Source of the DNA: an uncultured Gammaproteobacteria bacterium | GTDB lineage: Bacteria; Patescibacteriota; Patescibacteriia; Magasanikbacterales; UBA922 | Direction of reading: 5' to 3' | DNA: 64,000 nt | Assembly: GCA_964447765.1 (NCBI GenBank) | Contig: CAYUTO010000001.1 | Span: 205,870-269,869, forward strand | Program-made: the position numbers and the translations under genes | Part shown: one piece after another, positions 1 to 64,000 of the stretch | Layout: every line of letters begins with the position of its first letter | Position numbering within the stretch: the stretch's first letter is position 1 | Notes under the pieces: model-generated | What the model saw: the letters and a program-made list of their open reading frames with translations, nothing else | Database searches by the model: none | Told to the model about the DNA's origin: nothing

Positions 1-336
1 ATCAACCCGAAGATTCTTTTCCTTGAGCGTTCGGATGAGTGCGTAATCTGGGTCTTTGACCCCCAGTGATATTGAAATAAAAATGTCCTGATTTTTTCCA
101 ATCCATTCCACAATTTCTTCGTAGGTATAAAAACGGTGCAAAATATAAAAATGATTATTCTCTGCCATCCAGCGAGCAAGCGCGAAGTCTATCGTGCATT
201 TCATATTTGCAGGCATAACCGGTGTTCGCCAGGTACGACCTGCACTTTGTACACTTGTATCACATTCTGAGCGTGAATTTACTACACACAATTTTGGCAC
301 GAGCCAAATAGCCGAGTAGTCGAGTGCTCTATTCAT
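1..336 (-). CDS. guaC: GMP reductase (GuaC, IMPDH/GMPR family), N-terminal 112 aa only; the 3' end lies beyond the window start
   Basis: Minus-strand translation from the ATG at 336 reads MNRALDYSAIWLVPKLCVVNSRSECDTSV...VMPANMKCTIDF...HFYILHRF. This is colinear with the type 2 GMP reductase N-terminus, which has IVNSRSECDT and PANM motifs. The reading frame stays open to position 1. Confidence 0.7.
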   Translation of the reverse strand, partial: MNRALDYSAIWLVPKLCVVNSRSECDTSVQSAGRTWRTPVMPANMKCTIDFALARWMAENNHFYILHRFYTYEEIVEWIGKNQDIFISISLGVKDPDYALIRTLKEKNLRVD

Positions 337-403
337 AGACAAGCTTAAAAATAAATGAATTAATTAATTTTGTTCGCGTAAAAAAAGGGTTATGTTTAAC
401 CCT

Positions 404-2305
404 TTATTCTACGATTGCTTTGATGCGGCGAACCCCGGCACTTACCGCTTCTTCTTTTGTAATTTTGAATTTTCCAATACTTCCCGTGTGTTCTACGTGT
501 GGACCTCCACAGAGTTCGCGGCTGAATGTCGGCGCATTCGGGTCGGCCACCGGAACCTCTTTTGGATCGCCCACACTATACACTTTCACCATGTCTTCAT
601 ACTTATCACCAAAAAGTCCCATTGCCCCGCGTTTTTTTGCTTCATCAAGCGGAAGTATTTCAAAACTCACTGGATAATCACGGGTGATAGCTGCATTCAC
701 CAAATTTTCCACTTCTACAATTTGTTCTGGTGTCATTTTTTCTCCATGCGCAAAATCAAATCGCAATCGTTCGGGCGTAATATTACTTCCCTTTTGTACT
801 GCGTGAGGACCTAATACTTTCTGAACAGCTGCATGCAGCAAGTGTGTGGCAGTATGATATTTCAAACTCATTTCACTGTGATCTGCAAGTCCGCCTTTGA
901 ATTTTTGCTCTGAACCCGCTCGTGACAAATCCTGATGTTTCTTGAATTCTTCATTATATTCTTCGCTATTGATTTCACTTCCCGAAATTTGTTTTGCAAT
1001 CTCAATCGTAAGTTCTTTTGGAAAACCAAAATTCTGGTAGAGATCAAAGGCATCTTTACCGGTGACTGTTTTTTTAGTCTGTAATATTTTTTCAAGCTCT
1101 TTCGTTCCTTTTTGCAAAGTCGCACTAAATTTTACCTCTTCTTTTTCAATTTCTGCTAATATTTTTTCTTTCTTTACAACTAAATCAGGATATGCATCGC
1201 TATACATGCCGATAATAGACTCAGCAATATTTGTAGCAAAAGCCGTCGTAATATCTAGATTTCTCGCATAGCGAATACTGCGACGAATGAGGCGTCTCGT
1301 AAAATATCCCTGATCCTTGTTGCTTGGCACTACTCCATCTGCAACTAGGAATGTAGCTGCACGCAAGTGATCGAGAATTACTCGAAATGCATACGTAATC
1401 TCCACACTCTCTTCATATTTTTTTCCAGACACTTCCTCGAGTTTGTTTCGGACATTATTAAACAAATCAATTTTAAATACGTCTGGATTATTATTTAGAG
1501 CTGCAGCAATTCGCTCAAGTCCTCCACCAAAATCTACATTCTGCTGCTTTAATTTTTCAAATCCATTTTCCGTCTTCTGGTATTCCATGAATACATTATT
1601 TCCAATTTCCATGAATCTTCCGCAATCACAATTCACATGACATGGTTCGCTCTTCCATAGTGAATTCTCATGCAACCCGAGCTCAATACCGAAATCCCAG
1701 AACATCTCAGTATCTGGACCTCCTGGTTCGCCTACAGGCATATTCCCTGGCACACCACTGCGACTCCACCAATTTTTCTTTTCAGAATAATAAAAAATAC
1801 GCTCACCCACCTGTATCCCCTCTGTTTCAGGATTTTCTCCAATAAGAGCTTCAATTCCTCTGTCTGCAAAAAGCTTTTGCCACAATTGAGCAGCTTCAGT
1901 ATCGCGCGGAATCCCAAGCTCTTCATTTCCTTTGAAACAAGTGAAATAGAGTCTCTGCGGATCAAGTCCAATTTCTTTGGTAAGAAACTCCCACATCCAC
2001 GGGATTTGCTCTTGTTTGAAGTAGTCTCCGAGTGACCAATTACCTAGCATCTCAAAGAATGTGGTATGACGATTGTCGCCCACTTCCTCAATATCCTGTG
2101 AACGGAAACATTTTTGTGAATCCACGATTCTTGTTCCACTCGGATGTTTTTGTCCAAGTAGATACGGAACCATAGGCTGCATTCCTGAGCCTGTAAACAA
2201 GGTCGTTGGATCATTCTCAGGAAGAAGTGAAGAAGATGGGATGATCGCATGACCCTTACTCGCAAAAAAGTCTAAATATTTTTTTCGTAAATCTGTTGTA
2301 CGCAT
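404..2305 (-). CDS. alaS: Alanyl-tRNA synthetase, short form lacking the C-terminal C-Ala domain
   Basis: The N-terminal catalytic motifs FTGSGMQP and RHTTFFEMLGNWSLGDYFK are present. The editing-domain HxxxH motif (HTATHLLHAAV) and the GGPHV segment near the C-terminus are also present. The protein is 633 aa versus about 870 aa for full-length AlaRS. Confidence 0.9.
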   Translation of the reverse strand: MRTTDLRKKYLDFFASKGHAIIPSSSLLPENDPTTLFTGSGMQPMVPYLLGQKHPSGTRIVDSQKCFRSQDIEEVGDNRHTTFFEMLGNWSLGDYFKQEQIPWMWEFLTKEIGLDPQRLYFTCFKGNEELGIPRDTEAAQLWQKLFADRGIEALIGENPETEGIQVGERIFYYSEKKNWWSRSGVPGNMPVGEPGGPDTEMFWDFGIELGLHENSLWKSEPCHVNCDCGRFMEIGNNVFMEYQKTENGFEKLKQQNVDFGGGLERIAAALNNNPDVFKIDLFNNVRNKLEEVSGKKYEESVEITYAFRVILDHLRAATFLVADGVVPSNKDQGYFTRRLIRRSIRYARNLDITTAFATNIAESIIGMYSDAYPDLVVKKEKILAEIEKEEVKFSATLQKGTKELEKILQTKKTVTGKDAFDLYQNFGFPKELTIEIAKQISGSEINSEEYNEEFKKHQDLSRAGSEQKFKGGLADHSEMSLKYHTATHLLHAAVQKVLGPHAVQKGSNITPERLRFDFAHGEKMTPEQIVEVENLVNAAITRDYPVSFEILPLDEAKKRGAMGLFGDKYEDMVKVYSVGDPKEVPVADPNAPTFSRELCGGPHVEHTGSIGKFKITKEEAVSAGVRRIKAIVE

Positions 2306-2506
2306 ACCTGTGCAATCGTACCGTAAATTCTGGTTTAGCGCAAGTATTTGAGGGCAACAAATAAAATGATGCCGACGAGGATAATGTATGGCCAGGTAGC
2401 GATGAGAAAACTGGTCATAGTAATAGTTTCTTGTCCCATACTTTTACTTTGGTTAGCGAGTTGAAGTATTAAAATCAAATTCGATTAAAATTATAGCATA
2501 AAACGC

Positions 2507-2535
2507 TTGACAGAGACAAAAATCTATGGTATTTT
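2507..2535 (+). promoter_or_regulatory. Sigma70-like promoter, TTGACA-N17-(TGg)TATTTT, upstream of the GC-rich two-gene cassette
   Basis: TTGACA lies at 2507-2512. After a 17 nt spacer there is an extended -10 element, TGgTATTTT, ending at 2535. Confidence 0.35.
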
Positions 2536-2597
2536 ATTTTGTCAGATTTAACAGTCTGGACAGTAGTTCTTCTTACAACCCACACAGGAGCCTAGCC

Positions 2598-2873
2598 ATG
2601 GAGCGAATGCTTCAATATCTTACCTCGATTGCTGTTAAAGCAGAGGTTCGGTCTGAGTGCAAAAAGCATGGGAAGTCGACGTGGTATGAGCTCATTACCT
2701 ACCTGATCCAGGACGTACAGTTCTCGGATCGGAAGGTGAAGCTGCACTTCGCGTTCTTCCTCATCATGTCTGATCCGGGAGGGGAAAAACAGATCCAAGA
2801 GTTAGCACAACTGATCCGTACTCATCGACCTATTCTTGCAATCCGCATGGGCCTCGTACACCTCGTACGCTGA
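2598..2873 (+). CDS. Hypothetical protein (91 aa) in a GC-rich, plus-strand island
   Basis: An ORF with an AGGAG ribosome-binding site 9 nt upstream of the ATG at 2598. GC content is about 50% against about 40% in the flanking genes. The track ORF from 2526 would begin inside the promoter, so the later start is preferred. No family was recognised. Confidence 0.4.
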   Translation: MERMLQYLTSIAVKAEVRSECKKHGKSTWYELITYLIQDVQFSDRKVKLHFAFFLIMSDPGGEKQIQELAQLIRTHRPILAIRMGLVHLVR

Positions 2874-2895
2874 CCTCTTCGCAAAGGAATGAACA

Positions 2896-3351
2896 ATGAT
2901 CTCTCGTAAAGGAGCCCAGCTCCTCAACCGCCTCATCCGATGGTCCAAGACGGAGCTCATTAGCAGACCGTCGTATCACCTGTGCAAAGAAGTGATAGAG
3001 AGGACAGAGACCTTCAGTGATCAAATCGCTGACAGGGTCTACACCCTCTTCACGCTCTTCTTTCCTCACACGCAAGATCAGCTGGACGACCTGGACGCCC
3101 TCCTCTCGGAGCACCGACTGGATCTCGCGCTCGAACTACGGACCAGAAGGCGCGACTTCAACACTCTGGTCAACATGATCAAAGACCTCGAGATCGAGGA
3201 TCTTGCAGTGACGAAGGCTTTTCTGAAGTTCACGGATGAGGACACTGTCCGCATCTTCTCGCTCTTACTCTTCCGGATGATCGAAAAAAAGCGTCCAGAG
3301 CTCACAGAGCTTATCACAGATAGGCTGACCCCTGAGTTCAGACTCCTGTAG
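2896..3351 (+). CDS. Hypothetical protein (151 aa), second gene of the GC-rich cassette
   Basis: An ORF with an AAGGAA ribosome-binding site before the ATG, co-directional with and 22 nt after the previous gene. It is GC-rich. No family was recognised. Confidence 0.45.
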   Translation: MISRKGAQLLNRLIRWSKTELISRPSYHLCKEVIERTETFSDQIADRVYTLFTLFFPHTQDQLDDLDALLSEHRLDLALELRTRRRDFNTLVNMIKDLEIEDLAVTKAFLKFTDEDTVRIFSLLLFRMIEKKRPELTELITDRLTPEFRLL

Positions 3352-3437
3352 CCCGTCGTCCCGTGTTTGTTCCGTCCCTCTGGACGATGCGACGAACACG
3401 GGCGGCACAAACACATTCACCAATATATGGTGTTTTT

Positions 3438-4523
3438 TTATTTTATAACCCCGCCACCGAGACATTCACCCTTTTTATACAGCACAGCAAATTGTCCTGA
3501 CGTAATGGCTCGCTGGGGATTGGTACAGGTAATCGTAATAGTATGAGGATCAGAAACATGAACACTACATTTCTCTAATTTTTGTCGGTGACGAAAACGC
3601 ACCGTGCAATCAAATGACGAACTTTCGGGTTTACCTGAAATCCAGTGCATGCGTTCTACTTTTATTTCTGTACTAAAAAGTAGTGGATCATTTTCCGGCC
3701 CAACAATTAATTCATTTTTTTTACTATCTTTACCAACTACATACAACGGTCGTTCTCCCCCAGCTTGAGCAAATCCATGACGCTGTCCAATCGTATAAAA
3801 TGGAAGTCCGACGTGTTCACCAAGTATTTCTCCATTATGTTTTCGTACTTTTCCTTTTCTCCCTTTGATACGTTTACTCAAAAATTCTTTCATCGACACT
3901 TCACCAATAAAACAAATCCCCATACTTTCTTCTTTTTGAGCTGTCGGTAAATCAAACTTTTCAGCTAATTTTCGCACTTCGGTTTTTGTGTATTTTCCAA
4001 TTGGAAACATCGCATGAGATAGCTGTGCTTGGTTTAATTGATGCAAGAAATACGTCTGGTCTTTGTCTGTATCAACAGATTCACGCAATTGATATATATT
4101 CCCTTTTTTCTTCACCTCAGCATAATGTCCGGTCGCGAGAATATCAAACCCTTTTTTCTTTATAACTTCAAGCCATACACCATATTTGATCAGACTGTTG
4201 CACAATATATCTGGATTTGGAGTCATCCCTGCTTCATATTCTCGATAGACGTATTCCAATACTTTTTCTTTATATTCTTTTCTAAAGTCTAGTTTTATCA
4301 ACGGGATATCGAGTCGTGCTGCAACCCGAAGTGCATCACGGTATTCTGGAATCCAGCATGATTCACCATCAGTGGTAATAGCCTCGTCTGTAGTATCATA
4401 ATTAATCATGAATGCACCAGTCACCTCATATCCTGCTCTAACCAAAAGAGCGGCAGCGACTGATGAGTCAACACCGCCAGACATTGCAATGAGGATTTTC
4501 TGTTTTTTATTTTTAAAAATCAT
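3438..4523 (-). CDS. mnmA: tRNA-specific 2-thiouridylase MnmA
   Basis: The PP-loop motif IAMSGGVDSSVAA is at the N-terminus. Overall length (361 aa) and the conserved C-terminal region match the MnmA family. Confidence 0.9.
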   Translation of the reverse strand: MIFKNKKQKILIAMSGGVDSSVAAALLVRAGYEVTGAFMINYDTTDEAITTDGESCWIPEYRDALRVAARLDIPLIKLDFRKEYKEKVLEYVYREYEAGMTPNPDILCNSLIKYGVWLEVIKKKGFDILATGHYAEVKKKGNIYQLRESVDTDKDQTYFLHQLNQAQLSHAMFPIGKYTKTEVRKLAEKFDLPTAQKEESMGICFIGEVSMKEFLSKRIKGRKGKVRKHNGEILGEHVGLPFYTIGQRHGFAQAGGERPLYVVGKDSKKNELIVGPENDPLLFSTEIKVERMHWISGKPESSSFDCTVRFRHRQKLEKCSVHVSDPHTITITCTNPQRAITSGQFAVLYKKGECLGGGVIK

Positions 4524-4561
4524 AGCGGCGCTATGCTACCAGATCTATACATCAAAATCAA

Positions 4562-4646
4562 TAGAACACAGATCACCAGGATCTCCAGGATTAACCAAGA
4601 TTAAATCCTGGATTATCTGGGTAATCATGGAAATCTGTGTTCTATG
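4562..4646. repeat. Structured intergenic element: 13 bp perfect inverted repeat (ATAGAACACAGAT / ATCTGTGTTCTAT) enclosing a nested hairpin
   Basis: Arms at 4562-4574 and 4634-4646. The interior contains TCCAGGATTAA...TTAAATCCTGGA stems. The arm core AATAGAACAC-GAT resembles the TIR family found at 12.3 kb and 50.3/50.7 kb. Confidence 0.4.
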
Positions 4647-4666
4647 AACTTTACTTAAAAAATCTA

Positions 4667-5122
4667 CTACTTACTTTTCTTAGTTAATCCTGTCTCGTCA
4701 AATGTATACGTCCGGTCAAATTCGAATCCTGCGTATGTCGAAGTACCAATCAGAATTACCACTGTCGCATAAAACTTCCAGTCAGCATATAAGGTTCCAA
4801 GCATTTTTATTCCTTCTCCTCCTGGCATACTTACTAACACGAGTATCATATCAAGCACACACGAGATAACCAGCGCTAAAATTCCCAGTAATAACCCTCT
4901 TCGAGTGGAAGGCTGGAATTTTCTAAAGTACCATTTCGCGCATATCAATATTGCAGGAATTAAGGTGAGCAGATACACTACACACTGTAATACAGGAATG
5001 TCATTTGGAGCAGTATCGAGACTGGTGCCAAAAACTACGGACATTAGTGCAAATAGAATAAAGCTTGCAAGATAAAACAATACGGAAAAACTGAGGGCAC
5101 GTTTGAAATGTAAGTCTTTCAT
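4667..5122 (-). CDS. Hypothetical integral membrane protein
   Basis: The ORF has several hydrophobic segments. The internal start MKDLHF at 5122 was chosen so that it does not overlap the upstream gene. Confidence 0.5.
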   Translation of the reverse strand: MKDLHFKRALSFSVLFYLASFILFALMSVVFGTSLDTAPNDIPVLQCVVYLLTLIPAILICAKWYFRKFQPSTRRGLLLGILALVISCVLDMILVLVSMPGGEGIKMLGTLYADWKFYATVVILIGTSTYAGFEFDRTYTFDETGLTKKSK

Positions 5123-5135
5123 AGGATTATGATTA

Positions 5136-7201
5136 TTATACAAGATCATCAAAACTAATTTCCTCATTCTCATTTATTTTCTTGGGCTTTGGTTCTTCTA
5201 CTTGCTTTGCTTGTTGCGGGGGTGTTGGAGGTATTACAGGTTTAAGAGTTGGTGAAACAATCATACCTTCTACTGCAGGAAGTGGTGCGTGTAATTCAGT
5301 ACGAACTTGTTCCCGCTGTTGAGGTACTGGCTGATTATTCTCCCTCTGTATCATGGGCTGATTTCCACTCATCGGATTTCCACCGATTGGATTTCCTTCC
5401 GCATCCCTATTCCCTCTTTTTCTTCTTCGTCTTCGTTTTTTTCCTGTACCCGGTTCACCTTGAATTTGAGTTGGATTTTGAGGTTGAGATTGAGATTGAA
5501 GTTGAGGTTGCACTTGAGATTGTCCTTGTTGTACCGGAAGAGGTCGTGGTGGGCGATTTTCAAACACACTCACCGGAGGAGCAGGTGTTTGTGGCTTATC
5601 ACGACGAGTATCAGTACGGGGAGTAAGACTCGTAAGTGATATTACCACTTCTTTTACTTCCTCAGTTTTTTTCTCTCTTGGTGCTTCCTTTTTTTCCTGA
5701 TTCTGCCTACGATCATCAGGTCTTTTATCGTCCCTTCGTGGTTGAGGTCGAGATTGGGGTTGAGACTGAGGTTGGGGTTGGGGTTTTGGTAATTGAACAA
5801 CAGGTTGTGCTGAAGGTAATTTTTTTAATTCTTTATTTTCTGGCAATAATACCATATCACTATCGACTCCCGCATCCTCCTCGTCTGTTGCAGAACTACT
5901 CCAACGTGCAATTTTTTCTTCCACCAATCCACGCTTCCTACCATATCGTTCACGCGATACGCGAATTACTTTTTCTGCTGAGTCTGTAGGACTCGCAAGC
6001 GGAGGAAGGGTTGCTGCGCTAAATGGCTGTGATGCCACCCCATCAATCATGAGCTTCAAAATAATCTGATATTTAGTGAGGTTTACAATATCTTCTTCGG
6101 TAAATGTAGGGGTAAATTCTTTTACGAGCATTTCAGCATCAGCACCTCCCACACGGAAGGTCACAATCGTCCCCACGTTACCAAATACAGCGTCAGCCAC
6201 CACTTCATCGAGCTGTGCCACATATTGGTGCGCCATGATGAGGCTCAGGCGATATTTACGCGCTTCAGATAAGATATTTGCAAAAGACGGAGTTGCAAAG
6301 TTTTGAAACTCATCTACATAGAGAAAAAAATCTTTTCGATCAGGCTCCGGCGTATCTACCCGCTCCATTGCAGCGAGCTGCAGTTTGGTAATAAGCATTC
6401 CCCCGAGCAGACGACTGTTGTCTTCGCCAATTCGACCCTTTGACAAGTTCATGATAAAAATTTTCTGTGAATCCATGAGCTCACGAACATTGATCGTAGA
6501 CTTCACCTGTGCGACCATGTTTCTAATGACTGAGGCAGACAAAAACTGACCGATTTTATTCTGAATCGGAGCCACCGCTTCTTTTGCATAGCGATCATCA
6601 TAATTTGCAAATTCATCACGCCAAAACGCTTTGATCACCGGATCTTTCAAATTTCTTACGACACGTTTGCGATATTCCTTGTCAGACAAAAGACGATTGA
6701 CTCCCAATAATGTTGATCCTGGATAATCAAGCAATGCTAGTAACGTATTATTTAAAATATATTCCATTCTCGAACTCCACACATCTGGCCAGATTTTTTT
6801 AAATGTTCCCATGAGCCCTCCGGCAATCAGATGCGCCTGTTCTTCATTTTTTACTTCAAGAATATTGAAACCAATCGGATTATCTGTGTCTGCCGGATTG
6901 AGGTATACCACATCGTTCAAACGCCATGATGGAATATGATTGATAATTTTCTCAGCAAAATCTCCGTGAGGATCAACTAGCCCTACGCCATGTCCTGCAT
7001 AGATGTCTGACAAGACCATATTCTCCATGATCGTAGTCTTACCCATTCCTGTTTTTCCAATCACATACATGTGACGACGACGATCATCCACTTTGATACC
7101 AAAACGACGCATTTGATTGCGGTAATTGGTTTGACCAAACAAACAGATTTCTTCATCTTTTTTTGGAGCCGTTCCTGGAGCTCTTAGCTGTGGAGTTGGC
7201 A
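5136..7201 (-). CDS. TraG/TraD/VirD4-like (type IV coupling protein family) P-loop ATPase with a long Pro/Gln-rich disordered C-terminal tail
   Basis: Walker A motif GKTGMGKT and Walker B motif LYVDEFQNF are present. A TraM-recognition-type region (MAHQYVAQLDE...GNVGTIVTFR) follows. The C-terminal 250 aa is low complexity, with PQPQPQSQPQSRPQP, a KKRRRRRKRG stretch and QSQVQPQLQSQSQPQ. The start MPTPQ was chosen at 7201. Confidence 0.7.
5451..5530. repeat. Tandem hexamer-like repeats (GTTGAG/GATTGA)n in the coding region of the P/Q-rich tail. A second block lies at 5740-5790
   Basis: The sequence ttgaggttgagattgagattgaagttgaggttg and similar runs are visible in the DNA. They encode the PQ/SQ repeats. 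Confidence 0.6.
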
Positions 7202-7259
7202 TGAGACGAACTCGTTTAAAACTAATACGTACAGTATAGCACAAAGTTTATTGCAGGAG

Positions 7260-8333
7260 CTATTCACACACTCGATTACATACTTCAAGAATATCACCTG
7301 ACTCCGCAGTCTTTAAGGTATGATTCATGGAAACTGCGAGAGATTTAGCATACTCAGGATTCCCGAGTATTTCTCTAATTTTTTTGGCAAGAAATAGTCC
7401 ATCAGCAGTAAGTTCGTTTATGAGAACAGCCGCACCAGCACGCTCAAGAAATCGTACGTTTTCCACCTGATGACCTGGTTTTGGAATGATAATACATGGT
7501 TTACCAAGTGCTGCAGCCTCGGTAAGCGTACCAAACCCCCCTCGACATACAATAATGTCAGCTACTGCATACGCATCTTTCATCTCACGCCCCAGAAATT
7601 GAAATACTCGATAATTAGGAAATAGTTCAGCTGTTTTTACCACTGATTCTTGTGGGCGTTCTTTTCCAGATAAATGAATAACTTCTGCATGACCCCCGAG
7701 ATGTGGAATAGCTTCGGTAATCAATTGATTCACTTTGAGAGACCCTGTCCCCCCTCCAAGAACTAACACTACAGGTAGACGCGAAGTAAGACCAAACATT
7801 TTCCGTGCACGAGTCTTGTTTCCTTCAAAAATTTCTGTGCGCACTGGACTTCCCAGCCATACCGTTTTTTTTCTTGAAAACTCTTTGGTGATTCGCTCAA
7901 GTGAGGTGGTAACTATTTTTGCAAATGGTGCCATGATTTTGTTTGCAAGCCCTACTGCCACATCTTGCTGATGTACCCACGTAGGAATGCCAAGAAGCCA
8001 AGCAGCAGTATGCACCGGAACAGATACAAATCCCCCCGCCGTCACACACATATCTGGACTTTCTTTGAGTAGAATTCTGAGTGACTGAAAAAATCCAATT
8101 ATGACGCGGATAACGTCAAACAAATTAAGAAATGAAAAATATCTGCGAAATTTACCCGCCGTGATTGAATAAAACGGAAGACCATGCTCTTCTACCATCT
8201 GTTTTTCAGGACCTCCTACCGTCCCAATCCACACAAATGACGACAAAGCATCTTTTTCACGCACCACATCTTTGATTGCAAGCAGTGGGGTGACTGGACC
8301 GAGAGTTCCACCACCAGAGAAGAGAATTTTCAT
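7260..8333 (-). CDS. murG: Undecaprenyldiphospho-muramoylpentapeptide beta-N-acetylglucosaminyltransferase MurG
   Basis: The N-terminus reads MKILFSGGGTLGPVTPLLAI, a GGTGGH-like start. The C-terminal glycosyltransferase-28 region GGFGTLTEAAALGKPCIIIP is present. Confidence 0.9.
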   Translation of the reverse strand: MKILFSGGGTLGPVTPLLAIKDVVREKDALSSFVWIGTVGGPEKQMVEEHGLPFYSITAGKFRRYFSFLNLFDVIRVIIGFFQSLRILLKESPDMCVTAGGFVSVPVHTAAWLLGIPTWVHQQDVAVGLANKIMAPFAKIVTTSLERITKEFSRKKTVWLGSPVRTEIFEGNKTRARKMFGLTSRLPVVLVLGGGTGSLKVNQLITEAIPHLGGHAEVIHLSGKERPQESVVKTAELFPNYRVFQFLGREMKDAYAVADIIVCRGGFGTLTEAAALGKPCIIIPKPGHQVENVRFLERAGAAVLINELTADGLFLAKKIREILGNPEYAKSLAVSMNHTLKTAESGDILEVCNRVCE

Positions 8334-8394
8334 AATTTCTAATTATTCTAATTGACCTAATTGTTCTAAATAAATCCCCAGTTTAAAGTTTAAA

Positions 8395-9507
8395 TTATTT
8401 TGCCTGTTTACTCACATTTACCACAATACCCATTGCGGCCATACCGATCAGAAGTGCTGTTCCACCATGACTTACAAAAGGTAATGGAACCCCCGTGAGA
8501 GGCATAATCCCAACCATTGCGCCCACATTCATAAATGTCTGAATACCGATCCAGCTCATGATCCCTAATACGAGATACCGCCCAAAATCGTCTGGAGAAC
8601 TACGTGCTATCGAAAATCCACGATAAATCAACAGTAGATAGAGAGTAAGACACCCAACCATAATCACAAACCCAAGCTCTTCTGCTGCCACCGCAAAAAT
8701 ACTATCAGCATGAACTTCGGGTAGGTACTGGAATTTCTGACGCGAATGTCCAAGACCTAAGCCTGTCCACCCCCCAGTACCAATTGCCAAAAAAGCCTGA
8801 TTGATCTGGTACCCCTGACCCTCGGGATCAAGTTCGGGATGGAGGAAGGTCATAAATCGGTTTGCACGGTAGGGAGCTGCAAAAACCATAATCCCAAATG
8901 CAACAATGCCAAGCAAAAAAACCGCTGTCAGATGACTCATCTTTGCGCGAGCAAAAAAGAGCATCAGTATAATGAGCGACCCCATAATAACCATTCCCCC
9001 TGTGTCTGGTTGCAGTGCAATAAAAACCACTGGAATCAATGCGACACCAAAAATTGAAAGAAATCCTTGAACTTCTTTGATTCTATGTCCTATCGAAGAG
9101 AGAACTGCAGCGAGATAAATAACGAGTCCTAATTTTGCAGCCTCAATTGGTTGGAATGAAAAATTACCAAGTACAATCCAGCTATGAGCAAAGGTATTAT
9201 TATCAGAACCAATACCAGGAATAAAGACGAGAATAAGTAAGAGTATGGATAATATAAAAATAGGAAGCGCATATTTTCTCCACACTTTATAATCAATATA
9301 TGAAGTAACCAAAAATGCGACCACTCCCGGTACAAAACCCAACAACAATTGCCGTTTGATAAAAAAGTATGAATCAGAAAACCGATCAATTCCAACCGCT
9401 ACTCCAGCTGAACTCAATACTAATAACCCAAACAAAATAATCGCTCCTGCATAGCCAATAAAGACGTAGTCAGCATGTCCACTGCTTGTAGCTACAGTCC
9501 GACGCAT
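8395..9507 (-). CDS. ftsW: FtsW/RodA/SpoVE family peptidoglycan polymerase, flippase-like (SEDS protein)
   Basis: A multi-pass membrane protein of 370 aa with SEDS-like conserved segments. It is adjacent to murG, the gene order seen in the dcw cluster. Confidence 0.85.
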   Translation of the reverse strand: MRRTVATSSGHADYVFIGYAGAIILFGLLVLSSAGVAVGIDRFSDSYFFIKRQLLLGFVPGVVAFLVTSYIDYKVWRKYALPIFILSILLLILVFIPGIGSDNNTFAHSWIVLGNFSFQPIEAAKLGLVIYLAAVLSSIGHRIKEVQGFLSIFGVALIPVVFIALQPDTGGMVIMGSLIILMLFFARAKMSHLTAVFLLGIVAFGIMVFAAPYRANRFMTFLHPELDPEGQGYQINQAFLAIGTGGWTGLGLGHSRQKFQYLPEVHADSIFAVAAEELGFVIMVGCLTLYLLLIYRGFSIARSSPDDFGRYLVLGIMSWIGIQTFMNVGAMVGIMPLTGVPLPFVSHGGTALLIGMAAMGIVVNVSKQAK

Positions 9508-9518
9508 AGTTCAGAATT

Positions 9519-9599
9519 AGTCAAAAGTCATAAAGTCATAAAGTCATAAAGTCATTTATATTGTACTTTCGACTTTACAAACTTTCGACTTTCTGACTT
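9519..9599. repeat. Inverted array of 8 nt AAAGTC(A/G) repeats: (AAAGTCAT)x3.5, then TTTATATTGT, then the reverse-complement units ACTTTCGACTTT x2
   Basis: Seen directly in the sequence. It lies immediately upstream of the ftsW start on the minus strand. It forms an imperfect palindrome of about 80 bp. Confidence 0.6.
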
Positions 9600-9602
9600 A
9601 TG

Positions 9603-9965
9603 TTAGATGTTCAAAAATACCACCAAAACACTCGAAATAGCAACAAACATATTCACGACAACCCCAATAGCGAGAAGGGTATACGAATAGAACCAACCCC
9701 TACGATAGAGCACCCACCCACCAAAAAAGTTCAGTATCAGAAGCACCAACCCTATAAGCGGAACATAGTAGACCTGCCCTGGCTCGCCTATCTGATCTAC
9801 GCCGAATAGTATGGTATAGTGAAGAAATACCTGCTCTGCGGTACGAGGGATCTGAAGAAGTAGCCAGACCCAAGAAAACACATTGAGCAGTGCACCTACG
9901 CCCATAAGTACAACAACAGGAATTTTCCTAAAATAGAGCTTGAGCGGGTATAGATGATATTCCAT
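9603..9965 (-). CDS. Hypothetical small membrane protein; start uncertain
   Basis: A hydrophobic ORF. The annotated start at 10031 would overlap the strong divergent rpmA promoter. The internal start MEYH at 9965 is therefore preferred. Confidence 0.4.
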   Translation of the reverse strand: MEYHLYPLKLYFRKIPVVVLMGVGALLNVFSWVWLLLQIPRTAEQVFLHYTILFGVDQIGEPGQVYYVPLIGLVLLILNFFGGWVLYRRGWFYSYTLLAIGVVVNMFVAISSVLVVFLNI

Positions 9966-9996
9966 ATGCCCTATAGTATACGTGGCGACGAGTGTC

Positions 9997-10025
9997 TTGA
10001 CAAGAAAGGGGCAATAGCGTATACT
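9997..10025 (+). promoter_or_regulatory. Sigma70 consensus-like promoter TTGACA-N17-TATACT for rpmA
   Basis: TTGACA lies at 9997-10002. After a 17 nt spacer, TATACT lies at 10020-10025. The rpmA ATG at 10079 is about 50 nt downstream. Confidence 0.6.
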
Positions 10026-10078
10026 CTCCAAGCGTATTACATTTTAAAAGAAGTTAAACCCCCTTATATTTTTGTCCT

Positions 10079-10435
10079 ATGGCAACCAAAAAGGCGGGTG
10101 GTGCAGTACGGCTTGGACGCGACTCCAATCCACAGTACCTTGGCGTGAAAGTTGGCGATGGCCAGATGGTTCACCCAGGTATGATACTCGTAAGACAACG
10201 AGGTACTCGCATACACCCCGGAAACAATGTCCGTCGTGCAGTCGATGATACTCTATTTGCAGTAGCATCTGGTGCAGTAAAATTTCAGACCAAAAAACGT
10301 ACTCGTTTTGACGGAAAACTCAAAACAGCAAAATACGTTCATGTGCGCGACGCTGAGGCACTCGCAGTAGCAAAAGTAAAAACAACTGCGCACGCAAAAG
10401 CAAAAGCGACAAAGAAGACAACGAAGAAGAAATAA
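10079..10435 (+). CDS. rpmA: 50S ribosomal protein L27 with an unusual Lys/Ala-rich C-terminal extension
   Basis: The sequence [51 protein letters not shown] matches the L27 signature. An extra tail of about 35 aa follows: [21 protein letters not shown]. Confidence 0.85.
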
Positions 10436-10438
10436 TGA

Positions 10439-10462
10439 AATCCCGCGAAAGCGGGGTTTTTG
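10439..10462 (+). terminator. Rho-independent terminator of rpmA
   Basis: The hairpin AATCCCGC GAAA GCGGGG is followed by TTTTTGTTT. Confidence 0.7.
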
Positions 10463-10497
10463 TTTAAACGATGATCAAGTGATATACTTTAGCACGT

Positions 10498-10556
10498 CAT
10501 TCCCGCGAACGCGGGAATCTAAAAATACAAATACAGGATCCCCGTTTTCACGGGGA
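10498..10556. repeat. Two further GC-rich palindromic hairpins related to the rpmA terminator stem: ATTCCCGCGAACGCGGGAAT and ATCCCCGTTTTCACGGGGAT
   Basis: Seen directly. All three hairpins share a (A)T(T)CCCGCG/CCCCG stem core. Confidence 0.5.
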
Positions 10557-10569
10557 TGACGGAAATCCT

Positions 10570-11379
10570 ATGATTCTTGAAGCCGCCAAACAAATTCTAC
10601 TCTCAACTGTAATCCAAATAGGAATCGTTTTTGGTTTATTCTTCGTTCTTGGATTTATTCATTCCATTATTTACAAACTAACGATTAGATATTTTTCTCG
10701 TGTATTTGGGTGGACTGGCATTATTGTAACAGGTGTTATCGGGACTCCCATTCACGAAATCTCACACTGGCTGATGGCAAAGATATTTCGCCACAAAGTA
10801 CACTCCGTGAGTCTCTTTAGTCCAGACAGAGATTCGGGAAAACTCGGACATGTAGAACATAGTTATGATCGGAGAAGCGCATTCCAAACTATGGGTAATT
10901 TTTTTATCGGATCCTCCCCTATTATTTTTTGTTCACTCGCGCTTATCACATTGCTCTATTTTTTCTTTCCCAATCCATCATCAATTATTAACCCTCTCAT
11001 TACTCTCCCTCATTCGATCCAGGAATTCTTGCACGCGTGGAGTACTTCATTTAGGAATGCATGGGCGCAGATTGATGTTACTAGTTGGAAATTTTGGGTA
11101 TTCTTTTTTCTCTCACTTTCAATTGCTCTCCACATGTCACCAAGTTCCTATGATCAAAAAACAATGTGGAAGGGTTTCTTCCACATTTCATTACTCATGC
11201 TCGTTGTAAATATTATTTTAACGATCGCACGAGTTCCCTATACTGAATTTCTACTTTCTCACGTTTCCCTATTATACACTTTTGCATGGGTATTGGTGTA
11301 TGCAATTTTTATCTCATTACTCTTTCTTATCTTATCCTTTACTCTTTCACTCTTAAGTAGAATCGTCTTCCGAAGATAG
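10570..11379 (+). CDS. Polytopic membrane protein with an HExxH motif (putative membrane-embedded zinc metalloprotease, DUF3267-like)
   Basis: The motif HEISHWLMAKIF lies between hydrophobic helices. There are at least six predicted transmembrane segments. Confidence 0.5.
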   Translation: MILEAAKQILLSTVIQIGIVFGLFFVLGFIHSIIYKLTIRYFSRVFGWTGIIVTGVIGTPIHEISHWLMAKIFRHKVHSVSLFSPDRDSGKLGHVEHSYDRRSAFQTMGNFFIGSSPIIFCSLALITLLYFFFPNPSSIINPLITLPHSIQEFLHAWSTSFRNAWAQIDVTSWKFWVFFFLSLSIALHMSPSSYDQKTMWKGFFHISLLMLVVNIILTIARVPYTEFLLSHVSLLYTFAWVLVYAIFISLLFLILSFTLSLLSRIVFRR

Positions 11380-11383
11380 AATA

Positions 11384-11911
11384 CTATTGATTCACGGTTA
11401 TTTTTCTATTGAGAGCTTTTTCATATCCTGACAAATTGGACGTATAGATGCGCATCACATATTCAGGAGTCACCACACCAACCACCGGAGCCTCAAAACT
11501 ACCCTGAACATCGATTACATACTCTCCTTTGGAATTCACCTTAGCAACAACACCTGAGAGCGTAATCTGAACGCTTGCAAATCCATCCTGGAGTGCCTGT
11601 TGCACCACACCCTCCCCATTAGGAAGCGCTCCGAGCAAAAAAACCGTATAAATCCGCGCATCAGGTTTTCTCCAAAACCTCTGACCCACAATAATTCTCT
11701 TGTTTGTAATTTTAATAGTAGCACGTATGATAACCGTTGTTCGGTTGCGGGTTCGATCAAATTGGATGCGCTTAGGATTTTCTTCAAACAACAATTCTTC
11801 TCCTTCATCGAGTGGCAACTGATTCAGTGTTTTTGTATTTCTAAACTTAATCGCGACTACCACCATAAATACAAAAAACAGAATTACAACTGCCCAAGAT
11901 AGACTTCCCAT
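11384..11911 (-). CDS. Hypothetical membrane-anchored protein (N-terminal transmembrane helix, possible bacterial PH-like domain)
   Basis: The N-terminal transmembrane segment reads SWAVVILFFVFMVVVAI. The remainder is soluble. No firm family assignment. Confidence 0.45.
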   Translation of the reverse strand: MGSLSWAVVILFFVFMVVVAIKFRNTKTLNQLPLDEGEELLFEENPKRIQFDRTRNRTTVIIRATIKITNKRIIVGQRFWRKPDARIYTVFLLGALPNGEGVVQQALQDGFASVQITLSGVVAKVNSKGEYVIDVQGSFEAPVVGVVTPEYVMRIYTSNLSGYEKALNRKITVNQ

Positions 11912-11920
11912 AGAATAAAA

Positions 11921-12301
11921 TTAAACAATTTTAAATGTCTGAATCATTGAGATAATACGAGCCCCTTCTCCCTCCACCACTTCTCCTTCGTATTCTCCAC
12001 CATGCGCAGAAGTGCCTTGGTAGCTCGGCTGTTTCTGATCCAGATGCAAATTCACCTGAAATCCTCCTTCATACTCCTCAATATACGCGTGAAACCTTGG
12101 GTAGAGTGTTCTTCCATTGATCATTCGCATGTAGCTGGTTTGACCCGTATTTCTCCCAACCATCTTCCCATACCCACATCGACGGAGGATGTATTCAGGA
12201 TTGTGTTTGTACTGTCCATCGCAGAAAATTTTCATAACATTGGTTACACTGAAATTAAATTCCGTTTCTATTCCGTCAGATTCGTTAAATCCGTGTTCCA
12301 T
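11921..12301 (-). CDS. Hypothetical protein (126 aa); the first five codons (MEHGF) lie inside the left arm of the TIR-like repeat
   Basis: An ORF with a Gly/Glu-rich C-terminus. The N-terminal DNA ATGGAACACGGATT is part of the inverted-repeat arm at 12258-12301. Confidence 0.4.
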   Translation of the reverse strand: MEHGFNESDGIETEFNFSVTNVMKIFCDGQYKHNPEYILRRCGYGKMVGRNTGQTSYMRMINGRTLYPRFHAYIEEYEGGFQVNLHLDQKQPSYQGTSAHGGEYEGEVVEGEGARIISMIQTFKIV

Positions 12302-12359
12302 TCAATATTCGCTTAATAGAACACGGATTGGACAGAATTGAACAAATTTAGACGGAATT
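12258..12359. repeat. Head-to-head inverted pair of the ~45 bp TIR-like repeat (consensus TTAATAGAACACGGATTGGAC(A/G)GAAT...GACGGAATT)
   Basis: The left arm at 12258-12301 is the reverse complement of the right arm at 12312-12359. The right arm is about 90% identical to the copy at 50294-50342. Confidence 0.6.
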
Positions 12360-12831
12360 AAATATGACATGATTCTTCCCCTCGTTTCATCAAATACTTC
12401 TGATGATAGTCTTCTGCTTTCCAGAAATTTTCAGCAGGAGTAACCTCAGTCACAATTGGACTTTTCCATTTACCAGAACTTTCTAACTCTTCTTTTGATT
12501 TTTCTGCAACTTCTTTTTGTTCGGGCGTATGATAAAAAATTGCTGAACGATATTGAGTACCAACATCCGGGCCTTGGCGGTTCAAAGTGGTAGGATTATG
12601 CGATTGCCAAAAAATATTCAATAATTCTTCGTACGAAATTTTATCAGGATCATAGGTGAGCTGTAGTACTTCTGCATGTCCGGTTCGAGATGAGCACACT
12701 TCCTCATACATAGGACGTTCAGACTGACCTCCCATATATCCGACTGCAGTTTCAATCACTCCGGGTAGTTTTCGAAATGTTTCCTCTACTCCCCAAAAGC
12801 ATCCTGCGCCAAATGTTGCTTGTTGCGTCAT
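12358..12831 (-). CDS. msrA: Peptide methionine sulfoxide reductase MsrA
   Basis: The active-site motif [10 protein letters not shown] is near the N-terminus. Length is 157 aa. Confidence 0.9.
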
Positions 12832-12834
12832 AAA

Positions 12835-13221
12835 TTACTTATACCACTCACCCAGCCATTTTTTCATTTGTTCAATTTCTTTGGTCTGAGCCTTGATGAT
12901 CGCTCCCGACAAAGTTCGAAGCTCCCGATGCTCTGAATTCTTCACTAACTCTGCCATTTCGATTGCACCTTCATGATGTACAATCATTTCTTCTAAGAAA
13001 GCTTTATCGAGTTCATCGCCTGTTTTTCCTTCAAGACCTGAAGTCATTGCATCCATAGCGTGGTGCATATCATCTTCTTCTACTACAGGGGTCACCGTGC
13101 TTATTGCGGTTTGTTCTGGAGCATATTTTTCAGCTACAAGCATAGCCCCACCAATTCCTCCTACCAAAAAGCTTAATACAATGGTTACCACAAACATGGT
13201 TATATCTTTCATACAGTTCAT
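12835..13221 (-). CDS. DUF305 family protein (membrane-anchored, four-helix metal-binding-like)
   Basis: An N-terminal transmembrane segment plus the sequence LEEMIVHHEGAIEMAELV, typical of DUF305 (MIxHHxGAIxMA). Confidence 0.7.
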   Translation of the reverse strand: MNCMKDITMFVVTIVLSFLVGGIGGAMLVAEKYAPEQTAISTVTPVVEEDDMHHAMDAMTSGLEGKTGDELDKAFLEEMIVHHEGAIEMAELVKNSEHRELRTLSGAIIKAQTKEIEQMKKWLGEWYK

Positions 13222-13252
13222 TTAATGAATTAGGTCGATTTGAGTATAAAAC

Positions 13253-13281
13253 AAAAGCTGACGTTGTGCAACGCCAGCTTT
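13253..13281 (-). terminator. Hairpin plus T-run terminator downstream of the DUF378 gene (minus strand)
   Basis: Minus-strand reading: AAAGCTGGCGTTGCACAACGTCAGCTTTTGTTTTAT. Confidence 0.5.
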
Positions 13282-13301
13282 ATACTATCGAATAAACAAA
13301 A

Positions 13302-13517
13302 TTACATCTTTGGAGTGGAGCAAGCTCGGCAATCTTTCTTATGAGTAAAGAGAAGAACGAGAGCTGAAAGACCAACCAAAACGTAAACGATGCGTGAGAA
13401 TGTTGCGTCCATACCGCCAAACCATTGACCGATATCCCAACCAAAAAGTCCAACGAGCAACCAATTCAACCCGCCGACTACGACGAGTACAAACGCGATA
13501 CAATGTAATGCTTTCAT
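13302..13517 (-). CDS. DUF378 family small membrane protein
   Basis: The sequence MKALHCIAFVLVVVGGLNWLLVGLFGWD matches the DUF378 signature GGLNWGLVGLF. Confidence 0.7.
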   Translation of the reverse strand: MKALHCIAFVLVVVGGLNWLLVGLFGWDIGQWFGGMDATFSRIVYVLVGLSALVLLFTHKKDCRACSTPKM

Positions 13518-13652
13518 GTGTGTTCACCTCCTGTCATACTTTAGAAAAGTGACTGAGTTAACGACACGTGATTAGTATACACTTAATTCATCTCTTTTAA
13601 CAATGATAGAGAGAAATTATCCACCTTCGGATAGAACGACGAACGATATACG

Positions 13653-13696
13653 TAACACGACTCAAGAAAAATTTTGTGTCGTGTTCCATGAGTCGT
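13653..13696. repeat. Intergenic palindromic motif pair ACACGACTCA ... TGTGTCGTGTTCCATGAGTCGT; shared with the locus at 40407-40465
   Basis: The 16-mer TGTGTCGTGTTCCATG is identical at both loci. ACGACTCATGGAACA occurs in inverted orientation at both. Each motif lies 14-36 nt downstream of the stop of a minus-strand gene. Confidence 0.55.
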
Positions 13697-13709
13697 AGGT
13701 CATTTGAAA

Positions 13710-14309
13710 TTATTTCAATTTTAATAAATTATACACAAACGACACCATCGGATCAGCCTCTGGTCCATAGACCATTCCACCACCAAGAGCACCAGTGATC
13801 GTGATACAAATCAATCCTGCGAGAGCACCAATGATAACGACTGGGCGAAGTTTGACCACTTTTGAAATTCGCTCTAATATTTTCCAGATCACATACATCC
13901 ATTCACGTTTGCTCACAAACCGAGTCACGGCAACAGTTGAAGCAACAACTACTTCAGCTCCCGCAAGGATCATAAAGATTATTTTGGTAATCATTGCCAT
14001 GAGTTCATGCATGGCGAGTGCTGTACCTGGTGTAATATTCTCTCCCCCACGTGCTTCACCCGTAGTCTCGGCGACAATAATTGCCAGTGTTCCGAAGAAT
14101 AACAATATGCGCTTGGCAAAAATCCACTTCGGATCAGTCCAGGTAATTCTGAATGGGATTAATTCCAATACTGCATAGAGTGTCAAAAGCCCGATCGGGA
14201 AATGAACGATGACGGGATGGAGTTGAGCCAAAAGAGTTTGGAGAGACATAGATATTTTTACAAGTAATAAATATACAATACACATGGATAAAGATACAAA
14301 AATACCCAT
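13710..14309 (-). CDS. Hypothetical polytopic membrane protein
   Basis: A hydrophobic ORF of 199 aa. No family was recognised. Confidence 0.5.
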   Translation of the reverse strand: MGIFVSLSMCIVYLLLVKISMSLQTLLAQLHPVIVHFPIGLLTLYAVLELIPFRITWTDPKWIFAKRILLFFGTLAIIVAETTGEARGGENITPGTALAMHELMAMITKIIFMILAGAEVVVASTVAVTRFVSKREWMYVIWKILERISKVVKLRPVVIIGALAGLICITITGALGGGMVYGPEADPMVSFVYNLLKLK

Positions 14310-14421
14310 TTACACGAGTCATGTATATTGTATCTTGTTTAGACTTCGTCAAATTTTTGTGTACTTGGTTTGTATTTTAACACAAACACGAGCCAGCTGA
14401 TACACTTTCAGAAATGTGTGG

Positions 14422-14955
14422 TCAAAACTTCCTACTATCATAAGCCCAATGCAATACCGCTTGTCTCTGACGTGGTCGACAGGTCGTATCCCCTGCTTCA
14501 CAACTTTTTTTGATTTGCGTGATATGACGTCGCATTGCCCACCACCGTGCAATCTGGCGCTTATCTTCTTTTGGAATTCGTCGGCCCAGATAATATCTAC
14601 AATACCATTGGAACCATCCATGCGGATCGTCGCTATATATCCAGCCTTTTTCCTGCCAGATTTTCAATGACTGGCTCGCGTCCACTTTGAAATAATTATA
14701 TTGTTTGTGTTTGGTATTATCAGGCGACAACTTCACCCCAGCAAACCACGATTTTGGAAGGTCTTTTGGAATTCCTTTATCCACTCCAATAAAATATGCG
14801 CCACCAAAAATTCCAACCGTAAGCATTTCTTTCGGTGTTAGGTCTGGACGAAACAGTGGGTCAAAATTTTTACCCTCTAGTTCCGTTAAAGTGTACTGAT
14901 ATTTTTTCTGAAAATTATCAGAGTAAACAATTTTTTTCACCGTACGACGCGACAT
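14422..14955 (-). CDS. Conserved hypothetical protein (177 aa; GWFQWYCRYYLGRR motif)
   Basis: A clean ORF with a Cys/Trp-rich C-terminal motif. No family was recognised. Confidence 0.5.
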   Translation of the reverse strand: MSRRTVKKIVYSDNFQKKYQYTLTELEGKNFDPLFRPDLTPKEMLTVGIFGGAYFIGVDKGIPKDLPKSWFAGVKLSPDNTKHKQYNYFKVDASQSLKIWQEKGWIYSDDPHGWFQWYCRYYLGRRIPKEDKRQIARWWAMRRHITQIKKSCEAGDTTCRPRQRQAVLHWAYDSRKF

Positions 14956-14958
14956 ACA

Positions 14959-15435
14959 TTATCGATTGAGATACCAGATTGCACCATTCAATACACTAGC
15001 AAATGATGCCCAGAGTAGATATGGAATGAGTAGATATCCTGCAACTTTTTTCTGACGATAAAATACTATAATAGTTAGTACAATTGCGAGCCACATCGCG
15101 ATAATCACTCCGAATGCGAAACCGAGTGCATGCATACCAAAAAATATTGGTGTCCAAATTGCATTGAGAAATAACTGAACAAAAAATATGGTAATCGCTC
15201 CCTGCCATTCTTTATTTCTTTTTTTCTGTTCCCACACCAGAAACAACGAGATTCCCATGAGCGCATAGAGTATTGTCCAGACGGGACCAAAGAGCCAATT
15301 GGGTGGCGAAAATGACGGACGGATAAGTTCAGTCAAGTACCAGGTTTGAATTTGTGAGGCAGTAAAAAAAGTTCCCAGAATTCCTGCCGCTTCACAGAGC
15401 AGAATTGCGCCAATACACCGAAGTGCCTTATTCAT
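14959..15435 (-). CDS. tspO: TspO/MBR family tryptophan-rich sensory protein
   Basis: The sequence WYLTELIRPSFSPPNWLFGPVWTILYALMG matches the TspO signature WYxxLxKPxxxPPxWxFGPVWTxLY. There are five transmembrane helices. Confidence 0.8.
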   Translation of the reverse strand: MNKALRCIGAILLCEAAGILGTFFTASQIQTWYLTELIRPSFSPPNWLFGPVWTILYALMGISLFLVWEQKKRNKEWQGAITIFFVQLFLNAIWTPIFFGMHALGFAFGVIIAMWLAIVLTIIVFYRQKKVAGYLLIPYLLWASFASVLNGAIWYLNR

Positions 15436-15469
15436 AAATAATAAATGTAGTAGAAGAAAACCCTCTATC

Positions 15470-16183
15470 TTATTGGTTATACTCGACGGTAGCCATCATG
15501 GATCTAAAAAACATACCGATATTGAACGCCTTATGTTCTTCTTCGCACGCAACATTCTCAGAACTACTGAGACTTGTACATGATGAGTGTTGAAGGCCAA
15601 AGATAAACTGAAGGCTTTTTTCACCAAATACGCTGGTAAAAGTGTAGTTGAGAGTGGTACTTCCTGCAGTATCTTTACTCTGCGTCGTTATACAATATTC
15701 TTGCCCAGCAATTACTTTTTTTTCTGTTTTCCCTGTAGGACTTGCTTCAGTGCCTTTCACAACACAGCTATACGGAGTATGCACCAATGTTACGACCGGT
15801 GGCCATTTTGCGGTATGAATATACGTGGTAAAAAGTTTTTCTGGATAGCTAAATATAATTTCTTTGGTAGAATCAACTCCTCGTTTCCACGTAGACACTT
15901 CACCTATATAGAGAGCCATATCAGGACATTCCCCATTAGCACATGCTTCCGCCCAATGTGGTTCACCTTCATCGGAACATGCTGCAAATTCGCATTGAGG
16001 ACCACTGCGTCCGACATATGATCCATCAGGACATAATTTTGCATCTGCTGTACACATCACTGATTTGCCATCACTAATTCTGCCTCCGGTGTTTTTTTCA
16101 GTTAGGCTTTTGTACCAGAGAAACCCGGTAAAACAAAGTATGACTGCAATAACAATAATAAGAGGTAGAGATGTTCTATTCAT
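15470..16183 (-). CDS. Secreted or membrane-anchored Cys-rich protein, paralog 1 of a tandem pair
   Basis: An N-terminal transmembrane or signal segment is followed by the motif C-x-DAK-C-PDGSYVGR-GP-CEF-AC, shared with the adjacent gene. Confidence 0.6.
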   Translation of the reverse strand: MNRTSLPLIIVIAVILCFTGFLWYKSLTEKNTGGRISDGKSVMCTADAKLCPDGSYVGRSGPQCEFAACSDEGEPHWAEACANGECPDMALYIGEVSTWKRGVDSTKEIIFSYPEKLFTTYIHTAKWPPVVTLVHTPYSCVVKGTEASPTGKTEKKVIAGQEYCITTQSKDTAGSTTLNYTFTSVFGEKSLQFIFGLQHSSCTSLSSSENVACEEEHKAFNIGMFFRSMMATVEYNQ

Positions 16184-16194
16184 ACCATAATCAT

Positions 16195-16896
16195 TTAGTT
16201 CCCCTGCATATCAAGCGTGAACTCACTCCAATTATAGGCAGCGAACATCTGGCTGACGAAACTATCAATACTAAATATTGCACGTTCAGCTTCACATGCT
16301 TTTTTCTCTGTTTCATCATAATTCGCGCATTGTGTGTATTGAACGGCAAAATCAAATATAACCGTACCGCTATTATGTGCTACCGTATAGTTGTAGGTGT
16401 TGTAACTACTTCCTGCAGCACCCTCGGTTTGTGTAGTTACACAATATTCGTATCTACCTACTACATGCTTTTCTGTTTTTGCAGAAACAACCATACTCTC
16501 GTCGCTTCCCGCAAGATTACACGAGTATGGAGTCGTAGAAGCGATGGTAATTTTTGCATTAGTACCAAGCACATGCATGTACTTTGTCGTCAGTTTATCG
16601 ATATTCAAAAATGTTTGAGCTTGTTTGTCACCGATATAGAGACTCCACTGTATTTTATTTTCCCCTCCTGATGACATTGGGCATGCTTCGAATTCACAGC
16701 TAGGCCCAGTGCGGCCCACATATGATCCATCGGGACATACTTTTGCGTCCATAGTACATGCGACAGGTTCGGTTGACGTCGGACTTACGACGATGACGGT
16801 CGGAGGTGTTGATGGTCCATAGAGGACTTTGTCGTAGACGATATAGCCGAGTGCTCCGACGAGAGCGAGAATAATGACGATGAGTAAGGCTTTCAT
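16195..16896 (-). CDS. Secreted or membrane-anchored Cys-rich protein, paralog 2 of the tandem pair
   Basis: Same architecture and the same six-cysteine motif (CTMDAKVCPDGSYVGRTGPSCEFEAC) as the 15470-16183 gene. Confidence 0.6.
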   Translation of the reverse strand: MKALLIVIILALVGALGYIVYDKVLYGPSTPPTVIVVSPTSTEPVACTMDAKVCPDGSYVGRTGPSCEFEACPMSSGGENKIQWSLYIGDKQAQTFLNIDKLTTKYMHVLGTNAKITIASTTPYSCNLAGSDESMVVSAKTEKHVVGRYEYCVTTQTEGAAGSSYNTYNYTVAHNSGTVIFDFAVQYTQCANYDETEKKACEAERAIFSIDSFVSQMFAAYNWSEFTLDMQGN

Positions 16897-17009
16897 ACTG
16901 CAAGTGGGTTAGTGATTGAAATGGCTGAATCTCTGCTTTTGCAGTGATGACAGTTTTTTATGTGTTCACTGTAGCACACCACACCTTTATTGTCATTTTA
17001 CCCTCTCTT

Positions 17010-17129
17010 TGTGTCATTCCGAGCGACTGAGTCTTCGAGGGAATCGAGGAATCCCTTTCATTACGCAAACACGCGCTAAACAAGGGATCCTTCGACTCGT
17101 CGGATGCACTCCTCGCTCAGGATGACACA
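17010..17129. repeat. GC-rich imperfect hairpin of about 120 nt (outer arms TGTGTCATTCCGAGCGAC / TCGCTCAGGATGACACA)
   Basis: Seen directly. It lies between the paralog-2 start and the arfB stop. Local GC content is clearly above background. No flanking T-run is present. Confidence 0.5.
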
Positions 17130-17134
17130 ATACC

Positions 17135-17536
17135 CTATTCATCATCCATCATTCTCCGTCCCCGCTTCTTTTCTCCGGTGATTTTCTTTGCTGTAAGCCG
17201 TCGCTCTTTTGAAGCATATGTCCGCTTGGTCGGACGGCGGATTTTCATCGGACGAAGTGCGACGCCCACGAGCGCATGCAATTTTTCGATTGCCACCTGC
17301 CTATTCTGCGACTGTGATCGCTCTTCCGAAGCATCGACCATAAGTTCATCATCCTGATTGATACGATTCTCAAGCTGGGTTCGTACTGCTTCTTTTTCTT
17401 CGTAGGTAAGCACGCTCGAAGCTCCGATATTCCATCGGAGCTGAACTTTGGTCTCAACCTTGTTGACATTCTGCCCACCCGGACCGCCGGAGCGCGCAGT
17501 ATCGATCGTGAATTCTGATTCGGGGATTCGAAGCAT
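17135..17536 (-). CDS. arfB: Alternative ribosome-rescue factor ArfB (peptidyl-tRNA hydrolase, RF-1 GGQ domain)
   Basis: The GGQ motif SGGPGGQNVNKVETKV is present, followed by a basic C-terminal tail. Length is 133 aa. Confidence 0.85.
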   Translation of the reverse strand: MLRIPESEFTIDTARSGGPGGQNVNKVETKVQLRWNIGASSVLTYEEKEAVRTQLENRINQDDELMVDASEERSQSQNRQVAIEKLHALVGVALRPMKIRRPTKRTYASKERRLTAKKITGEKKRGRRMMDDE

Positions 17537-17539
17537 AGA

Positions 17540-18004
17540 TTATTTCTCCGACATTTCTTTCAAGAGTACGAGTGCTTTTGGCCACGTGTCATTAAAAAAC
17601 TCTTCGTATTCTTCAATAGTATCCACGTCCACCATTACCTGCGTGCCTCCATCTTTTTGCACAAAGGTATAATTCTCGAATGCAGGGGTCCATTGCTTTG
17701 CCTGTTCGCTCTCAGTATCTACTTCACCCTTATCATTCACCACACCGATATGCTCGATTGAAATAAATTCATGTTTTCTATTCTCAGCAACACGAGATGC
17801 CATACCGCCTTTGTTACCATCATCATCGACGCCGATAAATTTGAGATCAGATCCTTTTTCCCAACTTCCCTCATACCATGATTCGGTTTTGGTACCAGGA
17901 CTAAAAGGCTTGGTCCATTTCATGTAGGTTTCTTTCTCCAGCATGGTATTCCATACTTTTTCTACAGGTACTGCAATAAAGATTTCGTGATGCAATGTTT
18001 TCAT
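17540..18004 (-). CDS. SRPBCC superfamily protein (Activator of Hsp90 ATPase homolog 1-like)
   Basis: A 154 aa protein with an N-terminal helix reading EKVWNTMLEKETYMKW and the sheet pattern typical of AHSA1/START-like proteins. Confidence 0.6.
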   Translation of the reverse strand: MKTLHHEIFIAVPVEKVWNTMLEKETYMKWTKPFSPGTKTESWYEGSWEKGSDLKFIGVDDDGNKGGMASRVAENRKHEFISIEHIGVVNDKGEVDTESEQAKQWTPAFENYTFVQKDGGTQVMVDVDTIEEYEEFFNDTWPKALVLLKEMSEK

Positions 18005-18052
18005 ATGATTATAGTTAAAAATAAGAGCTTAGTTAATTTTTTGGGATATTAT

Positions 18053-18277
18053 CTATGCTATACCATCAGGTTTGGCATCAAACTCCCGCTGCATTCTCTC
18101 CATCCATTGCTCTTTGTTTTCACCGGTACGCTCCGCCATACTCATGACCTGTTTCTGATGTTCTTCATCTGATCCCATGTGCGACATACCTTTTTGCATC
18201 ACCTCCATAAATGTATTTCCGGAAAATTCTTCATCACACGCACCTCCTAATTCGCGACATGTAAATGTTTTGCTCAT
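18053..18277 (-). CDS. DUF1059 small metal-binding protein
   Basis: The sequence MSKTFTCRELGGACDEEFSGNTFMEV...HM...H matches the DUF1059 pattern. Confidence 0.65.
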   Translation of the reverse strand: MSKTFTCRELGGACDEEFSGNTFMEVMQKGMSHMGSDEEHQKQVMSMAERTGENKEQWMERMQREFDAKPDGIA

Positions 18278-18295
18278 ATAATTGAAATTATGTGG

Positions 18296-18691
18296 TTAGA
18301 TAATTTTTTCTAACTTTCCTTTTCGTTTCACAATATTTTTGTAATCCCACTGAATGGTTTTTGACTTCTTGAGCCAGCGCTTCAGTTCGCTCACCTTAAT
18401 TTCTTCGAGTGAATTGTAAAAAATCGATGCGTCTTTGAATTTCCCGGTTCCATGCTCTAGATTTGCTTCGTCAAAATCTGCGCCACTCCAGAACATCAAT
18501 CTGATTCCTGCTTTTTGTTTGCTATACCCGACAATCGGATTACCATCGAGAAACCACACCGGATGCCGGTGCCACACCTTATTCTCAGATTTAGGAATGC
18601 CTTTCTCTATCTCATTTGCCAATGCATTGGCGATTTTCTTGTCTTCTTTGTCGAGTGCTTTGTTATACGCGGTAATGTCTTTATGTATCAT
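18296..18691 (-). CDS. DUF1801 (YdhG-like) domain protein
   Basis: Length and motifs fit DUF1801. It is one of three DUF1801 paralogs in the window. Confidence 0.6.
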   Translation of the reverse strand: MIHKDITAYNKALDKEDKKIANALANEIEKGIPKSENKVWHRHPVWFLDGNPIVGYSKQKAGIRLMFWSGADFDEANLEHGTGKFKDASIFYNSLEEIKVSELKRWLKKSKTIQWDYKNIVKRKGKLEKII

Positions 18692-18718
18692 ACAATAACT
18701 AAAAAATAAGCTATATGA

Positions 18719-19015
18719 TTAGTATAGCACTTCTCTTGGTTTTACTCCCCTCCCTGGACCAATAATTCCGTCGTGTTCGAGTTCGTCCATAATCATTGCC
18801 GCGTGAGCGTACCCAATTTTTAATTTTCTCTGAAGTAGAGATGCACTTGCTTTCTTGGTTTTTATCACAATATCTTTTGCTTGCTGGTACACTTCCTGAT
18901 GATATGGAGGTGTTTTCGTATCAGTAATATAGCCACGCTCCATAAAACTGTGCTTGAGCGAGGTAATCTCTTCGAGAATCTGATCAATTTTTTTCTCAAT
19001 CGTATTTTTGGACAT
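18719..19015 (-). CDS. Standalone FtsK-gamma (winged-helix, KOPS-binding type) domain protein
   Basis: The sequence SASLLQRKLKIGYAHAAMIMDELEHDGIIGPGRGVKPREVL matches the FtsK C-terminal gamma domain. There is no ATPase domain. Confidence 0.75.
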   Translation of the reverse strand: MSKNTIEKKIDQILEEITSLKHSFMERGYITDTKTPPYHQEVYQQAKDIVIKTKKASASLLQRKLKIGYAHAAMIMDELEHDGIIGPGRGVKPREVLY

Positions 19016-19029
19016 ATGATTATTTAAAA

Positions 19030-19779
19030 TTATTCTTCAAATTTTTGTCGTGCATTCCAATACCCGCACCAATCACAACTATCTCCAGTTTCTAGAATCA
19101 TATCATTCTCGAGACACTCTTTGATTTCACCAAGTGTGCCCTCGACCCAGGAATCGTCGCCGGTGTAGGGAATCAGGTTCACGTCGAATTCGATACGTTT
19201 ATCGAACGCAGTCCGGTCCATCTTCCCGGTGCAATAGACAAAGTACCCGGTGTGAGACACCGGTAATCCATTCTGGCGGATAAGCCACTGATACACTTCC
19301 ATCTGCCGCTTGTACCCATCCTGCCATTCCTTATCGAGCTCGGTCACTGCCTCGTCTTTTGCGGTCGCCTTGTAATCCACGACAATATACTCACCTGCCC
19401 CACTGATCCAGAGATCATCGATCGCTCCAGACACGAGCATTCCAGTCGGCTGGTGCAGATGCTGTACTCCCATGAAATTATGTCGCCATGCATCCAGCTC
19501 GGCATGCGCCACGGGCCTGGCATCGATGCCATACTCCTTCTGCAGTGGATGCTGTTCGCCCCGCACCCGATGTGCGTCGAATTCCTGCTTCAGGAGATAG
19601 TCGACTGCGCTATTGATAGAGAATGGGAATCCGGGGACGCGCTTCAGCCCGAGCTTATTGTCGAGGTAGAAGCAGCGAGGGCACTCGAGAAACAGGTCGA
19701 TCTTTGATCGACTCAGTTTCCAGTTTTTTCCTCCGTAGTTCCATTCTGCTCCGCGAGTGGGGTTGTAGTAGTCGGACAT
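19030..19779 (-). CDS. Cas4-like PD-(D/E)XK nuclease (RecB-family fold with N- and C-terminal cysteines)
   Basis: The N-terminal Cas4-type motif CPRCFYL, the core VVDYK and the C-terminal C-x2-C (CDWCGY) are present. GC content is higher than in the neighbouring genes. Confidence 0.65.
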   Translation of the reverse strand: MSDYYNPTRGAEWNYGGKNWKLSRSKIDLFLECPRCFYLDNKLGLKRVPGFPFSINSAVDYLLKQEFDAHRVRGEQHPLQKEYGIDARPVAHAELDAWRHNFMGVQHLHQPTGMLVSGAIDDLWISGAGEYIVVDYKATAKDEAVTELDKEWQDGYKRQMEVYQWLIRQNGLPVSHTGYFVYCTGKMDRTAFDKRIEFDVNLIPYTGDDSWVEGTLGEIKECLENDMILETGDSCDWCGYWNARQKFEE

Positions 19780-19783
19780 AGGG

Positions 19784-20389
19784 TTATTCTAAATTTTCAA
19801 GTCTTTTTCTTAATTCATCTAAAGTTTCTTCGCCGTATTTCCAATAAGCAGTGCCCTGAACTCCGTAATCATACCCTAATATTTTTTGCGCAGAAGTAGA
19901 TAAACTTGTTATTTCATTATTGTAACTAATGTGTTTATTATCCACTACTGTCGCCTTTATATTTTCATTACGACTAAAAACTAATTCTGATCCTATAGCA
20001 ATATTCACCATACTAAAATTAAACTTTTCTCTTATCTCTGACCTAACTTGATCAATAGCGTTCTGGTCATCTTTGTTATCAATAAATTCTTTCTTTGGAG
20101 TAATATCCTCTATTTCTCTGAGCTTTAGGGCAGACCGGACTCTTTCGGGAGAAATTCTAAAAAATTCTCTTTTAGGATTTATCCGATTATCAGCAAAAGC
20201 ATCATGTAATTGAGTTTCTATAAACGTAGCGCCTGTTACTGTGCAGGCATAGAAACATGTAAAAGGTAAAGGAACACTGGTAGAGCTGCTCAACTCTCTA
20301 ATTCTTTGCTCAAGACTTGTTGATGTTTTTCCAATTTTCACATAGCCCGGCATTGACTCGTTCGTTAAAATATAAATAATTTCATTCAT
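19784..20389 (-). CDS. T5orf172 (GIY-YIG-like) plus DUF4357 domain protein
   Basis: The sequence IYILTNESMPGYVKIGKTS...RIRELS fits the T5orf172/MUG113 domain. A C-terminal DUF4357-like region follows. Confidence 0.6.
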   Translation of the reverse strand: MNEIIYILTNESMPGYVKIGKTSTSLEQRIRELSSSTSVPLPFTCFYACTVTGATFIETQLHDAFADNRINPKREFFRISPERVRSALKLREIEDITPKKEFIDNKDDQNAIDQVRSEIREKFNFSMVNIAIGSELVFSRNENIKATVVDNKHISYNNEITSLSTSAQKILGYDYGVQGTAYWKYGEETLDELRKRLENLE

Positions 20390-20393
20390 AAAT

Positions 20394-23225
20394 TTATGTA
20401 ATCAGATTATTAATTGTAGAAGTAATCATAATTCTTTCTGTCTCAACAATCACATACCGCCACGGTTTTGTGATACCATATTTTCCGAGGTTTTTTGACA
20501 CGAGCTCACAATATTTTTCAGCTGTTTTCTTCTTCTCCTGCACGTCGATGCTTTGAACTTCAGTACTTGGTTTTACTTCGATCATCACAATCTCATTCTC
20601 AAACTCAACAACAAAATCTGGCTCATACCTGTGCTGGGAGTTACCAAGCTGATCACGCCAATACAACCCTTCGAACTGATTCGGAGCAGGCTTGAGCCAG
20701 TCTTCAACAGATGAATCCGTGTCCAGTAAATATGCCATCCGTGCTTCATCAGAAGAATCAAATTTATACATTGAATGGCAGGCCTTCTTGAATCCTGTGT
20801 AGATCTTATCTCTTGAGAAGCGGTCAATCTGTGATTCCAAAGTAACAGGCTTTTCATCAAGGGTTCGGGAAATGTTGTACTGCTCCAAGTAAGGTCTCGC
20901 ATCGCGGATACCTGACTCCAAGTAGCTCTCGGACTTGAATTCTTTGTGTGTAAGTATCTGATCGTATATCTCCTTGGCAATTAGTCGGAAGTTGTTTTCC
21001 ACCATCATCTTGAGTGCATTGTTATCACTGACGAATGATCTGTAGTGATCTACAGCTTGCTTCGTTAATTTAAGCAGCAGATTTTTTTGGTTTTTATCAT
21101 CATAGTCTATGAGCGGTTCTTCAACAAGAGCCGAAAGGATAGTGCTTTCTGGACTTTGTGCACGACCCTCACCAAGACTTGACACACGAGTGAGTACGGT
21201 CTCTCTCTGACTAGAATGAGCTACACCAAACAAGTCCTTTTGTTCTTTCCCTTGTAGGGACTGTTCGAGTATTGAAGCATCCGTTGCGTACCTACTTAAT
21301 TTCTTAGTATCTAAATCAAAATCGGTAATAACAAGCTCTCCATAATGGGGAGTGAGCATTAACCTCGGAATCGGGATATTTCGGACCTCTATGGTTTGCC
21401 TAGAGATACGCCCGATATTCTCAAGCTCTTGCTTTGCGGGTTCGCTCAGTATATTAAATAACGATCCTTCGTCGAATACCATTTCGGATGATATCTTCCT
21501 CGCTTCATTTTTTGCGGCAATCTCCACGATCTCATCCACCTTGTTTTGTATGGTGAGAGCCACAACATCCGCTGGTGTGTCAGTTCCAATTACAGCGCTC
21601 ACGGTTTTTGTTGCTTGAGCTTCAATCTCTTGCATTATCGCAGGACTGGCTTTAATCTGCTCCTCAATGTTTGTAACAAACACTGACTGTACCTCAATAA
21701 CTTCTCTTACTATTTTTGTATCGTCGGTAGAAATACTTTCAATATTGGATGGCTGTATAAGTTTAGAGTGTTGTGCCTCCTCAATCACTTTAGCGTAATT
21801 GTCATGAGCAACAATCATTACTCGATCAACAAGTTTATTTCCCGTTTTCTCTCCATAAGGCAAACGGAGGCCTCTGCCAATAGTCTGCTCTGTTAATATT
21901 TCCGATGCAGATGATCGGATCGGCGCAATAGTGTAAATATTCGTAACATCCCAACCTTCTTTAAGCATGTTTACGTGGATAACAATTTCTACGATATTAT
22001 CCGGGTGCTCGAGTGATATCAATTTTTCAATTGTTTCGTCTGCTTCATCCCCTCTTGTTTTTGTATGAACTTCAATCACCTTACCTTTGTACGCACCACC
22101 TCTAAATTCATCACTATCAATACGTCTTCGCAGTAAGCCTGCGTGAATTGTATCTTTAGCAACAACAAGCATAACAGGCTTTACTTCCTGTCTGTTATTT
22201 TCGAGAGCATACTCTTTCAAAGCCACTTTTGCGCGTTCATGAAAAAAAGCTGCAAGTTGTAATTTACGAGCATCAGTATCTATAGAATCCTTCTGAAGCT
22301 GACTAAAATCCACATCTGCTTCCGTACCAACCCACGGATCTTTTACATACCCATCACGAATGGCGTCACCTAAATTATAGGTGTAAAAAATATTCTTTTT
22401 TGTTTCTGGGTGTTTTTCTTTACCTCGACCAATCATATTTCCAGTATATGGCGTAGCCGTAAATTCAAGCCCAAACAATGGGTTAATTCGATCAAGCGAC
22501 TCCAACGCCGCATCAGCATGATAATGATGGGATTCATCCATCAGTATCACCAAGTCACTTTGCTCCTTCAGGTAGTCAAAGTAGGACAAAAGCTTACCGT
22601 CTTCAACGCCGAAAATTTCTGAACCTTTTGTGATACCTTTTTCTTTTTCGATATCCTTCTGCGCAAACTGCTGAATGTTAAAAATATTTATTTCTATCTT
22701 ATTTTTGAAAAGCTGTGCCAGTTGGCTTTGTCCGTAATTTTCTTTTGTGATTACTTTTACATTCGACGTAGTGAGTTCTTCGATGCCTCGAAAGACGTAC
22801 TTCGGATTACTAGCCTTGCTAAAATCTTCCACCAATTTACGGTAGATGGTGTTGCCCGGTGCCACGATCATAAAATGCTGTACGCCATATACAAGATAGA
22901 GGTAGGTCACAAATGCACCCATCAGACGGGTTTTCCCCACACCGGTAGCAAGAGCAAAAGTATATGCAGGGAAAGTACGCTCAAAAGACTGAAATTGTCT
23001 TAAATCAGGAATTGCATTTGAGTATTCTCTAGTCGCAATCTCAATCTCTCCGATATTTACTCGAACGTCTCTCTTCATCCTCTCTATTACTTTTTTACCG
23101 GCCTTACTTTCTAAGTAGTCAGCAAAAAATACTAAGCTTTTTTCCTGAGGAGCTCGCAGACTCAGTGCGTTTGTTATGTATTGTAGAGCTTGTTCTTTTT
23201 TCATAAGATTATTCGTCAGATTCAC
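20394..23225 (-). CDS. res: Type III restriction-modification Res subunit (SF2 helicase plus C-terminal PD-(D/E)XK endonuclease)
   Basis: The Walker A motif ATGVGKTRLMG and the DEAH-like motif LMDESHHY are present. The helicase C-terminal motif QTIGRGLR is present. The C-terminus reads EPDFVVEFENEIVMIEVKP. Length is 943 aa. The gene overlaps mod by 17 nt. Confidence 0.8.
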   Translation of the reverse strand: MNLTNNLMKKEQALQYITNALSLRAPQEKSLVFFADYLESKAGKKVIERMKRDVRVNIGEIEIATREYSNAIPDLRQFQSFERTFPAYTFALATGVGKTRLMGAFVTYLYLVYGVQHFMIVAPGNTIYRKLVEDFSKASNPKYVFRGIEELTTSNVKVITKENYGQSQLAQLFKNKIEINIFNIQQFAQKDIEKEKGITKGSEIFGVEDGKLLSYFDYLKEQSDLVILMDESHHYHADAALESLDRINPLFGLEFTATPYTGNMIGRGKEKHPETKKNIFYTYNLGDAIRDGYVKDPWVGTEADVDFSQLQKDSIDTDARKLQLAAFFHERAKVALKEYALENNRQEVKPVMLVVAKDTIHAGLLRRRIDSDEFRGGAYKGKVIEVHTKTRGDEADETIEKLISLEHPDNIVEIVIHVNMLKEGWDVTNIYTIAPIRSSASEILTEQTIGRGLRLPYGEKTGNKLVDRVMIVAHDNYAKVIEEAQHSKLIQPSNIESISTDDTKIVREVIEVQSVFVTNIEEQIKASPAIMQEIEAQATKTVSAVIGTDTPADVVALTIQNKVDEIVEIAAKNEARKISSEMVFDEGSLFNILSEPAKQELENIGRISRQTIEVRNIPIPRLMLTPHYGELVITDFDLDTKKLSRYATDASILEQSLQGKEQKDLFGVAHSSQRETVLTRVSSLGEGRAQSPESTILSALVEEPLIDYDDKNQKNLLLKLTKQAVDHYRSFVSDNNALKMMVENNFRLIAKEIYDQILTHKEFKSESYLESGIRDARPYLEQYNISRTLDEKPVTLESQIDRFSRDKIYTGFKKACHSMYKFDSSDEARMAYLLDTDSSVEDWLKPAPNQFEGLYWRDQLGNSQHRYEPDFVVEFENEIVMIEVKPSTEVQSIDVQEKKKTAEKYCELVSKNLGKYGITKPWRYVIVETERIMITSTINNLIT

Positions 23226-24816
23226 TTTCTTCTTCGTCGATTTCTTCCATTACCCGCTCTTTAATAGGGAGGAGATATTCTTTCATTCCAAACTGGCACG
23301 CCTTCAGAATTGACTGCGGTATTTTCTTAATCGTTATACGAGCATCTACCTTTTCACATCCGGGCTCAAACTTCTTCGGGCAAATAAGAAGGGTCTCATT
23401 TGTGCCTAAATGGCTCACGATCTGTTGGACCATCGCCACTGAGAGCATTTGCGTAGTTACATAGATACTATTCTTGCCTTGCCCCTTGCCATGCCTCCAG
23501 TAGTCAGTAGGGCTTGGAGCAAAGGTGTAATTGGTGAGCTTACACATTGCACGGATGAGTTTGACGTCATTGTAGTAGCTGTCGATCACTGGATTGCCGA
23601 ATTCATCAATTACCACGAAGCTAGGGGCGAGTTCATAAAACTTGAAACCGCCTCCGCCTTTCCAATCAAGAGTCTCTGTAAGTTTGAGTCCGTCATTACC
23701 ATCTACCACCTTTTTCATACGCGTCTGCACGTGAGTATATGCGTGTTCACCCATTTCAATGCCAATGAATTTTCTACCCATCTTTAAAGCTACTGCCGTT
23801 GCCGTGCCAGAGCCCAGGAATGAATCAAGAACAATGTCTCCCTTCTCAGAGCCAAGGGTCAAAATCCTCTGGAGAAGTCTTTCAGGTTTGGGAGTATCAA
23901 AAATGTCTTGATCAAACAGTTGTTTGATTTCTTTTTTCCCCTCTTGATTGTCACCGACGTCTTCACGCATCCACAATGTCATTGACACGACGCCGTCTTT
24001 AACTTCCGACAAAAATCGTTTAATCCTGGGAACGTTATCCCCGGTAGACCCGAAATAAATACGATTGTCTTCAACCATTTCTTGATATTTTTCTTTACTA
24101 AACCGCCAACAAGCTTGGGGCGGAGGCAATACTTTCTTTCCATTAGGGGTAACTATTTCATAAACCCTTGATTCAACCCTGGGTCCTACTTGGATCGGTC
24201 CGGATGCCCAAGGACCCCTTGAATCATTGTCTGGATTAGAAAAACTAGCATTAAGTTCGTCGGTCCTTGGTAGTTTATTTAAAATAAGAGGATTGTCACT
24301 TTTACCGTACACAAGGATAGCGTCATGGTTCCTTGAAAGAGTTTTCTTGAGATTAATTGGAGCGTATGACCTTTGCCAAATTACTTCATCGATAAAATTA
24401 TTCCTGCCAAATACTTCGTCACATAGAACTTTCAGGTAGTGACTTTCGCCTGCATCAATAGAAATCCATATCGTTCCGTTGTCTTTGCTCAATAAAACTT
24501 TCAAAATTTCAAGTCTGGGTCTTATTAGAGAGAGCCATGTTGAGTGTTCGACGCTATCGTCATAATGTTCAAAAGCTTCGCCGGTGTTGTAAGGAGGGTC
24601 AATGTAGATACATTTTATTTTTCCTTCGAATTCCGGAAGTAGTGCCTTGAGCGCGAGCAGATTGTCACCATGAATAATCATATTCTCGGTGTCCTTGTCG
24701 CCATACGACAGATCAGTCCGCTCTTCCAAGATGCGCGGTTCAATGTTGGCGATATCATACTCGGGATTGTTTTTCCCGATCCACGTAAGCTCTAGTTTTT
24801 GTTTGTTATTGCTCAT
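23209..24816 (-). CDS. mod: Type III R-M Mod subunit (beta-class N6-adenine DNA methyltransferase)
   Basis: The DPPYN motif (CIYIDPPYNTGEAF) precedes the FxGxG motif (VLDSFLGSGTATAVA). Confidence 0.85.
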   Translation of the reverse strand: MSNNKQKLELTWIGKNNPEYDIANIEPRILEERTDLSYGDKDTENMIIHGDNLLALKALLPEFEGKIKCIYIDPPYNTGEAFEHYDDSVEHSTWLSLIRPRLEILKVLLSKDNGTIWISIDAGESHYLKVLCDEVFGRNNFIDEVIWQRSYAPINLKKTLSRNHDAILVYGKSDNPLILNKLPRTDELNASFSNPDNDSRGPWASGPIQVGPRVESRVYEIVTPNGKKVLPPPQACWRFSKEKYQEMVEDNRIYFGSTGDNVPRIKRFLSEVKDGVVSMTLWMREDVGDNQEGKKEIKQLFDQDIFDTPKPERLLQRILTLGSEKGDIVLDSFLGSGTATAVALKMGRKFIGIEMGEHAYTHVQTRMKKVVDGNDGLKLTETLDWKGGGGFKFYELAPSFVVIDEFGNPVIDSYYNDVKLIRAMCKLTNYTFAPSPTDYWRHGKGQGKNSIYVTTQMLSVAMVQQIVSHLGTNETLLICPKKFEPGCEKVDARITIKKIPQSILKACQFGMKEYLLPIKERVMEEIDEEESESDE

Positions 24817-24822
24817 AATTTT

Positions 24823-27771
24823 TTAAATGATTTTCCAGCTGATTGTAAATAATGTTTCTATTTGTGATTTCTGTTTTAGCTGAGCTTCTATTCCTTCCAG
24901 TAACTTTTCTTTTTTAATCTCTACCTCGTCCTGTGCCTCATATAACTTTCTCCGCATCTCATTCCTTTTTTTCTCTGAATCTTTTATTTCCCGTTGAGCC
25001 TTGAGCTTCTCTTCAAGATTAACAATTTTCTTGGCATTTGTTTTGGCTGTCTTGATATCAATATCAAGCTTCCTTAGATCAAGCTCGAGACCTTTCTTTA
25101 CATCATCTGACCAGTTATCGAGTTTATCTACTTCATCATCAAAAAACTCACTGTTTCTTTCTGCGATCTGACCGGAAATTACAAAAATACTTTGTTGCTC
25201 AAGCTCATCTAGCTTCGTGAACTCTTCAGGTGACAGCGTTTTAAGTGTAACTGATTGAGTAGAAAGCGAGAACAGTTTCTTAATTATGTCTCTTTCAATA
25301 GGCTCTCCATTATTATCGAGCGCAGACACGACAACAGCATCTTCTTTTTCAAAAGCCTCAACGGTGTAGTTAGAAACTTTTAAGGTTCCATGTTTGCCAA
25401 CAAATGGTTCTAGTACGGAAATAATAGACGAGTGATTTGAATAATCAAAAATAATCTCAGCAGACTCAATCTGTTTGTTTTTAACCTCATTCAATATTCT
25501 TTGTGCCAAGGAGTGCCCAGGACGGTAGACGTGCGCGTCTTCCACATTTTTACCAATCTTGTATGGACCTGGATCTATGTCCTCATTTTGAAAAGGATTT
25601 ACTTTGAGAGAAAAAGAATACTCGTGCTCGGCAAAGTCGGCGTTATCCCCCAAGTAGTAACGAGTAACGTCCCATAGCCAGCGTTCATAGGTATCGAGAT
25701 ATGACTGACTCTCTCTTTGGTTGAGTTTAAGCTTTTCGTGAACTTCAGCATCAAAGTTTTCCAGAAGTTTTTGACGTGTATCAGATAAATTACTCTGAAT
25801 ACTCTCATCCATTTCCTCCTGAAGTTTATCGAAGGCGGTGTTGATATCATCAGACGTGCGACATGTCTGATAGATTCCTGCAATTCTCTTTTCAAAATCA
25901 ACACCAGACTCAATCGAACCAAGCACTTCGTCACTCACACCGAATACACCCTTAAACAACTTGAATTTTTGGTCGAGTAATTCATATACACGCTGGTCGG
26001 CTGCATTCTTTCTGTTTACAAAGTTGATTACAACGACATCATGCTTCTGTCCGTAACGATGGCAACGACCGATACGCTGTTCAATTCTCTGAGGATTCCA
26101 TGGTAGATCGTAATTAATAACCAAAGAACAGAATTGAAGATTTACACCTTCTGCTCCTGCTTCAGTAGCGATCATTATTTCTGCTTCATCTTTAAAGTAC
26201 TCAATAAGTGCGGCTCGAGTATCTGCTGTTTTTGAACCAGTTATCTTATCAGTATCCTTATTTTTTTCGAGCCAATTTTTATATATCTCTTTAGATTTTT
26301 CATCATTGTTTGAACCATTGAACAAAACTATTTTGTCTTTGTATCCATTGTTAGCAAGAAGCGTCTGAGCCAAATATCCCTGTGTGATTGTGGATTCAGT
26401 AAAGATAATTGCTTTCTTTTTTGCACCAAGCTCTGCGGTCATCTCGAATCCTTTTTTCAATGCGGTGAGCAAAGCATCTCCCTTAGAGTTTGTGTATATT
26501 TTCTTTGCTATATCGCGGAACCTTTCTAGGTCAATTTTCTCTTGTTCCATTAAAACAATATCTTCTTTCGTAAGAACTTTCTTCTCTTTCTCATCTTCGT
26601 CGTCATCACTTTCTTCGTCATCAATCCACTCATCAGACATTTCTGGAAGAGCTTCAAAATCTCCAAGCAGAGAAATAGTGTCAGAGTCTTGTAGAGGAAA
26701 CTTTGCTTTTGTATCCACAATCAACTGTTCAAGCTTATACACCAACTTATCTAACGTGCTTGCAATAGCAAAGGAAGAAGAAGCTAGAAGCTTTCGCAAA
26801 ATAAGTGTCATCAACTGACGCTGACTAAAAGGTAGTGCGTAAAGTTTTGTTCGTTGTAAGTACTCAGACATTCCATCATAGAGTTCCACTTCTTGTTCAG
26901 TGGGGATGTAGTCCTGAGTAATTGGTTTTCGTTCTGTATAGTTAATGTATTCCAATACTTGTCGACGAAGCGTTCGCATACAGACAGGCTTCAGTCGAGT
27001 TCGTAAATCAACAAACATTTCTTGCTTTGGCTCTACAAGACCAACTTCATTTTCGTAAATATCTTGTTCACGAGAAACTCGTGCATAATTTGCTTTGAAA
27101 CTCTTGAGATCACCAAAGACATGATCGTCAATGATACTCACAAGACCGTAGAGTTCGAGAAGGGAATTTTGTAGTGGAGTCGCTGTAAGTAAAATTTTAG
27201 GAACTTCAGTAAGCGCATCTTTAATTTCACGAGCAATTTTGTTGCTCGTTTTATACACATTACGAAGACGATGTGCTTCATCAATTACTGCCAAGTCCCA
27301 TTTCGTTTGTTTTATATATGGAGACTTTGAACGTGCAAAATGGTAGGAACAAATAACGATTTTATCTTCTTGATTAAATGGATTAAGATTTCCATCTTTT
27401 ATGTATTGATTGAAAGATTTTGCTTCAAGAATTACTGATGGTAAAAAGAATTTTTCGGAAAGTTCATCATTCCATTGCTTTCGCAAACTTGAAGGAACAA
27501 TCAGAAGAATATTTCTCTTTCTCTCAGCCCACTTTTGAGAGAGAACGAGCCCTGCCTCAATCGTTTTACCAAGACCAACCTCGTCAGCAAGAATGGCTCC
27601 TTTAGATAGGGGTGAGCGAAAAGCAAAAAGTGCAGCTTCGATTTGATGAGGATTGAGATCAACTTGTGCATTTGAAAGTGTTGAAGAAAGCTTTTCTAAA
27701 CTATTAGAAGAACAACGCTTTGTTAATTCATAAGCAAAATATTTAGCATGGTAGTCAGTAATTTTTGCCAT
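24823..27771 (-). CDS. SNF2-family helicase with a C-terminal coiled-coil extension
   Basis: Motifs ADEVGLGKTIEAG (I), DEAHRLRN (II) and QRIGRCHRYGQ (VI) are present. The last 120 aa, approximately, are a K/E-rich coiled coil. The stop is 6 nt upstream of the mod start. Confidence 0.85.
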   Translation of the reverse strand: MAKITDYHAKYFAYELTKRCSSNSLEKLSSTLSNAQVDLNPHQIEAALFAFRSPLSKGAILADEVGLGKTIEAGLVLSQKWAERKRNILLIVPSSLRKQWNDELSEKFFLPSVILEAKSFNQYIKDGNLNPFNQEDKIVICSYHFARSKSPYIKQTKWDLAVIDEAHRLRNVYKTSNKIAREIKDALTEVPKILLTATPLQNSLLELYGLVSIIDDHVFGDLKSFKANYARVSREQDIYENEVGLVEPKQEMFVDLRTRLKPVCMRTLRRQVLEYINYTERKPITQDYIPTEQEVELYDGMSEYLQRTKLYALPFSQRQLMTLILRKLLASSSFAIASTLDKLVYKLEQLIVDTKAKFPLQDSDTISLLGDFEALPEMSDEWIDDEESDDDEDEKEKKVLTKEDIVLMEQEKIDLERFRDIAKKIYTNSKGDALLTALKKGFEMTAELGAKKKAIIFTESTITQGYLAQTLLANNGYKDKIVLFNGSNNDEKSKEIYKNWLEKNKDTDKITGSKTADTRAALIEYFKDEAEIMIATEAGAEGVNLQFCSLVINYDLPWNPQRIEQRIGRCHRYGQKHDVVVINFVNRKNAADQRVYELLDQKFKLFKGVFGVSDEVLGSIESGVDFEKRIAGIYQTCRTSDDINTAFDKLQEEMDESIQSNLSDTRQKLLENFDAEVHEKLKLNQRESQSYLDTYERWLWDVTRYYLGDNADFAEHEYSFSLKVNPFQNEDIDPGPYKIGKNVEDAHVYRPGHSLAQRILNEVKNKQIESAEIIFDYSNHSSIISVLEPFVGKHGTLKVSNYTVEAFEKEDAVVVSALDNNGEPIERDIIKKLFSLSTQSVTLKTLSPEEFTKLDELEQQSIFVISGQIAERNSEFFDDEVDKLDNWSDDVKKGLELDLRKLDIDIKTAKTNAKKIVNLEEKLKAQREIKDSEKKRNEMRRKLYEAQDEVEIKKEKLLEGIEAQLKQKSQIETLFTISWKII

Positions 27772-27904
27772 ATATCATTCGAACAACTTATCTCCACAAT
27801 CCTCAAAAAAACAAGCTCACAGCTAGTCTAAATAAGCTGTTTCAGTATATAACTTTCATCTATATACCGCAAATCCGCTAAAACATGCGTATTTTAAGGG
27901 GGTT

Positions 27905-27924
27905 ATAGGGGGTTCGCCCCCTAT
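27905..27924 (-). terminator. Perfect 8 bp stem with a TTCG/CGAA tetraloop (ATAGGGGG TTCG CCCCCTAT) just downstream of recQ
   Basis: Seen directly. Only a weak T-run follows on the minus strand. Confidence 0.35.
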
Positions 27925-27935
27925 CAGAATCTATG

Positions 27936-30089
27936 TTAATTTGTAGATAAAAACAACCGAACGAGCCTAATCTCATCATACGAAAATGTATCACCCAATT
28001 TTTCCTTTACCGGAGACAATGCGCTCGTACCTGCTGCATGAAATGCTTCAGTGATTCGGAGAAATCGTTCGTCTGGAATGGGCTTGAGATATGTGATGTC
28101 CGGCGCCTCACCTGCGGCAAGCAACTGTTCGATATGACTGACGATCGTCCCCACCTTTACTCCTCGACTCCGCGCAATGTCTTCCAACGGAAGTTTGGTA
28201 TCGAGTAATAGTTTGGTTTCTTGATAGGTTGAGCCTGCTCTTCGTATGGTACGTTCCCCATCGGTCCGCACACGCCCTGGGATCGGAGTTTCACTGCGTC
28301 CATGTTCCGTAGCATAGGCGACTATTGCCGAGAGGAATGCAGGGCCGAATGTCGCGAGCTTCTGCGCACCCACACCAAAAATCTCCGCAAGTGACTCACT
28401 CGACTGCGGAATGTATGCAGCCATTTCCTGTAGACTCCGGTCACCAAATACCATGAAGGGCGGAATGCCGCGCTCGTCTGCAATCTGTGATCGAAGATTT
28501 CGGAGTATCTCAAATAGTGCTTCGTCGTACGCGAACGAATCGGTCTCGTCTGATTCGGTGGTTTTAGTCTCTGCCCGCACATCAGGAAGTTCGAGGGTGT
28601 CACGATTCTCGAGCCAGGTGCGTCCTGTTTCAGTCACCGTGATTGTCTGATACATATCTCCTGATTGTAGGAGGAGCCCCTTGTTCACGAGCTGGCGCGC
28701 GATATTCCGCAGGTCTTGTTTCATAAAATTCTTGCCCACAATTCCAAATACTGACAATGTTTCATGTCCACGTTCTCGGATCACGGCAGTGCGCGATCCT
28801 TTGAGAACGTCTGCGACATAGCCGATGCCAAAACGCTGACCTGTCCTGACTACGGCCGAGATAATTTTCTGCGCAATGACCGTCGCGTCAAACGTATTCC
28901 TCGTCGTGGTACAGATATCGCAATTGGCACAGGGCTCCCCTGTCACTGTTTCTCCAAAATATCTAAGTACATATGCCCGCCGACATTCGCCCCCTTCGCA
29001 GAGATCGATCATGATTTTGAGCTTGTCCCATGCGCGTGCTTGTTCCGTTGCATCAACTATTTGTTCGATAAAAAATCCATGTTTGCGGCGGTCTCCTGAG
29101 GAATAGAGAAGGACACACTCGCTTGGCAGGCCGTCTCGACCGGCGCGTCCGGTCTCCTGATAATATCCTTCCACTGTTTTTGGCATATCAGCGTGAATTA
29201 CCAGGCGGATATCTGGCTTATCGATTCCCATACCAAATGCGATGGTTGCGACAATTATGGTGATATGGTCGCGGATAAATTTCTCCTGTGTGTCCCTCCG
29301 TACGACTGGGTCAAGACCTGCATGATAGGGCGCTGCATTGAATCCCGCAGACACGAGATCTGCTGCAATCTCCTCTGTCCCTTTTCTCGAAAAACAATAG
29401 ATGATCGTTGGTTTATCTTGATGAGTCCGGAGCAGTTTGCAGATACGTTCGAATTTGTGTTGTTTCGGTATGATTGAATAATTGAGATTGGGACGATTGA
29501 AACTTGCGACAAATTGTTTTGCTTCCCCCAGATTCAGTTGATGTACAATGTCTCCCCGCACTTTCTCGGTCGCGGTTGCGGTGAGCGCAATGACTGGCAC
29601 ATTTGGAAATACATTTCGGAGCTGGCGCAGGTTGCGGTAGTCGGGACGGAAATCATGTCCCCATTCGGAAATACAATGTGCTTCGTCAATTGCAATTAAT
29701 TTTACGGGAATCGTTTGGAGGAATTTCCGAAATTCAGGCACCGCAAAACGCTCGGGTGCGATATAGATGAGTTTTGCTTCGTTGTTTTTTATTTTCTGAA
29801 ATGCGACTTCTCGCTCTGCTGAAGTGAGCGAACTATTGAGAGACACTGCCGTGATCCCATTTTCCGCAAGCCCGTCGATCTGATCTTTCATGAGCGCGAT
29901 CAGGGGAGAAATCACGAGGGTTATACCAACTTGTGCCACTGCCGGCAATTGATAGCAGAGTGACTTTCCTCCACCTGTCGGCATAAGCACCAAACAATCT
30001 TTGCCCCCGAGTACCGTTTCAATGATTTCCTGCTGGAGCGGACGGAATTCGTCGTAGCCAAAATGTTTTTTGAGGAGGGTGTGGATCAT
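27936..30089 (-). CDS. recQ: ATP-dependent DNA helicase RecQ
   Basis: The N-terminus FGYDEFRPLQQEIIETVLGGKDCLVLMPTGGGKSLCYQLPA is present. The motif DEAHCISEWGHDFR and the zinc-finger cysteines are present. An HRDC-like region is present. Length is 717 aa. Confidence 0.9.
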   Translation of the reverse strand: MIHTLLKKHFGYDEFRPLQQEIIETVLGGKDCLVLMPTGGGKSLCYQLPAVAQVGITLVISPLIALMKDQIDGLAENGITAVSLNSSLTSAEREVAFQKIKNNEAKLIYIAPERFAVPEFRKFLQTIPVKLIAIDEAHCISEWGHDFRPDYRNLRQLRNVFPNVPVIALTATATEKVRGDIVHQLNLGEAKQFVASFNRPNLNYSIIPKQHKFERICKLLRTHQDKPTIIYCFSRKGTEEIAADLVSAGFNAAPYHAGLDPVVRRDTQEKFIRDHITIIVATIAFGMGIDKPDIRLVIHADMPKTVEGYYQETGRAGRDGLPSECVLLYSSGDRRKHGFFIEQIVDATEQARAWDKLKIMIDLCEGGECRRAYVLRYFGETVTGEPCANCDICTTTRNTFDATVIAQKIISAVVRTGQRFGIGYVADVLKGSRTAVIRERGHETLSVFGIVGKNFMKQDLRNIARQLVNKGLLLQSGDMYQTITVTETGRTWLENRDTLELPDVRAETKTTESDETDSFAYDEALFEILRNLRSQIADERGIPPFMVFGDRSLQEMAAYIPQSSESLAEIFGVGAQKLATFGPAFLSAIVAYATEHGRSETPIPGRVRTDGERTIRRAGSTYQETKLLLDTKLPLEDIARSRGVKVGTIVSHIEQLLAAGEAPDITYLKPIPDERFLRITEAFHAAGTSALSPVKEKLGDTFSYDEIRLVRLFLSTN

Positions 30090-30157
30090 AACTATTATTC
30101 ACAAACAGAAAAGTCTACTCTATATCGAGTTTCAATGCGACATTAGTTTTTATAGGT

Positions 30158-30574
30158 TTATTCACTGGTCGTACCATCAAAATGTTCTTCGTCTACTTCT
30201 GCTTCTTCTTTGGTCACATGTACTACTCCATCTCGATGATTCGGTGGTGCATAGACGGTATAGAGTTTGAGCGCCGTGTCGCCGGTATTCACGATATTGT
30301 GTCTGGCACCTGCAGGAACAATGACGGCTATTCCCGCGCTCATATTCCGCTTCTCACCATCAAGAATCGCTTCGCCAACTCCCGCTTCGCAGCGGATAAA
30401 TTGGTCGAGCTGGTGTACTTCTTCACCGATGTCTTCACCTGGCTTCAAGCTCATAACTACAAGCTGGCAGCGGTGTGCTGTATAGAGGACCGTGCGAAAA
30501 TTAGTGTTCTCGAGTGAGAGTTTCTCAATATTGCCGATGTATCCATTCATAGGACGTAGGGTTAGAGCTGACAC
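30158..30574 (-). CDS. Cupin-2 domain protein
   Basis: The sequence GEDIGEEVHQLDQFIRCEAGVGEAILDGE...AGARHNIVNTG matches the two cupin motifs. Confidence 0.7.
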   Translation of the reverse strand: MSALTLRPMNGYIGNIEKLSLENTNFRTVLYTAHRCQLVVMSLKPGEDIGEEVHQLDQFIRCEAGVGEAILDGEKRNMSAGIAVIVPAGARHNIVNTGDTALKLYTVYAPPNHRDGVVHVTKEEAEVDEEHFDGTTSE

Positions 30575-30823
30575 TAAAAAGTATCATTTCCAGTATAGCA
30601 CACAAGGCAATCAACACAACGGTCTGGATTATAGATTTTCTTATTCACTACCAATCACCAAACAAAAACAACCCAATTATTTGAGTTGTTTTTGGTGGTA
30701 CCGTTTAACGCAACGGTAAAGCACCCTCCAGAATTTTACATCTTTAGTCCGATGACTAAGTAAAAAAACAAAATGTCAATATATCTAGCTAACAATGTAA
30801 TAAATAGAAACAATGTGCTAGTA

Positions 30824-30852
30824 TTGACATCAGGGGTCTTTTTCGCTAGAGT
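30824..30852 (+). promoter_or_regulatory. Sigma70 consensus-like promoter TTGACA-N17-TAGAGT
   Basis: TTGACA lies at 30824-30829. After a 17 nt spacer, TAGAGT lies at 30847-30852. Confidence 0.55.
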
Positions 30853-30938
30853 CGTGTACTTACCTGAAGTTTGGACAAGCATTCGCTTGGCCGCATGGTA
30901 AGGAACACTGAATCACTTCAGAGACAACGGAGGGCACT

Positions 30939-31196
30939 ATGCCTGCGAGTTATGACAGCAATCGAGTGAACGAGCTTGCTTACGAGATGCCCTGTTGGAG
31001 GCACCCGAAGATCAAGCTCACCACCAAGAGTCCGCAGTGCATCCGCTGCAAGTGGGAGGACGGCATCGTGATCCACTTCGTGCGGACCCCGAAGCTCGTC
31101 CAGATCTTCACCAGCCGACCGCTGGTCCAGATCCAGCTCGAGAGGCCGAAGCTCCTCGAGTTTCGTCCACCTCCAGGCGACGAGGCCGACAAGTGA
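30939..31196 (+). CDS. Small GC-rich hypothetical protein (85 aa; CxxH...CxxC) with its own promoter and terminator
   Basis: A GGAGGG ribosome-binding site lies 6 nt before the ATG. The local island is about 60% GC. Overlapping alternative-frame ORFs on both strands are typical of GC-rich DNA. The coding versus ncRNA status is unresolved. Confidence 0.35.
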   Translation: MPASYDSNRVNELAYEMPCWRHPKIKLTTKSPQCIRCKWEDGIVIHFVRTPKLVQIFTSRPLVQIQLERPKLLEFRPPPGDEADK

Positions 31197-31224
31197 CGTT
31201 GGGCCCCACACAGGCCCCACAATG

Positions 31225-31267
31225 ACCGAGATATCGCTCTTATGCATATCTCGGTCTCTTTCATTTT
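31225..31267 (+). terminator. Rho-independent terminator (ACCGAGATAT ... ATATCTCGGT followed by CTCTTTCATTTT)
   Basis: A perfect 10 bp stem with an 11 nt loop and a T-rich tail. Confidence 0.65.
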
Positions 31268-31313
31268 ATAGCCCTACACCTAGTAAAAAACTAGACTTAT
31301 CCCCATACATACC

Positions 31314-31342
31314 TTGCAATACATAGTACCTTATACTATAGT
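31314..31342 (+). promoter_or_regulatory. Promoter TTGCAA-N17-TATAGT for the padR-pspC operon; leader only about 8 nt
   Basis: TTGCAA lies at 31314-31319 and TATAGT at 31337-31342. The ATG is at 31351. Confidence 0.45.
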
Positions 31343-31350
31343 AGTCCTAT

Positions 31351-31695
31351 ATGGAACACTTTGATATCACCAAATTTATTGAGAATAATTCTGCCCAGAT
31401 GAGAAAAGGTAGTCTTGAGCTTGCGATCCTTTCTATTATTGGTAAAGGCTCGGTGTATGCAGGAGATATTATTGAAAAACTACAGGCTAATAATCTGATC
31501 GTCGTCGAAGGAACACTCTATCCCCTGCTCTCTCGTATGAAGCGTGGAGGACTCCTCGAGTATTCATGGGTAGAATCTCCCAGTGGTCCCCCACGGAAAT
31601 ATTATGGGCTTACCACTGAAGGACGATCAGTCTTGGAAAGACTGGCGAAAGAATGGAAGGATATGACCGGATCAATTACCAAACTTATTGAATAA
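31351..31695 (+). CDS. PadR family transcriptional regulator
   Basis: The sequence GSLELAILSIIGKGSVYAGDIIEKL...GTLYPLLSRMKRGGLLEYSW...PRKYYGLTTEG matches the PadR winged-helix signature. Confidence 0.85.
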   Translation: MEHFDITKFIENNSAQMRKGSLELAILSIIGKGSVYAGDIIEKLQANNLIVVEGTLYPLLSRMKRGGLLEYSWVESPSGPPRKYYGLTTEGRSVLERLAKEWKDMTGSITKLIE

Positions 31696-31778
31696 ACGAT
31701 GGCGGATTTTCTTCCTTCGACTTCGCTCAGGACAAGCTTTACTTTTGCCTTTTAACTTTTTACTTTTTACTTTGAAAT

Positions 31779-33530
31779 ATGAAGACTACTATCTCAATCA
31801 ATCTCGGCGGCATTGCATTCACGATCGATGATGACGCGTATCGTGAACTTAAAAAATATTTGGATGCACTCTCGAACCATTTCAACAAAGAAGAAGGTGG
31901 AGACGAGATACTTACAGACATTGAAGCTCGCATTGCCGAGGAATTTGCACGCAAACGCGAAAGCGGAATCCAGGTGATTTCTATTTCGATGGTTCAAGAA
32001 ATTATTTCTCGCATGGGACGTATCGAAGATCTTACAGGAGAAAAAACTACTGAGACAGACGGAGTAAAAATCGAAGACCCCTATTTTGCACGCACCGATA
32101 ATGAACGTGTGAAAGGTGCAAAAAAATTGTATCGCGATCCAGAAACTGCGATGCTTGCGGGAGTTTCGTCTGGACTTGCTGCATATTTTAATATTGACCC
32201 TTCAATTCCTCGTTTATTTTTTGTTCTTCTTACCATCTTTGGGGGTACCGGAATTCTTATCTATATTATTCTCTGGCTCGTACTCCCTGAAGCAGATACC
32301 CCATTGAAGCAATCAGAACTCAGAGGAGAATCACCAACTATCAAAGACATAGAAAAAAAGTTCAAAGGCATGTTTGAAACTGGCAAAAAAAAAATTTCTG
32401 AAATTGATACAGAAAAAGCAAAGGAATCAGTAAAGCACGGTGCCACCGTAGTCGCAAACACTCTCTCACATACCATTCGTACGATCGTTCAGATTATCGC
32501 CAGAATTATCGGGGTCATTATTGGCATTATTGGAACTCTATTTTCATTCGTAGGAATCATGGCACTTACTTTTTTTGCGCCATTTATCCTCGTCAATTCA
32601 CCTGAGCGTTTTATTGATATTCCAGTAACCACGATACTCACCACTTCAACGATTTATTTCTTGGTTATTGGCGCTTATTTCTGTCTCGTTATTCCGCTTC
32701 TCTTTATTCTGCTCATTTCAATTAATATCCTGCGAAAGAAAAATAGTATCACGCTTGCACGAGGATTTACACTCTTTGGATTATGGTGCGCCGCACTCAT
32801 TATGACGGGTATTTTTGCCTTCAAAGCTGTCACCTCGTACGACGACTATCTCATGCACAACCCTTCTACAAGCCAGATTATAAACAAAGAAATACCACTC
32901 GACCTTTCTTCTTCTCCTTCTGTTGAAGAAGTACTCATCTCTGATGGATTAACCGTAGAAATTGTGCAAGGAGACCGAATTTTTCTTCAAGTTGGAGGCA
33001 CCACTGAATCAGTAGAAGGCATATATGCTACGGTTGCCAATGGAGAATTAAGAATCGGAAAAACAAGTGTTCCTTGCGTCCTCTGCTTTCGAAAGACACC
33101 CCACATTGTACTCTCACTCCCTGCAGTTTCTTCGATACACGTAGACGAAGGTTCACAGATTATCAGCACTGAAATTATTACACTCGAACCTTTCACTGTC
33201 ACTGTCGGCAGCGGTTCATATGCAGAAATTGATATTACTGCACCAGAAGTAAACGCATTGGTGGAACAGGGATCATATCTTTCTCTCTACGGTGAAAGCG
33301 AAAATCTGAGCGTCAGAGCTAATAACGGAAGCAGTATCGAAGCATACGCCAACAGCTTCAATACGGTATTCGCAGAAGCACGATCTGGTTCACGAATTAG
33401 GGTACATCATCCACGAACCCTTGAGGCGCGCGCATACTCTGGATCTCAGATTATCTATTATGGGGATCCGGCGCTCACTGTCGAAGAATCAGGCGGCAGT
33501 TCGATTAGAAAAGGCGTTGAAGAACAATAA
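31779..33530 (+). CDS. PspC-domain membrane protein with a C-terminal DUF4097-like beta-helical (putative adhesin) domain
   Basis: The PspC motif YRDPETAMLAGVSSGLAAYFNIDPSIPRLFFVLL is present. Several transmembrane helices follow. The C-terminal repeat region SGSYAEIDITAPE...GSSIEAYANSF follows those. A PadR gene upstream followed by a PspC/DUF4097 gene is a common stress module. Confidence 0.8.
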   Translation: MKTTISINLGGIAFTIDDDAYRELKKYLDALSNHFNKEEGGDEILTDIEARIAEEFARKRESGIQVISISMVQEIISRMGRIEDLTGEKTTETDGVKIEDPYFARTDNERVKGAKKLYRDPETAMLAGVSSGLAAYFNIDPSIPRLFFVLLTIFGGTGILIYIILWLVLPEADTPLKQSELRGESPTIKDIEKKFKGMFETGKKKISEIDTEKAKESVKHGATVVANTLSHTIRTIVQIIARIIGVIIGIIGTLFSFVGIMALTFFAPFILVNSPERFIDIPVTTILTTSTIYFLVIGAYFCLVIPLLFILLISINILRKKNSITLARGFTLFGLWCAALIMTGIFAFKAVTSYDDYLMHNPSTSQIINKEIPLDLSSSPSVEEVLISDGLTVEIVQGDRIFLQVGGTTESVEGIYATVANGELRIGKTSVPCVLCFRKTPHIVLSLPAVSSIHVDEGSQIISTEIITLEPFTVTVGSGSYAEIDITAPEVNALVEQGSYLSLYGESENLSVRANNGSSIEAYANSFNTVFAEARSGSRIRVHHPRTLEARAYSGSQIIYYGDPALTVEESGGSSIRKGVEEQ

Positions 33531-33532
33531 TA

Positions 33533-33565
33533 AAAAAATGCTCGCCTTATGCGAGCATTTTTTAT
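33533..33565. terminator. Bidirectional hairpin terminator between convergent genes
   Basis: The sequence AAAAAATGCTCGC CTTAT GCGAGCATTTTTT forms a perfect 13 bp stem flanked by an A-run and a T-run. Confidence 0.75.
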
Positions 33566-34134
33566 TTTGATCGTTTCCAGGCAAACAAAGCTTCGAGCAT
33601 CTGACTTCCAATGATTGCGAGAATAAGTAATACACCGTATCCCACCAGTAATTCAGAAAAAGAATACGGAAGTGACCGAAGCGATCCGAGAATAAATGCA
33701 CTGTACCACGAGACCATAGAAATACTGCCCAAGACAAAGGCTAATCTTCGAAGATTCCGTCTTTTTGCGTCTCGTCCTAATTTCCAATCAATTCGCATAA
33801 GTTTCGGAGCCACCAGTGAATTCAGCGCAAACCCATTCAGTGAAACTACGGTCACGACTATTGCTTTCAATAAGAATTTTGATGACTGCGAATATTTTTC
33901 AATATCTGACAGGAATAATAAAATTCCACTGATCCAGAGTATTGCTAACCCTGCCCAAACAATTTGTGACAACGCACCGAGCACCACATGTTCTTTCTTG
34001 CTAATTTTGAAATCAGCCAAAAACCTAAAAAACATGATATCAGCAATCGTCGCTCCGCCCAACCCAAAAATAAATCCAATCATGTGGAATGCGGTAAATA
34101 CTGAACTATAATTGGCAAGCATTTCAGAAATCAT
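33562..34134 (-). CDS. Hypothetical integral membrane protein
   Basis: A 190 aa protein with about five transmembrane segments. No family was recognised. Confidence 0.5.
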   Translation of the reverse strand: MISEMLANYSSVFTAFHMIGFIFGLGGATIADIMFFRFLADFKISKKEHVVLGALSQIVWAGLAILWISGILLFLSDIEKYSQSSKFLLKAIVVTVVSLNGFALNSLVAPKLMRIDWKLGRDAKRRNLRRLAFVLGSISMVSWYSAFILGSLRSLPYSFSELLVGYGVLLILAIIGSQMLEALFAWKRSK

Positions 34135-34215
34135 GTGATATGAATTGGCATATAGTGTACCACAAAAACAAAAAAAAGTCCTCCAGATAGGAGGACTTTT
34201 TTGTATCGAATACGA

Positions 34216-35292
34216 TTATCTCATCATGAGATTACTTGGCAATGATCCACCTCCGAGCATTGCTCCAACAAAACTTGCCATAAATTCATTCATTGTTTTA
34301 GGTGCCACTGGCGCTTCTACTACTACTTTTTCATTGAAATTTCGAAGTTCGAGTTCTAGGGCGATAGTTCCACTTGTTGGTTTCGCTCCAGTCTTTGCAA
34401 GCGTTACACCAAATGAAGTTTTGTATAGATAATAATCTTTGGTACCTACCCAGATTTCTCCATTAGTCATTTCAGCTCGACCAAAAAACTCAGTCATCTT
34501 CTTCTCATCTTCAATCGATGGAGCTTTTCCATTCACTTCAGTGTTTACTGCGCGCACGACTCGCATCACTTCTGCTTCGTTCAAAGTCACTTTATAATGA
34601 CGAGCTGAAATTCCGCCGAGACTTACCTCGCCCAGATCTTCAGTCACCTGGAAATATGAACCGCCACTGATAATATCTCTTACGTTCTCAGCAGTCTCTT
34701 CGCTCATCGTACTTGAGGTCGCCGTTACAGCAGTCGTGGTTGTTTTTTTGGCATCAAGCTTTACCCACATATTGGTGAGTGACGTTAGATTGAGCTGCCC
34801 AAGCATGGGGATCGTATTGAATTTGAAATACTTATCTGCACCCATATTTTTGAATTCAATTTCAGCTGATCCATTATTGGTAAATTCAGGCGAAGTCAAT
34901 ACAAATTTTGTATCTGATTGCATTTTTTTCCAATCCCCAAATTCTGATGCACCACTAAATGCGAGTGAAAACGCTACTGGTTTATCCGCATCAGCTGCAC
35001 TTGCGCCAGGAAATGATGCGAGTGGATTCTCACCGCCTTCGATATTTGCAGTCAACGTACCTGCGAATTCCGCAGATTCTACCTCAGACATTGAACGTGC
35101 CATTCGATCGACGACACCTTCAGGCGTCGTAGGTGCTGAACCACTTCCTACTGATTTCACAATAAAATAACCAAAAAACAACACAACTACCACTAATATA
35201 ATCTTCCCTGCTGGTCCATTTTTTGGAACCGCTGCTGTAGCGTCTGCCATAGATGTAGATAAAAAATAAATAACGTAATTAATCATGCACAC
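34216..35292 (-). CDS. Hypothetical membrane-anchored or secreted protein
   Basis: An N-terminal transmembrane segment reads KIILVVVVLFFGYFIV. The body is Ala/Ser/Thr-rich. Confidence 0.5.
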   Translation of the reverse strand: MCMINYVIYFLSTSMADATAAVPKNGPAGKIILVVVVLFFGYFIVKSVGSGSAPTTPEGVVDRMARSMSEVESAEFAGTLTANIEGGENPLASFPGASAADADKPVAFSLAFSGASEFGDWKKMQSDTKFVLTSPEFTNNGSAEIEFKNMGADKYFKFNTIPMLGQLNLTSLTNMWVKLDAKKTTTTAVTATSSTMSEETAENVRDIISGGSYFQVTEDLGEVSLGGISARHYKVTLNEAEVMRVVRAVNTEVNGKAPSIEDEKKMTEFFGRAEMTNGEIWVGTKDYYLYKTSFGVTLAKTGAKPTSGTIALELELRNFNEKVVVEAPVAPKTMNEFMASFVGAMLGGGSLPSNLMMR

Positions 35293-35325
35293 GGCAATTG
35301 TCTAACTTTTCACGAATACTGTCAA

Positions 35326-35775
35326 CTACTTCTTTTTGCCCCACCCATTTTCGTAATTATCTATAAAGGCATCTACTGAAACTTTTGTGGTAACCTCGGC
35401 GATCACCTCGAGCGAGACATCTTCAAGCTTTTTGAATTGAAGACAGGATTTTCCCATACGCAATTTCTTTCCCGCCTTTTTCCACGCATCCTTGAACCAT
35501 TTCTCCAACTCTTTGTTTCCGTAGTTACACACGAGATATAATGACATATAGTTTTTCTGACTTGCAAGTGCCATATACATCAGAGGCTGTTTGTTGTACG
35601 TATTTGGATATCGTTTGAGAGGAATTTCATACGCAATCATTCCCCAGTTTATGGTTTCTACATATCCTTTCGGGAGATTTTTTTTGATAACTGTTCTCAC
35701 TTCAGTCAAAGCCTGCTTCCGATCTGGCGGCAAACTATTCAAATATTCGGTCACTGTTTTGGTGGTAGTTTTCAT
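35326..35775 (-). CDS. DUF1801 (YdhG-like) domain protein
   Basis: Motif layout is similar to the DUF1801 genes at 18296-18691 and 37811-38176. Confidence 0.6.
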   Translation of the reverse strand: MKTTTKTVTEYLNSLPPDRKQALTEVRTVIKKNLPKGYVETINWGMIAYEIPLKRYPNTYNKQPLMYMALASQKNYMSLYLVCNYGNKELEKWFKDAWKKAGKKLRMGKSCLQFKKLEDVSLEVIAEVTTKVSVDAFIDNYENGWGKKK

Positions 35776-35776
35776 A

Positions 35777-36307
35777 TTAATATAATTCTGGATTTTTAAA
35801 TGGAATCAGTGCGAGCACCGTCGCATGAACATAATATTCTGTTCGATCAATCACATCCCCGGTCAGAAGACCTGTAGCTCCATTCTTTTGCCCTGAGTTA
35901 TTTCTTCCAAATACCCGATCATCGGCAACAGCAAGTTCGATTCCCTGATTAATCAATTCGATAATTGGCTTGGGTAAGAAAAAAGAACCTGTTTTTCCTT
36001 TGCCCCACACATTATTCTTTGATTTTACGACCATCCAGGCAAACACCTCCATATCATCACCACGTTTTTCAATTCCACCTTCCATCCCTACCCAAAAATC
36101 TGCATCAGGATTTGCCGCATATGCATTCTTTGCACGATTGGTAGCTCCTGCAAGTGTCTCCTCATCTCCAAAAGGCTGATCTGGAACCTCCGACGGAGCA
36201 GGAATTCCCACCACTTCGAACTGTTCACTAGGAAACATGCGCTCAAACGCGAGTTTTGCTGAATTTATTTTTACTGGATTTTTTGAGGCGACTATCACTT
36301 TTTTCAT
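35777..36307 (-). CDS. Non-canonical purine NTP phosphatase (YjjX/ITPase-like, Maf/Ham1 superfamily)
   Basis: The sequence MKKVIVASKNPVKINSAKLAFERMF...EVPDQPFGDEETLAGATNRAKNA is present. The start was chosen at MKK (36307) to avoid overlapping the upstream gene. Confidence 0.65.
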   Translation of the reverse strand: MKKVIVASKNPVKINSAKLAFERMFPSEQFEVVGIPAPSEVPDQPFGDEETLAGATNRAKNAYAANPDADFWVGMEGGIEKRGDDMEVFAWMVVKSKNNVWGKGKTGSFFLPKPIIELINQGIELAVADDRVFGRNNSGQKNGATGLLTGDVIDRTEYYVHATVLALIPFKNPELY

Positions 36308-36308
36308 A

Positions 36309-36620
36309 TTACGCATCGAGTGTCTCATCAAGAATGATTCTCTGGACAAATCCTCCGCGCGCTTCTCGTTTTGCCAATCGCATCTCTTCCAATTTTTCTT
36401 TAGCGACACCTTTATATTCTCCAATTGCATATACTACCTCAAGAATATCTGCGAGTTCTTCTATGGTGCGGTCGGAATTAAACTCGACTACCTCTTCATC
36501 TAATTTTTCAATCAATTTTTCTTCATATTCCTTTTCTGTGGCAATATGAGTGACGACTTTTTCACCCTTTGATTCAATCAGCGCAGGGATATTGTCTCGA
36601 ACGAGTTTATTGTATTTCAT
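36309..36620 (-). CDS. MazG-like nucleotide pyrophosphohydrolase (small all-alpha NTP-PPase)
   Basis: The sequence MKYNKLVRDNIPALIESKG...EEKLIEKLDEEVVEF...EELADILEVVYAI is present. Confidence 0.65.
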   Translation of the reverse strand: MKYNKLVRDNIPALIESKGEKVVTHIATEKEYEEKLIEKLDEEVVEFNSDRTIEELADILEVVYAIGEYKGVAKEKLEEMRLAKREARGGFVQRIILDETLDA

Positions 36621-36713
36621 ATAAAAAAATAAAACCTGGTTTCATCATACCAGGGGCTTATACTAATTACAACTATATAAAACATGAAGCCGCCCTGTTT
36701 TACGAGTGGGCGG

Positions 36714-37241
36714 CTACTCGGCTGAAGGTTGTACGACGTAGAACTTGTGACGCATGATCTGAGCGGCTTGAACTCGATTAATCACCGTGAACTCAATTCC
36801 ATCGATCGTGTACGTTGTTTCTCTTCGTACATCGATCATATAGAGTTGGTTCCGTCCAATGATGTAGCGTGCACGCTCGACCACATACTCGAAGCCCGGG
36901 GTTTCAAACCAAGGCTCCTGTTTGCATTGGCTTCCGATCACCCCGACTTCTTCGACGAACTCCCAGAACGAATCGAACTCTGAGAGAACGACAAAGAATT
37001 CTCCTTGATCAATCTCCTCAGAGATCCGACGAAAGTGAGCGTGACCGAGATCACCCCACCCGAGTTTATGAGCTTTCCGGTTATACCAACCTGCATTGTG
37101 GATGATCTTTGGATAAACCATCTGTCCGCAGATAAGTCCGAAAAGTTCGCTCAGCGAGTGAAACTCGTCTCCGTACATCCCTCTGGTTAATTGACCCCCT
37201 CCATATACTTCTTCGAACGCTTCTTTTCCTAGACTAGTCAT
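36714..37241 (-). CDS. Hypothetical protein (GC-rich, 175 aa)
   Basis: A clean ORF. No family was recognised. GC content is above background. Confidence 0.45.
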   Translation of the reverse strand: MTSLGKEAFEEVYGGGQLTRGMYGDEFHSLSELFGLICGQMVYPKIIHNAGWYNRKAHKLGWGDLGHAHFRRISEEIDQGEFFVVLSEFDSFWEFVEEVGVIGSQCKQEPWFETPGFEYVVERARYIIGRNQLYMIDVRRETTYTIDGIEFTVINRVQAAQIMRHKFYVVQPSAE

Positions 37242-37345
37242 ATCCCCTCCCTTCGTTCTTCTGACCCGTAAAAACAGACTTATATTCTCACGGCTCCGAA
37301 GAAGAGCAGTAGACTATAAATCATTTACAGAGTATTGTCAATACT

Positions 37346-37374
37346 AAAAAGCCCCGCATAACGAGGCTTTTTTG
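37346..37374. terminator. Hairpin with a flanking A-run and T-run (AAAAAGCC ccgcataacga GGCTTTTTT)
   Basis: It lies downstream of the VOC gene stop on the minus strand. It could work in either direction. Confidence 0.5.
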
Positions 37375-37388
37375 AAAAATAGCACTAT

Positions 37389-37787
37389 CTATTTTGCATT
37401 CGTATCTGCCTGATGGATTCCAAACGTGTTCCCCTCAGTATCGAGGAAATATCCCTGCCATGCCATCCCAACGAGTGCAAATTTGGGCATTGCAACTTTT
37501 CCCCCAGCTGCTTCGATTTTTTGTGCAACCGCATCGTAATTATCTACATCAACCGTACAGACAAATGAATTCACACCGCATGCGACCTCTGGCAGTGCAT
37601 TAGGACGTTTCAACAGCCCACCATTGATCCCTGCATCAGCACTCTCTTTTGGTGCAGTAATAATAAACCAGTATTCCCATTCGAGTCCTGGATATTTTTC
37701 AATATTCCACCCAAATACATCTCGGTAAAATTGCGCTGCGCGTTCGGTATCGTCTGCTTGAATTTCAAAGTGTACGACTCGATTCAT
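37389..37787 (-). CDS. VOC family (glyoxalase/bleomycin-resistance fold) protein
   Basis: The sequence VVHFEIQADDTERAAQFYRDVFGW...GGLLKR......FVCTVDVDNYDAVAQKIEAAGGKV is present. Confidence 0.75.
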   Translation of the reverse strand: MNRVVHFEIQADDTERAAQFYRDVFGWNIEKYPGLEWEYWFIITAPKESADAGINGGLLKRPNALPEVACGVNSFVCTVDVDNYDAVAQKIEAAGGKVAMPKFALVGMAWQGYFLDTEGNTFGIHQADTNAK

Positions 37788-37810
37788 ATGATTAATGTAA
37801 GCATTATCGT

Positions 37811-38176
37811 TTATTTTTTTAGCTTACTATTTTCTTTTACACGAAACTCTACAATTTTTTGTATCAATCCCAAAGGTGGTGGCTCATCAATAGGAAATTG
37901 GGCCGAACCTTTGCCGCTTTTGTATGGCGACAATTCTTTTTTGAATTTTGCAGTACCTGAGGGCGTAGGGTAAAAGCCGATATGTTTTTCATAGGCAGCA
38001 AAATACACAAGAGGCTTGCTATTAATTTTAAAAGCTGGCATCCCATAGCTAATTGATTCTACCGCATCCGGTGCTGTTTTTCGTATAATCTCCCGAATCT
38101 TTTTCAAACTCAACTGAACATCTTTTGGAAATGATTTGATATACTGATCAATTGTTTTTACCTGTAAATTTTTCAT
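37811..38176 (-). CDS. DUF1801 (YdhG-like) domain protein
   Basis: The sequence KTIDQYIKSFPKDVQLSLKKIREIIRKTAPDAVESISYGMPAFK is the typical DUF1801 N-terminus. Confidence 0.65.
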   Translation of the reverse strand: MKNLQVKTIDQYIKSFPKDVQLSLKKIREIIRKTAPDAVESISYGMPAFKINSKPLVYFAAYEKHIGFYPTPSGTAKFKKELSPYKSGKGSAQFPIDEPPPLGLIQKIVEFRVKENSKLKK

Positions 38177-38181
38177 ACAGT

Positions 38182-38778
38182 CTAAAAACTACCTGTTTTT
38201 ACTTCTCCTGCGCGTTTGTAATTCGCAATAATCACTCCCTGTGGCGAAACCTTGGAATCAACCAGGGTAAGCGCAGCAGGACTCACACCCTCACCAAACA
38301 AACGCTTACCTTTTCCTAAGGTAACAGGAAAAATTTTGAGCCACAATTCATCGACGAGATCATTCTTCAATAATGTCTGGATAAAGTTACCACTACCATG
38401 CACTTGCAAATCTGGTCCATCCTCTGCTTTGATTTTTTTTATTTCTTCTACCACGTCCCCATTCATGAATATTGAATTATTCCAGGTGTGTGAGGTAAGT
38501 GTATTCGATGCAACATATTTCTTCATCGTATTCACCCCTGGCCAATCAGACTCATGTTCCGGCCAATATGAGGCAAATATTTCAAATGTCTTTCTACCAA
38601 GTAGAAGATCAGATGGTTTACTCATTTGATCACCCATCACCGCACCCAAAAATTCATCAAAATATGGAACCGTCCATCCACCGTACTTAAAATCCCCACT
38701 AGTATCTTCGGTAGGTCCGCCAGGTGCCTGCATAACGCCATCGAGTGTAATAAAAGATAGAACGATGATTTTTCTCAT
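38182..38778 (-). CDS. Dihydrofolate reductase-like (RibD C-terminal domain) protein
   Basis: The sequence MRKIIVLSFITLDGVMQAPGGPTED...LLLGRKTFE...WPEH is present. Confidence 0.75.
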   Translation of the reverse strand: MRKIIVLSFITLDGVMQAPGGPTEDTSGDFKYGGWTVPYFDEFLGAVMGDQMSKPSDLLLGRKTFEIFASYWPEHESDWPGVNTMKKYVASNTLTSHTWNNSIFMNGDVVEEIKKIKAEDGPDLQVHGSGNFIQTLLKNDLVDELWLKIFPVTLGKGKRLFGEGVSPAALTLVDSKVSPQGVIIANYKRAGEVKTGSF

Positions 38779-38808
38779 ATGTTTGAAGTAAGATTAATTT
38801 CTGACGTG

Positions 38809-38895
38809 CGGAAGGTGAGAGATTCGAACTCTCGATACCCTTTCGGATATACCGCCTTTCCAAGGCGGCGCACTCGGCCACTATGCGAACCTTCC
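38809..38895 (-). tRNA. tRNA-Ser (anticodon GGA)
   Basis: A manual fold of the reverse complement gives a 7 bp acceptor stem (GGAAGGU/ACCUUCC). The anticodon stem CCGCC/GGCGG closes the loop UUGGAAA. A long variable arm is present. The T-arm is GAGAG-UUCGAAU-CUCUC and the discriminator is G. CCA is not encoded. Confidence 0.8.
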
Positions 38896-38970
38896 TTAAC
38901 TATACCATAACTATAAAACCGTCCCATACTAACAAAAAAGACCTGTTTTGTACAGGTCTTTTTTGTTACA

Positions 38971-40341
38971 CTACTTCTTCAATTTTACATTCACTTTTCT
39001 AAAATCAGTAACAATCTCCATCACTGCATCCACCGTATCAACGATTTGATAGAGCTCATCATCTTCATCATGAACCGTCTCATATTGATGCACCAAACTC
39101 TTTTTGATAAATAAATGTAAGGGTTCCCAAAATGCATGATCGATAAGAATAACCGGAACTTTTTCCATTTTTCCTGTTTGAATAAGCGTCAAAATTTCAA
39201 ATAATTGATGCAAGGTTCCAAATCCTCCAGGGAAAAATACAAATGCTTTTGCAGGAGCGGTAATAATCAATTTGCGTGTAAATGGAAATTGAAATCCGAT
39301 TGAGCGCTTCACATAGGGATTGATACGCTCTTTTGAACCAAAACGCATATTCACGCCGATTGACTGCCCACCACGCTCAAAACATCCTTTGTTTGCAGCT
39401 TCCATAACTCCTGCTCCCCCACCAGTCATGACTGAAAATCCTGTGTCAGCGAGACGTCCACCAAGATCGTAGGACATTGTATAATACTTGGAATTCGGAT
39501 CAATCATGTTTGTACCAAAGATGGTCACATTTTCAATGACTCCGGTAAGGAAATCAAATCCTTCGACGAGCTCTGCCATGATACGAAAAATTTTCCAGTC
39601 TACTGCTTTGCCACATTGGAAACTATCTGGATCAAGCTCGCAAATCGGAGGCTTCTCACCTGTAGGTTCAATAAAACGGTATGCATCTTCTGCAGTATCA
39701 ACTACATTCCATGATTCAATATCTTTGATCGATGCAGCACCAATCTCTACTGACCTGGCTTTCAAAAAACTAAGCAGCGGATTCCAAAATTCACTATTAA
39801 CGAGAATAATGGGCGACTTGAGCATCTTTCCCATTTCCATGAGATCTACAATTTCAAAAAATTCATCCATGGTCCCAAACCCACCCGGGAACAAAGCAAA
39901 TGCATTCGCCGGACTCGTAAGCATCACTTTGCGTGTGAAGAAATAATAAAACGCCGTTGCTTCGGTAACGTATGGATTGATGCGTTGCTCAAAAGGAAGT
40001 TGAATATTCAAACCTACTGATTTTCCACCAGCTTCATGAGCTCCCTTATTGGCAGCTTCCATGATACCCGGGCCTCCACCAGTAATCGTGGTAAATTCTC
40101 CATGAGCAAGAAGCTCGCCTAATTTTTCGGCAATTTCATAATCTTTTTGTCCATCACTAAGTCTCGCTGAGCCAAGAATAGTTACTTCCTTCTCCATTCG
40201 AGATAAAAACTGATATCCTTCGACAAACTCAGACATGATACGAAAAATTCGCCATGATTCACGAAAATCACCTGATTCATTGATTGCATGACTGTAATCG
40301 ATGATACTTGCTTTTGGACGATTACCTTTGACAGAAGGCAT
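38971..40341 (-). CDS. Tandem-duplicated LOG family protein (two Rossmann-fold LOG / TIGR00730 domains fused)
   Basis: Two repeats are present, each with FRIM(S/A)E(F/L)VEG...TGGGPGIMEAANKGA... / TGGGAGVMEAANKGC... and the PGGFGT motif. Confidence 0.8.
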   Translation of the reverse strand: MPSVKGNRPKASIIDYSHAINESGDFRESWRIFRIMSEFVEGYQFLSRMEKEVTILGSARLSDGQKDYEIAEKLGELLAHGEFTTITGGGPGIMEAANKGAHEAGGKSVGLNIQLPFEQRINPYVTEATAFYYFFTRKVMLTSPANAFALFPGGFGTMDEFFEIVDLMEMGKMLKSPIILVNSEFWNPLLSFLKARSVEIGAASIKDIESWNVVDTAEDAYRFIEPTGEKPPICELDPDSFQCGKAVDWKIFRIMAELVEGFDFLTGVIENVTIFGTNMIDPNSKYYTMSYDLGGRLADTGFSVMTGGGAGVMEAANKGCFERGGQSIGVNMRFGSKERINPYVKRSIGFQFPFTRKLIITAPAKAFVFFPGGFGTLHQLFEILTLIQTGKMEKVPVILIDHAFWEPLHLFIKKSLVHQYETVHDEDDELYQIVDTVDAVMEIVTDFRKVNVKLKK

Positions 40342-40406
40342 AGGAGAGTCGAAGTTAACTTTTTACTATTAACAATACGTCGGAATTTCTAATTGTTTTA
40401 AAACAT

Positions 40407-40465
40407 ACACGACTCATGGAACAATATACCCGATAATACAATTTAATTCTGTGTCGTGTTCCATG
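40407..40465. repeat. Second copy of the ACACGACTCATGGAACA / TGTGTCGTGTTCCATG motif pair, immediately downstream of gatA
   Basis: The 16-mer is identical to 13675-13690. Adjacent 40378-40400 (CGGAATTTCTAATTG) resembles the end of the TIR family. Confidence 0.55.
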
Positions 40466-40482
40466 TATGTTGCATCGTCTTT

Positions 40483-41919
40483 CTATCCCAATGTTTCAAG
40501 TGCATGACCTAATTGCAACACACGTGCCTCTTCGAGTCTTGGTCCGATAATTTGTACTCCTACCGGTAGCCCCTTACTTGTCATTCCACCATTTACACTC
40601 AGTGCCGGAACTCCCGCAACTGACGCAGGGCTTACAAATATATCCGCCAAGTACATCGCAAGTACATCACCTTTTTTCTCCCCGATTCCAAACGCAGGAA
40701 AAGGAGAAGTTGGCGTTATCAATGCATCAACACTCGCAAACACCATTTCAAAATCTTCAATAATTTTGCTTCGTACTTTCTGCGCTTTGATATAATATGC
40801 ATCATAATATCCACTGGATAATGCATACGTACCGATCATGATGCGACGTTTTACTTCTTCAGGAAAACCATTTGCACGAGACTGCGCATATGTTTCATAC
40901 AATGAATTTGCTCCAGTCTGTACTCCATAACGAACCCCATCGATACGACCTAAGTTCGAACTATCTTCAGAAGGAACGATAATGTAATACACTGGAATTG
41001 CGTATTTAGTATGCGGCAAACTGACTTCCACGATTTCACATCCTGCTCGCTCCAGCGCTTTGATTTGTGATTCTACAATCGATCTCACTTCTCCATCCAT
41101 TCCCACGAGCTCCATATATTCTTTGGGAACTCCTATACGCATACCTTTGATAGGACGATCTAATAATTCACTATACTTAGGCACAGCATCAGATACCGTC
41201 GTCGCGTCTTTTGCATCACGACCTGCCATTACTTCCATCAAGTACGCAATATCTTCCACTGTACGCGCAATTGGCCCGACGGTATCAAGTGAACTTGCCA
41301 TCGGCATAATGCCATAGCGAGAATTACGCCCATAACTCGGACGAAGTCCTGCAACTCCGCAGAGACTTGCTGGCTGACGAATCGATCCACCCGTATCTTC
41401 TCCGATTGAAAAAATACACTGTCCATCAGCAACTGCAGCGGCTGATCCTCCTGATGATCCGCCCGCAACCTTACTTGTGTCATGTGGATTTTTTACCGGA
41501 CCATACATCGAATTTTCATTACTCGCACCATGACCAAATGCATCACAGTTTTGTTTTCCGACCATTACCGCACCTGCGTCTTTGATTCTCGCGATCACGG
41601 TCGCATCATAGGGAGCTACATAATTATCTAAGATGGTCGCAGAAGCAGTCGAGCGAATATCAGCGGTACAAATTGCATCTTTTACCCCAAACGGAACACC
41701 TGTAAGAATTCCTGCAGTTCCTTCAGCAATCATTTTGTCTGCACGTGCTGCAGCAGCCCTCGCATATTCATGCGTAATCGTAATAAACGCATTAATTTCT
41801 TGATTTCTATCTTCAATTTTTGATAAACACGCATCGGTTAATTCACGCGAAGAAAACTCTTTATTCAAGAGTCCAGTATGTGCCTGTTTTATGGTAAGTT
41901 TTCCCAATTCAATCGACAT
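40483..41919 (-). CDS. gatA: Glutamyl-tRNA(Gln)/aspartyl-tRNA(Asn) amidotransferase subunit A
   Basis: Amidase signature with a GGSSGGSAAAVA region. Length is 478 aa. gatC lies upstream. Confidence 0.9.
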   Translation of the reverse strand: MSIELGKLTIKQAHTGLLNKEFSSRELTDACLSKIEDRNQEINAFITITHEYARAAAARADKMIAEGTAGILTGVPFGVKDAICTADIRSTASATILDNYVAPYDATVIARIKDAGAVMVGKQNCDAFGHGASNENSMYGPVKNPHDTSKVAGGSSGGSAAAVADGQCIFSIGEDTGGSIRQPASLCGVAGLRPSYGRNSRYGIMPMASSLDTVGPIARTVEDIAYLMEVMAGRDAKDATTVSDAVPKYSELLDRPIKGMRIGVPKEYMELVGMDGEVRSIVESQIKALERAGCEIVEVSLPHTKYAIPVYYIIVPSEDSSNLGRIDGVRYGVQTGANSLYETYAQSRANGFPEEVKRRIMIGTYALSSGYYDAYYIKAQKVRSKIIEDFEMVFASVDALITPTSPFPAFGIGEKKGDVLAMYLADIFVSPASVAGVPALSVNGGMTSKGLPVGVQIIGPRLEEARVLQLGHALETLG

Positions 41920-41925
41920 AATTCT

Positions 41926-42225
41926 TTATTGATCTTCAAATACTCGCGGTACTGACAACATATTATTTTCCGAGTGTGGAAACAATGTTACAATCTTTTT
42001 TCTTGTCTCATCATCACTATTTTTTACCACATCATCTCTCATAATATCTTCAAGACCGGTGACTTGTGTAGTCGGCATGACACCCTCAGTTTCAACTTCA
42101 TTCAATGTATCAATATATGACAACACGACCGAGAGTTCTTCGGCATAGCGGATTTCTTCTTCTGGGGTTAGGGATAATCGAGCAAGATTTGCTATTCCCT
42201 TGATATCTTCGCGAGTTAGTGACAT
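41926..42225 (-). CDS. gatC: Amidotransferase subunit C
   Basis: The sequence MSLTREDIKGIANLARLSLTPEE is present. Length is 99 aa. Confidence 0.85.
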   Translation of the reverse strand: MSLTREDIKGIANLARLSLTPEEEIRYAEELSVVLSYIDTLNEVETEGVMPTTQVTGLEDIMRDDVVKNSDDETRKKIVTLFPHSENNMLSVPRVFEDQ

Positions 42226-42285
42226 ATGGAGCTTAGTGTATCAGATAATACGAGTGCAGTGCAATAACTAATACACCCATTAGTC

Positions 42286-42314
42286 TTGACAAAATCATAC
42301 ATATCAGGTACCAT
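42286..42314 (+). promoter_or_regulatory. Promoter TTGACA-N17-TACCAT for candidate ncRNA-1
   Basis: TTGACA lies at 42286-42291 and TACCAT at 42309-42314. Confidence 0.4.
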
Positions 42315-42320
42315 ATCCTT

Positions 42321-42440
42321 CGCGCCGTGGTAGCTTTTGCTGTTTTCCTAGTTGGGCCCGCACCCACCCAGGGATTCAACAGGCTACCACGGTCGCATCT
42401 ATCTCAATTTCCACACTCAAAACGCCCTCCGGCGTTTTTA
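42321..42440 (+). ncRNA. Candidate structured small RNA 1 (~120 nt): 13 bp closing stem, GC-rich interior, intrinsic terminator
   Basis: GCGCCGTGGTAGC at 42322-42334 pairs with GCTACCACGGTCGC at 42383-42396. The terminator is AAAACGCCCTCCGGCGTTTTT. The region is ORF-free. Identity is unknown. No match to SRP RNA, RNase P RNA or tmRNA hallmarks was found by eye. Confidence 0.3.
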
Positions 42441-42448
42441 CTTATTTA

Positions 42449-42476
42449 TTGACTTTTTTATATATAATGCTATAGT
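42449..42476 (+). promoter_or_regulatory. Promoter TTGACT-N16-TATAGT for candidate ncRNA-2
   Basis: TTGACT lies at 42449-42454 and TATAGT at 42471-42476. Confidence 0.4.
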
Positions 42477-42482
42477 CTATGC

Positions 42483-42612
42483 AAAATCGACCTGACGACC
42501 CTCGCAGGACTCCTTACTGATCGAGCCACGGTGACTGACGGGGACATTCTCCTTAGGCGGCGTAGAGGGCGTCAGGTCGATTTCTCCCTCTTCCCTATTT
42601 AGGGATTTTTTT
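42483..42612 (+). ncRNA. Candidate structured small RNA 2 (~130 nt): 17 bp closing stem plus a T-run
   Basis: ATCGACCTGACGACCCTC at 42486-42503 pairs with GAGGGCGTCAGGTCGAT at 42565-42581. A short hairpin CCCTATTTAGGG follows, with the run TTTTTTT. Identity is unknown. Confidence 0.3.
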
Positions 42613-42747
42613 ATCCTTGACTTTCACTCTTACCCACGCTATTCTCTTGCCTAGGACCGGTCCCAGACACGTCTAGGCAAAGACTATTTATCTTCTCAAT
42701 TGTATCCCCCAAAAAAGAAGGTAAACCAGGACCGGTCCAACCTTCAT

Positions 42748-45574
<2,827 letters not shown>

Positions 45575-45661
45575 AGTGATAAAAAGTATACCATATGTGT
45601 ATACAAAAACTAGCCCTCCAATTGGAGAGCTAGCTTTTGATCGATTACATTGAGTATCCTA

Positions 45662-46102
45662 TTACTGACCGATCATTCCTGATGGTGAAGCAGTAAGTGC
45701 TCCTGCTGCGAATCCACCTGCTCCTGCCTGAAGTGATGCAGTGATTGTATAGGTAGTCGTGCTTCCAGTATAACTATAGAATTCTCCTGCAGTCGGACCT
45801 TCTGGTACGAGACCCATGTATGGAGTTGCGCAACCAGTAGTACTAAATCCGGTCGCATTCAAACATGAGTAGTTTGTGTCTCCCAAATTAACTGCTGATG
45901 CAGCAATAGGGTAAGAATTTTGATCCGTGTAGTAAAGTTCGAGAGCTGTCTGGATCTGCTTGATATCTGACAAACGTTTTGCATCATTTGCCTTCTGTCG
46001 AGCTGAACCAAGCGCAACTACTGCGAGTGTTGAAAGTAAACCAATAATTGCGATTACAACGAGTAATTCAATCAAGGTAAAACCTTTTCTATTTTTGTTC
46101 AT
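45662..46102 (-). CDS. Type IV pilin / pseudopilin (prepilin-type N-terminal methylation motif)
   Basis: The sequence KGFTLIELLVVIAIIGLLSTLAV matches the class III signal peptide with GFTLIE. Confidence 0.8.
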   Translation of the reverse strand: MNKNRKGFTLIELLVVIAIIGLLSTLAVVALGSARQKANDAKRLSDIKQIQTALELYYTDQNSYPIAASAVNLGDTNYSCLNATGFSTTGCATPYMGLVPEGPTAGEFYSYTGSTTTYTITASLQAGAGGFAAGALTASPSGMIGQ

Positions 46103-46148
46103 AATGTCTCACCCCCTTCCCAGATGTGAACCATAACTATAGTGCTAG

Positions 46149-46532
46149 TTATTTTATTTTTAAAACTGACCTCACTTTACTCACCGCTTCAGAGGGTTTC
46201 GTATGTGCCTTGATCAGGTAGTCCACTGCACCCATCTCAAGCCCCTTCTCTACATCATCTTTTTGCCCCAAATTAGTCAGTAAAATCACTGGGATTTTTT
46301 TGGTTGTTTCACTTTTTTTAAGTTCTTCTAATACTGCAAATCCATCGAGTTTTGGCATGAGGATATCAAGTAAAATGATGTCTGGATTCTTCTTTTGAGC
46401 CATTTCAAGACCCACTTCGCCATTTTCAGCAAGTATAACCTTGAATTTCTCCATCTCAAATTTCGTCTTGTAGATATTTGCTAGAAAACTATCATCCTCC
46501 ACTAATAGTACATTCACTACTCTATCTGTCAT
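46149..46532 (-). CDS. Single-domain response regulator (CheY-like receiver)
   Basis: The sequence VLLVEDDSF...DIILLDILMPKLDGF...PVILLTN has the conserved Asp residues. Confidence 0.8.
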   Translation of the reverse strand: MTDRVVNVLLVEDDSFLANIYKTKFEMEKFKVILAENGEVGLEMAQKKNPDIILLDILMPKLDGFAVLEELKKSETTKKIPVILLTNLGQKDDVEKGLEMGAVDYLIKAHTKPSEAVSKVRSVLKIK

Positions 46533-46626
46533 AAGCTAGAATTTATAAACTCAACACATACAGTATACCAGACACGCTTTCTTTCCCCAAGAGTGACTGT
46601 GGATAGGTTATAATACAAATCATCTA

Positions 46627-47763
46627 TTAAAAATGCCGTAATGCGAGTCCGATTGAAACTGCCATGCGCGAACCTATGTCTCGAAGCACAGGCTTCAATC
46701 CTGCTTGATAAATTACTCTCGCCCACGGATCACCTACAAATACTTTCATTGGAAAAGTTTCAGTGAGGTATGATGCAATTGGCGCAAACAAGGCACCTCC
46801 ACCGGAAAGAATTATTTTTTCAGGGGTTTTTCCTTCATTTCCTGATTGTTGAAGATAGAGATCAAAACTGTATTGAATTTCTTTTGCCAGCGGATCAAGG
46901 AATGGCATAAATCGGTCATAGGGAATTCTACTCCCCACACTCGATATATCTTTCTTGATTTGCCCAACCAGAGCTCGATCAACACCGAGGTGCTCACCTA
47001 ATATTTCGTCAATCGTGTTTCCACCGAGATGCAGACTTCGATGTGTCATCGGAAGTCCATCTTCAATAATAAAAAAATTGGTCCGCTCTGCCCCGATATC
47101 CACAACCATCGATACAGCGGCGTCTTTTCCAACAAGTGAGCGTGCGAGCGCAAACGCCTCGGTTTCAAGTTCTTGTAATTCGAGGCCAGCTTTATCAAAA
47201 ATTGCGGTATAAAAAGCGACGAGTGCCTTTGGTGCTGCAGTCACAAGTAGTGTCGTATAATTCTTTTTTGACCCTTCTTTTGCAGGCACTTTCTGGTATA
47301 CAATCTGCATTTCATCTGCCGGACGTGAAATCATTTTAGTAATTTCAGCCTCTACGATACGCGGTAATTCTTTTTCCTCGATATTTGGCAGATTGAGTAC
47401 CGCATGGAATACATAGGACACCGGAAGACTCGAAGTCACTCGTTTTCCTTCAACTCGAGCTTCTTTTACGAGTGCTTTGAGTAAATCAGCATACACTCCG
47501 ATACGGGACTCATTTAAAATAAAATCCCTCACCGACGAAGGTGCCAATGCTGAAGATTTCTGATCCATTGGACTAGGGATCTGACTTTTTTGCTGTGTAG
47601 AGTTGAATGTTACCTTTGGAATATGGACATCAAGTTCTTTATCCAAAATCCCATACGTCCAGAGCTGTGGACGAGTCTTATTTTTTTTGAGCTCCACCAG
47701 CTTGATGCCGTGAGCCCCAATATCAACACCGATAAATGATTCTTGTTTTGAGAGTAATCCCAT
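46627..47763 (-). CDS. pilM: Type IV pilus assembly protein PilM (actin-like ATPase fold)
   Basis: The sequence FIGVDIGAHGIKLVELKK is the FtsA/PilM N-terminus. The start was chosen at MGLLSK (47763). Confidence 0.75.
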   Translation of the reverse strand: MGLLSKQESFIGVDIGAHGIKLVELKKNKTRPQLWTYGILDKELDVHIPKVTFNSTQQKSQIPSPMDQKSSALAPSSVRDFILNESRIGVYADLLKALVKEARVEGKRVTSSLPVSYVFHAVLNLPNIEEKELPRIVEAEITKMISRPADEMQIVYQKVPAKEGSKKNYTTLLVTAAPKALVAFYTAIFDKAGLELQELETEAFALARSLVGKDAAVSMVVDIGAERTNFFIIEDGLPMTHRSLHLGGNTIDEILGEHLGVDRALVGQIKKDISSVGSRIPYDRFMPFLDPLAKEIQYSFDLYLQQSGNEGKTPEKIILSGGGALFAPIASYLTETFPMKVFVGDPWARVIYQAGLKPVLRDIGSRMAVSIGLALRHF

Positions 47764-47870
47764 ATGCAGAATAGTATAACATAAAATACAAAGATTCGGT
47801 ACAAGATTAAAAGATTGAAGACTGAAGATTATCAATGCTATATCTATTCAATCTTTAATCTTCATTTTTT

Positions 47871-48779
47871 CTATTTGATATATGTCATTTCATAGTCCGC
47901 GCCACCAATAATTACCTTAATATCCCCTCCCTGATCCGTCCTCCACACCGTACTTGATACACGCTCCAGTCGTTTGATCACTCGTCTGCTCGGGTGCCCA
48001 TAATTATTATCCTTTCCAGCTGAGGCTACTGCGTCTCGTGGGGTCGTGAGTTCTAAAAATTCCTCGCTTGTTGAACTGTCGCTACCATGGTGTCCAAGTT
48101 TTAAAATATCCACATCCAATTCTTCTCCATATACTTCTCCCAAATATTTTTCCAGAGGATCCTCAGCATCAGCCATCAATAATACGGACGTACTGCCATG
48201 CAATACTTTTATCACTATTGAAGTATTGTTTGAACCCGAATCTTTTGTAAGCCCGGGAATTTTTGAATCTTTCGGAATCTCATGGTCGGGATACAAGAAC
48301 TGAAGTGTTGTAGAAGCAATGTCCCATTCGACTGGACTACTAATTTCTACATACTCACCTTCTGCACGCGAGGCCGTATTAAAAGATTTCCACAATTTAC
48401 TATCTTCTTTTTTCAAACCATTATATACCACATGCTTTACTTCAAACCTATTGAGAACTTCTTCACATCCCCCATAATGATCAAGGTCAGGATGCGTTAC
48501 TACCAGATAATCAATTTCCCTATCATTCCAATCCATTACTCGACCAAGCGCCTCAAGAATTCGCCCATCGATTGCACAATCAATCAACATATCTTCACCA
48601 TTCGCAAATTTCATATACGTCGCATCTCCTTGTCCAATATCAAGAAATGTAATCTCCAGATTGCTTTCACCCACTTCTTTAATACCCCCAACTTGCGGAT
48701 CATTATTTTCTGGTACCTCAAACAAATAACTTACAGCAACCACAAGACTCAATACTATTATATACAAAAGATGTTTCAT
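47871..48779 (-). CDS. Metallo-beta-lactamase domain protein corresponding to the ComEC C-terminal domain, encoded separately
   Basis: The sequence LDIGQGDATYM...VVTHPDLDHYGG...LKLGHHGSDSS carries the MBL motifs. It overlaps the ComEC core gene by 4 nt. Confidence 0.75.
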   Translation of the reverse strand: MKHLLYIIVLSLVVAVSYLFEVPENNDPQVGGIKEVGESNLEITFLDIGQGDATYMKFANGEDMLIDCAIDGRILEALGRVMDWNDREIDYLVVTHPDLDHYGGCEEVLNRFEVKHVVYNGLKKEDSKLWKSFNTASRAEGEYVEISSPVEWDIASTTLQFLYPDHEIPKDSKIPGLTKDSGSNNTSIVIKVLHGSTSVLLMADAEDPLEKYLGEVYGEELDVDILKLGHHGSDSSTSEEFLELTTPRDAVASAGKDNNYGHPSRRVIKRLERVSSTVWRTDQGGDIKVIIGGADYEMTYIK

Positions 48780-50290
48780 ACATTAGTTACTTTTTTTAAT
48801 TTAACCATTAGTCCGAACAGCAGTACATATAATAGCACCATACTCACATAATGTATCCTTAGTTCGACTGATGCAAAAGGTACGTGCGCAAAAAATTGCA
48901 CTACTCGTATGATATATTCCATACCTATATAACCCACAAACCCAAGCATATTTGCCAAGGTTACTGACACAAAACTAAGTGCGACCACTACTGCACCCGC
49001 AATCATAATCCATGGAATAATCCATAGAATAAGAATGTTTACGAGGGGTGCCACAATTGAAAGCCGACCAAATTGAAACAGTATCAAAGGCAATGTCATA
49101 ATAATCGCAGCAAGAGTTGAAATAAGAGACTCTTTGAGTCCCAAAAAATTGGGAAGTTTGGTTATATATTTTTCAAGTATTGGCGACAAGTAGACCAACC
49201 CAATCGTCGCGAGAAACGAGAGCTGAAATCCTGCATCCCAGATGAGGACAAACGGATTATGGACAGTCATAAGTACTGCGGTAAGTACGAGCACATTCCC
49301 AATCGAGCTTTTTCGACCACCCTGTTTTGCAACTAAAACTAATACCCCCATAATTCCTGCTCGCACGACTGATGCGCTCGCACCTGTAAATATCACAAAT
49401 AGAATAATCCCCGTGATGACGACCCAAAAAGCTTTTTTTCGTGGGATGTACACTGCCTTACATAATGCAATAAAAATAGTCGCAATAATCGTAATATTGT
49501 ACCCAGAAATCGCTACAATATGAGTGACACCCGTGGTTGCAAATAAATCATTGAGCGAACCGAGCCCTCCGCGATATCCATATAAGAGCCCTGCCATAAA
49601 GCTCGCATACGGCTCGTGCCAGAGATACTCAATATTATTCGCAAGCTTTTTTTTGAAAGAAAATATAGCGCTGTAAAATACATTTCCTTTCATCTCTCCC
49701 GTAGGATTAATCTCTGGGTTTTGACAGAGTGCATAGATATTCATGCGCGATAGATATCGATCATAACGGAAGGTCGTTCCATTTTCTTTATCTTCAATTG
49801 GCTCAGGTTTTTCTATCTGGCATTCAATACTCAATTGCTCACCATACACATAACGCGGATACAAATCACCTTTCATATACACTTCACCAACTATTTCCTT
49901 ATCTCTATCAACAAAACGTTCCACGTGTACTCGATACCGCACACCATCCTGCCGAATATCTGGCTCAGATGATACAAAGCCTACAAATGAAACTTTATTT
50001 TCTGCATAATTATGGATATATTCAGAAGTATTGGGAGGAAATACAGATTGATAGCGAATGAAGCCCAATATAAAGAATAGTACAGATAATATTACAAAGC
50101 GAGCTAAAGGGTTATCCTTCCATAGAAAGAATGCCGTTACCAAGACTCCTAAGATACTTACTACATACCACAAAGAAATAAATTTCTCAGTCAAAGAGAT
50201 AAGTGTCACACCCAAAAGAAAACAAAAACAGAGCACCAAAAATGTTTTGCTTTTTGAATTTGTTATATGTATGAAGCCTGCCTTGAACAT
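48776..50290 (-). CDS. comEC: ComEC/Rec2 DNA-internalisation channel core (DUF4131 plus Competence domain)
   Basis: A polytopic membrane protein. The conserved competence-domain region reads ATTGVTHIVAISGYNITIIA. Confidence 0.8.
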   Translation of the reverse strand: MFKAGFIHITNSKSKTFLVLCFCFLLGVTLISLTEKFISLWYVVSILGVLVTAFFLWKDNPLARFVILSVLFFILGFIRYQSVFPPNTSEYIHNYAENKVSFVGFVSSEPDIRQDGVRYRVHVERFVDRDKEIVGEVYMKGDLYPRYVYGEQLSIECQIEKPEPIEDKENGTTFRYDRYLSRMNIYALCQNPEINPTGEMKGNVFYSAIFSFKKKLANNIEYLWHEPYASFMAGLLYGYRGGLGSLNDLFATTGVTHIVAISGYNITIIATIFIALCKAVYIPRKKAFWVVITGIILFVIFTGASASVVRAGIMGVLVLVAKQGGRKSSIGNVLVLTAVLMTVHNPFVLIWDAGFQLSFLATIGLVYLSPILEKYITKLPNFLGLKESLISTLAAIIMTLPLILFQFGRLSIVAPLVNILILWIIPWIMIAGAVVVALSFVSVTLANMLGFVGYIGMEYIIRVVQFFAHVPFASVELRIHYVSMVLLYVLLFGLMVKLKKVTNV

Positions 50291-50293
50291 AAA

Positions 50294-50782
50294 CTTAATA
50301 GAACACGGATTGGACGGAATTTAACTAATTTGAACGGAATTTTTAAATTTATTTTCAAATACTTTTCTTTTAAATTGCGGTTTTATACCAAAATTAAATA
50401 AAAAACCAACCTCAATTTCGGTTGCTCTTAGATAATTAATAAGTTGTGCCTCATGTTCCTCTCGAAGACCTTCCGTTGCCTTAAGTTCAATAATTATTTT
50501 ATTCTCCACTATAATATCTGCAAAATATTCACCTACAAGTATTTTTAAATCATAGACTTTTATCGGGACTTGTCTAATACCTCTGATTCTTAATCGTTGT
50601 AACTCAAACACCAATGCATTTTCATACACTTTTTCTAAAAACCCGTATCCAAGCCTATTATATACATTATAGTAGGCTTTGATGATTGTATGCCCCAATT
50701 CCCCCTCCAACATACAATGTATTAATTCGTCTTGATTCCGTCCAATTCTGTGAAATCCGTGTTCTATTAAATCAAACAACAA
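50294..50782 (-). mobile_element. Putative small mobile cassette: a GxxExxY (PD-(D/E)XK fold) gene flanked by ~45 bp terminal inverted repeats
   Basis: The right TIR at 50294-50342 and the left TIR at 50734-50770 (reverse complement) share TTAATAGAACACGGATT...GGACGGAAT. A third copy lies at 12312-12359. The TIRs overlap the first and last codons of the gene. The gene start overlaps the leuS stop by 11 nt. Confidence 0.35.
50321..50782 (-). CDS. GxxExxY family protein (PD-(D/E)XK nuclease-like)
   Basis: The GxxExxY signature is visible in YGFLEKVYENALVFEL. Length is 153 aa. Confidence 0.8.
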   Translation of the reverse strand: MLFDLIEHGFHRIGRNQDELIHCMLEGELGHTIIKAYYNVYNRLGYGFLEKVYENALVFELQRLRIRGIRQVPIKVYDLKILVGEYFADIIVENKIIIELKATEGLREEHEAQLINYLRATEIEVGFLFNFGIKPQFKRKVFENKFKNSVQIS

Positions 50783-53606
50783 TATTCAATATCTTCCCCG
50801 GCACGTAGATTATTTTTTTCGGTTTTTTATCTTCGATCCATTTTGATATTTGTTCTTGTTCATGAACCGCTTTCATCGCGACTTCTTCTCCTGCATCCGG
50901 AGCAATCTCGATCATGCCTCTCATTTTTCCATTTACCTGTACTGCGAGTGTAATCACCTCTTCCTTGAGTTTCGACTCATCGTATTCGGGCCAATCTGCC
51001 TGATGAATACTTCCCTCTCCTTGGAATATACTATGGTACAGCTCCTCAGTGAGATGTACTGCAAAAGGTGCTAGTATTCGATTAAATCTTTCAAGGACAG
51101 ATTTTTGAATTTTATCAGCCTTGGTCAATTCATTCACCGTAATCATCATCTCTGAGACTGACGTATTGAATTGAAATGCAGAAATATCATTCGTCACTTT
51201 CTTAATCGTCTTATTGATCAATTTTTCCTGAGACTCAATCACCACATCCACTAATTCTTTTTCATATAATCTGATATAGCGCTGAAGGAATTTGTATACA
51301 CCCTCAACCCCATTCGTATTCCACGCAGCAGATTGGGTAAATGGGCCAATAAACATTTCATACATTCGGAAACTATCTGCACCATATTTTTCAATCACAT
51401 CATCTGGATTGATCACATTATTCCATCGCTTACTCATCTTACGACCATCTTCTGCCATGATAAGCCCTACGTTAATCAGTTTGTGAAATGGCTCATCAGT
51501 TGAGACAACACCTTGATCAAACAAAAATTTGTGCCAGAATCGAGCATATATCAGGTGACGAGTTGCATGTTCAGTTCCACCTACATACAAATCTACCCCA
51601 TTCTCCCCCATCCAATATTTTTCTTTTGCTGGATCAACTAATTTTTTGGTATTCTTTGGATCAATGTAGCGCAAATAATACCAACTACTTCCTGCCCACT
51701 GTGGCATCGTATTTGTCTCCCGTTTTCCACCTGGTACATTCACCCAACTTTCAATTGACGCTAAGGGTGATTCGCCAGTGCCCGTAGGTTCATAATGTTC
51801 TACTTGAGGGAGTTCTACTGGAAGTTCTTTATCTCCGACAACTTCAATAGATCCGTCTTCTTTGTGAATAAAAGGGAAAGGCTCACCCCAATAACGCTGT
51901 CTCGCAAATACCCAATCACGAAGTTTATACTGCACCTTTCGCTTTCCTTTATTATTTTCTTCCAGCCATTGAATCATTTTTTCTTTAGCATCTTGGGTTG
52001 AGAGGTCATTCAAGAAATCGGAATTAATCGCAATTCCATCTTCTGATATACAGTGTTTGCTTTCCACATACCACTGCCAAAAAGTTTTATGATGGTCTAA
52101 AGTTAACATTTTTTCCACTTCATTTTTTTTCGCCCACACCACTTCATGCATTCCTTCATCTTCTTCACTCAGCTTTTCTCTTTTATTACTATGGAGCTCA
52201 ACAACATACACATGTTCAAAATCATAACAATTAACATCTTTTCTTGGCTTAAATCCGTGTCCAAAAAAGTTTGGTAGCGTAAGACCAAGAGAAAAATCTG
52301 TATATCCAGTTTCTTCTTTAATTTCACGCTCTATTGCTTCATCTACAGATTCCCCGTCCTCTATTGCTCCACCAACAAAACCACTAATATCTTGTTTCCA
52401 ATTAAGAAGTAGATATGTATCATCTTTTGGGTTATGGATAATAGCTGAGACAACATTCTTTTTTCTAACATCCTTATTCTCTCTTGGTTCGCATATACCG
52501 CTACATCGAAGATAAGGAGCAACTACTTGCTGGATTGGCAAACCAAACTTCTTCGCAAATTCATGATCACGCTCATCATGTGCAGGTACTGCCATGATTG
52601 CTCCTGTTCCATATCCCATCATCACATAATCTGCGATCCAGATCGGAAGTGATTCTCCAGTTACCGGATGAATCACCGAAAGTCCTTTTAACTCTACACC
52701 AGTTTTTTCTTTGGTAGCCTGACGATCTACATCTGTTTTTGACTTTGTTTTTTCAATATAGGATTCAACCTCATTCCAATTCTGAATTTCAGATTTCATT
52801 TCTTCTACTAATTCGTGCTCTGGCGCAACCACTACATACGTAGCACCAAACAAGGTGTCTGGACGTGTGGTGAAGACTTCAATTGTTGAATTTGAACTTT
52901 GAAATTTGAAATTTATGAGGGCTCCTTCACTTCTCCCGATCCAGTGTCTCTGCATATCTTTGATCGAGTCTTCCCAATCAAGTTTTTCTAATCCTTCGAG
53001 CAATCTATCTGCGTATTTGGTAATTTTAATAAGCCACTGACGAAGTTTTTTCTTTTCGACTACTGAGCCACAGCGTTCGCATTTTCCATCTTCTAGATCT
53101 TCAAGAGCAAGACCTGTTTTGCAGGTAGGACACCAGATGATTGGTTCATACACTTCTTCCATGAGTCCCGCTTCAAACATTCGCGCAATACACCACTGTG
53201 TCCACCGGTAATATTCTGGATCAGTCGTATTGATTTCTCGCGTCCAATCAAAATTAAAACCGATTTTTTCTAATTGCGATTTGAATACTTCAATATTTTT
53301 TTCTACAGCAACACTTGGATGCACCTTATTCTTAATTGCATAATTTTCTGCAGGTAATCCAAAAGCGTCCCATCCCATCGGATGGAGCACATTGAATCCG
53401 TTCATACGCTTGAATCGAGAATAGATGTCTGTTGCAATATAGCCTTTAGGGTGTCCTACATGCAGTCCTGCGCCACTTGGGTATGGAAACATGTCGAGAA
53501 CATAGCACTTAGGCCTGTCTGTCGTATCTTCTACTAGGTAAACACCCTTCTCTTCCCAATACTTTCTCCACTTTTCTTCTATCTTTTTCGGATTATACAT
53601 TTCCAT
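50772..53606 (-). CDS. leuS: Leucyl-tRNA synthetase with a Nudix hydrolase domain inserted after the CP1 editing domain
   Basis: The N-terminal motif PYPSGAGLHVGHPKGY (HIGH type), the editing motifs TRPDTLFGAT and AVPAHDERDHEFAKKFGLPI and the KMSKR motif are present. A Nudix box GGAIEDGESVDEAIEREIKEETGY lies at roughly aa 385-530. Confidence 0.9.
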   Translation of the reverse strand: MEMYNPKKIEEKWRKYWEEKGVYLVEDTTDRPKCYVLDMFPYPSGAGLHVGHPKGYIATDIYSRFKRMNGFNVLHPMGWDAFGLPAENYAIKNKVHPSVAVEKNIEVFKSQLEKIGFNFDWTREINTTDPEYYRWTQWCIARMFEAGLMEEVYEPIIWCPTCKTGLALEDLEDGKCERCGSVVEKKKLRQWLIKITKYADRLLEGLEKLDWEDSIKDMQRHWIGRSEGALINFKFQSSNSTIEVFTTRPDTLFGATYVVVAPEHELVEEMKSEIQNWNEVESYIEKTKSKTDVDRQATKEKTGVELKGLSVIHPVTGESLPIWIADYVMMGYGTGAIMAVPAHDERDHEFAKKFGLPIQQVVAPYLRCSGICEPRENKDVRKKNVVSAIIHNPKDDTYLLLNWKQDISGFVGGAIEDGESVDEAIEREIKEETGYTDFSLGLTLPNFFGHGFKPRKDVNCYDFEHVYVVELHSNKREKLSEEDEGMHEVVWAKKNEVEKMLTLDHHKTFWQWYVESKHCISEDGIAINSDFLNDLSTQDAKEKMIQWLEENNKGKRKVQYKLRDWVFARQRYWGEPFPFIHKEDGSIEVVGDKELPVELPQVEHYEPTGTGESPLASIESWVNVPGGKRETNTMPQWAGSSWYYLRYIDPKNTKKLVDPAKEKYWMGENGVDLYVGGTEHATRHLIYARFWHKFLFDQGVVSTDEPFHKLINVGLIMAEDGRKMSKRWNNVINPDDVIEKYGADSFRMYEMFIGPFTQSAAWNTNGVEGVYKFLQRYIRLYEKELVDVVIESQEKLINKTIKKVTNDISAFQFNTSVSEMMITVNELTKADKIQKSVLERFNRILAPFAVHLTEELYHSIFQGEGSIHQADWPEYDESKLKEEVITLAVQVNGKMRGMIEIAPDAGEEVAMKAVHEQEQISKWIEDKKPKKIIYVPGKILNIVV

Positions 53607-53663
53607 AGAAACAATACTAATGTGATTCCTATATACTAGCCCAGTCACCTATTTTCTGCAACC

Positions 53664-56600
53664 TTAAGGAGCAATCTCACCACTTGGACTATCCGAAGGA
53701 GTTGAAGATGATTCTTCAGAAGTTTCTTCACTATTATTTATTTCGTCTTGGACTTCTTGTATCAGTTGATCAATAAAACTTGGAGCTGAATCCACCGTTT
53801 CTTCTTCTGGAGGGGTCGGATCTGATTGAGGCTCAACAGGTACATCAACTTGTGGAACACTCTCTGGTTCTGGTTCTTCAACAGCTTCTTCAGAAGCAGA
53901 GGAGGAGCCTGATTCTTCAGGTACTGGACCCGGTACCATTAATTCACCCTGAAGATCACAATCACCCGGTAATTTTTCCCATTCACCATTGGCAATTCGA
54001 ATACAGTAGATTTCTCCCGTCACACTATCCGTCATTTCCATTTCTTCAGTACGAATCTTATCAAACACACCTACTACTGCAGTGACTCTCTCCGCTAGAA
54101 AATCTTTAATCACACCAGCTCCGTCTGAGAGTCTGTTTACGAGATAGGTCATAGCCGAAGCCAGCGGTCTGTTTGCAGCATAGAGGAGTTCTTCTTCTGA
54201 GAGCGTACGAGGAGTAGATGAATTTACTCCTGCAGTTGCAAGGAGAAGTCCATCGATTTGTTGTTGCTGGGATTGTACAGCTGAGATGAGAGGGATCACG
54301 AGACGAGCATAATCGACTGATCGAGGAGTGGTACTACTTGGTTCGTAGATGACGAGATGTTTGTTAACGAGATCCACTTCTTCTGCAATTAACCCTAATT
54401 CTTCTACCTCATCATGATTACGTTTATAGGTTACTGGTCGGAGTTCCAGTATGGTTGAGAGTCCATCATTCCAAGTCTCAATGTCATGTTTAAATCTTTG
54501 AGAGGAAACGGTACAGTTACCTGCTTGATGCGTGATCTTTCCTCCGGTGTCAAAACACAGATAGTCACTGGTGGCACCAGGAGCAGTGAGGCCTGGCATG
54601 TAGACCAGAGAACTTGAGACAACGAGACCACGGAGAGTAGTCGTACCAACCACGCCCAAACCTCCATCGGTGAACATGCCCCCTACACCCACATTAAGAC
54701 CACTGGTGATGTAAGCGTTGTTTCCTACCGTGAGATTCTCCGTTACTGAGATATTACTTGATTGGAGAGAACCGATGTGTGCTGAAGGGGCGTCGATACC
54801 GCCGAGGTCGATGACGGAGAGAGAATGCGAACCATAGCTTGCTACATAGGCATATTTACCAGAAATATGGATTGAAGAAATACCGTTGAGTGCAGTGGAA
54901 GAAACAACTCCACCAACAATGCTCGGTTGAGTAGGGTTCGAAATGTCGATTACACGAAGTGATGTATCTTCAGTATTCGCGACATACGCATATTTACCTG
55001 CAACCTGGATTGAACGCGCACCATTAAGTTGAGACGAAGAAATAGTACCAACAACGGTGGAAGACACAGGATTAGAGATGTCAACAACACTAACGGTGCC
55101 ACCATAACCCGCCACATACGCATATTTTCCTGAAACATACACAGAGCCTGCAGTACCTGCAACATAAGTCATGCTACTAAGAATTATAGGTGTTGTGGGA
55201 TTGGAGATATCGAGCACTGTTAACCTACCTTCATCACTCCCTGTCACATACGCGTACTTACCTGATACATACACGGCGTTAGCACCATTAAGAGCAGTGG
55301 AAGAAACAATACTACTAACAATCGTTGGGGTGGTAGGATTAGAAACGTCAACGATAGCAAAAGAATCACCAAGAAAAGAGGTCACATACGCATATTTCCC
55401 TGAAACGTAGAGGGCAACAGGAATATTCAATGCAGTAGATGACACAACACTACCAACAATACTTGGCGTGGTAGGATTAGAGATATCAACGACAGATAGA
55501 GAATTAGCGTCATAGCTTGCTACATAGGCGTATTTTCCTGCCGCATACACTGCGCGAGCGCCTTGCAGCACAGTCGATGACACAACGCCTCCGACAATAG
55601 TTGGTGATGTAGGATTAGAGATATCAACGATACGAAGGGAGTTGTCAGCAAGGTTTGCCACATATGCATACTTACCTGAAACGTACGTTGAGATCGCTGA
55701 ATTAAGCGCAGTTGATGATGCAACAAATCCTACAATTGTAGGATTACTCTTGATACTCACATCCACCGACCCAGCAGATACCAGTCCGCCAGTCGATATG
55801 CCGCCAGCTCCCACATTCAATCCATTTGAAACATATGCATTATTTGCAACCGTAAGATTATCTGTAACATTAGCCGTATTTACTTGAAGTGCACCAATAT
55901 TTGCAGAAGGCGCATCAATACCGCCAAGGTCAATAATGCGGAACGTCCCACCAGCACCATTCGCCACATACGCATATTTTCCTGATACGTAGACGGACCG
56001 TGCATCATCGAGTAATGTAACGTGCTTGACCCCTCCGACAATTACAGGATTAGTAGAGCTTGAAATATTAATAATACGAATAGAGTCATCGTCCCGAGCT
56101 GCCACATACGCATATTTTCCTGATACGTAGACGGACCGTGCACCATTAAGATTTGCAGCGTCTTTTATTCCACCAACAATACTCGGAGCAGTTGAGCTAG
56201 AGATATCAATAATACGAAGTGAATCATCACTTTCATTCGCCACATACGCATATTTTCCTGATACGTAGACGGACCATGGATCATTGAGGGCAGTTGTTGA
56301 AACTACACTCCCTACAATAGATGGAGTGGCAGGATTTGAGATGTCGATGATACGCAGTGAGTGAGTGTTTCTATCTGTTGTATACGCATATTTTCCTGAA
56401 ACATATATAGAAGATAGTCCACCAAGTGCAGTGGTGGAAACCACACTTCCAACAATACTAAGGTTGGTTGAATTTGAGATGTCGATGACTTGGAGAGAAC
56501 TATCTCCTGATACATACGCATATTTACCTGAAACATACACAGCACTAGCAGTAATCGCTGTTGAAGTTACCCTACCAACAACACTTGGAGTAGTAGGATT

Positions 56601-59600
56601 TGAAACATCGATCACATGGAGCGATTCAAATGCCGTCACATACACATTATTACCGGTAACAAATAAGTCCCCTGGTAAAAAGATCTCTGAGTCGTTTAAA
56701 CTACCAATGTTAACCGGAGTAGTAGGATTTGAAACATCGATTACATTCAACTCATCACTCCCTATACCAATCGTGTATGCATATTTACCAAAAACTTTAA
56801 CTTCTCCAGGAATACCGCCCAAACTCACACCTCCTAGAATAGATGGTTCAGCAAGAGCAGTCTGATTGAAACTACCTGCAACAAAAATATTTGATGAACT
56901 AACATTCGTACCTGATGCGTTGGTGAATGCGAGATTGCTAGTAAATAAATTAGTACTCGTGATAGATGCCCCAACTGCAATTCCAAATGAGAAATTTGTA
57001 GTAGTTGCATTGGTACCATTTAGATTAGTAAATCGCAATCCGGCTGAGAAGAAGTTCGTGCTCGTTGCATTCGTTAAGGTAGTGACTCCAAGATTCGTGA
57101 GACCAGAGACATTCAAGTTAGTTGAGGTAAGTGAAGTTCCGTTCAATCTAGTAAATGAGATATTGGTTGAAGTAACATTAGTAAGTACAGATGAGGTAAC
57201 AAATAAAAACGAAGAAGAAACATTTCCTGCAACATTTAAATTTCCATCGGTTCTCAATGTACCTGCGACAAGTCGATACAAATAAGTATCACTTCCAAAG
57301 CTCAAACCTCCAAATCTAGTGGTCGATGCAGCAAGATTAAGAATCGTTTGAGGAGAAGAGGTGCCAATACCAACAAAACGACCCCCCGTAATACGCATTG
57401 CTTCGACATTATTCATCATGAAGCTAATCGGATTACTCGCATTTGAATTAATATAATTAACACCTGCCAATACACCTCCTACACCCAAATTCGCATGACC
57501 AAATGAAAATTGGAGAGTATTAGTACTATCAAATAAATCAAACGATGTGTATCCATTGGACGCCGCATTCTGATATCTCACTAATCCAGAACCTGGAGCA
57601 TTAGCTACAACAGTCAACGCACTGCTAATCGATGTAGTACCGACACTAATATTTCCAGAAAAAGTTGTTGTTGCTAGACGAGATTGTCCGGTAGTTGTAA
57701 TCGAAGCACCATTCAACCGTACAAAAGAAATATTAGTACCCGTAAGATTTGTTCCTACTGCATTCACAAATGCGAAGCTAGCTGTTGAAGTAATGTTTTC
57801 ACCAATGAGGTTTGTAAACTGTAATCCGGCTGAAAAGAAATTTGTTGAAGTGCCATTGGTAAACGTAGTCATACCAAGATTGGTGAGACCAGACACATTT
57901 AAATTAGTAGAGGTAACATTTACCCCACTCAAGTCAGTGAAAGAAATGTTGGTCGAGGTGAGTGATGCAATACTGGCACTGCCAAATGCAAGATTACTAA
58001 AGAATGCATTCGTAGAAGTAATACTTCCAAACGTAGACGAGGTAGCAAAGAGATTAGTGGTTGTCAAGGAAGTGACACTTAATCCTCCTGCAATATATGA
58101 GGTGGAAGTTCCTGATACCGAAAGTGCGCCATCTACTTTGATTCCCCCAATTCCAACCACAAGACCGTTACCAACATAAGCATCATTAGTAACATTAAAA
58201 TTATCAGTGATATTAAGATTACTTACCTGTAATGCGCCGATATTAGCTGAAGGAGCATCGATTCCCCCAATATCGAGAATATGAAACTCATTACCACCAC
58301 TTTGATTACCCACATACGCGTATTTACCAGAGACAAAAATAGCTCGACCAGCGTCAGGAAGATTAAATCCTCCACCGATGGTATTTGGAGCAGTAGAACT
58401 TGAAATATCAATCACATAGATCTCGGCTCCAATGGCACTAGAATTGGCCAAATACGCATATTTACCTGCGACATAAATCGACTGCACCGTATCATTCGAA
58501 AAATCTTCACTCCCGACAACAGAAAGAGCCGTAGAACTTGAAATATCAATAATATGGAAATCACTGACAGGGTCTGCGGTACCATTAGTACCTACATACG
58601 CATATTTTCCAGAGACATAGATCGATTTAACGGTATTCAACAAATCAATACCCCCAGCAGTCGTAGGACTGACCGGATTAGAGATATTAATAACCTGAAG
58701 ATCATTACCCGTGGAAGAGGTAATACCAATAAACGCATATTTACCAGATACGAAGACAGCGTTGACATCAGTTGATACATCAACACCTCCCACACTGATT
58801 GGACTTACCGGATTTGAGATATCGATAATATGGAAATCATTACCGGACACTGAATTCACACCCACATATGCGTACTTACCAGAGACATAAATTGTTTGAA
58901 CACCCGTCGACAAATCAATACCACCTACTTCAATAGGATTGGTCGGATTAGAGATATCAATAACATGTAGATCACTGCCTGCGGCTGCAGTAGTACCTAC
59001 ATATGCATATTTTCCAGAGACGTACACTGAGATAGCTGCTGAAGATGCCCAGGTTATACCCCCACCAAGCTCGACAGGATTAGTAGGATCCGAAACATCA
59101 ATCACATGAAAATCAACACCGGTACTCTGAGTAACTACATATGCATATTTCCCCGATACGTGTAGTGCCCGAATTGAATCTGATAAATTAAGAGTACCTG
59201 CTTCTGTTAATGATGTATCTACTGCTTGCGTAAAATTATCTACTAAATACAGATTAGTAGACGAAACATTGGTAAATACACCTGTCGAAGGATTTGAATT
59301 ACCAATAGGAGAGTTGTTAACCGTTCCCCCATCAATCGTGAGAGAATTAGCAACCATTGGGTCAGTCACGGAGTTCGTGGGAAGTGAGAGTGCTCCCGTA
59401 ACAGCTAAATTGGTCGAAGTAATACTAGTACCATTCAATCTGGTAAATGAAATATTTGTTGAAGTGAGACTTGTGCCGTTTGCAGTACCAAATGAGAGAC
59501 TTTGTGCAAAGAAGTTTGCAGTTGAACTTGCATTGGTAAATACTGCAGTTGAAGCTCCCGTTGATCCAATCGGTGTGTTGTTAATACTTCCCCCATCGAT

Positions 59601-62063
59601 CGTGAGACCATTCACGACCATTGTGTCAGTAATTGAATTAGCGGGAAGCGTGATCGATCCCGTAACCGCGAAGTTGGTAGTGGTTGCGTTCGTCATGACC
59701 AATCCTCCGGTCATACTTCCTCCCTCAAGTCTGAGATACGATGAACTTGCTGCCATCCAGATAGGATCAGTTTCGGTGTAACTGGTCAGGTAACCTTCGA
59801 GTGCATGGTCTCCCCATTCATAGGCAGTTTGCCAATCAGTCGTTGAAGCAGCCAGCGGAATGGAGTAGCCAGGTAATACATAGGGAGTGAAGGTATGAGT
59901 GTCAGTATTAGACGTAATGAGTAATCCAATACCCGTTCCGGTACTGGTTGCAAATACTTGTGATGAAGCGCCTAACCCATTAAGTGAGGTGAGTCCCCCA
60001 CCAAATTCTCCGAGCTGATCAGTTCCACAAGAAAATTTACCAGTACTACTGTCATAGAGTAATTTACTAGATGATGCATTACTACAACTACTAAGATTAT
60101 TCTGGAAAAATCCACCGGTTACGGTCGTCGTTGCAATGCTGAGATACCCAGTACCGGTAGCATTGGTGAACGTAAGACCAGTAGTGTTAATATTGGTACT
60201 GGTAATGTTTGAAGCAGTGACATTTTCTGGATTGAATGAACTTGCACTCAATGTCGTGAAGAATCCGTTGGTACTAGTAATTGAAGTTCCATTTGCAGTA
60301 CCAAAGGTGGTTGAGAGGAAATTTGAAGTGGTGGCGAAGAGATTGGTTGTCGTGATAGAAGTTCCGACTAATGGACCACTAAGTGTGCCACCAGTTAAGA
60401 GGAGATAATTTGAAGCAGTGATCGTGTCAACAACCATAGCATCAGTGATGGAATTGTTTGGAAGAGTAACAACACCTGTTGCAAGTAAATTTGTAGTAGT
60501 TACGTTCGTTGTCGTGAAATTAGTTGAGTTTAAATTTGCAATGACTCCATTAGTTGCAATGAATGAAGTTGCAAACAAGTTGGTACTGGTTGCATTCGTG
60601 AAGATTCCTGCTGCAGGAGTGACTAATCCAATAGGAGTGTTGTTAATACTTCCCCCATCGATCGTGAGACCATTCACGACCATTGTATCAGTGATGGAGT
60701 TGGTTGGGAGAGTGATCTGACCCGTTGCATTGAAATTAGTAGTGGTAATGTTTGTTGCAACAATATTTGTTGGATTGAAGGTGGTGACTACCAGGTTTGA
60801 AAAGAATCCATTCGTTGAAGTAAGTGACGTACCGTTCGCCGTACCAAATGAGAGGTTAGTTGAGTTGAATGTTTCTGCAAATGCATTCGTCGTGGTAAGA
60901 CTCGTACCATTAGCAGTCGTGAATGAGAGAGCTGCAGTATTGAAGTTGGTAGAAGTTGCATTACCAAGAGTGGTTGCACCAAGGTTAGTTACCCCAGACA
61001 CATTCAAATTAGTTGAAGTAACATTAGTACCAAGAATATTAGTGAACGTAAGTGTGGTACCAGTTAAGGTACCAATGTTAGCGTTGGTTGAGGTAATACT
61101 GGTACCTACTGCTGTACCGAATGCAAGTGTAGTGAAGAAAGCGTTGGTTGAGGTAACACTTGAAATCGCAGTATTTCCAAGCACTGTTAAACCTGAAACA
61201 GAAAAATTTGTAGTAGTAGCGTTTATTCCATTTAGATCTGTGAATGAGAGACTCTCTGAAAAGAAATTAGTTGAAGTACCATTTGTAAAGGCAAGACCTG
61301 CGAGATTGGTATTACCAAATATTCGTAGTGTTCCAGAGGCACTCACACTGCCACCACCATTGACCAAGAATAATCCAGAAAGATCCGAGGTGGATGTAGC
61401 AATCATGAGACCCGTAGCCGTGAGTACCGAAGTATTAGTACCATTAGTTACTGAAACCGGACTAGTAAAATTAGTACTTGTCGCAGACCCACTACTCGTG
61501 TCTACCCCACACATGAATTTTCCCGTAGTTGCGTCATAGAGAAGTGTTTGCACTTCCATACTACAGTCTCCGAGTCCAGTCTGGAAGAATCCACCAGTAA
61601 CCGTTGAAGTTGTAAGTGTAGTGGTACCAGAAATCTGGACAGTAGTAGCAAAAACATTTGTACTCGTTACATTGGTAAATTCACTTGCAACAAAGGTTGT
61701 TGAACCAAAAATCTTCAATGTCCCCGAAGCACTTACATTACCACTACTATCGACAAAAAAGAGACCTGAGAGATTTGAGGTAGAGGTGGCGATATAGAGA
61801 CCATCCGCTCGTAGACTCGAAGATACTGATCCATTGGTAATGGAAATTGGAGTAGTAAAGCCAGGGCCAAGAGGAGTAACTCCACACTCAGGATCAGTCG
61901 GACCACACAGAGGATTCAGTGTTTCACCTGGACTATAGGTAATTGCATGTACGCCAAAAGGAGCGATTACGATCGCCATGAGAATAATGAAGCCGCTCAA
62001 CTGCAGAAAAATACTGTTTCTTACATTTCGAAAGTATTCGCTCTTCATGTATTTTTTTCTCAT
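53664..62063 (-). CDS. Giant secreted surface protein (~2,800 aa): signal/transmembrane N-terminus, Thr/Ser/Asn-rich fibre repeats, two blocks of LVIVD-type beta-propeller repeats, C-terminal intramolecular-chaperone (peptidase S74-like) domain
   Basis: The N-terminus has a transmembrane/signal segment (LSGFIILMAIVIAPFGVHA). Repeat units of about 11 aa have the form TSTN.F...L.F. LVIVD-type units such as YVSGKYAYVA...LRIIDISNPTxPSIVG are present. The C-terminal region reads SSQRFKHDIETW...LELRPVTYKR...IAEEVDLV...VDYARLVIPLISAVQSQQQQIDGL, with the auto-cleavage-type motif S-x4-K. An acidic tail follows. The start was chosen at ATG 62063. Confidence 0.8.
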   Translation of the reverse strand: MRKKYMKSEYFRNVRNSIFLQLSGFIILMAIVIAPFGVHAITYSPGETLNPLCGPTDPECGVTPLGPGFTTPISITNGSVSSSLRADGLYIATSTSNLSGLFFVDSSGNVSASGTLKIFGSTTFVASEFTNVTSTNVFATTVQISGTTTLTTSTVTGGFFQTGLGDCSMEVQTLLYDATTGKFMCGVDTSSGSATSTNFTSPVSVTNGTNTSVLTATGLMIATSTSDLSGLFLVNGGGSVSASGTLRIFGNTNLAGLAFTNGTSTNFFSESLSFTDLNGINATTTNFSVSGLTVLGNTAISSVTSTNAFFTTLAFGTAVGTSITSTNANIGTLTGTTLTFTNILGTNVTSTNLNVSGVTNLGATTLGNATSTNFNTAALSFTTANGTSLTTTNAFAETFNSTNLSFGTANGTSLTSTNGFFSNLVVTTFNPTNIVATNITTTNFNATGQITLPTNSITDTMVVNGLTIDGGSINNTPIGLVTPAAGIFTNATSTNLFATSFIATNGVIANLNSTNFTTTNVTTTNLLATGVVTLPNNSITDAMVVDTITASNYLLLTGGTLSGPLVGTSITTTNLFATTSNFLSTTFGTANGTSITSTNGFFTTLSASSFNPENVTASNITSTNINTTGLTFTNATGTGYLSIATTTVTGGFFQNNLSSCSNASSSKLLYDSSTGKFSCGTDQLGEFGGGLTSLNGLGASSQVFATSTGTGIGLLITSNTDTHTFTPYVLPGYSIPLAASTTDWQTAYEWGDHALEGYLTSYTETDPIWMAASSSYLRLEGGSMTGGLVMTNATTTNFAVTGSITLPANSITDTMVVNGLTIDGGSINNTPIGSTGASTAVFTNASSTANFFAQSLSFGTANGTSLTSTNISFTRLNGTSITSTNLAVTGALSLPTNSVTDPMVANSLTIDGGTVNNSPIGNSNPSTGVFTNVSSTNLYLVDNFTQAVDTSLTEAGTLNLSDSIRALHVSGKYAYVVTQSTGVDFHVIDVSDPTNPVELGGGITWASSAAISVYVSGKYAYVGTTAAAGSDLHVIDISNPTNPIEVGGIDLSTGVQTIYVSGKYAYVGVNSVSGNDFHIIDISNPVSPISVGGVDVSTDVNAVFVSGKYAFIGITSSTGNDLQVINISNPVSPTTAGGIDLLNTVKSIYVSGKYAYVGTNGTADPVSDFHIIDISSSTALSVVGSEDFSNDTVQSIYVAGKYAYLANSSAIGAEIYVIDISSSTAPNTIGGGFNLPDAGRAIFVSGKYAYVGNQSGGNEFHILDIGGIDAPSANIGALQVSNLNITDNFNVTNDAYVGNGLVVGIGGIKVDGALSVSGTSTSYIAGGLSVTSLTTTNLFATSSTFGSITSTNAFFSNLAFGSASIASLTSTNISFTDLSGVNVTSTNLNVSGLTNLGMTTFTNGTSTNFFSAGLQFTNLIGENITSTASFAFVNAVGTNLTGTNISFVRLNGASITTTGQSRLATTTFSGNISVGTTSISSALTVVANAPGSGLVRYQNAASNGYTSFDLFDSTNTLQFSFGHANLGVGGVLAGVNYINSNASNPISFMMNNVEAMRITGGRFVGIGTSSPQTILNLAASTTRFGGLSFGSDTYLYRLVAGTLRTDGNLNVAGNVSSSFLFVTSSVLTNVTSTNISFTRLNGTSLTSTNLNVSGLTNLGVTTLTNATSTNFFSAGLRFTNLNGTNATTTNFSFGIAVGASITSTNLFTSNLAFTNASGTNVSSSNIFVAGSFNQTALAEPSILGGVSLGGIPGEVKVFGKYAYTIGIGSDELNVIDVSNPTTPVNIGSLNDSEIFLPGDLFVTGNNVYVTAFESLHVIDVSNPTTPSVVGRVTSTAITASAVYVSGKYAYVSGDSSLQVIDISNSTNLSIVGSVVSTTALGGLSSIYVSGKYAYTTDRNTHSLRIIDISNPATPSIVGSVVSTTALNDPWSVYVSGKYAYVANESDDSLRIIDISSSTAPSIVGGIKDAANLNGARSVYVSGKYAYVAARDDDSIRIINISSSTNPVIVGGVKHVTLLDDARSVYVSGKYAYVANGAGGTFRIIDLGGIDAPSANIGALQVNTANVTDNLTVANNAYVSNGLNVGAGGISTGGLVSAGSVDVSIKSNPTIVGFVASSTALNSAISTYVSGKYAYVANLADNSLRIVDISNPTSPTIVGGVVSSTVLQGARAVYAAGKYAYVASYDANSLSVVDISNPTTPSIVGSVVSSTALNIPVALYVSGKYAYVTSFLGDSFAIVDVSNPTTPTIVSSIVSSTALNGANAVYVSGKYAYVTGSDEGRLTVLDISNPTTPIILSSMTYVAGTAGSVYVSGKYAYVAGYGGTVSVVDISNPVSSTVVGTISSSQLNGARSIQVAGKYAYVANTEDTSLRVIDISNPTQPSIVGGVVSSTALNGISSIHISGKYAYVASYGSHSLSVIDLGGIDAPSAHIGSLQSSNISVTENLTVGNNAYITSGLNVGVGGMFTDGGLGVVGTTTLRGLVVSSSLVYMPGLTAPGATSDYLCFDTGGKITHQAGNCTVSSQRFKHDIETWNDGLSTILELRPVTYKRNHDEVEELGLIAEEVDLVNKHLVIYEPSSTTPRSVDYARLVIPLISAVQSQQQQIDGLLLATAGVNSSTPRTLSEEELLYAANRPLASAMTYLVNRLSDGAGVIKDFLAERVTAVVGVFDKIRTEEMEMTDSVTGEIYCIRIANGEWEKLPGDCDLQGELMVPGPVPEESGSSSASEEAVEEPEPESVPQVDVPVEPQSDPTPPEEETVDSAPSFIDQLIQEVQDEINNSEETSEESSSTPSDSPSGEIAP
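55950..56300. repeat. Near-identical ~140 bp tandem coding repeats inside the giant gene (LVIVD units)
   Basis: The sequence GCCACATACGCATATTTTCCTGATACGTAGACGGACCGTGCA recurs at about 55.97, 56.11 and 56.25 kb. Confidence 0.6.
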
Positions 62064-62281
62064 AATTAAACAATTACGAAATAACCACAAGGCGACTATT
62101 CTCTGCCTTATTTTTACTAGTGGTAGTGTACCATATTTATGGCTTCACTACTATGAAAATGTGGTCGGGATTGTGGAGAACTTTAATCCGATACATACAT
62201 TCTATTTTTCCATCATTCCCCGCATTTTAATTCATATAAAAAATACCAGAATTCTCTGGTATTTTTTATATGAAACACTTT

Positions 62282-63538
62282 TTATTTCATTTTATCTACA
62301 ATCCGTTCAATTGCTCGTATGAATGCTGCTTTTCGTAATGGTACACTATACTTCTCAGACGTTTCCCATATCTCTCCAAAAGCACGGAGCATCTCTAATT
62401 CAAGCTTCTGGAGGACATCAACTTCGCCCCAATGCTCACTTGCTTTATTCTGCTGCCACTCAAAACAGCTCACCGTAACTCCCCCTGCATTTGCGAGTAC
62501 ATCTGGAACGACTACCACTCCTTTGCTATTCAAAATTTCATCCGCCTCAGGAGTTGTCGGACCATTTGCAAGTTCCACAATAGTCTTTGCCTGTACACGC
62601 GGTGCATTCAGCTCAGTAATCGCTCCTTCAAGTGCTGCAGGAACAAGAATATGGACGGAAAGTTCCAGTAATTCCTCGTTTGATATATCTTTTCCCCCTA
62701 CAAAACCTTTTACACTTCCTGTCTGTTCTTTGTGTTCATGTAATTTTTTGATGTCCAATCCTTCTTCATTATATATTCCACCTTTAGAGTCACTTGCTCC
62801 TACAATTCTAAAACCTTTAGTAGAAAGAATATCCGCCATATGACTACCTGCATTCCCAAATCCCTGAATTGCAATAGTAGTTTCACTTGGATTGAAGTTC
62901 ATTTTTTTACTCAATTCGTGAACACAATATACACCGCCCTGAGCTGTCGCGTATTCGCGCACTTCTGAGCCACCATGCTGTAATGGTTTCCCCGTAATCA
63001 TACCCGGGTCTTTTTTCCCTGAGAGATCTTCAAATTCTTCCCGCATCCACTGCATGATTTCTCCATTGGTATATACATCGGGCGCTGGAATATCAATATC
63101 AGACCCTAGATATCTCCAGAGCTGTTTCACATACCCTCGAGACAATTGTTCAAGTTCAGTTTTGGATAATTTTTTAGGATCCACTATTACACCCCCTTTT
63201 CCTCCCCCCAAAGGAAGACAAAAAGCAGCACATTTTAAAGTCAGCCAAAATGAGAGAGCTTTTACCTCGTCATACGTAACCCCGTGATGATATCGTATGC
63301 CCCCTTTATATGGCCCCAAGACATTATTGTATTGTGATCGATAGCCTGTAAATATTTTTATTTCTCCCGAATCCATGGTAACTGGAATTGAAACTTCAAT
63401 TACTCGGTCAGGATGAGATAATAGTTCAACTTTTTCAGATGACAGATTTATTACTTCTGCTGCTTTTTTTAGTTGTTCCATCGCATTTTCAAATGCACTT
63501 TTCATAATATAGATTTTTTGTTTGTGTAAAATAGTCAC
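62282..63538 (-). CDS. gdhA: Glutamate dehydrogenase (Glu/Leu/Phe/Val dehydrogenase family)
   Basis: The sequence GPYKGGIRYHHGVTYDEVKALSFWLTLKCAAFCLPLGGGKGG is the GDH signature. The NAD(P)-binding GFGNAG motif is also present. Confidence 0.9.
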   Translation of the reverse strand: MTILHKQKIYIMKSAFENAMEQLKKAAEVINLSSEKVELLSHPDRVIEVSIPVTMDSGEIKIFTGYRSQYNNVLGPYKGGIRYHHGVTYDEVKALSFWLTLKCAAFCLPLGGGKGGVIVDPKKLSKTELEQLSRGYVKQLWRYLGSDIDIPAPDVYTNGEIMQWMREEFEDLSGKKDPGMITGKPLQHGGSEVREYATAQGGVYCVHELSKKMNFNPSETTIAIQGFGNAGSHMADILSTKGFRIVGASDSKGGIYNEEGLDIKKLHEHKEQTGSVKGFVGGKDISNEELLELSVHILVPAALEGAITELNAPRVQAKTIVELANGPTTPEADEILNSKGVVVVPDVLANAGGVTVSCFEWQQNKASEHWGEVDVLQKLELEMLRAFGEIWETSEKYSVPLRKAAFIRAIERIVDKMK

Positions 63539-63541
63539 GCA

Positions 63542-64000
63542 TTATGACTGTCTCTTGAGTCTTCTAACTACGAACCATACAACAAGAGCAATCACTCCCC
63601 ATACAGGTGCAAATACAACAACTCGAATAACAATACTTACAAATTCTTTACCAAATTCTACCAATGAGCGCAAGGCCTCCTTGATTTCACCTACCAATTT
63701 CCATTCATTAGAATCATCTAGAATAGGAAGTGATGAACTATCAGAAGACAAATAAACAGTAATGGTTGAATAATCAGCGCTTTCACTGAGATATTTTATC
63801 CGACCTTCAATACTCTCGATTGACGAGCGCACATTCATCAATTCTCGTTGTACCGCCAAAATATCTTGAATCTGTGTAGCTCGCTTCATAATTTCAAGAA
63901 ATTGTGTCTCAGTGGCTCGCAGATTATTCAACTGTGCTTCCAAATCAACAAACTCTTCAGTTACATCTTGTCCGTTAATCGATTCGCTTCTAACTTCTCC
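63542..64000 (-). CDS. DUF4349-like protein (coiled-coil with a C-terminal transmembrane helix), C-terminal part only; the 5' end lies beyond the window end
   Basis: The reading frame stays open to position 64000. The C-terminal transmembrane segment reads VVVFAPVWGVIALVVWFVV. Confidence 0.45.
   Translation of the reverse strand, partial: GEVRSESINGQDVTEEFVDLEAQLNNLRATETQFLEIMKRATQIQDILAVQRELMNVRSSIESIEGRIKYLSESADYSTITVYLSSDSSSLPILDDSNEWKLVGEIKEALRSLVEFGKEFVSIVIRVVVFAPVWGVIALVVWFVVRRLKRQS

Follow-up and report, generated by a model that had tools for sequence, protein, structure and literature searches.

The stretch of DNA analysed here (64,000 nucleotides, referred to as the window) probably contains a defence-gene swap site located just downstream of recQ on a Patescibacteria-like chromosome. 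In the reading we favour, the current cargo of this site is a three-gene restriction-modification (R-M) unit encoding an SNF2 translocase, a type III methyltransferase (Mod) and a type III-like Res protein, with SNF2 serving as a facultative booster of Mod-Res. Two further small genes, T5orf172 and Cas4-like, would represent modules separate from this triad. A first-pass annotation had treated all five genes as a single composite system, which was not borne out by locus comparison: the conserved unit comprises three genes, SNF2-Mod-Res.

Results and discussion

As originally annotated, five co-directional open reading frames are found on the minus strand. SNF2 (24823-27771, 982 aa) opens the conserved triad and is followed by Mod (23209-24816, 535 aa) and Res (20394-23225, 943 aa when read from a GTG start). 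Downstream lie T5orf172 (19784-20389, 201 aa), the last gene of a variable cassette, and the Cas4-like gene (19030-19779, 249 aa), which delimits the swap site on its 3' side. The gaps of 6 nt between SNF2 and Mod, 4 nt between Res and T5orf172 and 4 nt between T5orf172 and the Cas4-like gene agree with the initial description, whereas the reported 17-nt mod/res overlap rests on the longest open reading frame (GTG 23225) and had to be revised. Most Res homologues, the closest ones included, begin at the residue aligned with M8, which suggests that the true Res start is likely ATG 23204, 4 nt past the mod stop, yielding a predicted protein of 936 aa. The tight co-directional run extends past the five genes, with an FtsK-gamma open reading frame 14 nt after the Cas4-like gene and a DUF1801 open reading frame 27 nt beyond the former. 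The previously noted compositional mosaic is real, with GC contents of 0.377 (SNF2), 0.429 (Mod), 0.406 (Res), 0.332 (T5orf172, GC3 0.25) and 0.520 (Cas4-like, GC3 0.61) in a window of 0.414. Modular assembly, also proposed at that stage, draws support from this composition and from a sister genome (L180) compared directly with the window.

L180 shares the same backbone and carries other cargo between recQ and the Cas4-like gene, replacing SNF2-Mod-Res-T5orf172. The Cas4-like gene itself is kept (92% nucleotide and 93% amino acid identity); homology begins 9 nt before its ATG and the cargo upstream differs. At the opposite end, the variable cassette is bounded on the left by a conserved 52-bp element (27828-27879, minus strand), which precedes the cargo operon. 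On the recQ side this element is preceded by a GC-rich hairpin. It shares 94% identity with the stretch just upstream of the first L180 cargo gene, and the two sequences diverge after it. The element holds the inverted repeat GTATATA-N9-TATATAC and may function as a promoter or operator; a sigma-70 scan returned nothing above chance. Based on this comparison, the Cas4-like gene is the predicted fixed, resident last gene of the swap site.

Conservation of the triad was assessed using 572 SNF2 relatives from GTDB species genomes, of which the best 80 were used for locus comparison. These 80 loci represent more than 15 phyla, with SNF2 identities of 53-77%, and follow the order SNF2, 0-4 variable defence genes, Mod, Res. 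We defined informative loci as those with at least 8 kb downstream of SNF2 (50 loci). Mod and Res were found downstream in 49 of them (45 by clustering of open reading frames, 4 by tblastn). SNF2 thus keeps its place beside type III-like Mod/Res in homologous loci, the opposite of the outcome that the first-pass annotation had named as refuting its reading. Among the best 80 of 572 loci, Mod and Res were the only conserved partners of SNF2, and none with enough flank lacked a downstream methyltransferase and helicase. The architecture is still present at 33% SNF2 identity, and the same order was found in enterobacterial, Rhizobium, Roseomonas and Monoglobus replicons. Of 5,426 complete E. coli genomes, 30 carry an orthologous triad, and Salmonella plasmids harbour such triads as well, while Klebsiella plasmids have a variant in which SNF2 pairs with other methyltransferase/helicase types. 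In enterobacterial copies a small HTH gene precedes SNF2, whereas the window locus has no such gene. In close relatives, identity to the window triad is 90-95% for SNF2, 78-80% for Res and 60-90% for Mod, and these relatives inherit the triad as one unit. The high variability of Mod is expected if its specificity (target-recognition) region is exchanged.

Between SNF2 and Mod lies a variable cargo slot which, where occupied, holds 1-4 genes (up to ca. 6 kb) and leaves the order of the triad unchanged. Inserts include Schlafen/AlbA_2, RhuM, HTH plus M78 peptidase, AIPR, DUF2130, DUF3800, GmrSD, OLD-type ATPase, YhcG and Bro-N genes, the kind of defence gene typically embedded in R-M loci; the slot can also hold IS elements or, in other cases, Abi genes. 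Conversely, loci were also retrieved with Res as seed from a viral-contig collection, duplicates included. Of the 25 full-length ones having 7 kb or more upstream, 13 carry SNF2 and about half do not. SNF2 thus looks like a facultative add-on, as it travels with Mod-Res and the same Mod-Res family nevertheless occurs without it.

The SNF2 protein matched the Pfam families SNF2-rel_dom (4e-35) and Helicase_C (1.5e-21), the PADLOC DrmD model PDLC02619 (704 bits) and NCBIfam DISARM_DrmD_b (703.5 bits, under the cutoff of 950), with NCBIfam DrmD NF038317 aligning to residues 505-957. RapA is its best solved (PDB) relative (7e-38); DDM1 and LSH are also among the solved relatives (ca. 1e-26). Across 14 homologues GLGKT, DEAH and the arginines of motif VI do not vary, and a Pfam search found no nuclease domain. 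By sequence, the protein is a predicted DrmD/RapA-like (Swi2/Snf2) ATPase. Of the long coiled-coil tail described earlier, a C-terminal helical tail is retained in a low-confidence AlphaFold model (mean pLDDT 52), where helices 848-915 and 919-971 (pLDDT 70-84) may form a hairpin.

Mod is a type III beta-class N6-adenine (or N4-cytosine) DNA methyltransferase matching Pfam N6_N4_Mtase (1.6e-44), PADLOC MTase_III (560 bits) and the solved Mod proteins of H. pylori (1.8e-45) and EcoP15I (9e-37), with DPPY at residue 73 preceding FLGSG (FxGxG) at 333. In Res, a type III-like SF2 ATPase is joined to a TnsA-like PD-(D/E)XK nuclease at the C-terminus (Pfam ResIII 1.7e-19, SWI2_SNF2 4e-09, Tn7_TnsA-like_N 6.8e-08; PADLOC REase_III 425 bits). 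Its helicase motifs (GVGKT 95-99, DESH 230-233, TATP 256-259, QxxGRGLR 447-454) and nuclease motif (PD870...E883-x-K885) show at least 90% conservation across 44 homologues. The domain calls of the first-pass annotation stand for both proteins, as they do for SNF2 and the Cas4-like protein. Its term canonical is too strong for Res, since the sole PDB match, EcoP15I Res, is weak (E = 4e-7 over ca. 60 residues) and the nuclease is TnsA-like. The RE_endonuc domain is instead a feature of the other of two Res types that partner SNF2 in related loci. Catalytic motifs are present in all three proteins, and both the SF2 ATPase and the PD-ExK nuclease of Res are intact.

We infer that SNF2, Mod and Res cooperate physically or functionally, and by analogy SNF2 would have a role in restriction. 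The related SNF2 proteins DrmD of DISARM class 1, ArmA of ARMADA and BrxHII of BREX type 3 are thought to be helpers beside a methylase, and the same role is proposed for SNF2. According to a preprint on class 1 DISARM, hardly any protection against phage Nami was left when drmD and drmMI were deleted together. ARMADA II, in turn, depends on ArmA as an essential component. DrmD and ArmA stand next to Eco57I/PglX-like methylases, a class other than the type III Mod of the window, so the analogy is architectural and not homologous.

SNF2 might instead serve modification, by opening protein-covered host DNA to the methylase or by coupling ATP hydrolysis to methylation, and so prevent self-restriction rather than aid cleavage. 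We consider this unlikely, even though SNF2 recurs beside methylases in DISARM class 1, ARMADA, BREX type 3 and Hma, is fused to one in MhgA, and has DDM1 and LSH among its solved relatives. The comparison to DDM1/HELLS and the SNF2 domain of Dnmt5 draws on literature on these eukaryotic SNF2 ATPases. SNF2 also pairs with two Res types and, in Klebsiella, with other methyltransferase/helicase types, as would suit a partner less variable than Res. However, the adjoining methylases are of different classes and type III Mod proteins are 25-90% identical among loci, so that no conserved Mod surface is evident, and Mod-Res pairs lacking SNF2 evidently escape self-restriction.

SNF2 could also be independent, as a single-gene defence or housekeeping helicase that clusters with a self-sufficient type III R-M system via defence islands. 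SNF2-only defence proteins such as HmaA exist, and both the Mod-Res loci without SNF2 and the separation of SNF2 from Mod by the unrelated inserts described above would fit mere defence-island neighbourhood equally well. This possibility is rather improbable given that Mod then Res follow on the same strand and in the same order in nearly all informative loci across phyla at SNF2 identities of at least 53%, a pattern repeated in the replicons named above. The consistent presence of a downstream methyltransferase and helicase among the best 80 of 572 loci with enough flank and the missing nuclease domain in SNF2 also speak against it.

The two small genes behave differently from the triad. The GIY-YIG-like T5orf172 protein matched Pfam T5orf172 (9.5e-18) and the PADLOC candidate family PDC-S57 (235 bits), upholding this half of the original call, while its DUF4357 half had no Pfam match even at E <= 10. 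The gene was found in none of the best 80 of 572 SNF2 loci and is missing from the closest relatives (SNF2 90-95%), where DUF2779 or unknown genes take its place. Homologues with 70-85% identity trail an AAA_15/21 ATPase, a type III R-M system with a SIR2-HerA insert or, in another case, an N6_N4 methyltransferase plus MutH. T5orf172 is thus a putative interchangeable accessory that encodes a small nuclease-fold protein from a family of defence candidates.

The Cas4-like protein is a predicted Cas4/RecB-like PD-(D/E)XK nuclease (Pfam PDDEXK_1 7e-13; Cas4 models ca. 20 bits vs a cutoff of 65). The CPRxxYL and CxxC motifs recognized earlier are present as CPRCFYL (residues 33-39) and CDWC (235-238), alongside D121/D122, D135-Y-K137 and Q159xxxY163, with C33/C36 and C235/C238 as the cysteine pairs. 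Its relatives trail many unrelated R-M types. Among 80 Cas4-like-seeded metagenome loci, none lay next to this SNF2; R-M-type genes on the same strand were located up to 9 kb upstream in 19 of 33 cases and downstream in 1 of 24, based on a limited query set without a genome-wide background. The Cas4-like family would therefore generically trail R-M operons and is probably not a specific partner of SNF2-Mod-Res.

These observations make it very unlikely that the five genes are one obligate composite anti-phage system of a type III R-M pair, a remodeller and two effector nucleases. Tight co-directional spacing (6, 4 (or -17), 4 and 4 nt) and DNA-acting folds in all five products are consistent with such a system, as are a Cas4-like gene after Res in 3 of the best 80 of 572 SNF2 loci (L004, L011, L074) and a distant T5orf172 homologue (31% identical) after Res in L194. 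Against it stand the distribution of both small genes, the retention of the Cas4-like gene in L180 with the other four genes swapped, and the GC spread of 0.33 to 0.52.

No name for the SNF2-Mod-Res unit was found in PADLOC 2.0, NCBIfam 20.0 or the searched literature, and PGAP annotation of the E. coli, Salmonella and Klebsiella copies gives generic names; within these sources, the initial suggestion of a possibly undescribed system is supported in this respect. As first noted, DUF1998 is not present, and neither DrmA, DrmB nor DrmC was found beside the genes, so DISARM identity was rejected despite the DrmD-like SNF2. That the locus is a class 1 DISARM system degraded or left incomplete by drmABC loss is most improbable and already contradicted: DrmD models are the strongest family matches of SNF2, but DrmD_b scores under its cutoff, DrmA, DrmB/DUF1998 and DrmC/PLD are missing from the window neighbourhood and the best 80 of 572 loci, and the methylase belongs with type III Mod proteins rather than with DrmMI.

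Conclusion

SNF2-Mod-Res is a widespread, apparently unnamed three-gene unit, and a swap site currently holding this SNF2-boosted unit together with two separate small genes is the probable explanation of the locus. Mod would mark host DNA at a short site, and Res, judged by homology to type III enzymes, would cut unmarked DNA via ATP-triggered sliding and collision. The SNF2 translocase may move on incoming double-stranded DNA and strip off bound proteins or remodel the duplex, allowing Mod-Res complexes to find their sites, meet and cleave. The Cas4-like gene is probably co-transcribed with whichever R-M cargo lies upstream, and its product could plausibly process or degrade the DNA ends made by restriction.

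Results

The five minus-strand ORFs reported by the first-pass annotation were recovered at exactly the coordinates it gave, with the SNF2 gene as the first of the operon (24823-27771), followed by mod (23209-24816) directly upstream of res (20394-23225, longest-ORF start), the T5orf172 gene (gene 4, 19784-20389) and the Cas4-like gene (gene 5, 19030-19779). Profile searches upheld the domain calls for all five proteins, apart from the DUF4357 domain assigned to gene 4, for which no Pfam match was obtained at E <= 10 with either the whole protein or its C-terminal 102 residues; T5orf172 and MUG113 were the only Pfam matches within that limit. The 17-nt mod/res overlap described earlier is probably an artefact of choosing the longest ORF. 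In most homologues, the closest ones among them, the start is the residue aligned with M8, which places the likely res start at ATG 23204, 4 nt past the mod stop. The mosaic GC content was borne out, with values of 0.33 for T5orf172, 0.38 for SNF2, 0.41 for Res, 0.43 for Mod and 0.52 for the Cas4-like gene. The tight co-directional run extends beyond gene 5, with a minus-strand ORF for a 98-aa stand-alone FtsK-gamma (winged-helix) protein following after 14 nt (18719-19015). We considered this ORF as a sixth member and rejected it, as homologues were found in none of the related loci and a Bro-N gene occupies its position in L180, a sister genome with the same backbone and other cargo, which indicates a second small variable slot.

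According to profile matches, the operon is surrounded by ordinary chromosome with genes for AlaRS, LeuRS, LigA, GatA, ComEC (48776-50290) and RecQ, and the RecQ cluster contains a protein named from Candidatus Woesebacteria. A promoter and terminator scan of 17000-28200 gave counts no higher than shuffle expectation. Searches for island-flanking repeats and CRISPR arrays gave nothing meaningful, with no repeat array in the window, and tRNA-Ser was the sole Rfam match. The leucyl-tRNA synthetase (50772-53648) has a NUDIX domain inserted after the editing domain (residues 398-519, 3.8e-13), and a 2808-aa protein (53664-62090) combines 13 LVIVD repeat matches with a Peptidase_S74 (endosialidase chaperone) domain, its gene containing a 138-nt tandem repeat in 2.3-2.6 copies (55957-56319). 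Further, a 702-aa TrwB/TraG-like type IV coupling protein (5136-7244) is encoded amid an otherwise housekeeping stretch.

The SNF2 protein consists of SNF2-rel_dom and Helicase_C domains (Pfam) and has no nuclease domain of its own. Its best family matches were the DrmD models of PADLOC (704 bits) and NCBIfam (DISARM_DrmD_b, 703.5 bits, cutoff 950; DISARM_DrmD, 253.9 bits, cutoff 610), and a second DrmD model also reached its C-terminal tail. As DrmD is the top match yet the scores stay below the NCBIfam cutoffs, we regard SNF2 as belonging to a close sister family of DrmD and not as a member. RapA is the nearest solved structure. Thousands of relatives are present in the database, the closest ones coming from Patescibacteria. 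An AlphaFold2 model based on a 14-sequence alignment (mean pLDDT 52, pTM 0.26) was too poor for a fold search and was used solely for the secondary structure of the C-terminal helices.

Mod was matched by N6_N4_Mtase (Pfam, 1.6e-44), PADLOC MTase_III (560 bits) and EcoP15I Mod (9e-37). With DPPY73 located ahead of FLGSG333 (FxGxG), it is a beta-class N6-adenine methyltransferase homologous to EcoP1I/EcoP15I Mod, as in type III systems. In Res, Pfam identified ATPase domains of the ResIII and SWI2_SNF2 families and, at the C-terminus, a TnsA-like nuclease; motifs I, II, III and VI of the protein as well as PD870...E883-x-K885 are at least 90% conserved among 44 homologues. Res thus has the type III arrangement, in which an SF2 ATPase is fused at its C-terminus to a PD-(D/E)XK nuclease and encoded right after mod, and its kinship to EcoP15I Res is remote (4e-7). 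Judged by sequence, the SNF2 ATPase, the methylase and the ATPase-nuclease are all intact.

Conservation of the operon was analyzed by scanning one genome per GTDB species for SNF2, which yielded 572 loci, the best 80 of which (53-77% identical over the full length) were compared by tblastn and ORF clustering. These 80 loci come from more than 15 phyla, including Patescibacteria, Bacteroidota, Planctomycetota, Nitrospirota, Acidobacteriota, Pseudomonadota, Bacillota and Verrucomicrobiota, and share one single-strand architecture: SNF2, zero to four variable genes, Mod and Res. SNF2 proved to be conserved beside Mod/Res in homologous loci, namely in 49 of the 50 loci with at least 8 kb downstream; both genes were found by clustering in 45 of them and by tblastn in four of the remaining five. 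Among the best 80, the Res type of the window occurs in 47 loci and another Res with an RE_endonuc domain in ten. The slot at the SNF2-Mod junction was empty in 18 loci and held one gene in 23, two in 10, three in 2 and four in 3. Its genes encode Schlafen/AlbA_2-HATPase_c_4, RhuM, HTH plus M78 peptidase with a small partner, AIPR, DUF2130, DUF3800, GmrSD, OLD-type and other AAA ATPases, YhcG/DUF1016 and Bro-N proteins, in addition to several conserved proteins lacking a Pfam match such as a 156-aa (c13) and a 176-aa (c19) cluster. The named families are those common inside R-M operons. In close relatives with 90-95% identical SNF2, Res is 78-80% and Mod 60-90% identical, indicating that the triad is co-inherited while Mod diversifies, as expected if its specificity (target-recognition) region is swapped. 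Several SNF2-Mod-Res loci also encode a DUF2779 protein of about 500 aa right after Res, often accompanied by a 139-aa partner and in some cases encoded on the other strand (L082, 17394-19347; L085, 19176-21102; L026, 17267-18676, minus strand; L062, 17327-18049, minus strand). Similarity between DUF2779 and the Cas4-like protein was not detectable, so these are different PD-(D/E)XK families that both occur after Res.

In the reciprocal test, an alignment of window-type Res was used as a seed in a viral-contig collection. Of the full-length Res loci obtained, 25 had 7 kb or more of upstream sequence. Mod was directly upstream in all of these and SNF2 was present in 13, leaving 12 with the same Mod-Res family and no SNF2, several of these being duplicates of one element. 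As the SNF2 clade was always found with Mod-Res and Mod-Res also occurs alone, the dependence is one-sided, and SNF2 looks like a facultative add-on to Mod-Res. The loci without SNF2 could also be read as showing that SNF2 is an independent neighbor of Mod-Res, a less likely alternative, given that Mod and Res follow SNF2 in 49 of the 50 informative SNF2-seeded loci.

The triad is also found in hosts that are cultured and tractable. Fifty plasmids matched at E <= 1e-50, among them plasmids of Salmonella, Klebsiella, Providencia, Rhizobium, Cupriavidus and Deinococcus, and of the 5,426 complete genomes of E. coli, 30 have the triad on the chromosome. End-to-end alignment with the window proteins was obtained for those of both E. 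coli and Salmonella (SNF2 47%, Mod 39% and Res 35% identity), which PGAP names 'SNF2-related protein', 'site-specific DNA-methyltransferase' and 'DEAD/DEAH box helicase'. The architecture is kept at 33% SNF2 identity on a Monoglobus replicon; haloarchaeal SNF2 relatives (32% identity) have a different gene context. Klebsiella/Raoultella IncF plasmids encode an HTH protein and a 43% identical SNF2, behind which lie genes for a methyltransferase of 1046 aa and a DEAD/DEAH protein of 1120 aa (Klebsiella pneumoniae plasmid pS270-1-6, locus L176, 7766-17518), neither of which could be aligned with the Res of the window; this operon, with its larger proteins, represents another variation on the SNF2-methylase-helicase theme, carried by clinical plasmids. 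In the copies of enterobacteria, Rhizobium, Monoglobus and some Patescibacteria (L173, 6232-6432; L175, 11814-12014; L174, 8814-9041; L083, 9796-9996; L178, 8698-8901), a 66-75-aa HTH gene lies directly before the SNF2 start or overlaps it; in E. coli it is labelled MAD1 of MADS ('mads1') by PGAP. We rejected it as a fourth core component, as it is absent from the window and found in only about five of the 80 GTDB loci, although it was seen in the loci L083 and L084.

The two downstream nuclease genes behave differently from the triad. The Cas4-like protein matches PDDEXK_1 (Pfam), and both motifs previously quoted for it are present, CPRCFYL and, near the C-terminus, CDWC. Only 3 of the 80 SNF2 loci have the gene after Res. 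Metagenome seeding on this protein retrieved more than 580 relatives of a 249-aa family (57-79% identical), and a window-type SNF2 was found beside none of the best 80, whose neighbors are R-M genes and not cas genes. In these loci the Cas4-like gene is usually the last co-directional gene behind very different restriction operons: HsdR with an HsdM/S fusion and an AAA_13 ATPase, a PLD-SNF2 helicase with an Eco57I/MmeI-type methylase and DUF4365, Mod-x-Res-AAA_23, type I HsdR, or an ATP-cone/Mrr nuclease. Within 9 kb upstream, R-M-type genes on the same strand were found in 19 of 33 loci, compared with 1 of 24 downstream. The family therefore looks like a generic 'R-M tail' nuclease that is not yet described.

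The T5orf172 gene was found in none of the 80 SNF2 loci and in none of the closest SNF2 relatives, where Res is followed by DUF2779 and a 139-aa gene or by four unknown genes. Its protein matches PADLOC PDC-S57 (PDLC05041, 235 bits, residues 2-198), which is a candidate family only. Homologues with 70-85% identity trail other modules, such as an AAA_15/21 ATPase with overlapping stop/start, a type III R-M system into which a SIR2-HerA pair is inserted, and an N6_N4 methylase with a MutH-like nuclease. One 31% identical homologue follows Res in L194, an SNF2-Mod-Res locus.

Comparison with L180 (GCA_964435035.1) located the variable cassette. Its backbone, common with the window at 84-92% nucleotide identity, extends from PadR and cupin to RecQ and resumes at the Cas4-like gene (92% nucleotide, 93% amino acid identity) and DUF1801. 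Between a 52-bp element and the Cas4-like start codon the cargo is wholly different, consisting in L180 of a 312-aa gene, a 1341-aa T5orf172-ResIII-Eco57I fusion, a 304-aa gene and a 133-aa gene. Homology restarts 9 nt ahead of the Cas4-like ATG, with the preceding stop codon 4 nt away in both genomes. The cassette thus corresponds to window 19789-27827 (SNF2, Mod, Res and T5orf172), and the Cas4-like gene is the fixed 3' resident of the swap site. The 52-bp element (window 27828-27879, L180 13308-13359) is 94% conserved upstream of two unrelated cargo operons and contains the inverted repeat GTATATA-N9-TATATAC, with a GC-rich hairpin just before it on the recQ side. This element may serve as a promoter/operator common to both operons or as a recombination anchor of the swap site. 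The L180 fusion (14335-18360) is a single chain combining T5orf172 (weak match), ResIII and an Eco57I-type methylase, so that at this site the T5orf172 fold is seen again in company with restriction genes, here as a fusion.

Discussion

The first-pass annotation had proposed that the five genes form one composite system. Based on our comparison these boundaries are wrong: the conserved unit is the triad, and the two nuclease genes are hitch-hiking. From its gene content and distribution we interpret the triad as a widespread variant of type III restriction that has three genes, one of them encoding a dedicated DrmD-like partner. As in the classical type III systems EcoP15I and EcoP1I (Mod2Res1-2), mod lies directly before res, Mod is beta-class, Res combines SF2 and PD-(D/E)XK domains, and PADLOC type III models match both proteins. 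Unlike these systems, the triad begins with a third, dedicated SNF2 gene and has a cargo slot between SNF2 and mod, while its Res carries a TnsA-like nuclease instead of RE_endonuc and is remote from EcoP15I Res. The slot contents (RhuM, AIPR, GmrSD, Schlafen-like, OLD-type ATPase) are typical of R-M operons with embedded defence genes; intra-operon hot spots of this kind are also known from the PADLOC 'Hma-embedded candidates' and type I R-M operons.

Class 1 DISARM (drmD-drmMI-drmA-drmB-drmC) resembles the triad in starting with an SNF2 of the DrmD/RapA kind, followed by an adenine-type methylase and a helicase-type effector. It is defined by a core of DrmA, DrmB/DUF1998 and DrmC, with a pfam13659 methylase as DrmMI (class 1 DISARM preprint). 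The earlier view that the locus is not DISARM holds: DrmA (helicase), DrmB (DUF1998) and DrmC (PLD) were absent from the scanned window genes and formed no conserved cluster in the 80 related loci, the window methylase is of another class (PF01555, type III Mod), the effector is a type III Res, and SNF2 scores below the family cutoff. ARMADA type II comprises the Snf2 protein ArmA, the PglX-like methyltransferase ArmB, the YprA/DUF1998 helicase-nuclease ArmC and the UvrD protein ArmD, and, like the triad, has a single co-directional operon in which a methylase and a large SF2 helicase-nuclease accompany a RapA-like Snf2. The window, however, has no YprA/DUF1998 helicase, UvrD or PglX-like methylase; Mod (N6_N4_Mtase) and Res (ResIII, SWI2_SNF2 and TnsA-like only) are of type III ancestry. 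BREX-related 'BR' systems have BrxX-type methylases. Hma (HmaA SNF2 helicase, HmaB methylase, HmaC ATPase) also pairs SNF2 with a methylase, but its SNF2 carries a nuclease domain, whereas the window protein has no NOV_C nuclease and scores 192 bits with the HmaA model compared with 704 for DrmD, and HmaC is absent.

The PGAP label 'mads1' prompted a comparison with MADS (methylation-associated defence system, mad1-8), which is likewise methylation-based and whose MAD1 label is given to the small HTH gene at the start of enterobacterial triad copies. MADS was ruled out by the absence of MAD6, MAD7 and MAD8, all three of which the detection model of its authors makes mandatory. An HTH gene is also lacking from the window copy, no MAD-specific model was among the NCBIfam matches of the locus, and the HTH of the E. 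coli copy was the only component so labelled. Gene 5 shares the RecB/Cas4 nuclease motifs and terminal cysteines of Cas4 but lies far below the Cas4 cutoff (TIGR00372, 20.4 bits, cutoff 65; PADLOC Cas4, about 20 bits), and neither a CRISPR array nor cas genes were observed in its vicinity. Its cysteines are arranged as CxxC...CxxC, the Cas4 pattern being C...CxxCx5C. A full-text search, including by RefSeq accession and with many subscription papers and REBASE outside its scope, found neither a name for nor a test of SNF2 combined with type III Mod/Res. A 2026 preprint remarks, in no more than general terms, that the restriction-related proteins of these bacteria often have links with SNF2 and other helicases.

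In the mechanism we propose, Mod would mark self DNA and Mod-Res would restrict unmarked DNA by the type III sliding-collision route, while SNF2 may translocate on duplex DNA and clear obstacles or otherwise widen the reach of Mod-Res. Such a role would parallel the requirement for ArmA, which is essential for defence in ARMADA II, and the loss of protection against phage Nami upon joint deletion of drmD and drmMI in class 1 DISARM. Next to this reading, and besides an SNF2 that is independent of Mod-Res, SNF2 might act on the methylation side, which would fit its occurrence with a methylase in the named systems. Least likely is that the whole five-gene set is one obligate system; the genes are tightly spaced in the window, and neither nuclease gene follows the triad through its related loci.

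Beyond the translocase role favored here, we tentatively put forward two linked proposals, which we consider possible but less likely than not. First, DrmD-like SNF2 proteins could be portable 'plug-in' translocases that upgrade self-sufficient type III enzymes here and DrmABC/YprA effectors elsewhere, and might enable the effectors to act on protein-coated or single-site DNA or to resist anti-restriction proteins. Second, the Cas4-like gene could encode a restriction-agnostic 'tail' nuclease, being retained at the 3' edge of a cassette-exchange site and co-transcribed with arriving R-M cargo; the nuclease would finish off cleaved DNA, possibly in genome-reduced bacteria assumed to have no RecBCD/AddAB.

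SNF2 helicases of the DrmD, ArmA and BrxHII kind adjoin methylases in several large defence systems, where their role has been described as uncharacterised. Here the same kind of helicase is joined to type III restriction, whose ATP-dependent enzyme is comparatively well understood, and as the system consists of three genes, spans more than 15 phyla and has orthologues in E. coli chromosomes and Salmonella plasmids, the SNF2 contribution is directly testable. Our analysis separates conserved partners from hitch-hikers, shows an intra-operon cargo slot and a recQ-side defence swap site in a Patescibacteria-like genome, and identifies a Cas4-like family that habitually closes R-M operons. If the plug-in reading is true, the triad would stand beside DISARM and ARMADA as their type III counterpart and offer a simple system for learning what DrmD-type proteins do.

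Follow-up and report, generated by a model that had tools for sequence, protein, structure and literature searches.

RsaE/RoxS of Firmicutes and Yfr1 of cyanobacteria are trans-acting sRNAs with unpaired C/U-rich pairing motifs, and 6S RNA forms a rod, about 150-200 nt long, whose central bubble mimics an open promoter. The genes of bacterial Y RNAs, in turn, usually adjoin rsr. Y RNAs are 80-130 nt long, contain a stem in which the 5' end pairs with a segment further downstream, as well as large internal loops, and are encoded by clusters of two to four genes (PMC4201824). In bacterial Y RNAs, the motif GNCGAAN0-1G near the 5' end is the proposed Rsr-binding site, and a tRNA-like domain contains conserved mimics of the T-arm and D-arm (PMC4201824). 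Our search of the literature revealed no report on small RNAs, regulatory or structural, in CPR/Patescibacteria. The genomes of these bacteria are tiny and encode very few regulators, so that the use of 540 bp for three RNAs with strong promoters represents a notable investment.

Such an investment is indicated by the results of our analysis of a 64-kb stretch of CPR DNA, hereafter the window, in which the gap between gatC and ligA contains three units (U1, U2, and U3). Their sequence signals for transcription suggest that all three are very probably real RNA genes. U1 and U2 appear to represent at least two new, covariation-supported, lineage-restricted families of a familiar general kind. 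The units resemble RsaE/RoxS and Yfr1 in being stand-alone, in having their own promoter and terminator, a size of about 100-130 nt, a stable 5' stem-loop and a G-poor, C/U-rich stretch complementary to ribosome-binding sites, and in being lineage-specific and fast-evolving outside functional motifs. They differ from them in the lack of any sequence or covariance-model similarity, in a very long 5' helix (14-22 pairs) that encloses an interior of 50-70 nt, in the head-to-tail arrangement of three different genes, and in the CPR host, whose genes mostly lack a Shine-Dalgarno (SD) sequence. The likeness to 6S RNA concerns the rod with a long closing helix and an apical stem-loop, as well as the bubble UUCAAA / ACGCAUCUC of the U2 class. 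However, three RNAs are encoded at one locus and are absent in close relatives, their structured parts comprise 75-100 nt, their length is about half of that of known 6S RNAs, and no match to 6S RNA was found in Rfam at E<=10. We therefore rejected this identity.

Organization of the gatC-ligA gap

The genes that flank the gap and the signals and RNAs predicted within it are as follows:

41926-42225, minus strand: gatC, flanking the gap
42235-42264, minus strand: probable gatC promoter, TACACT (42235-42240), 18-nt spacer, TTGCAC (42259-42264), divergent from U1
42286-42314, plus strand: U1 promoter, TTGACA-17-TACCAT, found by consensus scan
42321-42445, plus strand: U1 RNA, about 125 nt, composed of a hairpin (42322-42396), a tail, and a terminator
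42357-42362, plus strand: U1 apical loop CCCGCA, a conserved hexaloop
42397-42418, plus strand: U1 G-poor tail, AUCUAUCUCAAUUUCCACACUC
42419-42445, plus strand: U1 terminator, stem 42419-42438 and U-run to 42445
42449-42476, plus strand: U2 promoter, TTGACT-16-TATAGT with the extended -10 element TGcTATAGT, found by consensus scan
42483-42612, plus strand: U2 RNA, about 130 nt, composed of a closing helix, a branched interior, a tail, and a terminator
42484-42503 with 42564-42583, plus strand: U2 closing helix, AUCGACCUGACG... / ...CGUCAGGUCGAU
42584-42591, plus strand: U2 pyrimidine tail, CUCCCUCU
42592-42612, plus strand: U2 terminator, stem 42592-42605 and U-run to 42612
42617-42645, plus strand: U3 promoter, TTGACT-17-TATTCT, found by consensus scan
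about 42652-42769, plus strand: U3 RNA, about 120 nt, composed of a helix, a C-rich loop, a tail, and a terminator
42654-42663 with 42729-42738, plus strand: U3 helix of 10 pairs, GGACCGGUCC paired with itself
42739-42747, plus strand: U3 tail
42748-42769, plus strand: U3 terminator, stem 42748-42763 and T-run 42764-42769
42768-44843, minus strand: ligA, flanking the gap (stop codon 42768-42770)

The gap extends from 42226 to 42767 (542 bp), and the ORF list contains only chance-level reading frames of at most 48 aa there, in agreement with the original prediction of an ORF-free gap of about 540 bp. A consensus scan of its plus strand revealed three promoter-like and three terminator-like sites in strict alternation, and each unit starts with a near-consensus sigma-70 promoter, specifies an RNA of about 120-130 nt, and ends at an intrinsic terminator. 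The units are all directed opposite to ligA and gatC, which, like nearly all genes of the window, are encoded by the minus strand. With both strands counted, the 64-kb window contains eight matches to the strict pattern TTGAC[AT]-N16-18-TANNNT, three of which fall in this gap, all on the plus strand and each with a terminator after it. The occurrence of three promoter-terminator units with folds in one gap is beyond chance.

In the original prediction, two units were described, each with its own promoter and terminator. The consensus scan found these signals for U1 and U2 at the places indicated, and the predicted RNA lengths (about 125 and 130 nt) correspond to the proposed sizes of about 120 and 130 nt. 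The closing stems, described as having 13 and 17 bp, were recovered by the stem search and by folding. The third unit, U3, was overlooked, although its promoter falls within the span reported earlier.

The gatC gene has a probable promoter of its own, which scores below the threshold of the consensus scan and would give a leader starting only a few nucleotides before the gatC ATG. The block TAGTGTATCAGA...GCAGTGCAA / CTGCAA at this putative promoter is kept in the related loci L001, L002, L025, and L162-L170.

Related loci and variation of unit content

A blastn search with the units against 80 ligA loci from GTDB genomes returned only a 24-nt match at the start of gatC, and the locus closest by ligA (L001, 89% identity) contains other RNA types in its gap. 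The relatives found by a metagenome scan with the LigA C-terminus were at most 59% identical and thus useless for alignment. Close relatives were therefore gathered via GatC homologues and the contigs that encode them; L161 came from SRR12712865, and assemblies of the relatives are GCA_018061425.1, GCA_035438805.1, GCA_964565405.1, and GCA_052033375.1. Their GatC identities and the contents of their gaps are as follows:

L161, GatC 100%: units identical to those of the window
L162, GatC 94%: U1-U2-U3
L163, GatC 91%: U1, then contig end
L164-L166, GatC 89%: U1-U2
L168, GatC 87%: U1, cut by contig end
L170, GatC 79%: U1-like, A-like, U2
L002, GatC 71%: U2
L025, GatC 66%: U1-like
L177, GatC 72%: a long U2-like unit
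L001 and L169, GatC 88% and 76%: two other types, A and B
L178, GatC 78%: one A/B-type unit
L171-L176, GatC 75%: no gap, no RNA

By its LigA relatives, the window belongs to a CPR bacterium of the Magasanikbacteria type, and the homologues of U1 and U2 come from the corresponding gap of related Magasanikbacteria. The gene order ligA-gatC-gatA is widespread across Patescibacteria. In more distant CPR bacteria, ligA abuts gatC and the RNAs are absent, and many distant members have a spacing of 6-36 bp. Among CPR relatives, such a spacing or an overlap of the two genes was found in L008, L044, L045, L048, L049, L066, L171, and L175. Within the clade to which the window belongs, the gap measures 200-550 bp and is always filled by units of the same design and orientation.

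Unit content varies among close relatives by allele replacement, gain, and loss. While gatC, gatA, U1, and U3 of the window are 90-91% identical to those of L162, U2 is only 56% identical, and the U2 of L162 is nearer to that of L170 (74% identity, with 73% identity of their gatC genes), which indicates that the U2 allele was replaced. The opposite pattern is seen between L001 and L169, where the B RNA is 96% and the A RNA 84% identical, as compared to 73-77% for gatC and gatA and 55% for the spacer between the units. This may reflect strong purifying selection on the B RNA or, alternatively, a recent transfer of the RNA only. The combination of alleles replaced amid 90% identical flanks with one RNA 96% kept amid flanks of about 75% is unusual. 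Additionally, the far-side neighbour of the units in L164 and L170 is a gene of an FG-GAP/fn3 protein instead of ligA, which indicates that the units are not tied to ligA and travel with gatC.

Structure and conservation of the units

The closing stem of U1 comprises 10 perfect pairs (42325-42334 with 42383-42392), or about 14 pairs with one bulge included, and its 5' strand is UCGCGCCGUGGUAGC. The minimum free energy (MFE) of U1 is -50.3 kcal/mol (z -6.98), and none of 200 dinucleotide shuffles was as stable. When four homologues were aligned with MAFFT alone, the 75-nt hairpin and the terminator were supported: 97% of cells are paired, as compared to 32-48% in slid controls, and 10 of the 34 pairs are changed on both sides, a result matched by none of 500 shuffles. 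The constant parts of U1 are the hexaloop and the lower helix GUAGCUYUUG...AAGCUAC, both more conserved than the tail, and the covariation concerns the stems adjacent to the loop. Homologues of U1 were found in L162, L163, L164-L166, L168, and L025, always as neighbours of gatC and with unchanged orientation. Both U1 promoter elements, -35 and -10, are kept in L162, L163, L164, L168, L170, and L025.

In the case of U2, whose 5' strand is AAAUCGACCUGACG, the 17-nt arms (42484-42500 with 42567-42583) are 94% complementary and form a helix of 14 + 5 pairs in the fold. Its MFE is -55.4 kcal/mol (z -4.89; 0 of 200 dinucleotide shuffles as stable). The MAFFT alignment of six U2-like sequences was structurally incoherent, since their variable interiors could not be aligned, and the covariance model R2 was therefore built from L162 and L170 alone. 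R2 independently recovers L164 (E 3e-8), L002 (E 9e-6), and U2 of the window (28.4 bits, E 5e-4); it matches the B unit of L001 weakly and does not pick up the long U2-like unit of L177. In the alignment guided by this model, which is hence fitted to R2, 94% of cells are paired and 13 of the 30 pairs are changed on both sides (0 of 500 shuffles match). Thus, the compensatory changes looked for in relatives were found for both U1 and U2, at levels well above those of shuffled and slid controls. The U2 homologues of L162, L164, L002, and L170 all adjoin gatC in the same orientation, and the U2 promoter is kept in these loci as TTGACTTTTTT...TGCTATAGT, TGCTAAAGT or TGCTATGGT.

U3 has one homologue only, that of L162, which is 91% identical to it with the promoter (kept as TTGACTTTCATTCTTACCCACGATATTCT) and terminator included. 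The MFE of U3 is -41.0 kcal/mol (z -5.92), again not reached by any of 200 dinucleotide shuffles. Its internal C-rich loop is UAUCCCCCAAAAAA, and an alternative 5' hairpin may be formed by UUGCCUAG/CUAGGCAA. The MFE folds predicted for the window and L162 sequences differ, and two sequences are too few for covariation, so that the structure of this unit is a predicted one.

The three units have no sequence similarity to one another; what they share is a plan. The helix begins within a few nucleotides of the expected transcription start and joins the 5' end to a stretch located 70-100 nt further downstream. It encloses a variable interior and is followed by a single-stranded tail of 8-22 nt and by a terminator hairpin with a U-run. 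The interior is the most variable part of the units; the GC-rich interior described in the original prediction is thus not a conserved property. The tails are nearly free of G and consist of C, U, and A (2.3% G in the tails of 21 units vs. 18% on that strand of the window), with CCUCU, UCCUC, CUAUC, and CACACU recurring among them, and CACACUCAA occurs in the U1 tail as well as in a unit of L012 that is otherwise unrelated. The G-U pairs in the helices, the score of the covariance model R1 on U1 (132 bits on the plus strand vs. 26 bits on the minus strand), and the promoters and terminators together indicate that the RNAs are encoded by the plus strand.

Searches for known families

The window was searched against Rfam 15 (4227 models, which we take to include those of Y RNA and 6S RNA) at the gathering threshold, and region 42150-42850 at E<=10. 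The first search returned only the tRNA-Ser at 38809-38895. The relaxed search, which had been proposed as a check of the gap, returned only a chance-level match to CRISPR-DR46 (21.6 bits vs. 50, E=1) on the minus strand over the U1 terminator, and hence no known family. Only tRNAs were found at the gathering threshold in ten related loci, and there was no match at E<=10 in the gaps of seven related loci. The only hit of ARAGORN in the window was a tRNA-Ser; within the gap, it detected neither a tRNA nor a tmRNA.

U1 and U2 combine their own promoter and terminator and the lack of an ORF with a covarying fold, and U3 combines such signals and a fold with one 91% identical homologue. Of the two possibilities considered earlier, a divergent form of a known RNA or a novel sRNA, it is the latter that agrees with the conservation of the units, the covariation of their helices, and the Rfam results. 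That the units encode novel structured small RNAs is backed by covariation in the case of U1 and U2; for U3, it is plausible. A riboswitch or attenuator was excluded: each unit is followed by the next promoter or, after U3, by ligA in antisense orientation, and hence by no plus-strand gene that could be regulated.

Possible functions of the RNAs

As an overall explanation of the locus, we consider it about an even chance that the three sRNA genes encode trans-acting riboregulators that act via their tails. The terminal helix would protect the 5' end and may be a recognition site of a protein or RNase III, and the G-free, pyrimidine-rich tail would serve as a pairing surface for purine-rich, SD-like mRNA leaders, which are rare in this genome. 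This tail-pairing mechanism as such is proposed tentatively, its chance falling a little short of even.

The strongest candidate target in the window is the leader of a type IV pilin gene (45662-46102), 3.4 kb away. Most genes have no SD, while the pilin gene is preceded by a strong SD, GGGAAGGGGGUGAGA, which is kept throughout the phylum-level group. In the predictions for the 51 translation start regions of the window, only the pairing of the U2 tail with the pilin leader stood out (-23.7 kcal/mol vs. -15.6 kcal/mol for the next best leader; 6 of 300 shuffled tails performed equally well). A part of this pairing requires an opened terminator stem. In relatives, the pairing of the U2 tail with the conserved pilin leader is predicted at only -12 to -16 kcal/mol, and the tails of U1 and U3 were no better than shuffles in the same set of start regions. 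The target prediction is thus weak.

The main rival of tail-mediated regulation, which we regard as rather unlikely though well ahead of the other alternatives, is that the RNAs bind proteins as scaffolds or decoys, in the manner of Y RNAs (with Ro60/Rsr) or 6S RNA (with RNA polymerase). A conserved protein would then recognize the terminal helix and loops, and the variable interior or tail would recruit or block a partner. Within unit classes, the sequence of the closing helix is kept beyond what pairing requires, as AUCGRC...GYCGAU in U2 units and as ACUGGUCUG...CAGACCAGU in the A/B units of L001, L169, L170, and L178. Together with the stronger conservation of the helix and loop than of the tail in U1 and with the conservation of the B RNA over its full length, this fits recognition by a protein; the latter two features fit it at least as well as they fit a pairing seed. 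The sequence GGCUGGUCUGGA of L170 also resembles the 5' end of human Y RNA, GGCUGGUCCGA. The size, long helix, internal loops, and tandem genes of the units match the description of Y RNAs, metazoan as well as bacterial (Yrn1, YrlA, YrlB), as does the variable interior, and the CUGGUC-type 5' strand of relatives' units resembles the GGUCCGA quoted for them (PMC4201824). However, neither GNCGAAN0-1G nor the T-arm-like element (PMC4201824) is present in U1-U3; the motif is absent from the 5' strands UCGCGCCGUGGUAGC, AAAUCGACCUGACG, and GGACCGGUCC. The Rfam search at E<=10 indicated neither a family of this kind nor the tRNA-like T and D arms. The apical loops of U2-class units are of the form NGUUC, and none of the further positions characteristic of a tRNA T-loop was seen in them. 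Moreover, the units differ from Y RNAs in the additional 3' tail and terminator beyond the helix, and a Pfam scan of the approximately 55 ORFs of the window revealed neither rsr/TROVE/Ro nor Hfq, ProQ or CsrA-type proteins; no RNA chaperone was found within the window. The likeness to Y RNAs is thus one of architecture, and membership in this family is unsupported. Trans-acting regulation by the tail remains the most likely role of the three RNAs.

A broader and more doubtful interpretation, to which we assign a low probability, is that the gatC-proximal gap is a cassette-like island of modular sRNA genes swapped between lineages by recombination, whose terminal helices (AUCGRC... or ACUGGUCUG...) dock a CPR protein. 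If so, the RNAs would belong to a new class of ribonucleoproteins, similar to Y RNAs in logic and unrelated to them in sequence, and might be connected with the neighbouring type IV pilus and competence genes, which episymbionts use on their hosts. If the RNAs are indeed linked with the pilin leader or with a protein that binds them, this would provide a first handle on post-transcriptional control in CPR/Patescibacteria; if neither is true, the units are ordinary lineage-specific sRNA candidates.

It is improbable that the units are a cis antisense or transcription-collision module, inserted in an ancestral ligA-gatCAB operon, that uncouples or tunes both parts by convergent transcription or by duplexes with a ligA read-through transcript. 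The short distance or overlap between ligA and gatC in many CPR relatives suggests co-transcription, while in the clade of the window the gap is filled by antisense units and gatC probably has its own, conserved promoter. Also, ligA is without a good terminator of its own, and the T-run of the U3 terminator extends into the ligA stop codon; of the three terminators, that of U1 alone appears bidirectional. Interference, however, needs no compensated helices, conserved loops, or G-free tails, and the units of L164 and L170 adjoin the FG-GAP/fn3 gene and not ligA. A cis antisense role is therefore possible, yet it leaves the conserved RNA structure unexplained.

Even less probable is that the units are elements of the DNA itself (miniature inverted-repeat elements or recombination cassettes, for example), with merely apparent helices and functionless RNAs. 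Their gain, loss, and replacement between close relatives, including the divergence of U2 between the window and L162 amid conserved flanks, U1, and U3, would agree with this, as would the similarity of closing-arm sequences across unit classes. Nevertheless, only one copy of each unit is present in the window, and in 1.2 Mb of related loci the combination of a promoter, closing stem, and terminator was detected almost only next to ligA/gatC. The repeats include neither the promoter nor the terminator, both of which are conserved along with them, and the G-U pairs of the helices suggest selection on the plus-strand RNA. No transposase or integrase was found near the units, and neither the phage DNA search nor the pattern scan of viral contigs for U1 gave a match.

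We consider least probable of all that the units are divergent housekeeping RNAs (SRP RNA, 6S RNA, RNase P RNA, tmRNA), small proteins or type I toxins since, although CPR RNAs are often atypical and a 41-codon GTG ORF with a hydrophobic start (42327-42452) overlaps U1, no Rfam family was matched at E<=10, no tRNA or tmRNA lies in the gap, the units are absent or replaced in the close relatives L001, L169, and L171-L176, unlike essential RNAs, and the ORF is not conserved. The short segment UGCUGUUUNCC of U1 has a chance-level resemblance to E. coli 4.5S RNA, which is not kept in the U1 homologues. Bacterial SRP RNA (4.5S) was rejected on account of the lack of an Rfam match at E<=10 and of the apical loop, as domain IV of SRP RNA is marked by its GNRA-type tetraloop and by symmetric and asymmetric loops that are conserved, and U1 has the hexaloop CCCGCA. 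As to the GTG ORF, it is interrupted by a stop after 14 codons in L162, its start is replaced by GTA in L164, and 1-nt indels shift its frame in L163.

RNAs adjoining ligA or gatC in related genomes

The covariance model of U1, the RNA of about 125 nt with the apical loop CCCGCA, gave a weak match (23 bits, E-value 0.02) to positions 5753-5826 on the - strand of a related locus (L007). The match lies upstream of ligA, and the LigA identity of this genome is 61%. The stretch comes with a TTGACA promoter of its own and includes CCCGCAC, the motif known from the U1 apical loop; on these grounds it could be a distant U1 relative in another position.

Six loci of more distant Patescibacteria have other RNAs beside ligA or gatC, oriented antisense as in the window (locus coordinates):

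L003, 4272-4575, - strand, antisense RNA
L004, 8051-8243, - strand, antisense RNA
L013, 8021-8309, - strand, antisense RNA
L024, 8609-8833, - strand, antisense RNA
L032, 8045-8140, - strand, antisense RNA
L082, 4322-4503, - strand, antisense RNA

The predictions indicate RNAs of 85-300 nt with strong folds, their own promoters and long closing helices, and none of those tested matched Rfam at the gathering threshold.

Neighbourhood of the RNA gap and translation leaders

On one side, the genes bordering the RNA gap form a cluster for type IV pili and competence. On the other side, the gene that comes after gatCAB encodes a tandem LOG/SLOG protein, which gave a weak DprA-like match.

44792-50290, - strand, genes of prepilin peptidase, pilin, response regulator, PilM, metallo-beta-lactamase-fold protein and ComEC

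The pilin leader (about 46103-46135, - strand) carries a long Shine-Dalgarno (SD) sequence, GGGAAGGGGGUGAGA, kept across Magasanikbacteria. Window-wide, the majority of gene leaders are A/T-rich and lack an SD, and those of several genes seem to be very short.

Candidate inserted elements and defence-like genes

50295-50770, region of the PD-(D/E)XK_3 nuclease gene (50321-50782) with flanking repeats (Pfam, repeat search)
30824-31260, + strand, promoter, SD, ORF and hairpin (sequence signals, Pfam scan)
19030-27771, - strand, genes of a PD-(D/E)XK nuclease, T5orf172, a ResIII/SWI2-SNF2 protein with a TnsA-like endonuclease domain, an N6/N4 DNA methylase and an SNF2 helicase

Inverted repeats of 55 nt (TTAATAGAACACGGATTGGAC...) lie on both sides of the PD-(D/E)XK_3 nuclease gene, with which they may form a small mobile or intervening-sequence-like element. 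Related copies of this repeat (region 12254-12363) border the start of ORF 11921-12301, for which Pfam gave no match.

The region 30824-31260 may be a foreign insert. Its 85-aa ORF (30939-31196), which has no match in Pfam, lies on the + strand among genes of the - strand; it is preceded by a consensus promoter (TTGACA-17-TAGAGT) and the SD GGAGG, and followed by a hairpin at about 31224-31256. The surrounding stretch is, as judged by eye, GC-rich for a window of about 41% GC overall. The gene run 19030-27771 resembles a defence or DNA-modification island.

A synthetase with a NUDIX insertion and an LVIVD-repeat protein

50772-53648, - strand, leucyl-tRNA synthetase with a NUDIX domain inserted at aa 398-519
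53664-62090, - strand, LVIVD-repeat protein of 2808 aa (domain matches, repeat periodicity)

The NUDIX insertion is located after the editing domain of the synthetase. The LVIVD repeats comprise 18 matched stretches with a 138-nt periodicity, and a Peptidase_S74 (endosialidase chaperone) domain is present near the C-terminus of this protein.

What the first reader, a model, noticed from the sequence alone, without database searches (positions are those of the whole stretch)
50294..50782. GxxExxY gene framed by ~45 bp terminal inverted repeats that recur elsewhere in the window, a candidate miniature mobile cassette
A ~45-50 bp sequence (consensus TTAATAGAACACGGATTGGACRGAAT...GACGGAATT) occurs in the plus orientation at 50294-50342 and inverted at 50734-50770, bracketing the GxxExxY ORF. 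The same element is found at 12312-12359 at about 90% identity. At that site an inverted partner lies 10 bp away at 12258-12301. A weaker related inverted pair lies at 4562-4646. The repeats overlap the first and last codons of the GxxExxY gene, and its start overlaps the leuS stop. GxxExxY proteins have a PD-(D/E)XK nuclease fold and no known function. A TIR-flanked arrangement with empty, MITE-like copies would fit a selfish, homing-type cassette.
Basis: seen in the sequence. Interest (0 to 1): 0.55.

Follow-up and report, generated by a model that had tools for sequence, protein, structure and literature searches.

The report
Nuclease gene inside a mobile palindrome
A small nuclease gene sits inside a ~50-bp inverted repeat wedged between two housekeeping genes; most sampled genes of this large uncharacterised family share that design, as do protein-coding ribosomal-RNA intervening sequences, which suggests one overlooked class of selfish insertion elements.

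Summary
A 130-aa GxxExxY (PF13366, PD-(D/E)XK) gene on the minus strand (ATG 50713, stop 50321) is bracketed by arms 50716-50770 and 50295-50349. Gene-less hairpins of the same family lie at 12254-12363 and 4561-4645.

Each arm has a conserved foot (AATAGAACAC) and 3-4 tandem 9-11-nt units.

The design is general:
- 54 of 72 related GxxExxY loci from metagenomes have such arms.
- Distant family members in Bacteroides, Sphingomonas and Bernardetia have the same design with other unit sequences.
- The genes sit sense-oriented in stop|start spacers of operons (42 '++' against 3 '--').

In Magasanikbacteria the leuS|comEC junction is occupied in six genomes. It is cleanly empty in two (a third has no gene called there). 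The msrA junction carries different hairpins in close relatives.

The same architecture frames 23S-rRNA-IVS-protein genes (PF05635), including a true Azospirillum 23S IVS.

Best reading: an IVS-type palindromic selfish cassette with MITE-like derivatives, moving rarely at the DNA level.

Not shown: who mobilises it, any target-site duplication, any RNA-pairing signature (G:U 108 against A:C 112).

I found no published description in the library searched.

The parts
50716..50770 (-). 5' arm of the cassette in the sense orientation. It has the foot TTAATAGAACACGGATT, then units CACAGAATT, GGACGGAAT and CAAGACGAATT. It is non-coding and ends 3 nt before the ATG.
   Evidence: The inverted repeat is I1. 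It pairs with the 3' arm in the MFE fold.
50321..50713 (-). GxxExxY / PDDEXK_3 gene: 130 aa, ATG at 50713, TAA at 50321-50323. The last 8 codons (FKNSVQIS) and the stop lie inside the 3' arm.
50295..50349 (-). 3' arm. On the plus strand it reads TTAATAGAACACGGATTGGACGGAATTTAACTAATTTGAACGGAATT. The foot ends 4 nt before the comEC ATG.
50772..53648 (-). leuS, the upstream host gene. Its stop codon at 50772-50774 is 1 nt before the cassette (listed arm edge 50770; 2 nt before the TTAATAG foot).
   Evidence: Pfam tRNA-synt_1 and Anticodon_1. The junction is shown.
48776..50290 (-). comEC, the downstream host gene. Its ATG at 50288-50290 follows the cassette foot after AGTTT.
   Evidence: PF03772 and PF13567 homologues. 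The junction is shown.
12254..12363 (-). Gene-less hairpin of the same sub-family (ACGGAATT units) between the msrA stop (12358) and a hypothetical gene. The arms are in the reverse order, with the feet next to a 12-nt loop.
   Evidence: Fold z = -5.5. Arm identities to the cassette arms are 38-43 of 51. An orthologous copy is in L106 and a different hairpin is at the same site in L107.
4561..4645 (-). Gene-less hairpin of a second sub-family. It has the foot ATAGAACACAGAT at the base and CCAGGAT-type units. It lies between the stop of ORF 4667..5173 and the mnmA start at 4523.
   Evidence: Fold z = -7.3. mnmA is confirmed by Pfam. A copy ~88% identical (by eye) sits at the msrA junction of a related genome, L107.

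Best explanation
Window 50295-50770 is a ~476-bp palindrome-bounded insertion cassette. It carries a small PD-(D/E)XK nuclease gene (GxxExxY) that fills the space between two arms. It lies between the leuS stop codon and the comEC start codon, 1-5 nt from each, in the sense orientation of the operon.

**Anatomy (shown).** Each arm is a conserved foot, (A)AT[A/G]G-AC-[A/G]C, followed by 3-5 tandem units of 9-10 nt ending in GAT(T). The gene has no separate 3' end. It reads into the 3' arm until a stop codon occurs there.

**Class (shown).**
- The design recurs in about three quarters of related GxxExxY loci.
- With other unit sequences, it recurs in distant family members from other phyla.
- It also recurs in genes of the unrelated 23S-rRNA-IVS-protein family, including a genuine 23S rRNA intervening sequence.
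- Gene-less hairpins with the same foot and units occupy other stop|start spacers of the same genomes.

**Dynamics (shown by comparison).**
- The leuS|comEC site is occupied in some Magasanikbacteria and cleanly empty in others.
- Solo hairpins at one orthologous junction differ between close relatives.
- The same hairpin family appears at non-orthologous sites.
- The cassette has nevertheless been inherited mostly vertically.

**Mechanism (inferred).**
- It is an IVS-type selfish element that moves rarely, at the DNA level.
- It is transcribed only by read-through of the host operon.
- In the transcript the arms pair into a ~45-bp stem. The stem brings the upstream stop and the downstream start together. 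As in rRNA IVSs, it is a plausible RNase III substrate, which makes the insertion tolerable.
- The nuclease most likely recognises the foot and units of its own arms and of the solo copies, and nicks or cuts them. That would start copying or loss through host repair or replication, a relationship like that of a RAYT to its REPINs.
- This last step is the least secure.
For: **The repeats are real and non-random**
-.

**The design is general**
- 54 of 72 testable metagenome loci have flanking inverted repeats with z > 4 and the same foot.
- Of 49 ORFs with strong flanking inverted repeats in all held DNA, 37 are GxxExxY. The rest are shadows or artefacts, plus a few unrelated ORFs including one RAYT.
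- Distant members, at 33-37% identity, have arms with different units: Bacteroides CACAGAGGA, Sphingomonas CGCGAAGG, Bernardetia CACAGAGA.

**Unit structure**
- The best self-shift is 9 nt in 46 arms and 10 nt in 20 arms, of 86.

**Gene and arms form one unit**
- Arm 6-mer sharing tracks protein identity (Mantel r 0.20, p 0.0005) more than flank GC (r 0.06, p 0.09).
- In six orthologous cassettes the unit type covaries between the two arms: ACGGATT/AATCCGT, ACGGGTT/AACCCGT, ACGAATT/AATTCGT, ACGGAATT/AATTCCGT.

**Orientation and position**
- Both neighbours are co-directional with the gene in 42 of 51 loci. They are both opposite in 3.
- Annotated cases include fabD|fabG, radA|FAD protein and ade|guanylyltransferase.

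**Presence or absence at one site**
- Occupied in the window, L088, L089, L091, L092 and L094.
- Empty in L090 (TAG-T-ATG) and L093 (10-nt spacer). On the P0137 contig no gene is called between leuS and comEC, but no DNA was available.
-.

**Solo-hairpin turnover**
-.
- Solo arms resemble the co-resident cassette arms: 0.20 against 0.06 shared 6-mers.

**The protein looks like an active, constrained nuclease**
- E27, D66, E76 and K78 are invariant.
- The fold is Cas4-like.
- Identity is 65-68% to proteins named Ignavibacteria.

**Link to IVSs**
- 5 of 6 PF05635 genes on cyanobacterial plasmids have inverted arrays of short units.
- An Azospirillum 23S rRNA IVS has arms of GGACGGATGACAGAGGACGG units (LSU_rRNA 896 bits; PF05635 E 2e-33; fold z = -8.9).
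- RNase III excision and sense orientation of IVS ORFs are documented in PMC4990558.
Against: - No movement has been observed. Everything rests on comparison.
- No target-site duplication can be read at any of six occupied sites. No conservation extends beyond one A outside the foot.
- At the leuS site inheritance is largely vertical (Mantel r 0.51). The low window-L088 identity lies in a recombination mosaic of 100% and ~75% blocks. Replacement at that site is therefore not proven.
- Non-Watson-Crick positions in the arms show no sense-strand wobble bias: G:U 108 against A:C 112, with 384 other mismatches, in 64 elements. Selection on RNA pairing is not demonstrated.
- PF05635 elements share the architecture but encode no nuclease. 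The nuclease may be cargo, not the engine.
- A PD-(D/E)XK enzyme can cut but is not known to join DNA.
- The reverse-order hairpin at 12254 is unexplained.
- The family is nearly absent from viral contigs (2 loci) and rare on plasmids (8 records). No vehicle between cells has been identified.
Confidence: 0.55

Rival explanations
1. Free-standing homing-endonuclease gene. The nuclease cleaves the empty stop|start junction, here leuS|comEC, in a cell that lacks the cassette. Double-strand-break repair then copies the cassette in. The arms are accessory, for example as insulators of operon expression.
For: - The same junction is occupied or cleanly empty across genomes whose ComEC proteins are only ~50% identical.
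- The closest GxxExxY relative (81%) sits at the same junction in a genome whose LeuS and ComEC are 47-52% identical to the window's.
- Sites lie between conserved housekeeping genes.
- The nuclease active site is intact.
Against: - This model does not explain gene-less hairpins at other sites, tandem hairpin arrays or the conserved foot.
- Among 80 related loci only one adjoins leuS. There is no single target.
- The Mantel test indicates mainly vertical descent.
- PF05635 elements have the same layout without a nuclease.
Confidence: 0.12
2. Host-function reading. The arms are REP-like regulatory palindromes that act in mRNA processing, stability or translational coupling between adjacent genes. 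GxxExxY is a domesticated host gene that uses them for its own expression. Nothing is currently mobile.
For: - Long vertical persistence at leuS|comEC.
- Strong purifying selection on the protein.
- Hairpin feet lie 1-20 nt before downstream start codons.
- The orientation bias fits expression by read-through.
- There is no excess of promoters or terminators.
Against: - Cleanly empty sites nest among occupied relatives.
- Different hairpins occupy the same junction in genomes whose MsrA proteins are 90-92% identical to the window's. The same hairpin family also sits at non-orthologous sites.
- There are tandem amplifications.
- There is no G:U bias, which a selected RNA helix would be expected to show.
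- Foot and units occur across phyla in unrelated operons.
Confidence: 0.15
3. Target model. The hairpins are the primary, independently spreading repeats. GxxExxY and PF05635 genes insert preferentially into their loops, so the 'TIRs' are the split target.
For: - Solo hairpins with the same foot exist with short loops.
- Two unrelated protein families occupy analogous palindromes.
- Insertion sequences that target REP loops are known (for example ISPpu9, listed).
Against: - At leuS|comEC only two states are seen among nine genomes: no hairpin at all, or arms plus gene.
- The gene has no ends of its own. Its coding sequence runs into the arm and uses a stop codon there.
- Arm units co-diverge with the protein.
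Confidence: 0.1
4. Chance similarity, or a conserved N-terminal coding motif of paralogous genes.
For: The 14-mer with up to 3 mismatches is not enriched: 10 matches against 7.9 expected. The repeat reads as an open frame (IEHGF...).
Against: - There are 5 matches with at most 1 mismatch against 0.03 expected.
- The arms lie outside the homologous protein core.
- Copies lie in non-coding spacers.
- The pattern holds in 54 of 72 independent loci.
Confidence: 0.01

Closest known systems
ORF-bearing 23S rRNA intervening sequences (IVS with S23p / PF05635 protein; Coxiella, Leptospira, Azospirillum)
   Same: - A small ORF of ~110-130 aa fills the loop of a long terminal stem.
- The ORF is in the sense of the host transcript.
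- Distribution among relatives is sporadic.
- The element is regarded as selfish and its mobility mechanism is unknown (PMC4990558).
- The Azospirillum IVS fetched here has arms built of tandem units (GGACGGATGACAGAGGACGG) much like GxxExxY arms.
- PF05635 genes outside rRNA are also wedged between co-directional genes with inverted arrays of short units.
   Different: - The host transcript here is an mRNA operon spacer, not 23S rRNA helix 9, 25 or 45.
- The protein is a PD-(D/E)XK nuclease, not a four-helix bundle.
- The conserved AATAGAACAC foot is not present in the IVS arms examined.
- RNase III cleavage is untested here.
REPIN-RAYT systems (REP-associated tyrosine transposases)
   Same: - A single gene is flanked by inverted copies of a palindromic repeat. 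The repeat also populates intergenic spacers as gene-less hairpins and arrays.
- Inheritance is long-term and mostly vertical.
- Repeat type co-varies with the protein lineage (literature listed).
- A real RAYT with GTAG-REP flanks was picked up by the same detector in L002.
   Different: - The enzyme here is a PD-(D/E)XK nuclease, not an HUH/Y1 transposase.
- The repeats are 45-55 nt arms of tandem units with an AATAG foot, not 20-40-nt GTAG- or CGTC-tagged REPs.
- The gene is strictly sense-oriented inside operons.
Bacterial MITEs co-transcribed with neighbours (Correia/NEMIS of Neisseria, ERIC). The properties listed are from my own knowledge.
   Same: The elements are short, have terminal inverted repeats, sit in intergenic spacers, are transcribed with flanking genes and fold into RNase III-type stems. 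The solo hairpins at 4561 and 12254 look like this.
   Different: No TA or other target-site duplication is visible. No DDE transposase partner is known. The arms are made of tandem sub-repeats. The autonomous partner would be a nuclease gene.
Free-standing homing endonuclease genes (for example phage seg/mob genes; the PD-(D/E)XK enzyme I-Ssp6803I). From my own knowledge.
   Same: A small nuclease gene is inserted between conserved genes, is present or absent at the same site among relatives, and depends on host transcription.
   Different: Homing genes need no terminal inverted repeats and leave no gene-less copies. Cleavage of the empty site is untested.
Foldback-type transposons of eukaryotes (Drosophila FB). 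From my own knowledge.
   Same: The terminal inverted repeats are themselves built of short tandem sub-repeats.
   Different: They are eukaryotic and kilobases long, with an unrelated transposase. The resemblance is structural only.

Membership tests
GxxExxY / PDDEXK_3 (TIGR04256, PF13366) | Profile match above the curated cut-off | tested here: met
   PF13366 scores 126 bits against a cut-off of 22. TIGR04256 scores 122 bits against a cut-off of 35.
GxxExxY / PDDEXK_3 (TIGR04256, PF13366) | GxxExxY motif and the PD-(D/E)XK catalytic residues | tested here: met
23S rRNA intervening sequence (IVS) | Inserted in a 23S rRNA helix (9, 25 or 45) | tested here: not met
   The window contains no rRNA (Rfam). 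The flanks are leuS and comEC.
23S rRNA intervening sequence (IVS) | Terminal complementary arms form a long stem, with a sense-oriented ORF in the loop | tested here: met
   Compared with a real IVS.
23S rRNA intervening sequence (IVS) | ORF of the S23p / PF05635 family | tested here: not met
   The ORF matches PF13366 only.
23S rRNA intervening sequence (IVS) | Stem cleaved by RNase III | not testable with these tools
   This needs RNA end-mapping. The lack of G:U bias gives no support for selection on RNA pairing.
MITE | Terminal inverted repeats, small size, no transposase gene, multiple copies | tested here: met
   The solo hairpins at 4561-4645 (85 nt) and 12254-12363 (110 nt) meet these features. 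There are three family members in 64 kb.
MITE | Target-site duplication | tested here: inconclusive
   GTA flanks both sides in L088 and L089 and occurs once in the empty L090 site, but this does not hold in the window, L091, L092 or L094. No conserved bases lie beyond position -1.
MITE | Derived from, and mobilised by, a DDE-type insertion sequence with the same ends | not tested
   No transposase with these ends was seen in the loci examined. No genome-wide search was possible.
REPIN-RAYT | Associated gene is an HUH/Y1 (IS200-like) transposase | tested here: not met
   The gene is PF13366.
REPIN-RAYT | Gene flanked by inverted copies of the dispersed repeat, with repeat type tied to the gene lineage | tested here: met
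Homing endonuclease gene | Presence or absence at one conserved site among relatives | tested here: met
Homing endonuclease gene | Enzyme cleaves the empty allele | not testable with these tools
   This needs biochemistry.

The most novel reading that the evidence does not exclude
GxxExxY cassettes, four-helix-bundle (IVS-protein) cassettes, rRNA intervening sequences and the gene-less hairpins may together form one unrecognised superfamily of prokaryotic mobile elements. Their defining feature would be palindromic arms of tandem 7-10-nt units. In the GxxExxY branch a minimal Cas4-like PD-(D/E)XK nuclease would serve as the element's own mobilising enzyme. That would be a transposition or homing route that uses none of the known DDE, HUH, serine or tyrosine enzymes. 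It would also give a function to more than 20,000 protein clusters and explain how IVSs spread.
Probability: 0.3. Interest if true: 0.85.

Novelty: new variant of a known kind. Interest (0 to 1): 0.68.

Why it matters
- PF13366/TIGR04256 is a very large family: 22,756 clusters at 50% identity with E <= 1e-3. The 2012 PD-(D/E)XK survey lists its function as unknown, and only four papers in the searched library mention the family by name or accession.
- This work gives the family a defined nucleic-acid partner, the foot and units of its own arms. It also gives a consistent genomic habit: sense-oriented, in stop|start spacers of housekeeping operons. Its function therefore becomes directly testable.
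- It links the family by architecture to the ORF-bearing rRNA intervening sequences, whose origin and means of spread have been open since the 1990s.
- It accounts for a practical annotation problem. Repeat-encoded N- and C-terminal extensions appear on these proteins and on their neighbours. Examples are the 153-aa ORF here and the MEHGFNESDG... extension of the gene after msrA.

Tried and rejected
- **Rfam.** At gathering threshold the window gives only a tRNA. At relaxed threshold on the element only chance matches appear. The hairpin is not a described RNA family.
- **Solved structures by sequence.** None found.
- **Defence or phage origin.** PADLOC gives only weak Cas4 matches (E 0.0017). 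PHROGs gives none. Viral contigs give 2 loci.
- **Arm identity in the 12254 hairpin.** I thought it might keep '3'-arm then 5'-arm' identity, as a circle junction would. Explicit alignment shows all four arms are about equally alike, at 38-43 of 51, so I dropped the idea.
- **Replacement between window and L088.** GxxExxY is 75% identical while the flanks are 92-94%, which I first read as replacement. The region is in fact a mosaic of 100% and ~75% blocks, so recombination explains it.
- **RNA-level selection.** Not supported by the wobble test.
- **ATG-YTN-RAG-GAG-G as a duplicated target.** This sequence begins both GxxExxY and comEC. The Glu-Glu-Leu is part of the conserved GxxExxY N-terminus in other taxa, so the resemblance is probably coincidental.
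- **Other cargo in S-type arms.** Only GxxExxY was found in the held loci, but those loci were selected through GxxExxY.
- **Annotated records.** Two records held no four-helix-bundle gene. A consensus probe then found such genes on plasmids.
- **Second assembly.** L105 carries the window's msrA region and is identical to it, so it gave no information.
- **Literature.** Seven completed searches found no description of the association.
Full report
**1. What is in the window**

Around 50.3-50.8 kb all genes run on the minus strand: leuS (50772..53648), a small ORF, then comEC (48776..50290).

The small ORF matches PF13366/PDDEXK_3 (E 1e-36) and TIGR04256 'GxxExxY' (E 2e-35). The match covers only residues 28-139 of the mechanical 153-aa ORF. 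About 120 homologues are 122-153 aa (most 125-135) and start at the position of Met24. The gene is therefore 50713 (ATG) to 50321 (TAA), 130 aa.

The repeat finder gives arms 50295-50349 and 50716-50770, and a second pair 12254-12302 / 12315-12363. The core ATAGAACACGGATT occurs five times with at most one mismatch, against 0.03 expected.

All three places fold far better than shuffles (z -5 to -7). The arms pair in the minimum-energy fold of the whole cassette transcript.

The 5' arm ends 3 nt before the ATG. The last eight codons and the stop codon lie in the 3' arm. The cassette begins 1-2 nt after the leuS stop (arm edge 50770; foot TTAATAG from 50769) and ends 4 nt before the comEC ATG.

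The two other copies are gene-less hairpins in stop|start spacers. One lies between msrA and a hypothetical gene. The other lies between an unknown ORF and mnmA. The 12254 hairpin has its arms in the opposite order, with the feet at the loop.

**2. Arm anatomy**

Each arm is a foot, (A)AT[A/G]G-AC-[A/G]C-GAT, followed by 3-5 tandem units ending in GAT(T).

Over 86 arms from related loci the best self-shift is 9 nt in 46 arms and 10 nt in 20 arms. Only one base outside the foot shows any conservation, an A at position -1.

**3. The design is general**

A metagenome scan with an alignment of homologues returned 80 loci at 52-67% identity. Of 72 with enough flank, 54 have a significant inverted repeat around the gene (z > 4). 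Nearly all of these have the same foot and unit style.

Other layouts also occur:
- hairpin-gene-hairpin;
- two cassettes in tandem;
- in L019, six 168-nt hairpin units in tandem before the gene.

Among all ORFs of about 70-320 aa (stop to stop) in the DNA I held, 49 had strong flanking inverted repeats. Of these, 37 were GxxExxY. The rest were antisense shadows and N-run artefacts, plus a few unrelated ORFs including one RAYT with classic GTAG REPs.

Distant family members at 33-37% identity, on annotated replicons of cultured bacteria, show the same design with other units:
- Bacteroides finegoldii, radA|gene|FAD protein, CACAGAGGA units;
- Sphingomonas, fabD|gene|fabG, CGCGAAGG units;
- Bernardetia, ade|gene|guanylyltransferase, CACAGAGA units.

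An exact 24-nt foot-plus-unit pattern also hit solo hairpins in MAGs titled Chitinophagaceae, Bacteroidales, Calditrichia and Cloacimonetes. Three further hits are titled 'Gammaproteobacteria'. At least one of those contigs is syntenic with the window, so that title is unreliable.

**4. Position and orientation**

In 42 of 51 loci both neighbours run the same way as the GxxExxY gene. In only 3 do both run the other way. The upstream gene usually ends about one arm-length before the gene.

There is no excess of promoter-like or terminator-like sites at the window cassette. The gene is evidently expressed by read-through of the host operon.

**5. Evidence on mobility**

*(a) The leuS|comEC junction.*
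- Synteny (giant surface protein, leuS, comEC, metallo-beta-lactamase) holds in the closest relatives, and leuS-comEC adjacency holds in all Magasanikbacteria examined.
- The junction is occupied in the window, L088, L089, L091, L092 and L094.
- It is empty in L090 (TAG-T-ATG) and L093 (10-nt spacer). On a third contig no gene is called between leuS and comEC (67-nt gap, no DNA available).
- L090 nests among occupied relatives (LeuS 83-85% identical). Its state is most simply a clean loss.
- All six occupied sites have the same anatomy. The unit type differs between genomes but matches between the two arms of each cassette.

*(b) Inheritance at that site.*
- Over 23 genomes paired by contig (by matching contig lengths; five pairs verified from DNA), GxxExxY identity correlates with ComEC identity (Mantel r 0.51, p 0.0005).
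- There are outliers in both directions.
- The window's closest GxxExxY (81%) sits at the same junction in a genome whose LeuS and ComEC are only 47-52% identical.
- The lower identity to the close relative L088 lies within a recombination mosaic. I do not count it as replacement.

*(c) The msrA junction.*
- The window and L106 carry an orthologous reverse-order hairpin. The spacer is conserved and the units differ.
- L107 (MsrA 90%) carries a different, normal-order hairpin at the same junction. By eye it is about 88% identical to the window's 4561 hairpin, which lies at another locus.
- L108 has none.

*(d) Family relationships.*
- Solo arms share more unit 6-mers with the cassette arms on the same contig than with those on other contigs (0.20 against 0.06).
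- Arm similarity tracks protein identity (Mantel r 0.20, p 0.0005) better than flank GC (r 0.06, p 0.09).

Together these results indicate elements that are gained, lost and exchanged as DNA, but slowly.

**6. DNA level or RNA level**

In 64 cassettes the arms are 81% Watson-Crick complementary. Among the rest, G:U on the sense strand (108) equals A:C (112), and transversion-type mismatches dominate (384).

A helix kept by selection on the sense RNA should be rich in G:U, and it is not. So arm similarity reflects sequence constraint or homogenisation at the DNA level. The transcript will still fold.

**7. The protein**

E27, D66, E76 and K78 are invariant. The AlphaFold model is confident (pLDDT 89.7).

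The family has 22,756 clusters at 50% identity (E <= 1e-3), including tandem two-domain read-throughs.

**8. Link to rRNA intervening sequences**

I used a consensus-like probe only as a search tool and confirmed every hit used with Pfam.

I fetched six PF05635 (23S_rRNA_IVP, 'four helix bundle') genes from cyanobacterial plasmids. Five of the six are wedged between co-directional genes; in L111 both annotated neighbours run the other way. Five have inverted flanking arrays of short tandem units (GGGAACA, AGGGAAA, ACAGGTG and others; z 6.6-20). The sixth has direct arrays.

A further hit, on an Azospirillum lipoferum replicon, is a genuine 23S rRNA IVS:
- LSU_rRNA match of 896 bits around the insertion;
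- PF05635 ORF (E 2e-33);
- arms TCAGAGGACGGATGACAGAGGACGG... that pair in the fold (z = -8.9).

Its unit style closely resembles GxxExxY arms; the IVS units and the Bacteroides GxxExxY arm share the 9-mer CAGAGGACG.

For IVSs the literature documents a stem cut by RNase III, a sense-oriented ORF, sporadic distribution and presumed horizontal spread by an unknown mechanism (PMC4990558; PMC11270868).

**9. Interpretation**

*Shown:*
- the anatomy and its generality;
- the orientation rule;
- site polymorphism;
- co-divergence of arms and gene;
- an intact nuclease;
- shared architecture with IVS elements.

*Inferred:*
- The cassette is an IVS-type selfish insertion with MITE-like derivatives.
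- It is tolerated because it sits exactly between a stop and a start, and because its arms pair in the transcript.
- The nuclease acts on the arms, a RAYT/REPIN-like relationship.

The last step is weakened because PF05635 elements manage the same life-style without a nuclease.

*Unexplained:*
- the reverse-order hairpins, perhaps remnants of tandem arrays such as L019;
- the absence of a readable target-site duplication;
- the vehicle between cells.

**10. Novelty**

The protein family and IVSs are known. The following were found in none of seven completed literature searches, and the library lacks most subscription journals:
- the association of GxxExxY genes with palindromic tandem-unit arms;
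- the gene-less copies;
- the operon-spacer habit;
- the architectural identity with IVS elements.

I rate it a new variant of a known kind.

Noticed in passing
window 50772-53648 (LeuS residues 398-519): The leucyl-tRNA synthetase carries an inserted NUDIX domain (Pfam E 4e-13). Relatives L091, L092 and L093 have both NUDIX and alpha/beta-hydrolase hits and L094 has a hydrolase hit only; these LeuS proteins are 1019-1148 aa. L088, L089 and L090 lack them (816-830 aa).
   Followed up: partly
L002 5899-6381 (Chitinophagaceae MAG): An IS200-like/RAYT-type protein (by eye from the translation; not scanned against Pfam) is flanked by strong inverted GTAG-type REP sequences (GTAGGGACGACCCAATATAATAGCCAGGGATT...). 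It lies about 750 nt from an S-type hairpin. It is a different repeat family in the same genome.
   Followed up: partly
L019 1-996: Six tandem copies of a 168-nt unit (95% matches), each containing one S...S' hairpin, lie directly upstream of a GxxExxY gene. Another hairpin lies downstream.
   Followed up: partly
L049 971-1295: An S...S' pair of the same sub-family as the neighbouring GxxExxY cassette encloses about 230 nt. That stretch has no convincing ORF and no Rfam match. It lies between two co-directional genes, and the cargo is unknown.
   Followed up: partly
L004 / L107 (contig CAYMVY010000002.1): The record is titled 'uncultured Gammaproteobacteria bacterium'. The contig is syntenic with the window (cupredoxin, msrA, hypotheticals, L27) and its MsrA is 90% identical. 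The title taxon is unreliable. L001 and L007 may have the same problem.
   Followed up: partly
window 49600-51500 compared with L088: The DNA identity profile is a mosaic. Blocks of 100% identity (for example 51190-51440 and 49600-49790) alternate with blocks of about 70-80%. This indicates recent homologous recombination between diverged Magasanikbacteria lineages.
   Followed up: no
window 50699-50713 and 50276-50290; same positions in L088-L094: Both GxxExxY and comEC begin ATG-(0-1 codon)-YTN-RAG-GRG-G. No other gene in these loci does, and most genes there lack an upstream Shine-Dalgarno sequence. It is probably coincidental, because Glu-Glu-Leu is conserved in the GxxExxY N-terminus. This is not resolved.
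   Followed up: partly
L112 and L115 (Pseudanabaena and Anabaena plasmids): A four-helix-bundle (PF05635) gene sits between cas6 and cas4 in two different cyanobacterial CRISPR-cas loci. In L112 it is flanked by long heptamer arrays (AAAGCTA / AAAGCCA).
   Followed up: no
window 53664-62090: A 2808-aa ORF lies upstream of leuS. It is rich in repeated 'VSGKYAY' beta-propeller-like (LVIVD) units. It is conserved in position in relatives L088 and L090.
   Followed up: no
window 11921-12301 and 50714-50782: Repeat-encoded open frames create false N-terminal extensions. Examples are MEHGFNESDGIETEF... on the gene after msrA and MLFDLIEHGFHRIGRNQDELIHC on GxxExxY. The 153-aa version is present in public protein sets (P0001).
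   Followed up: yes
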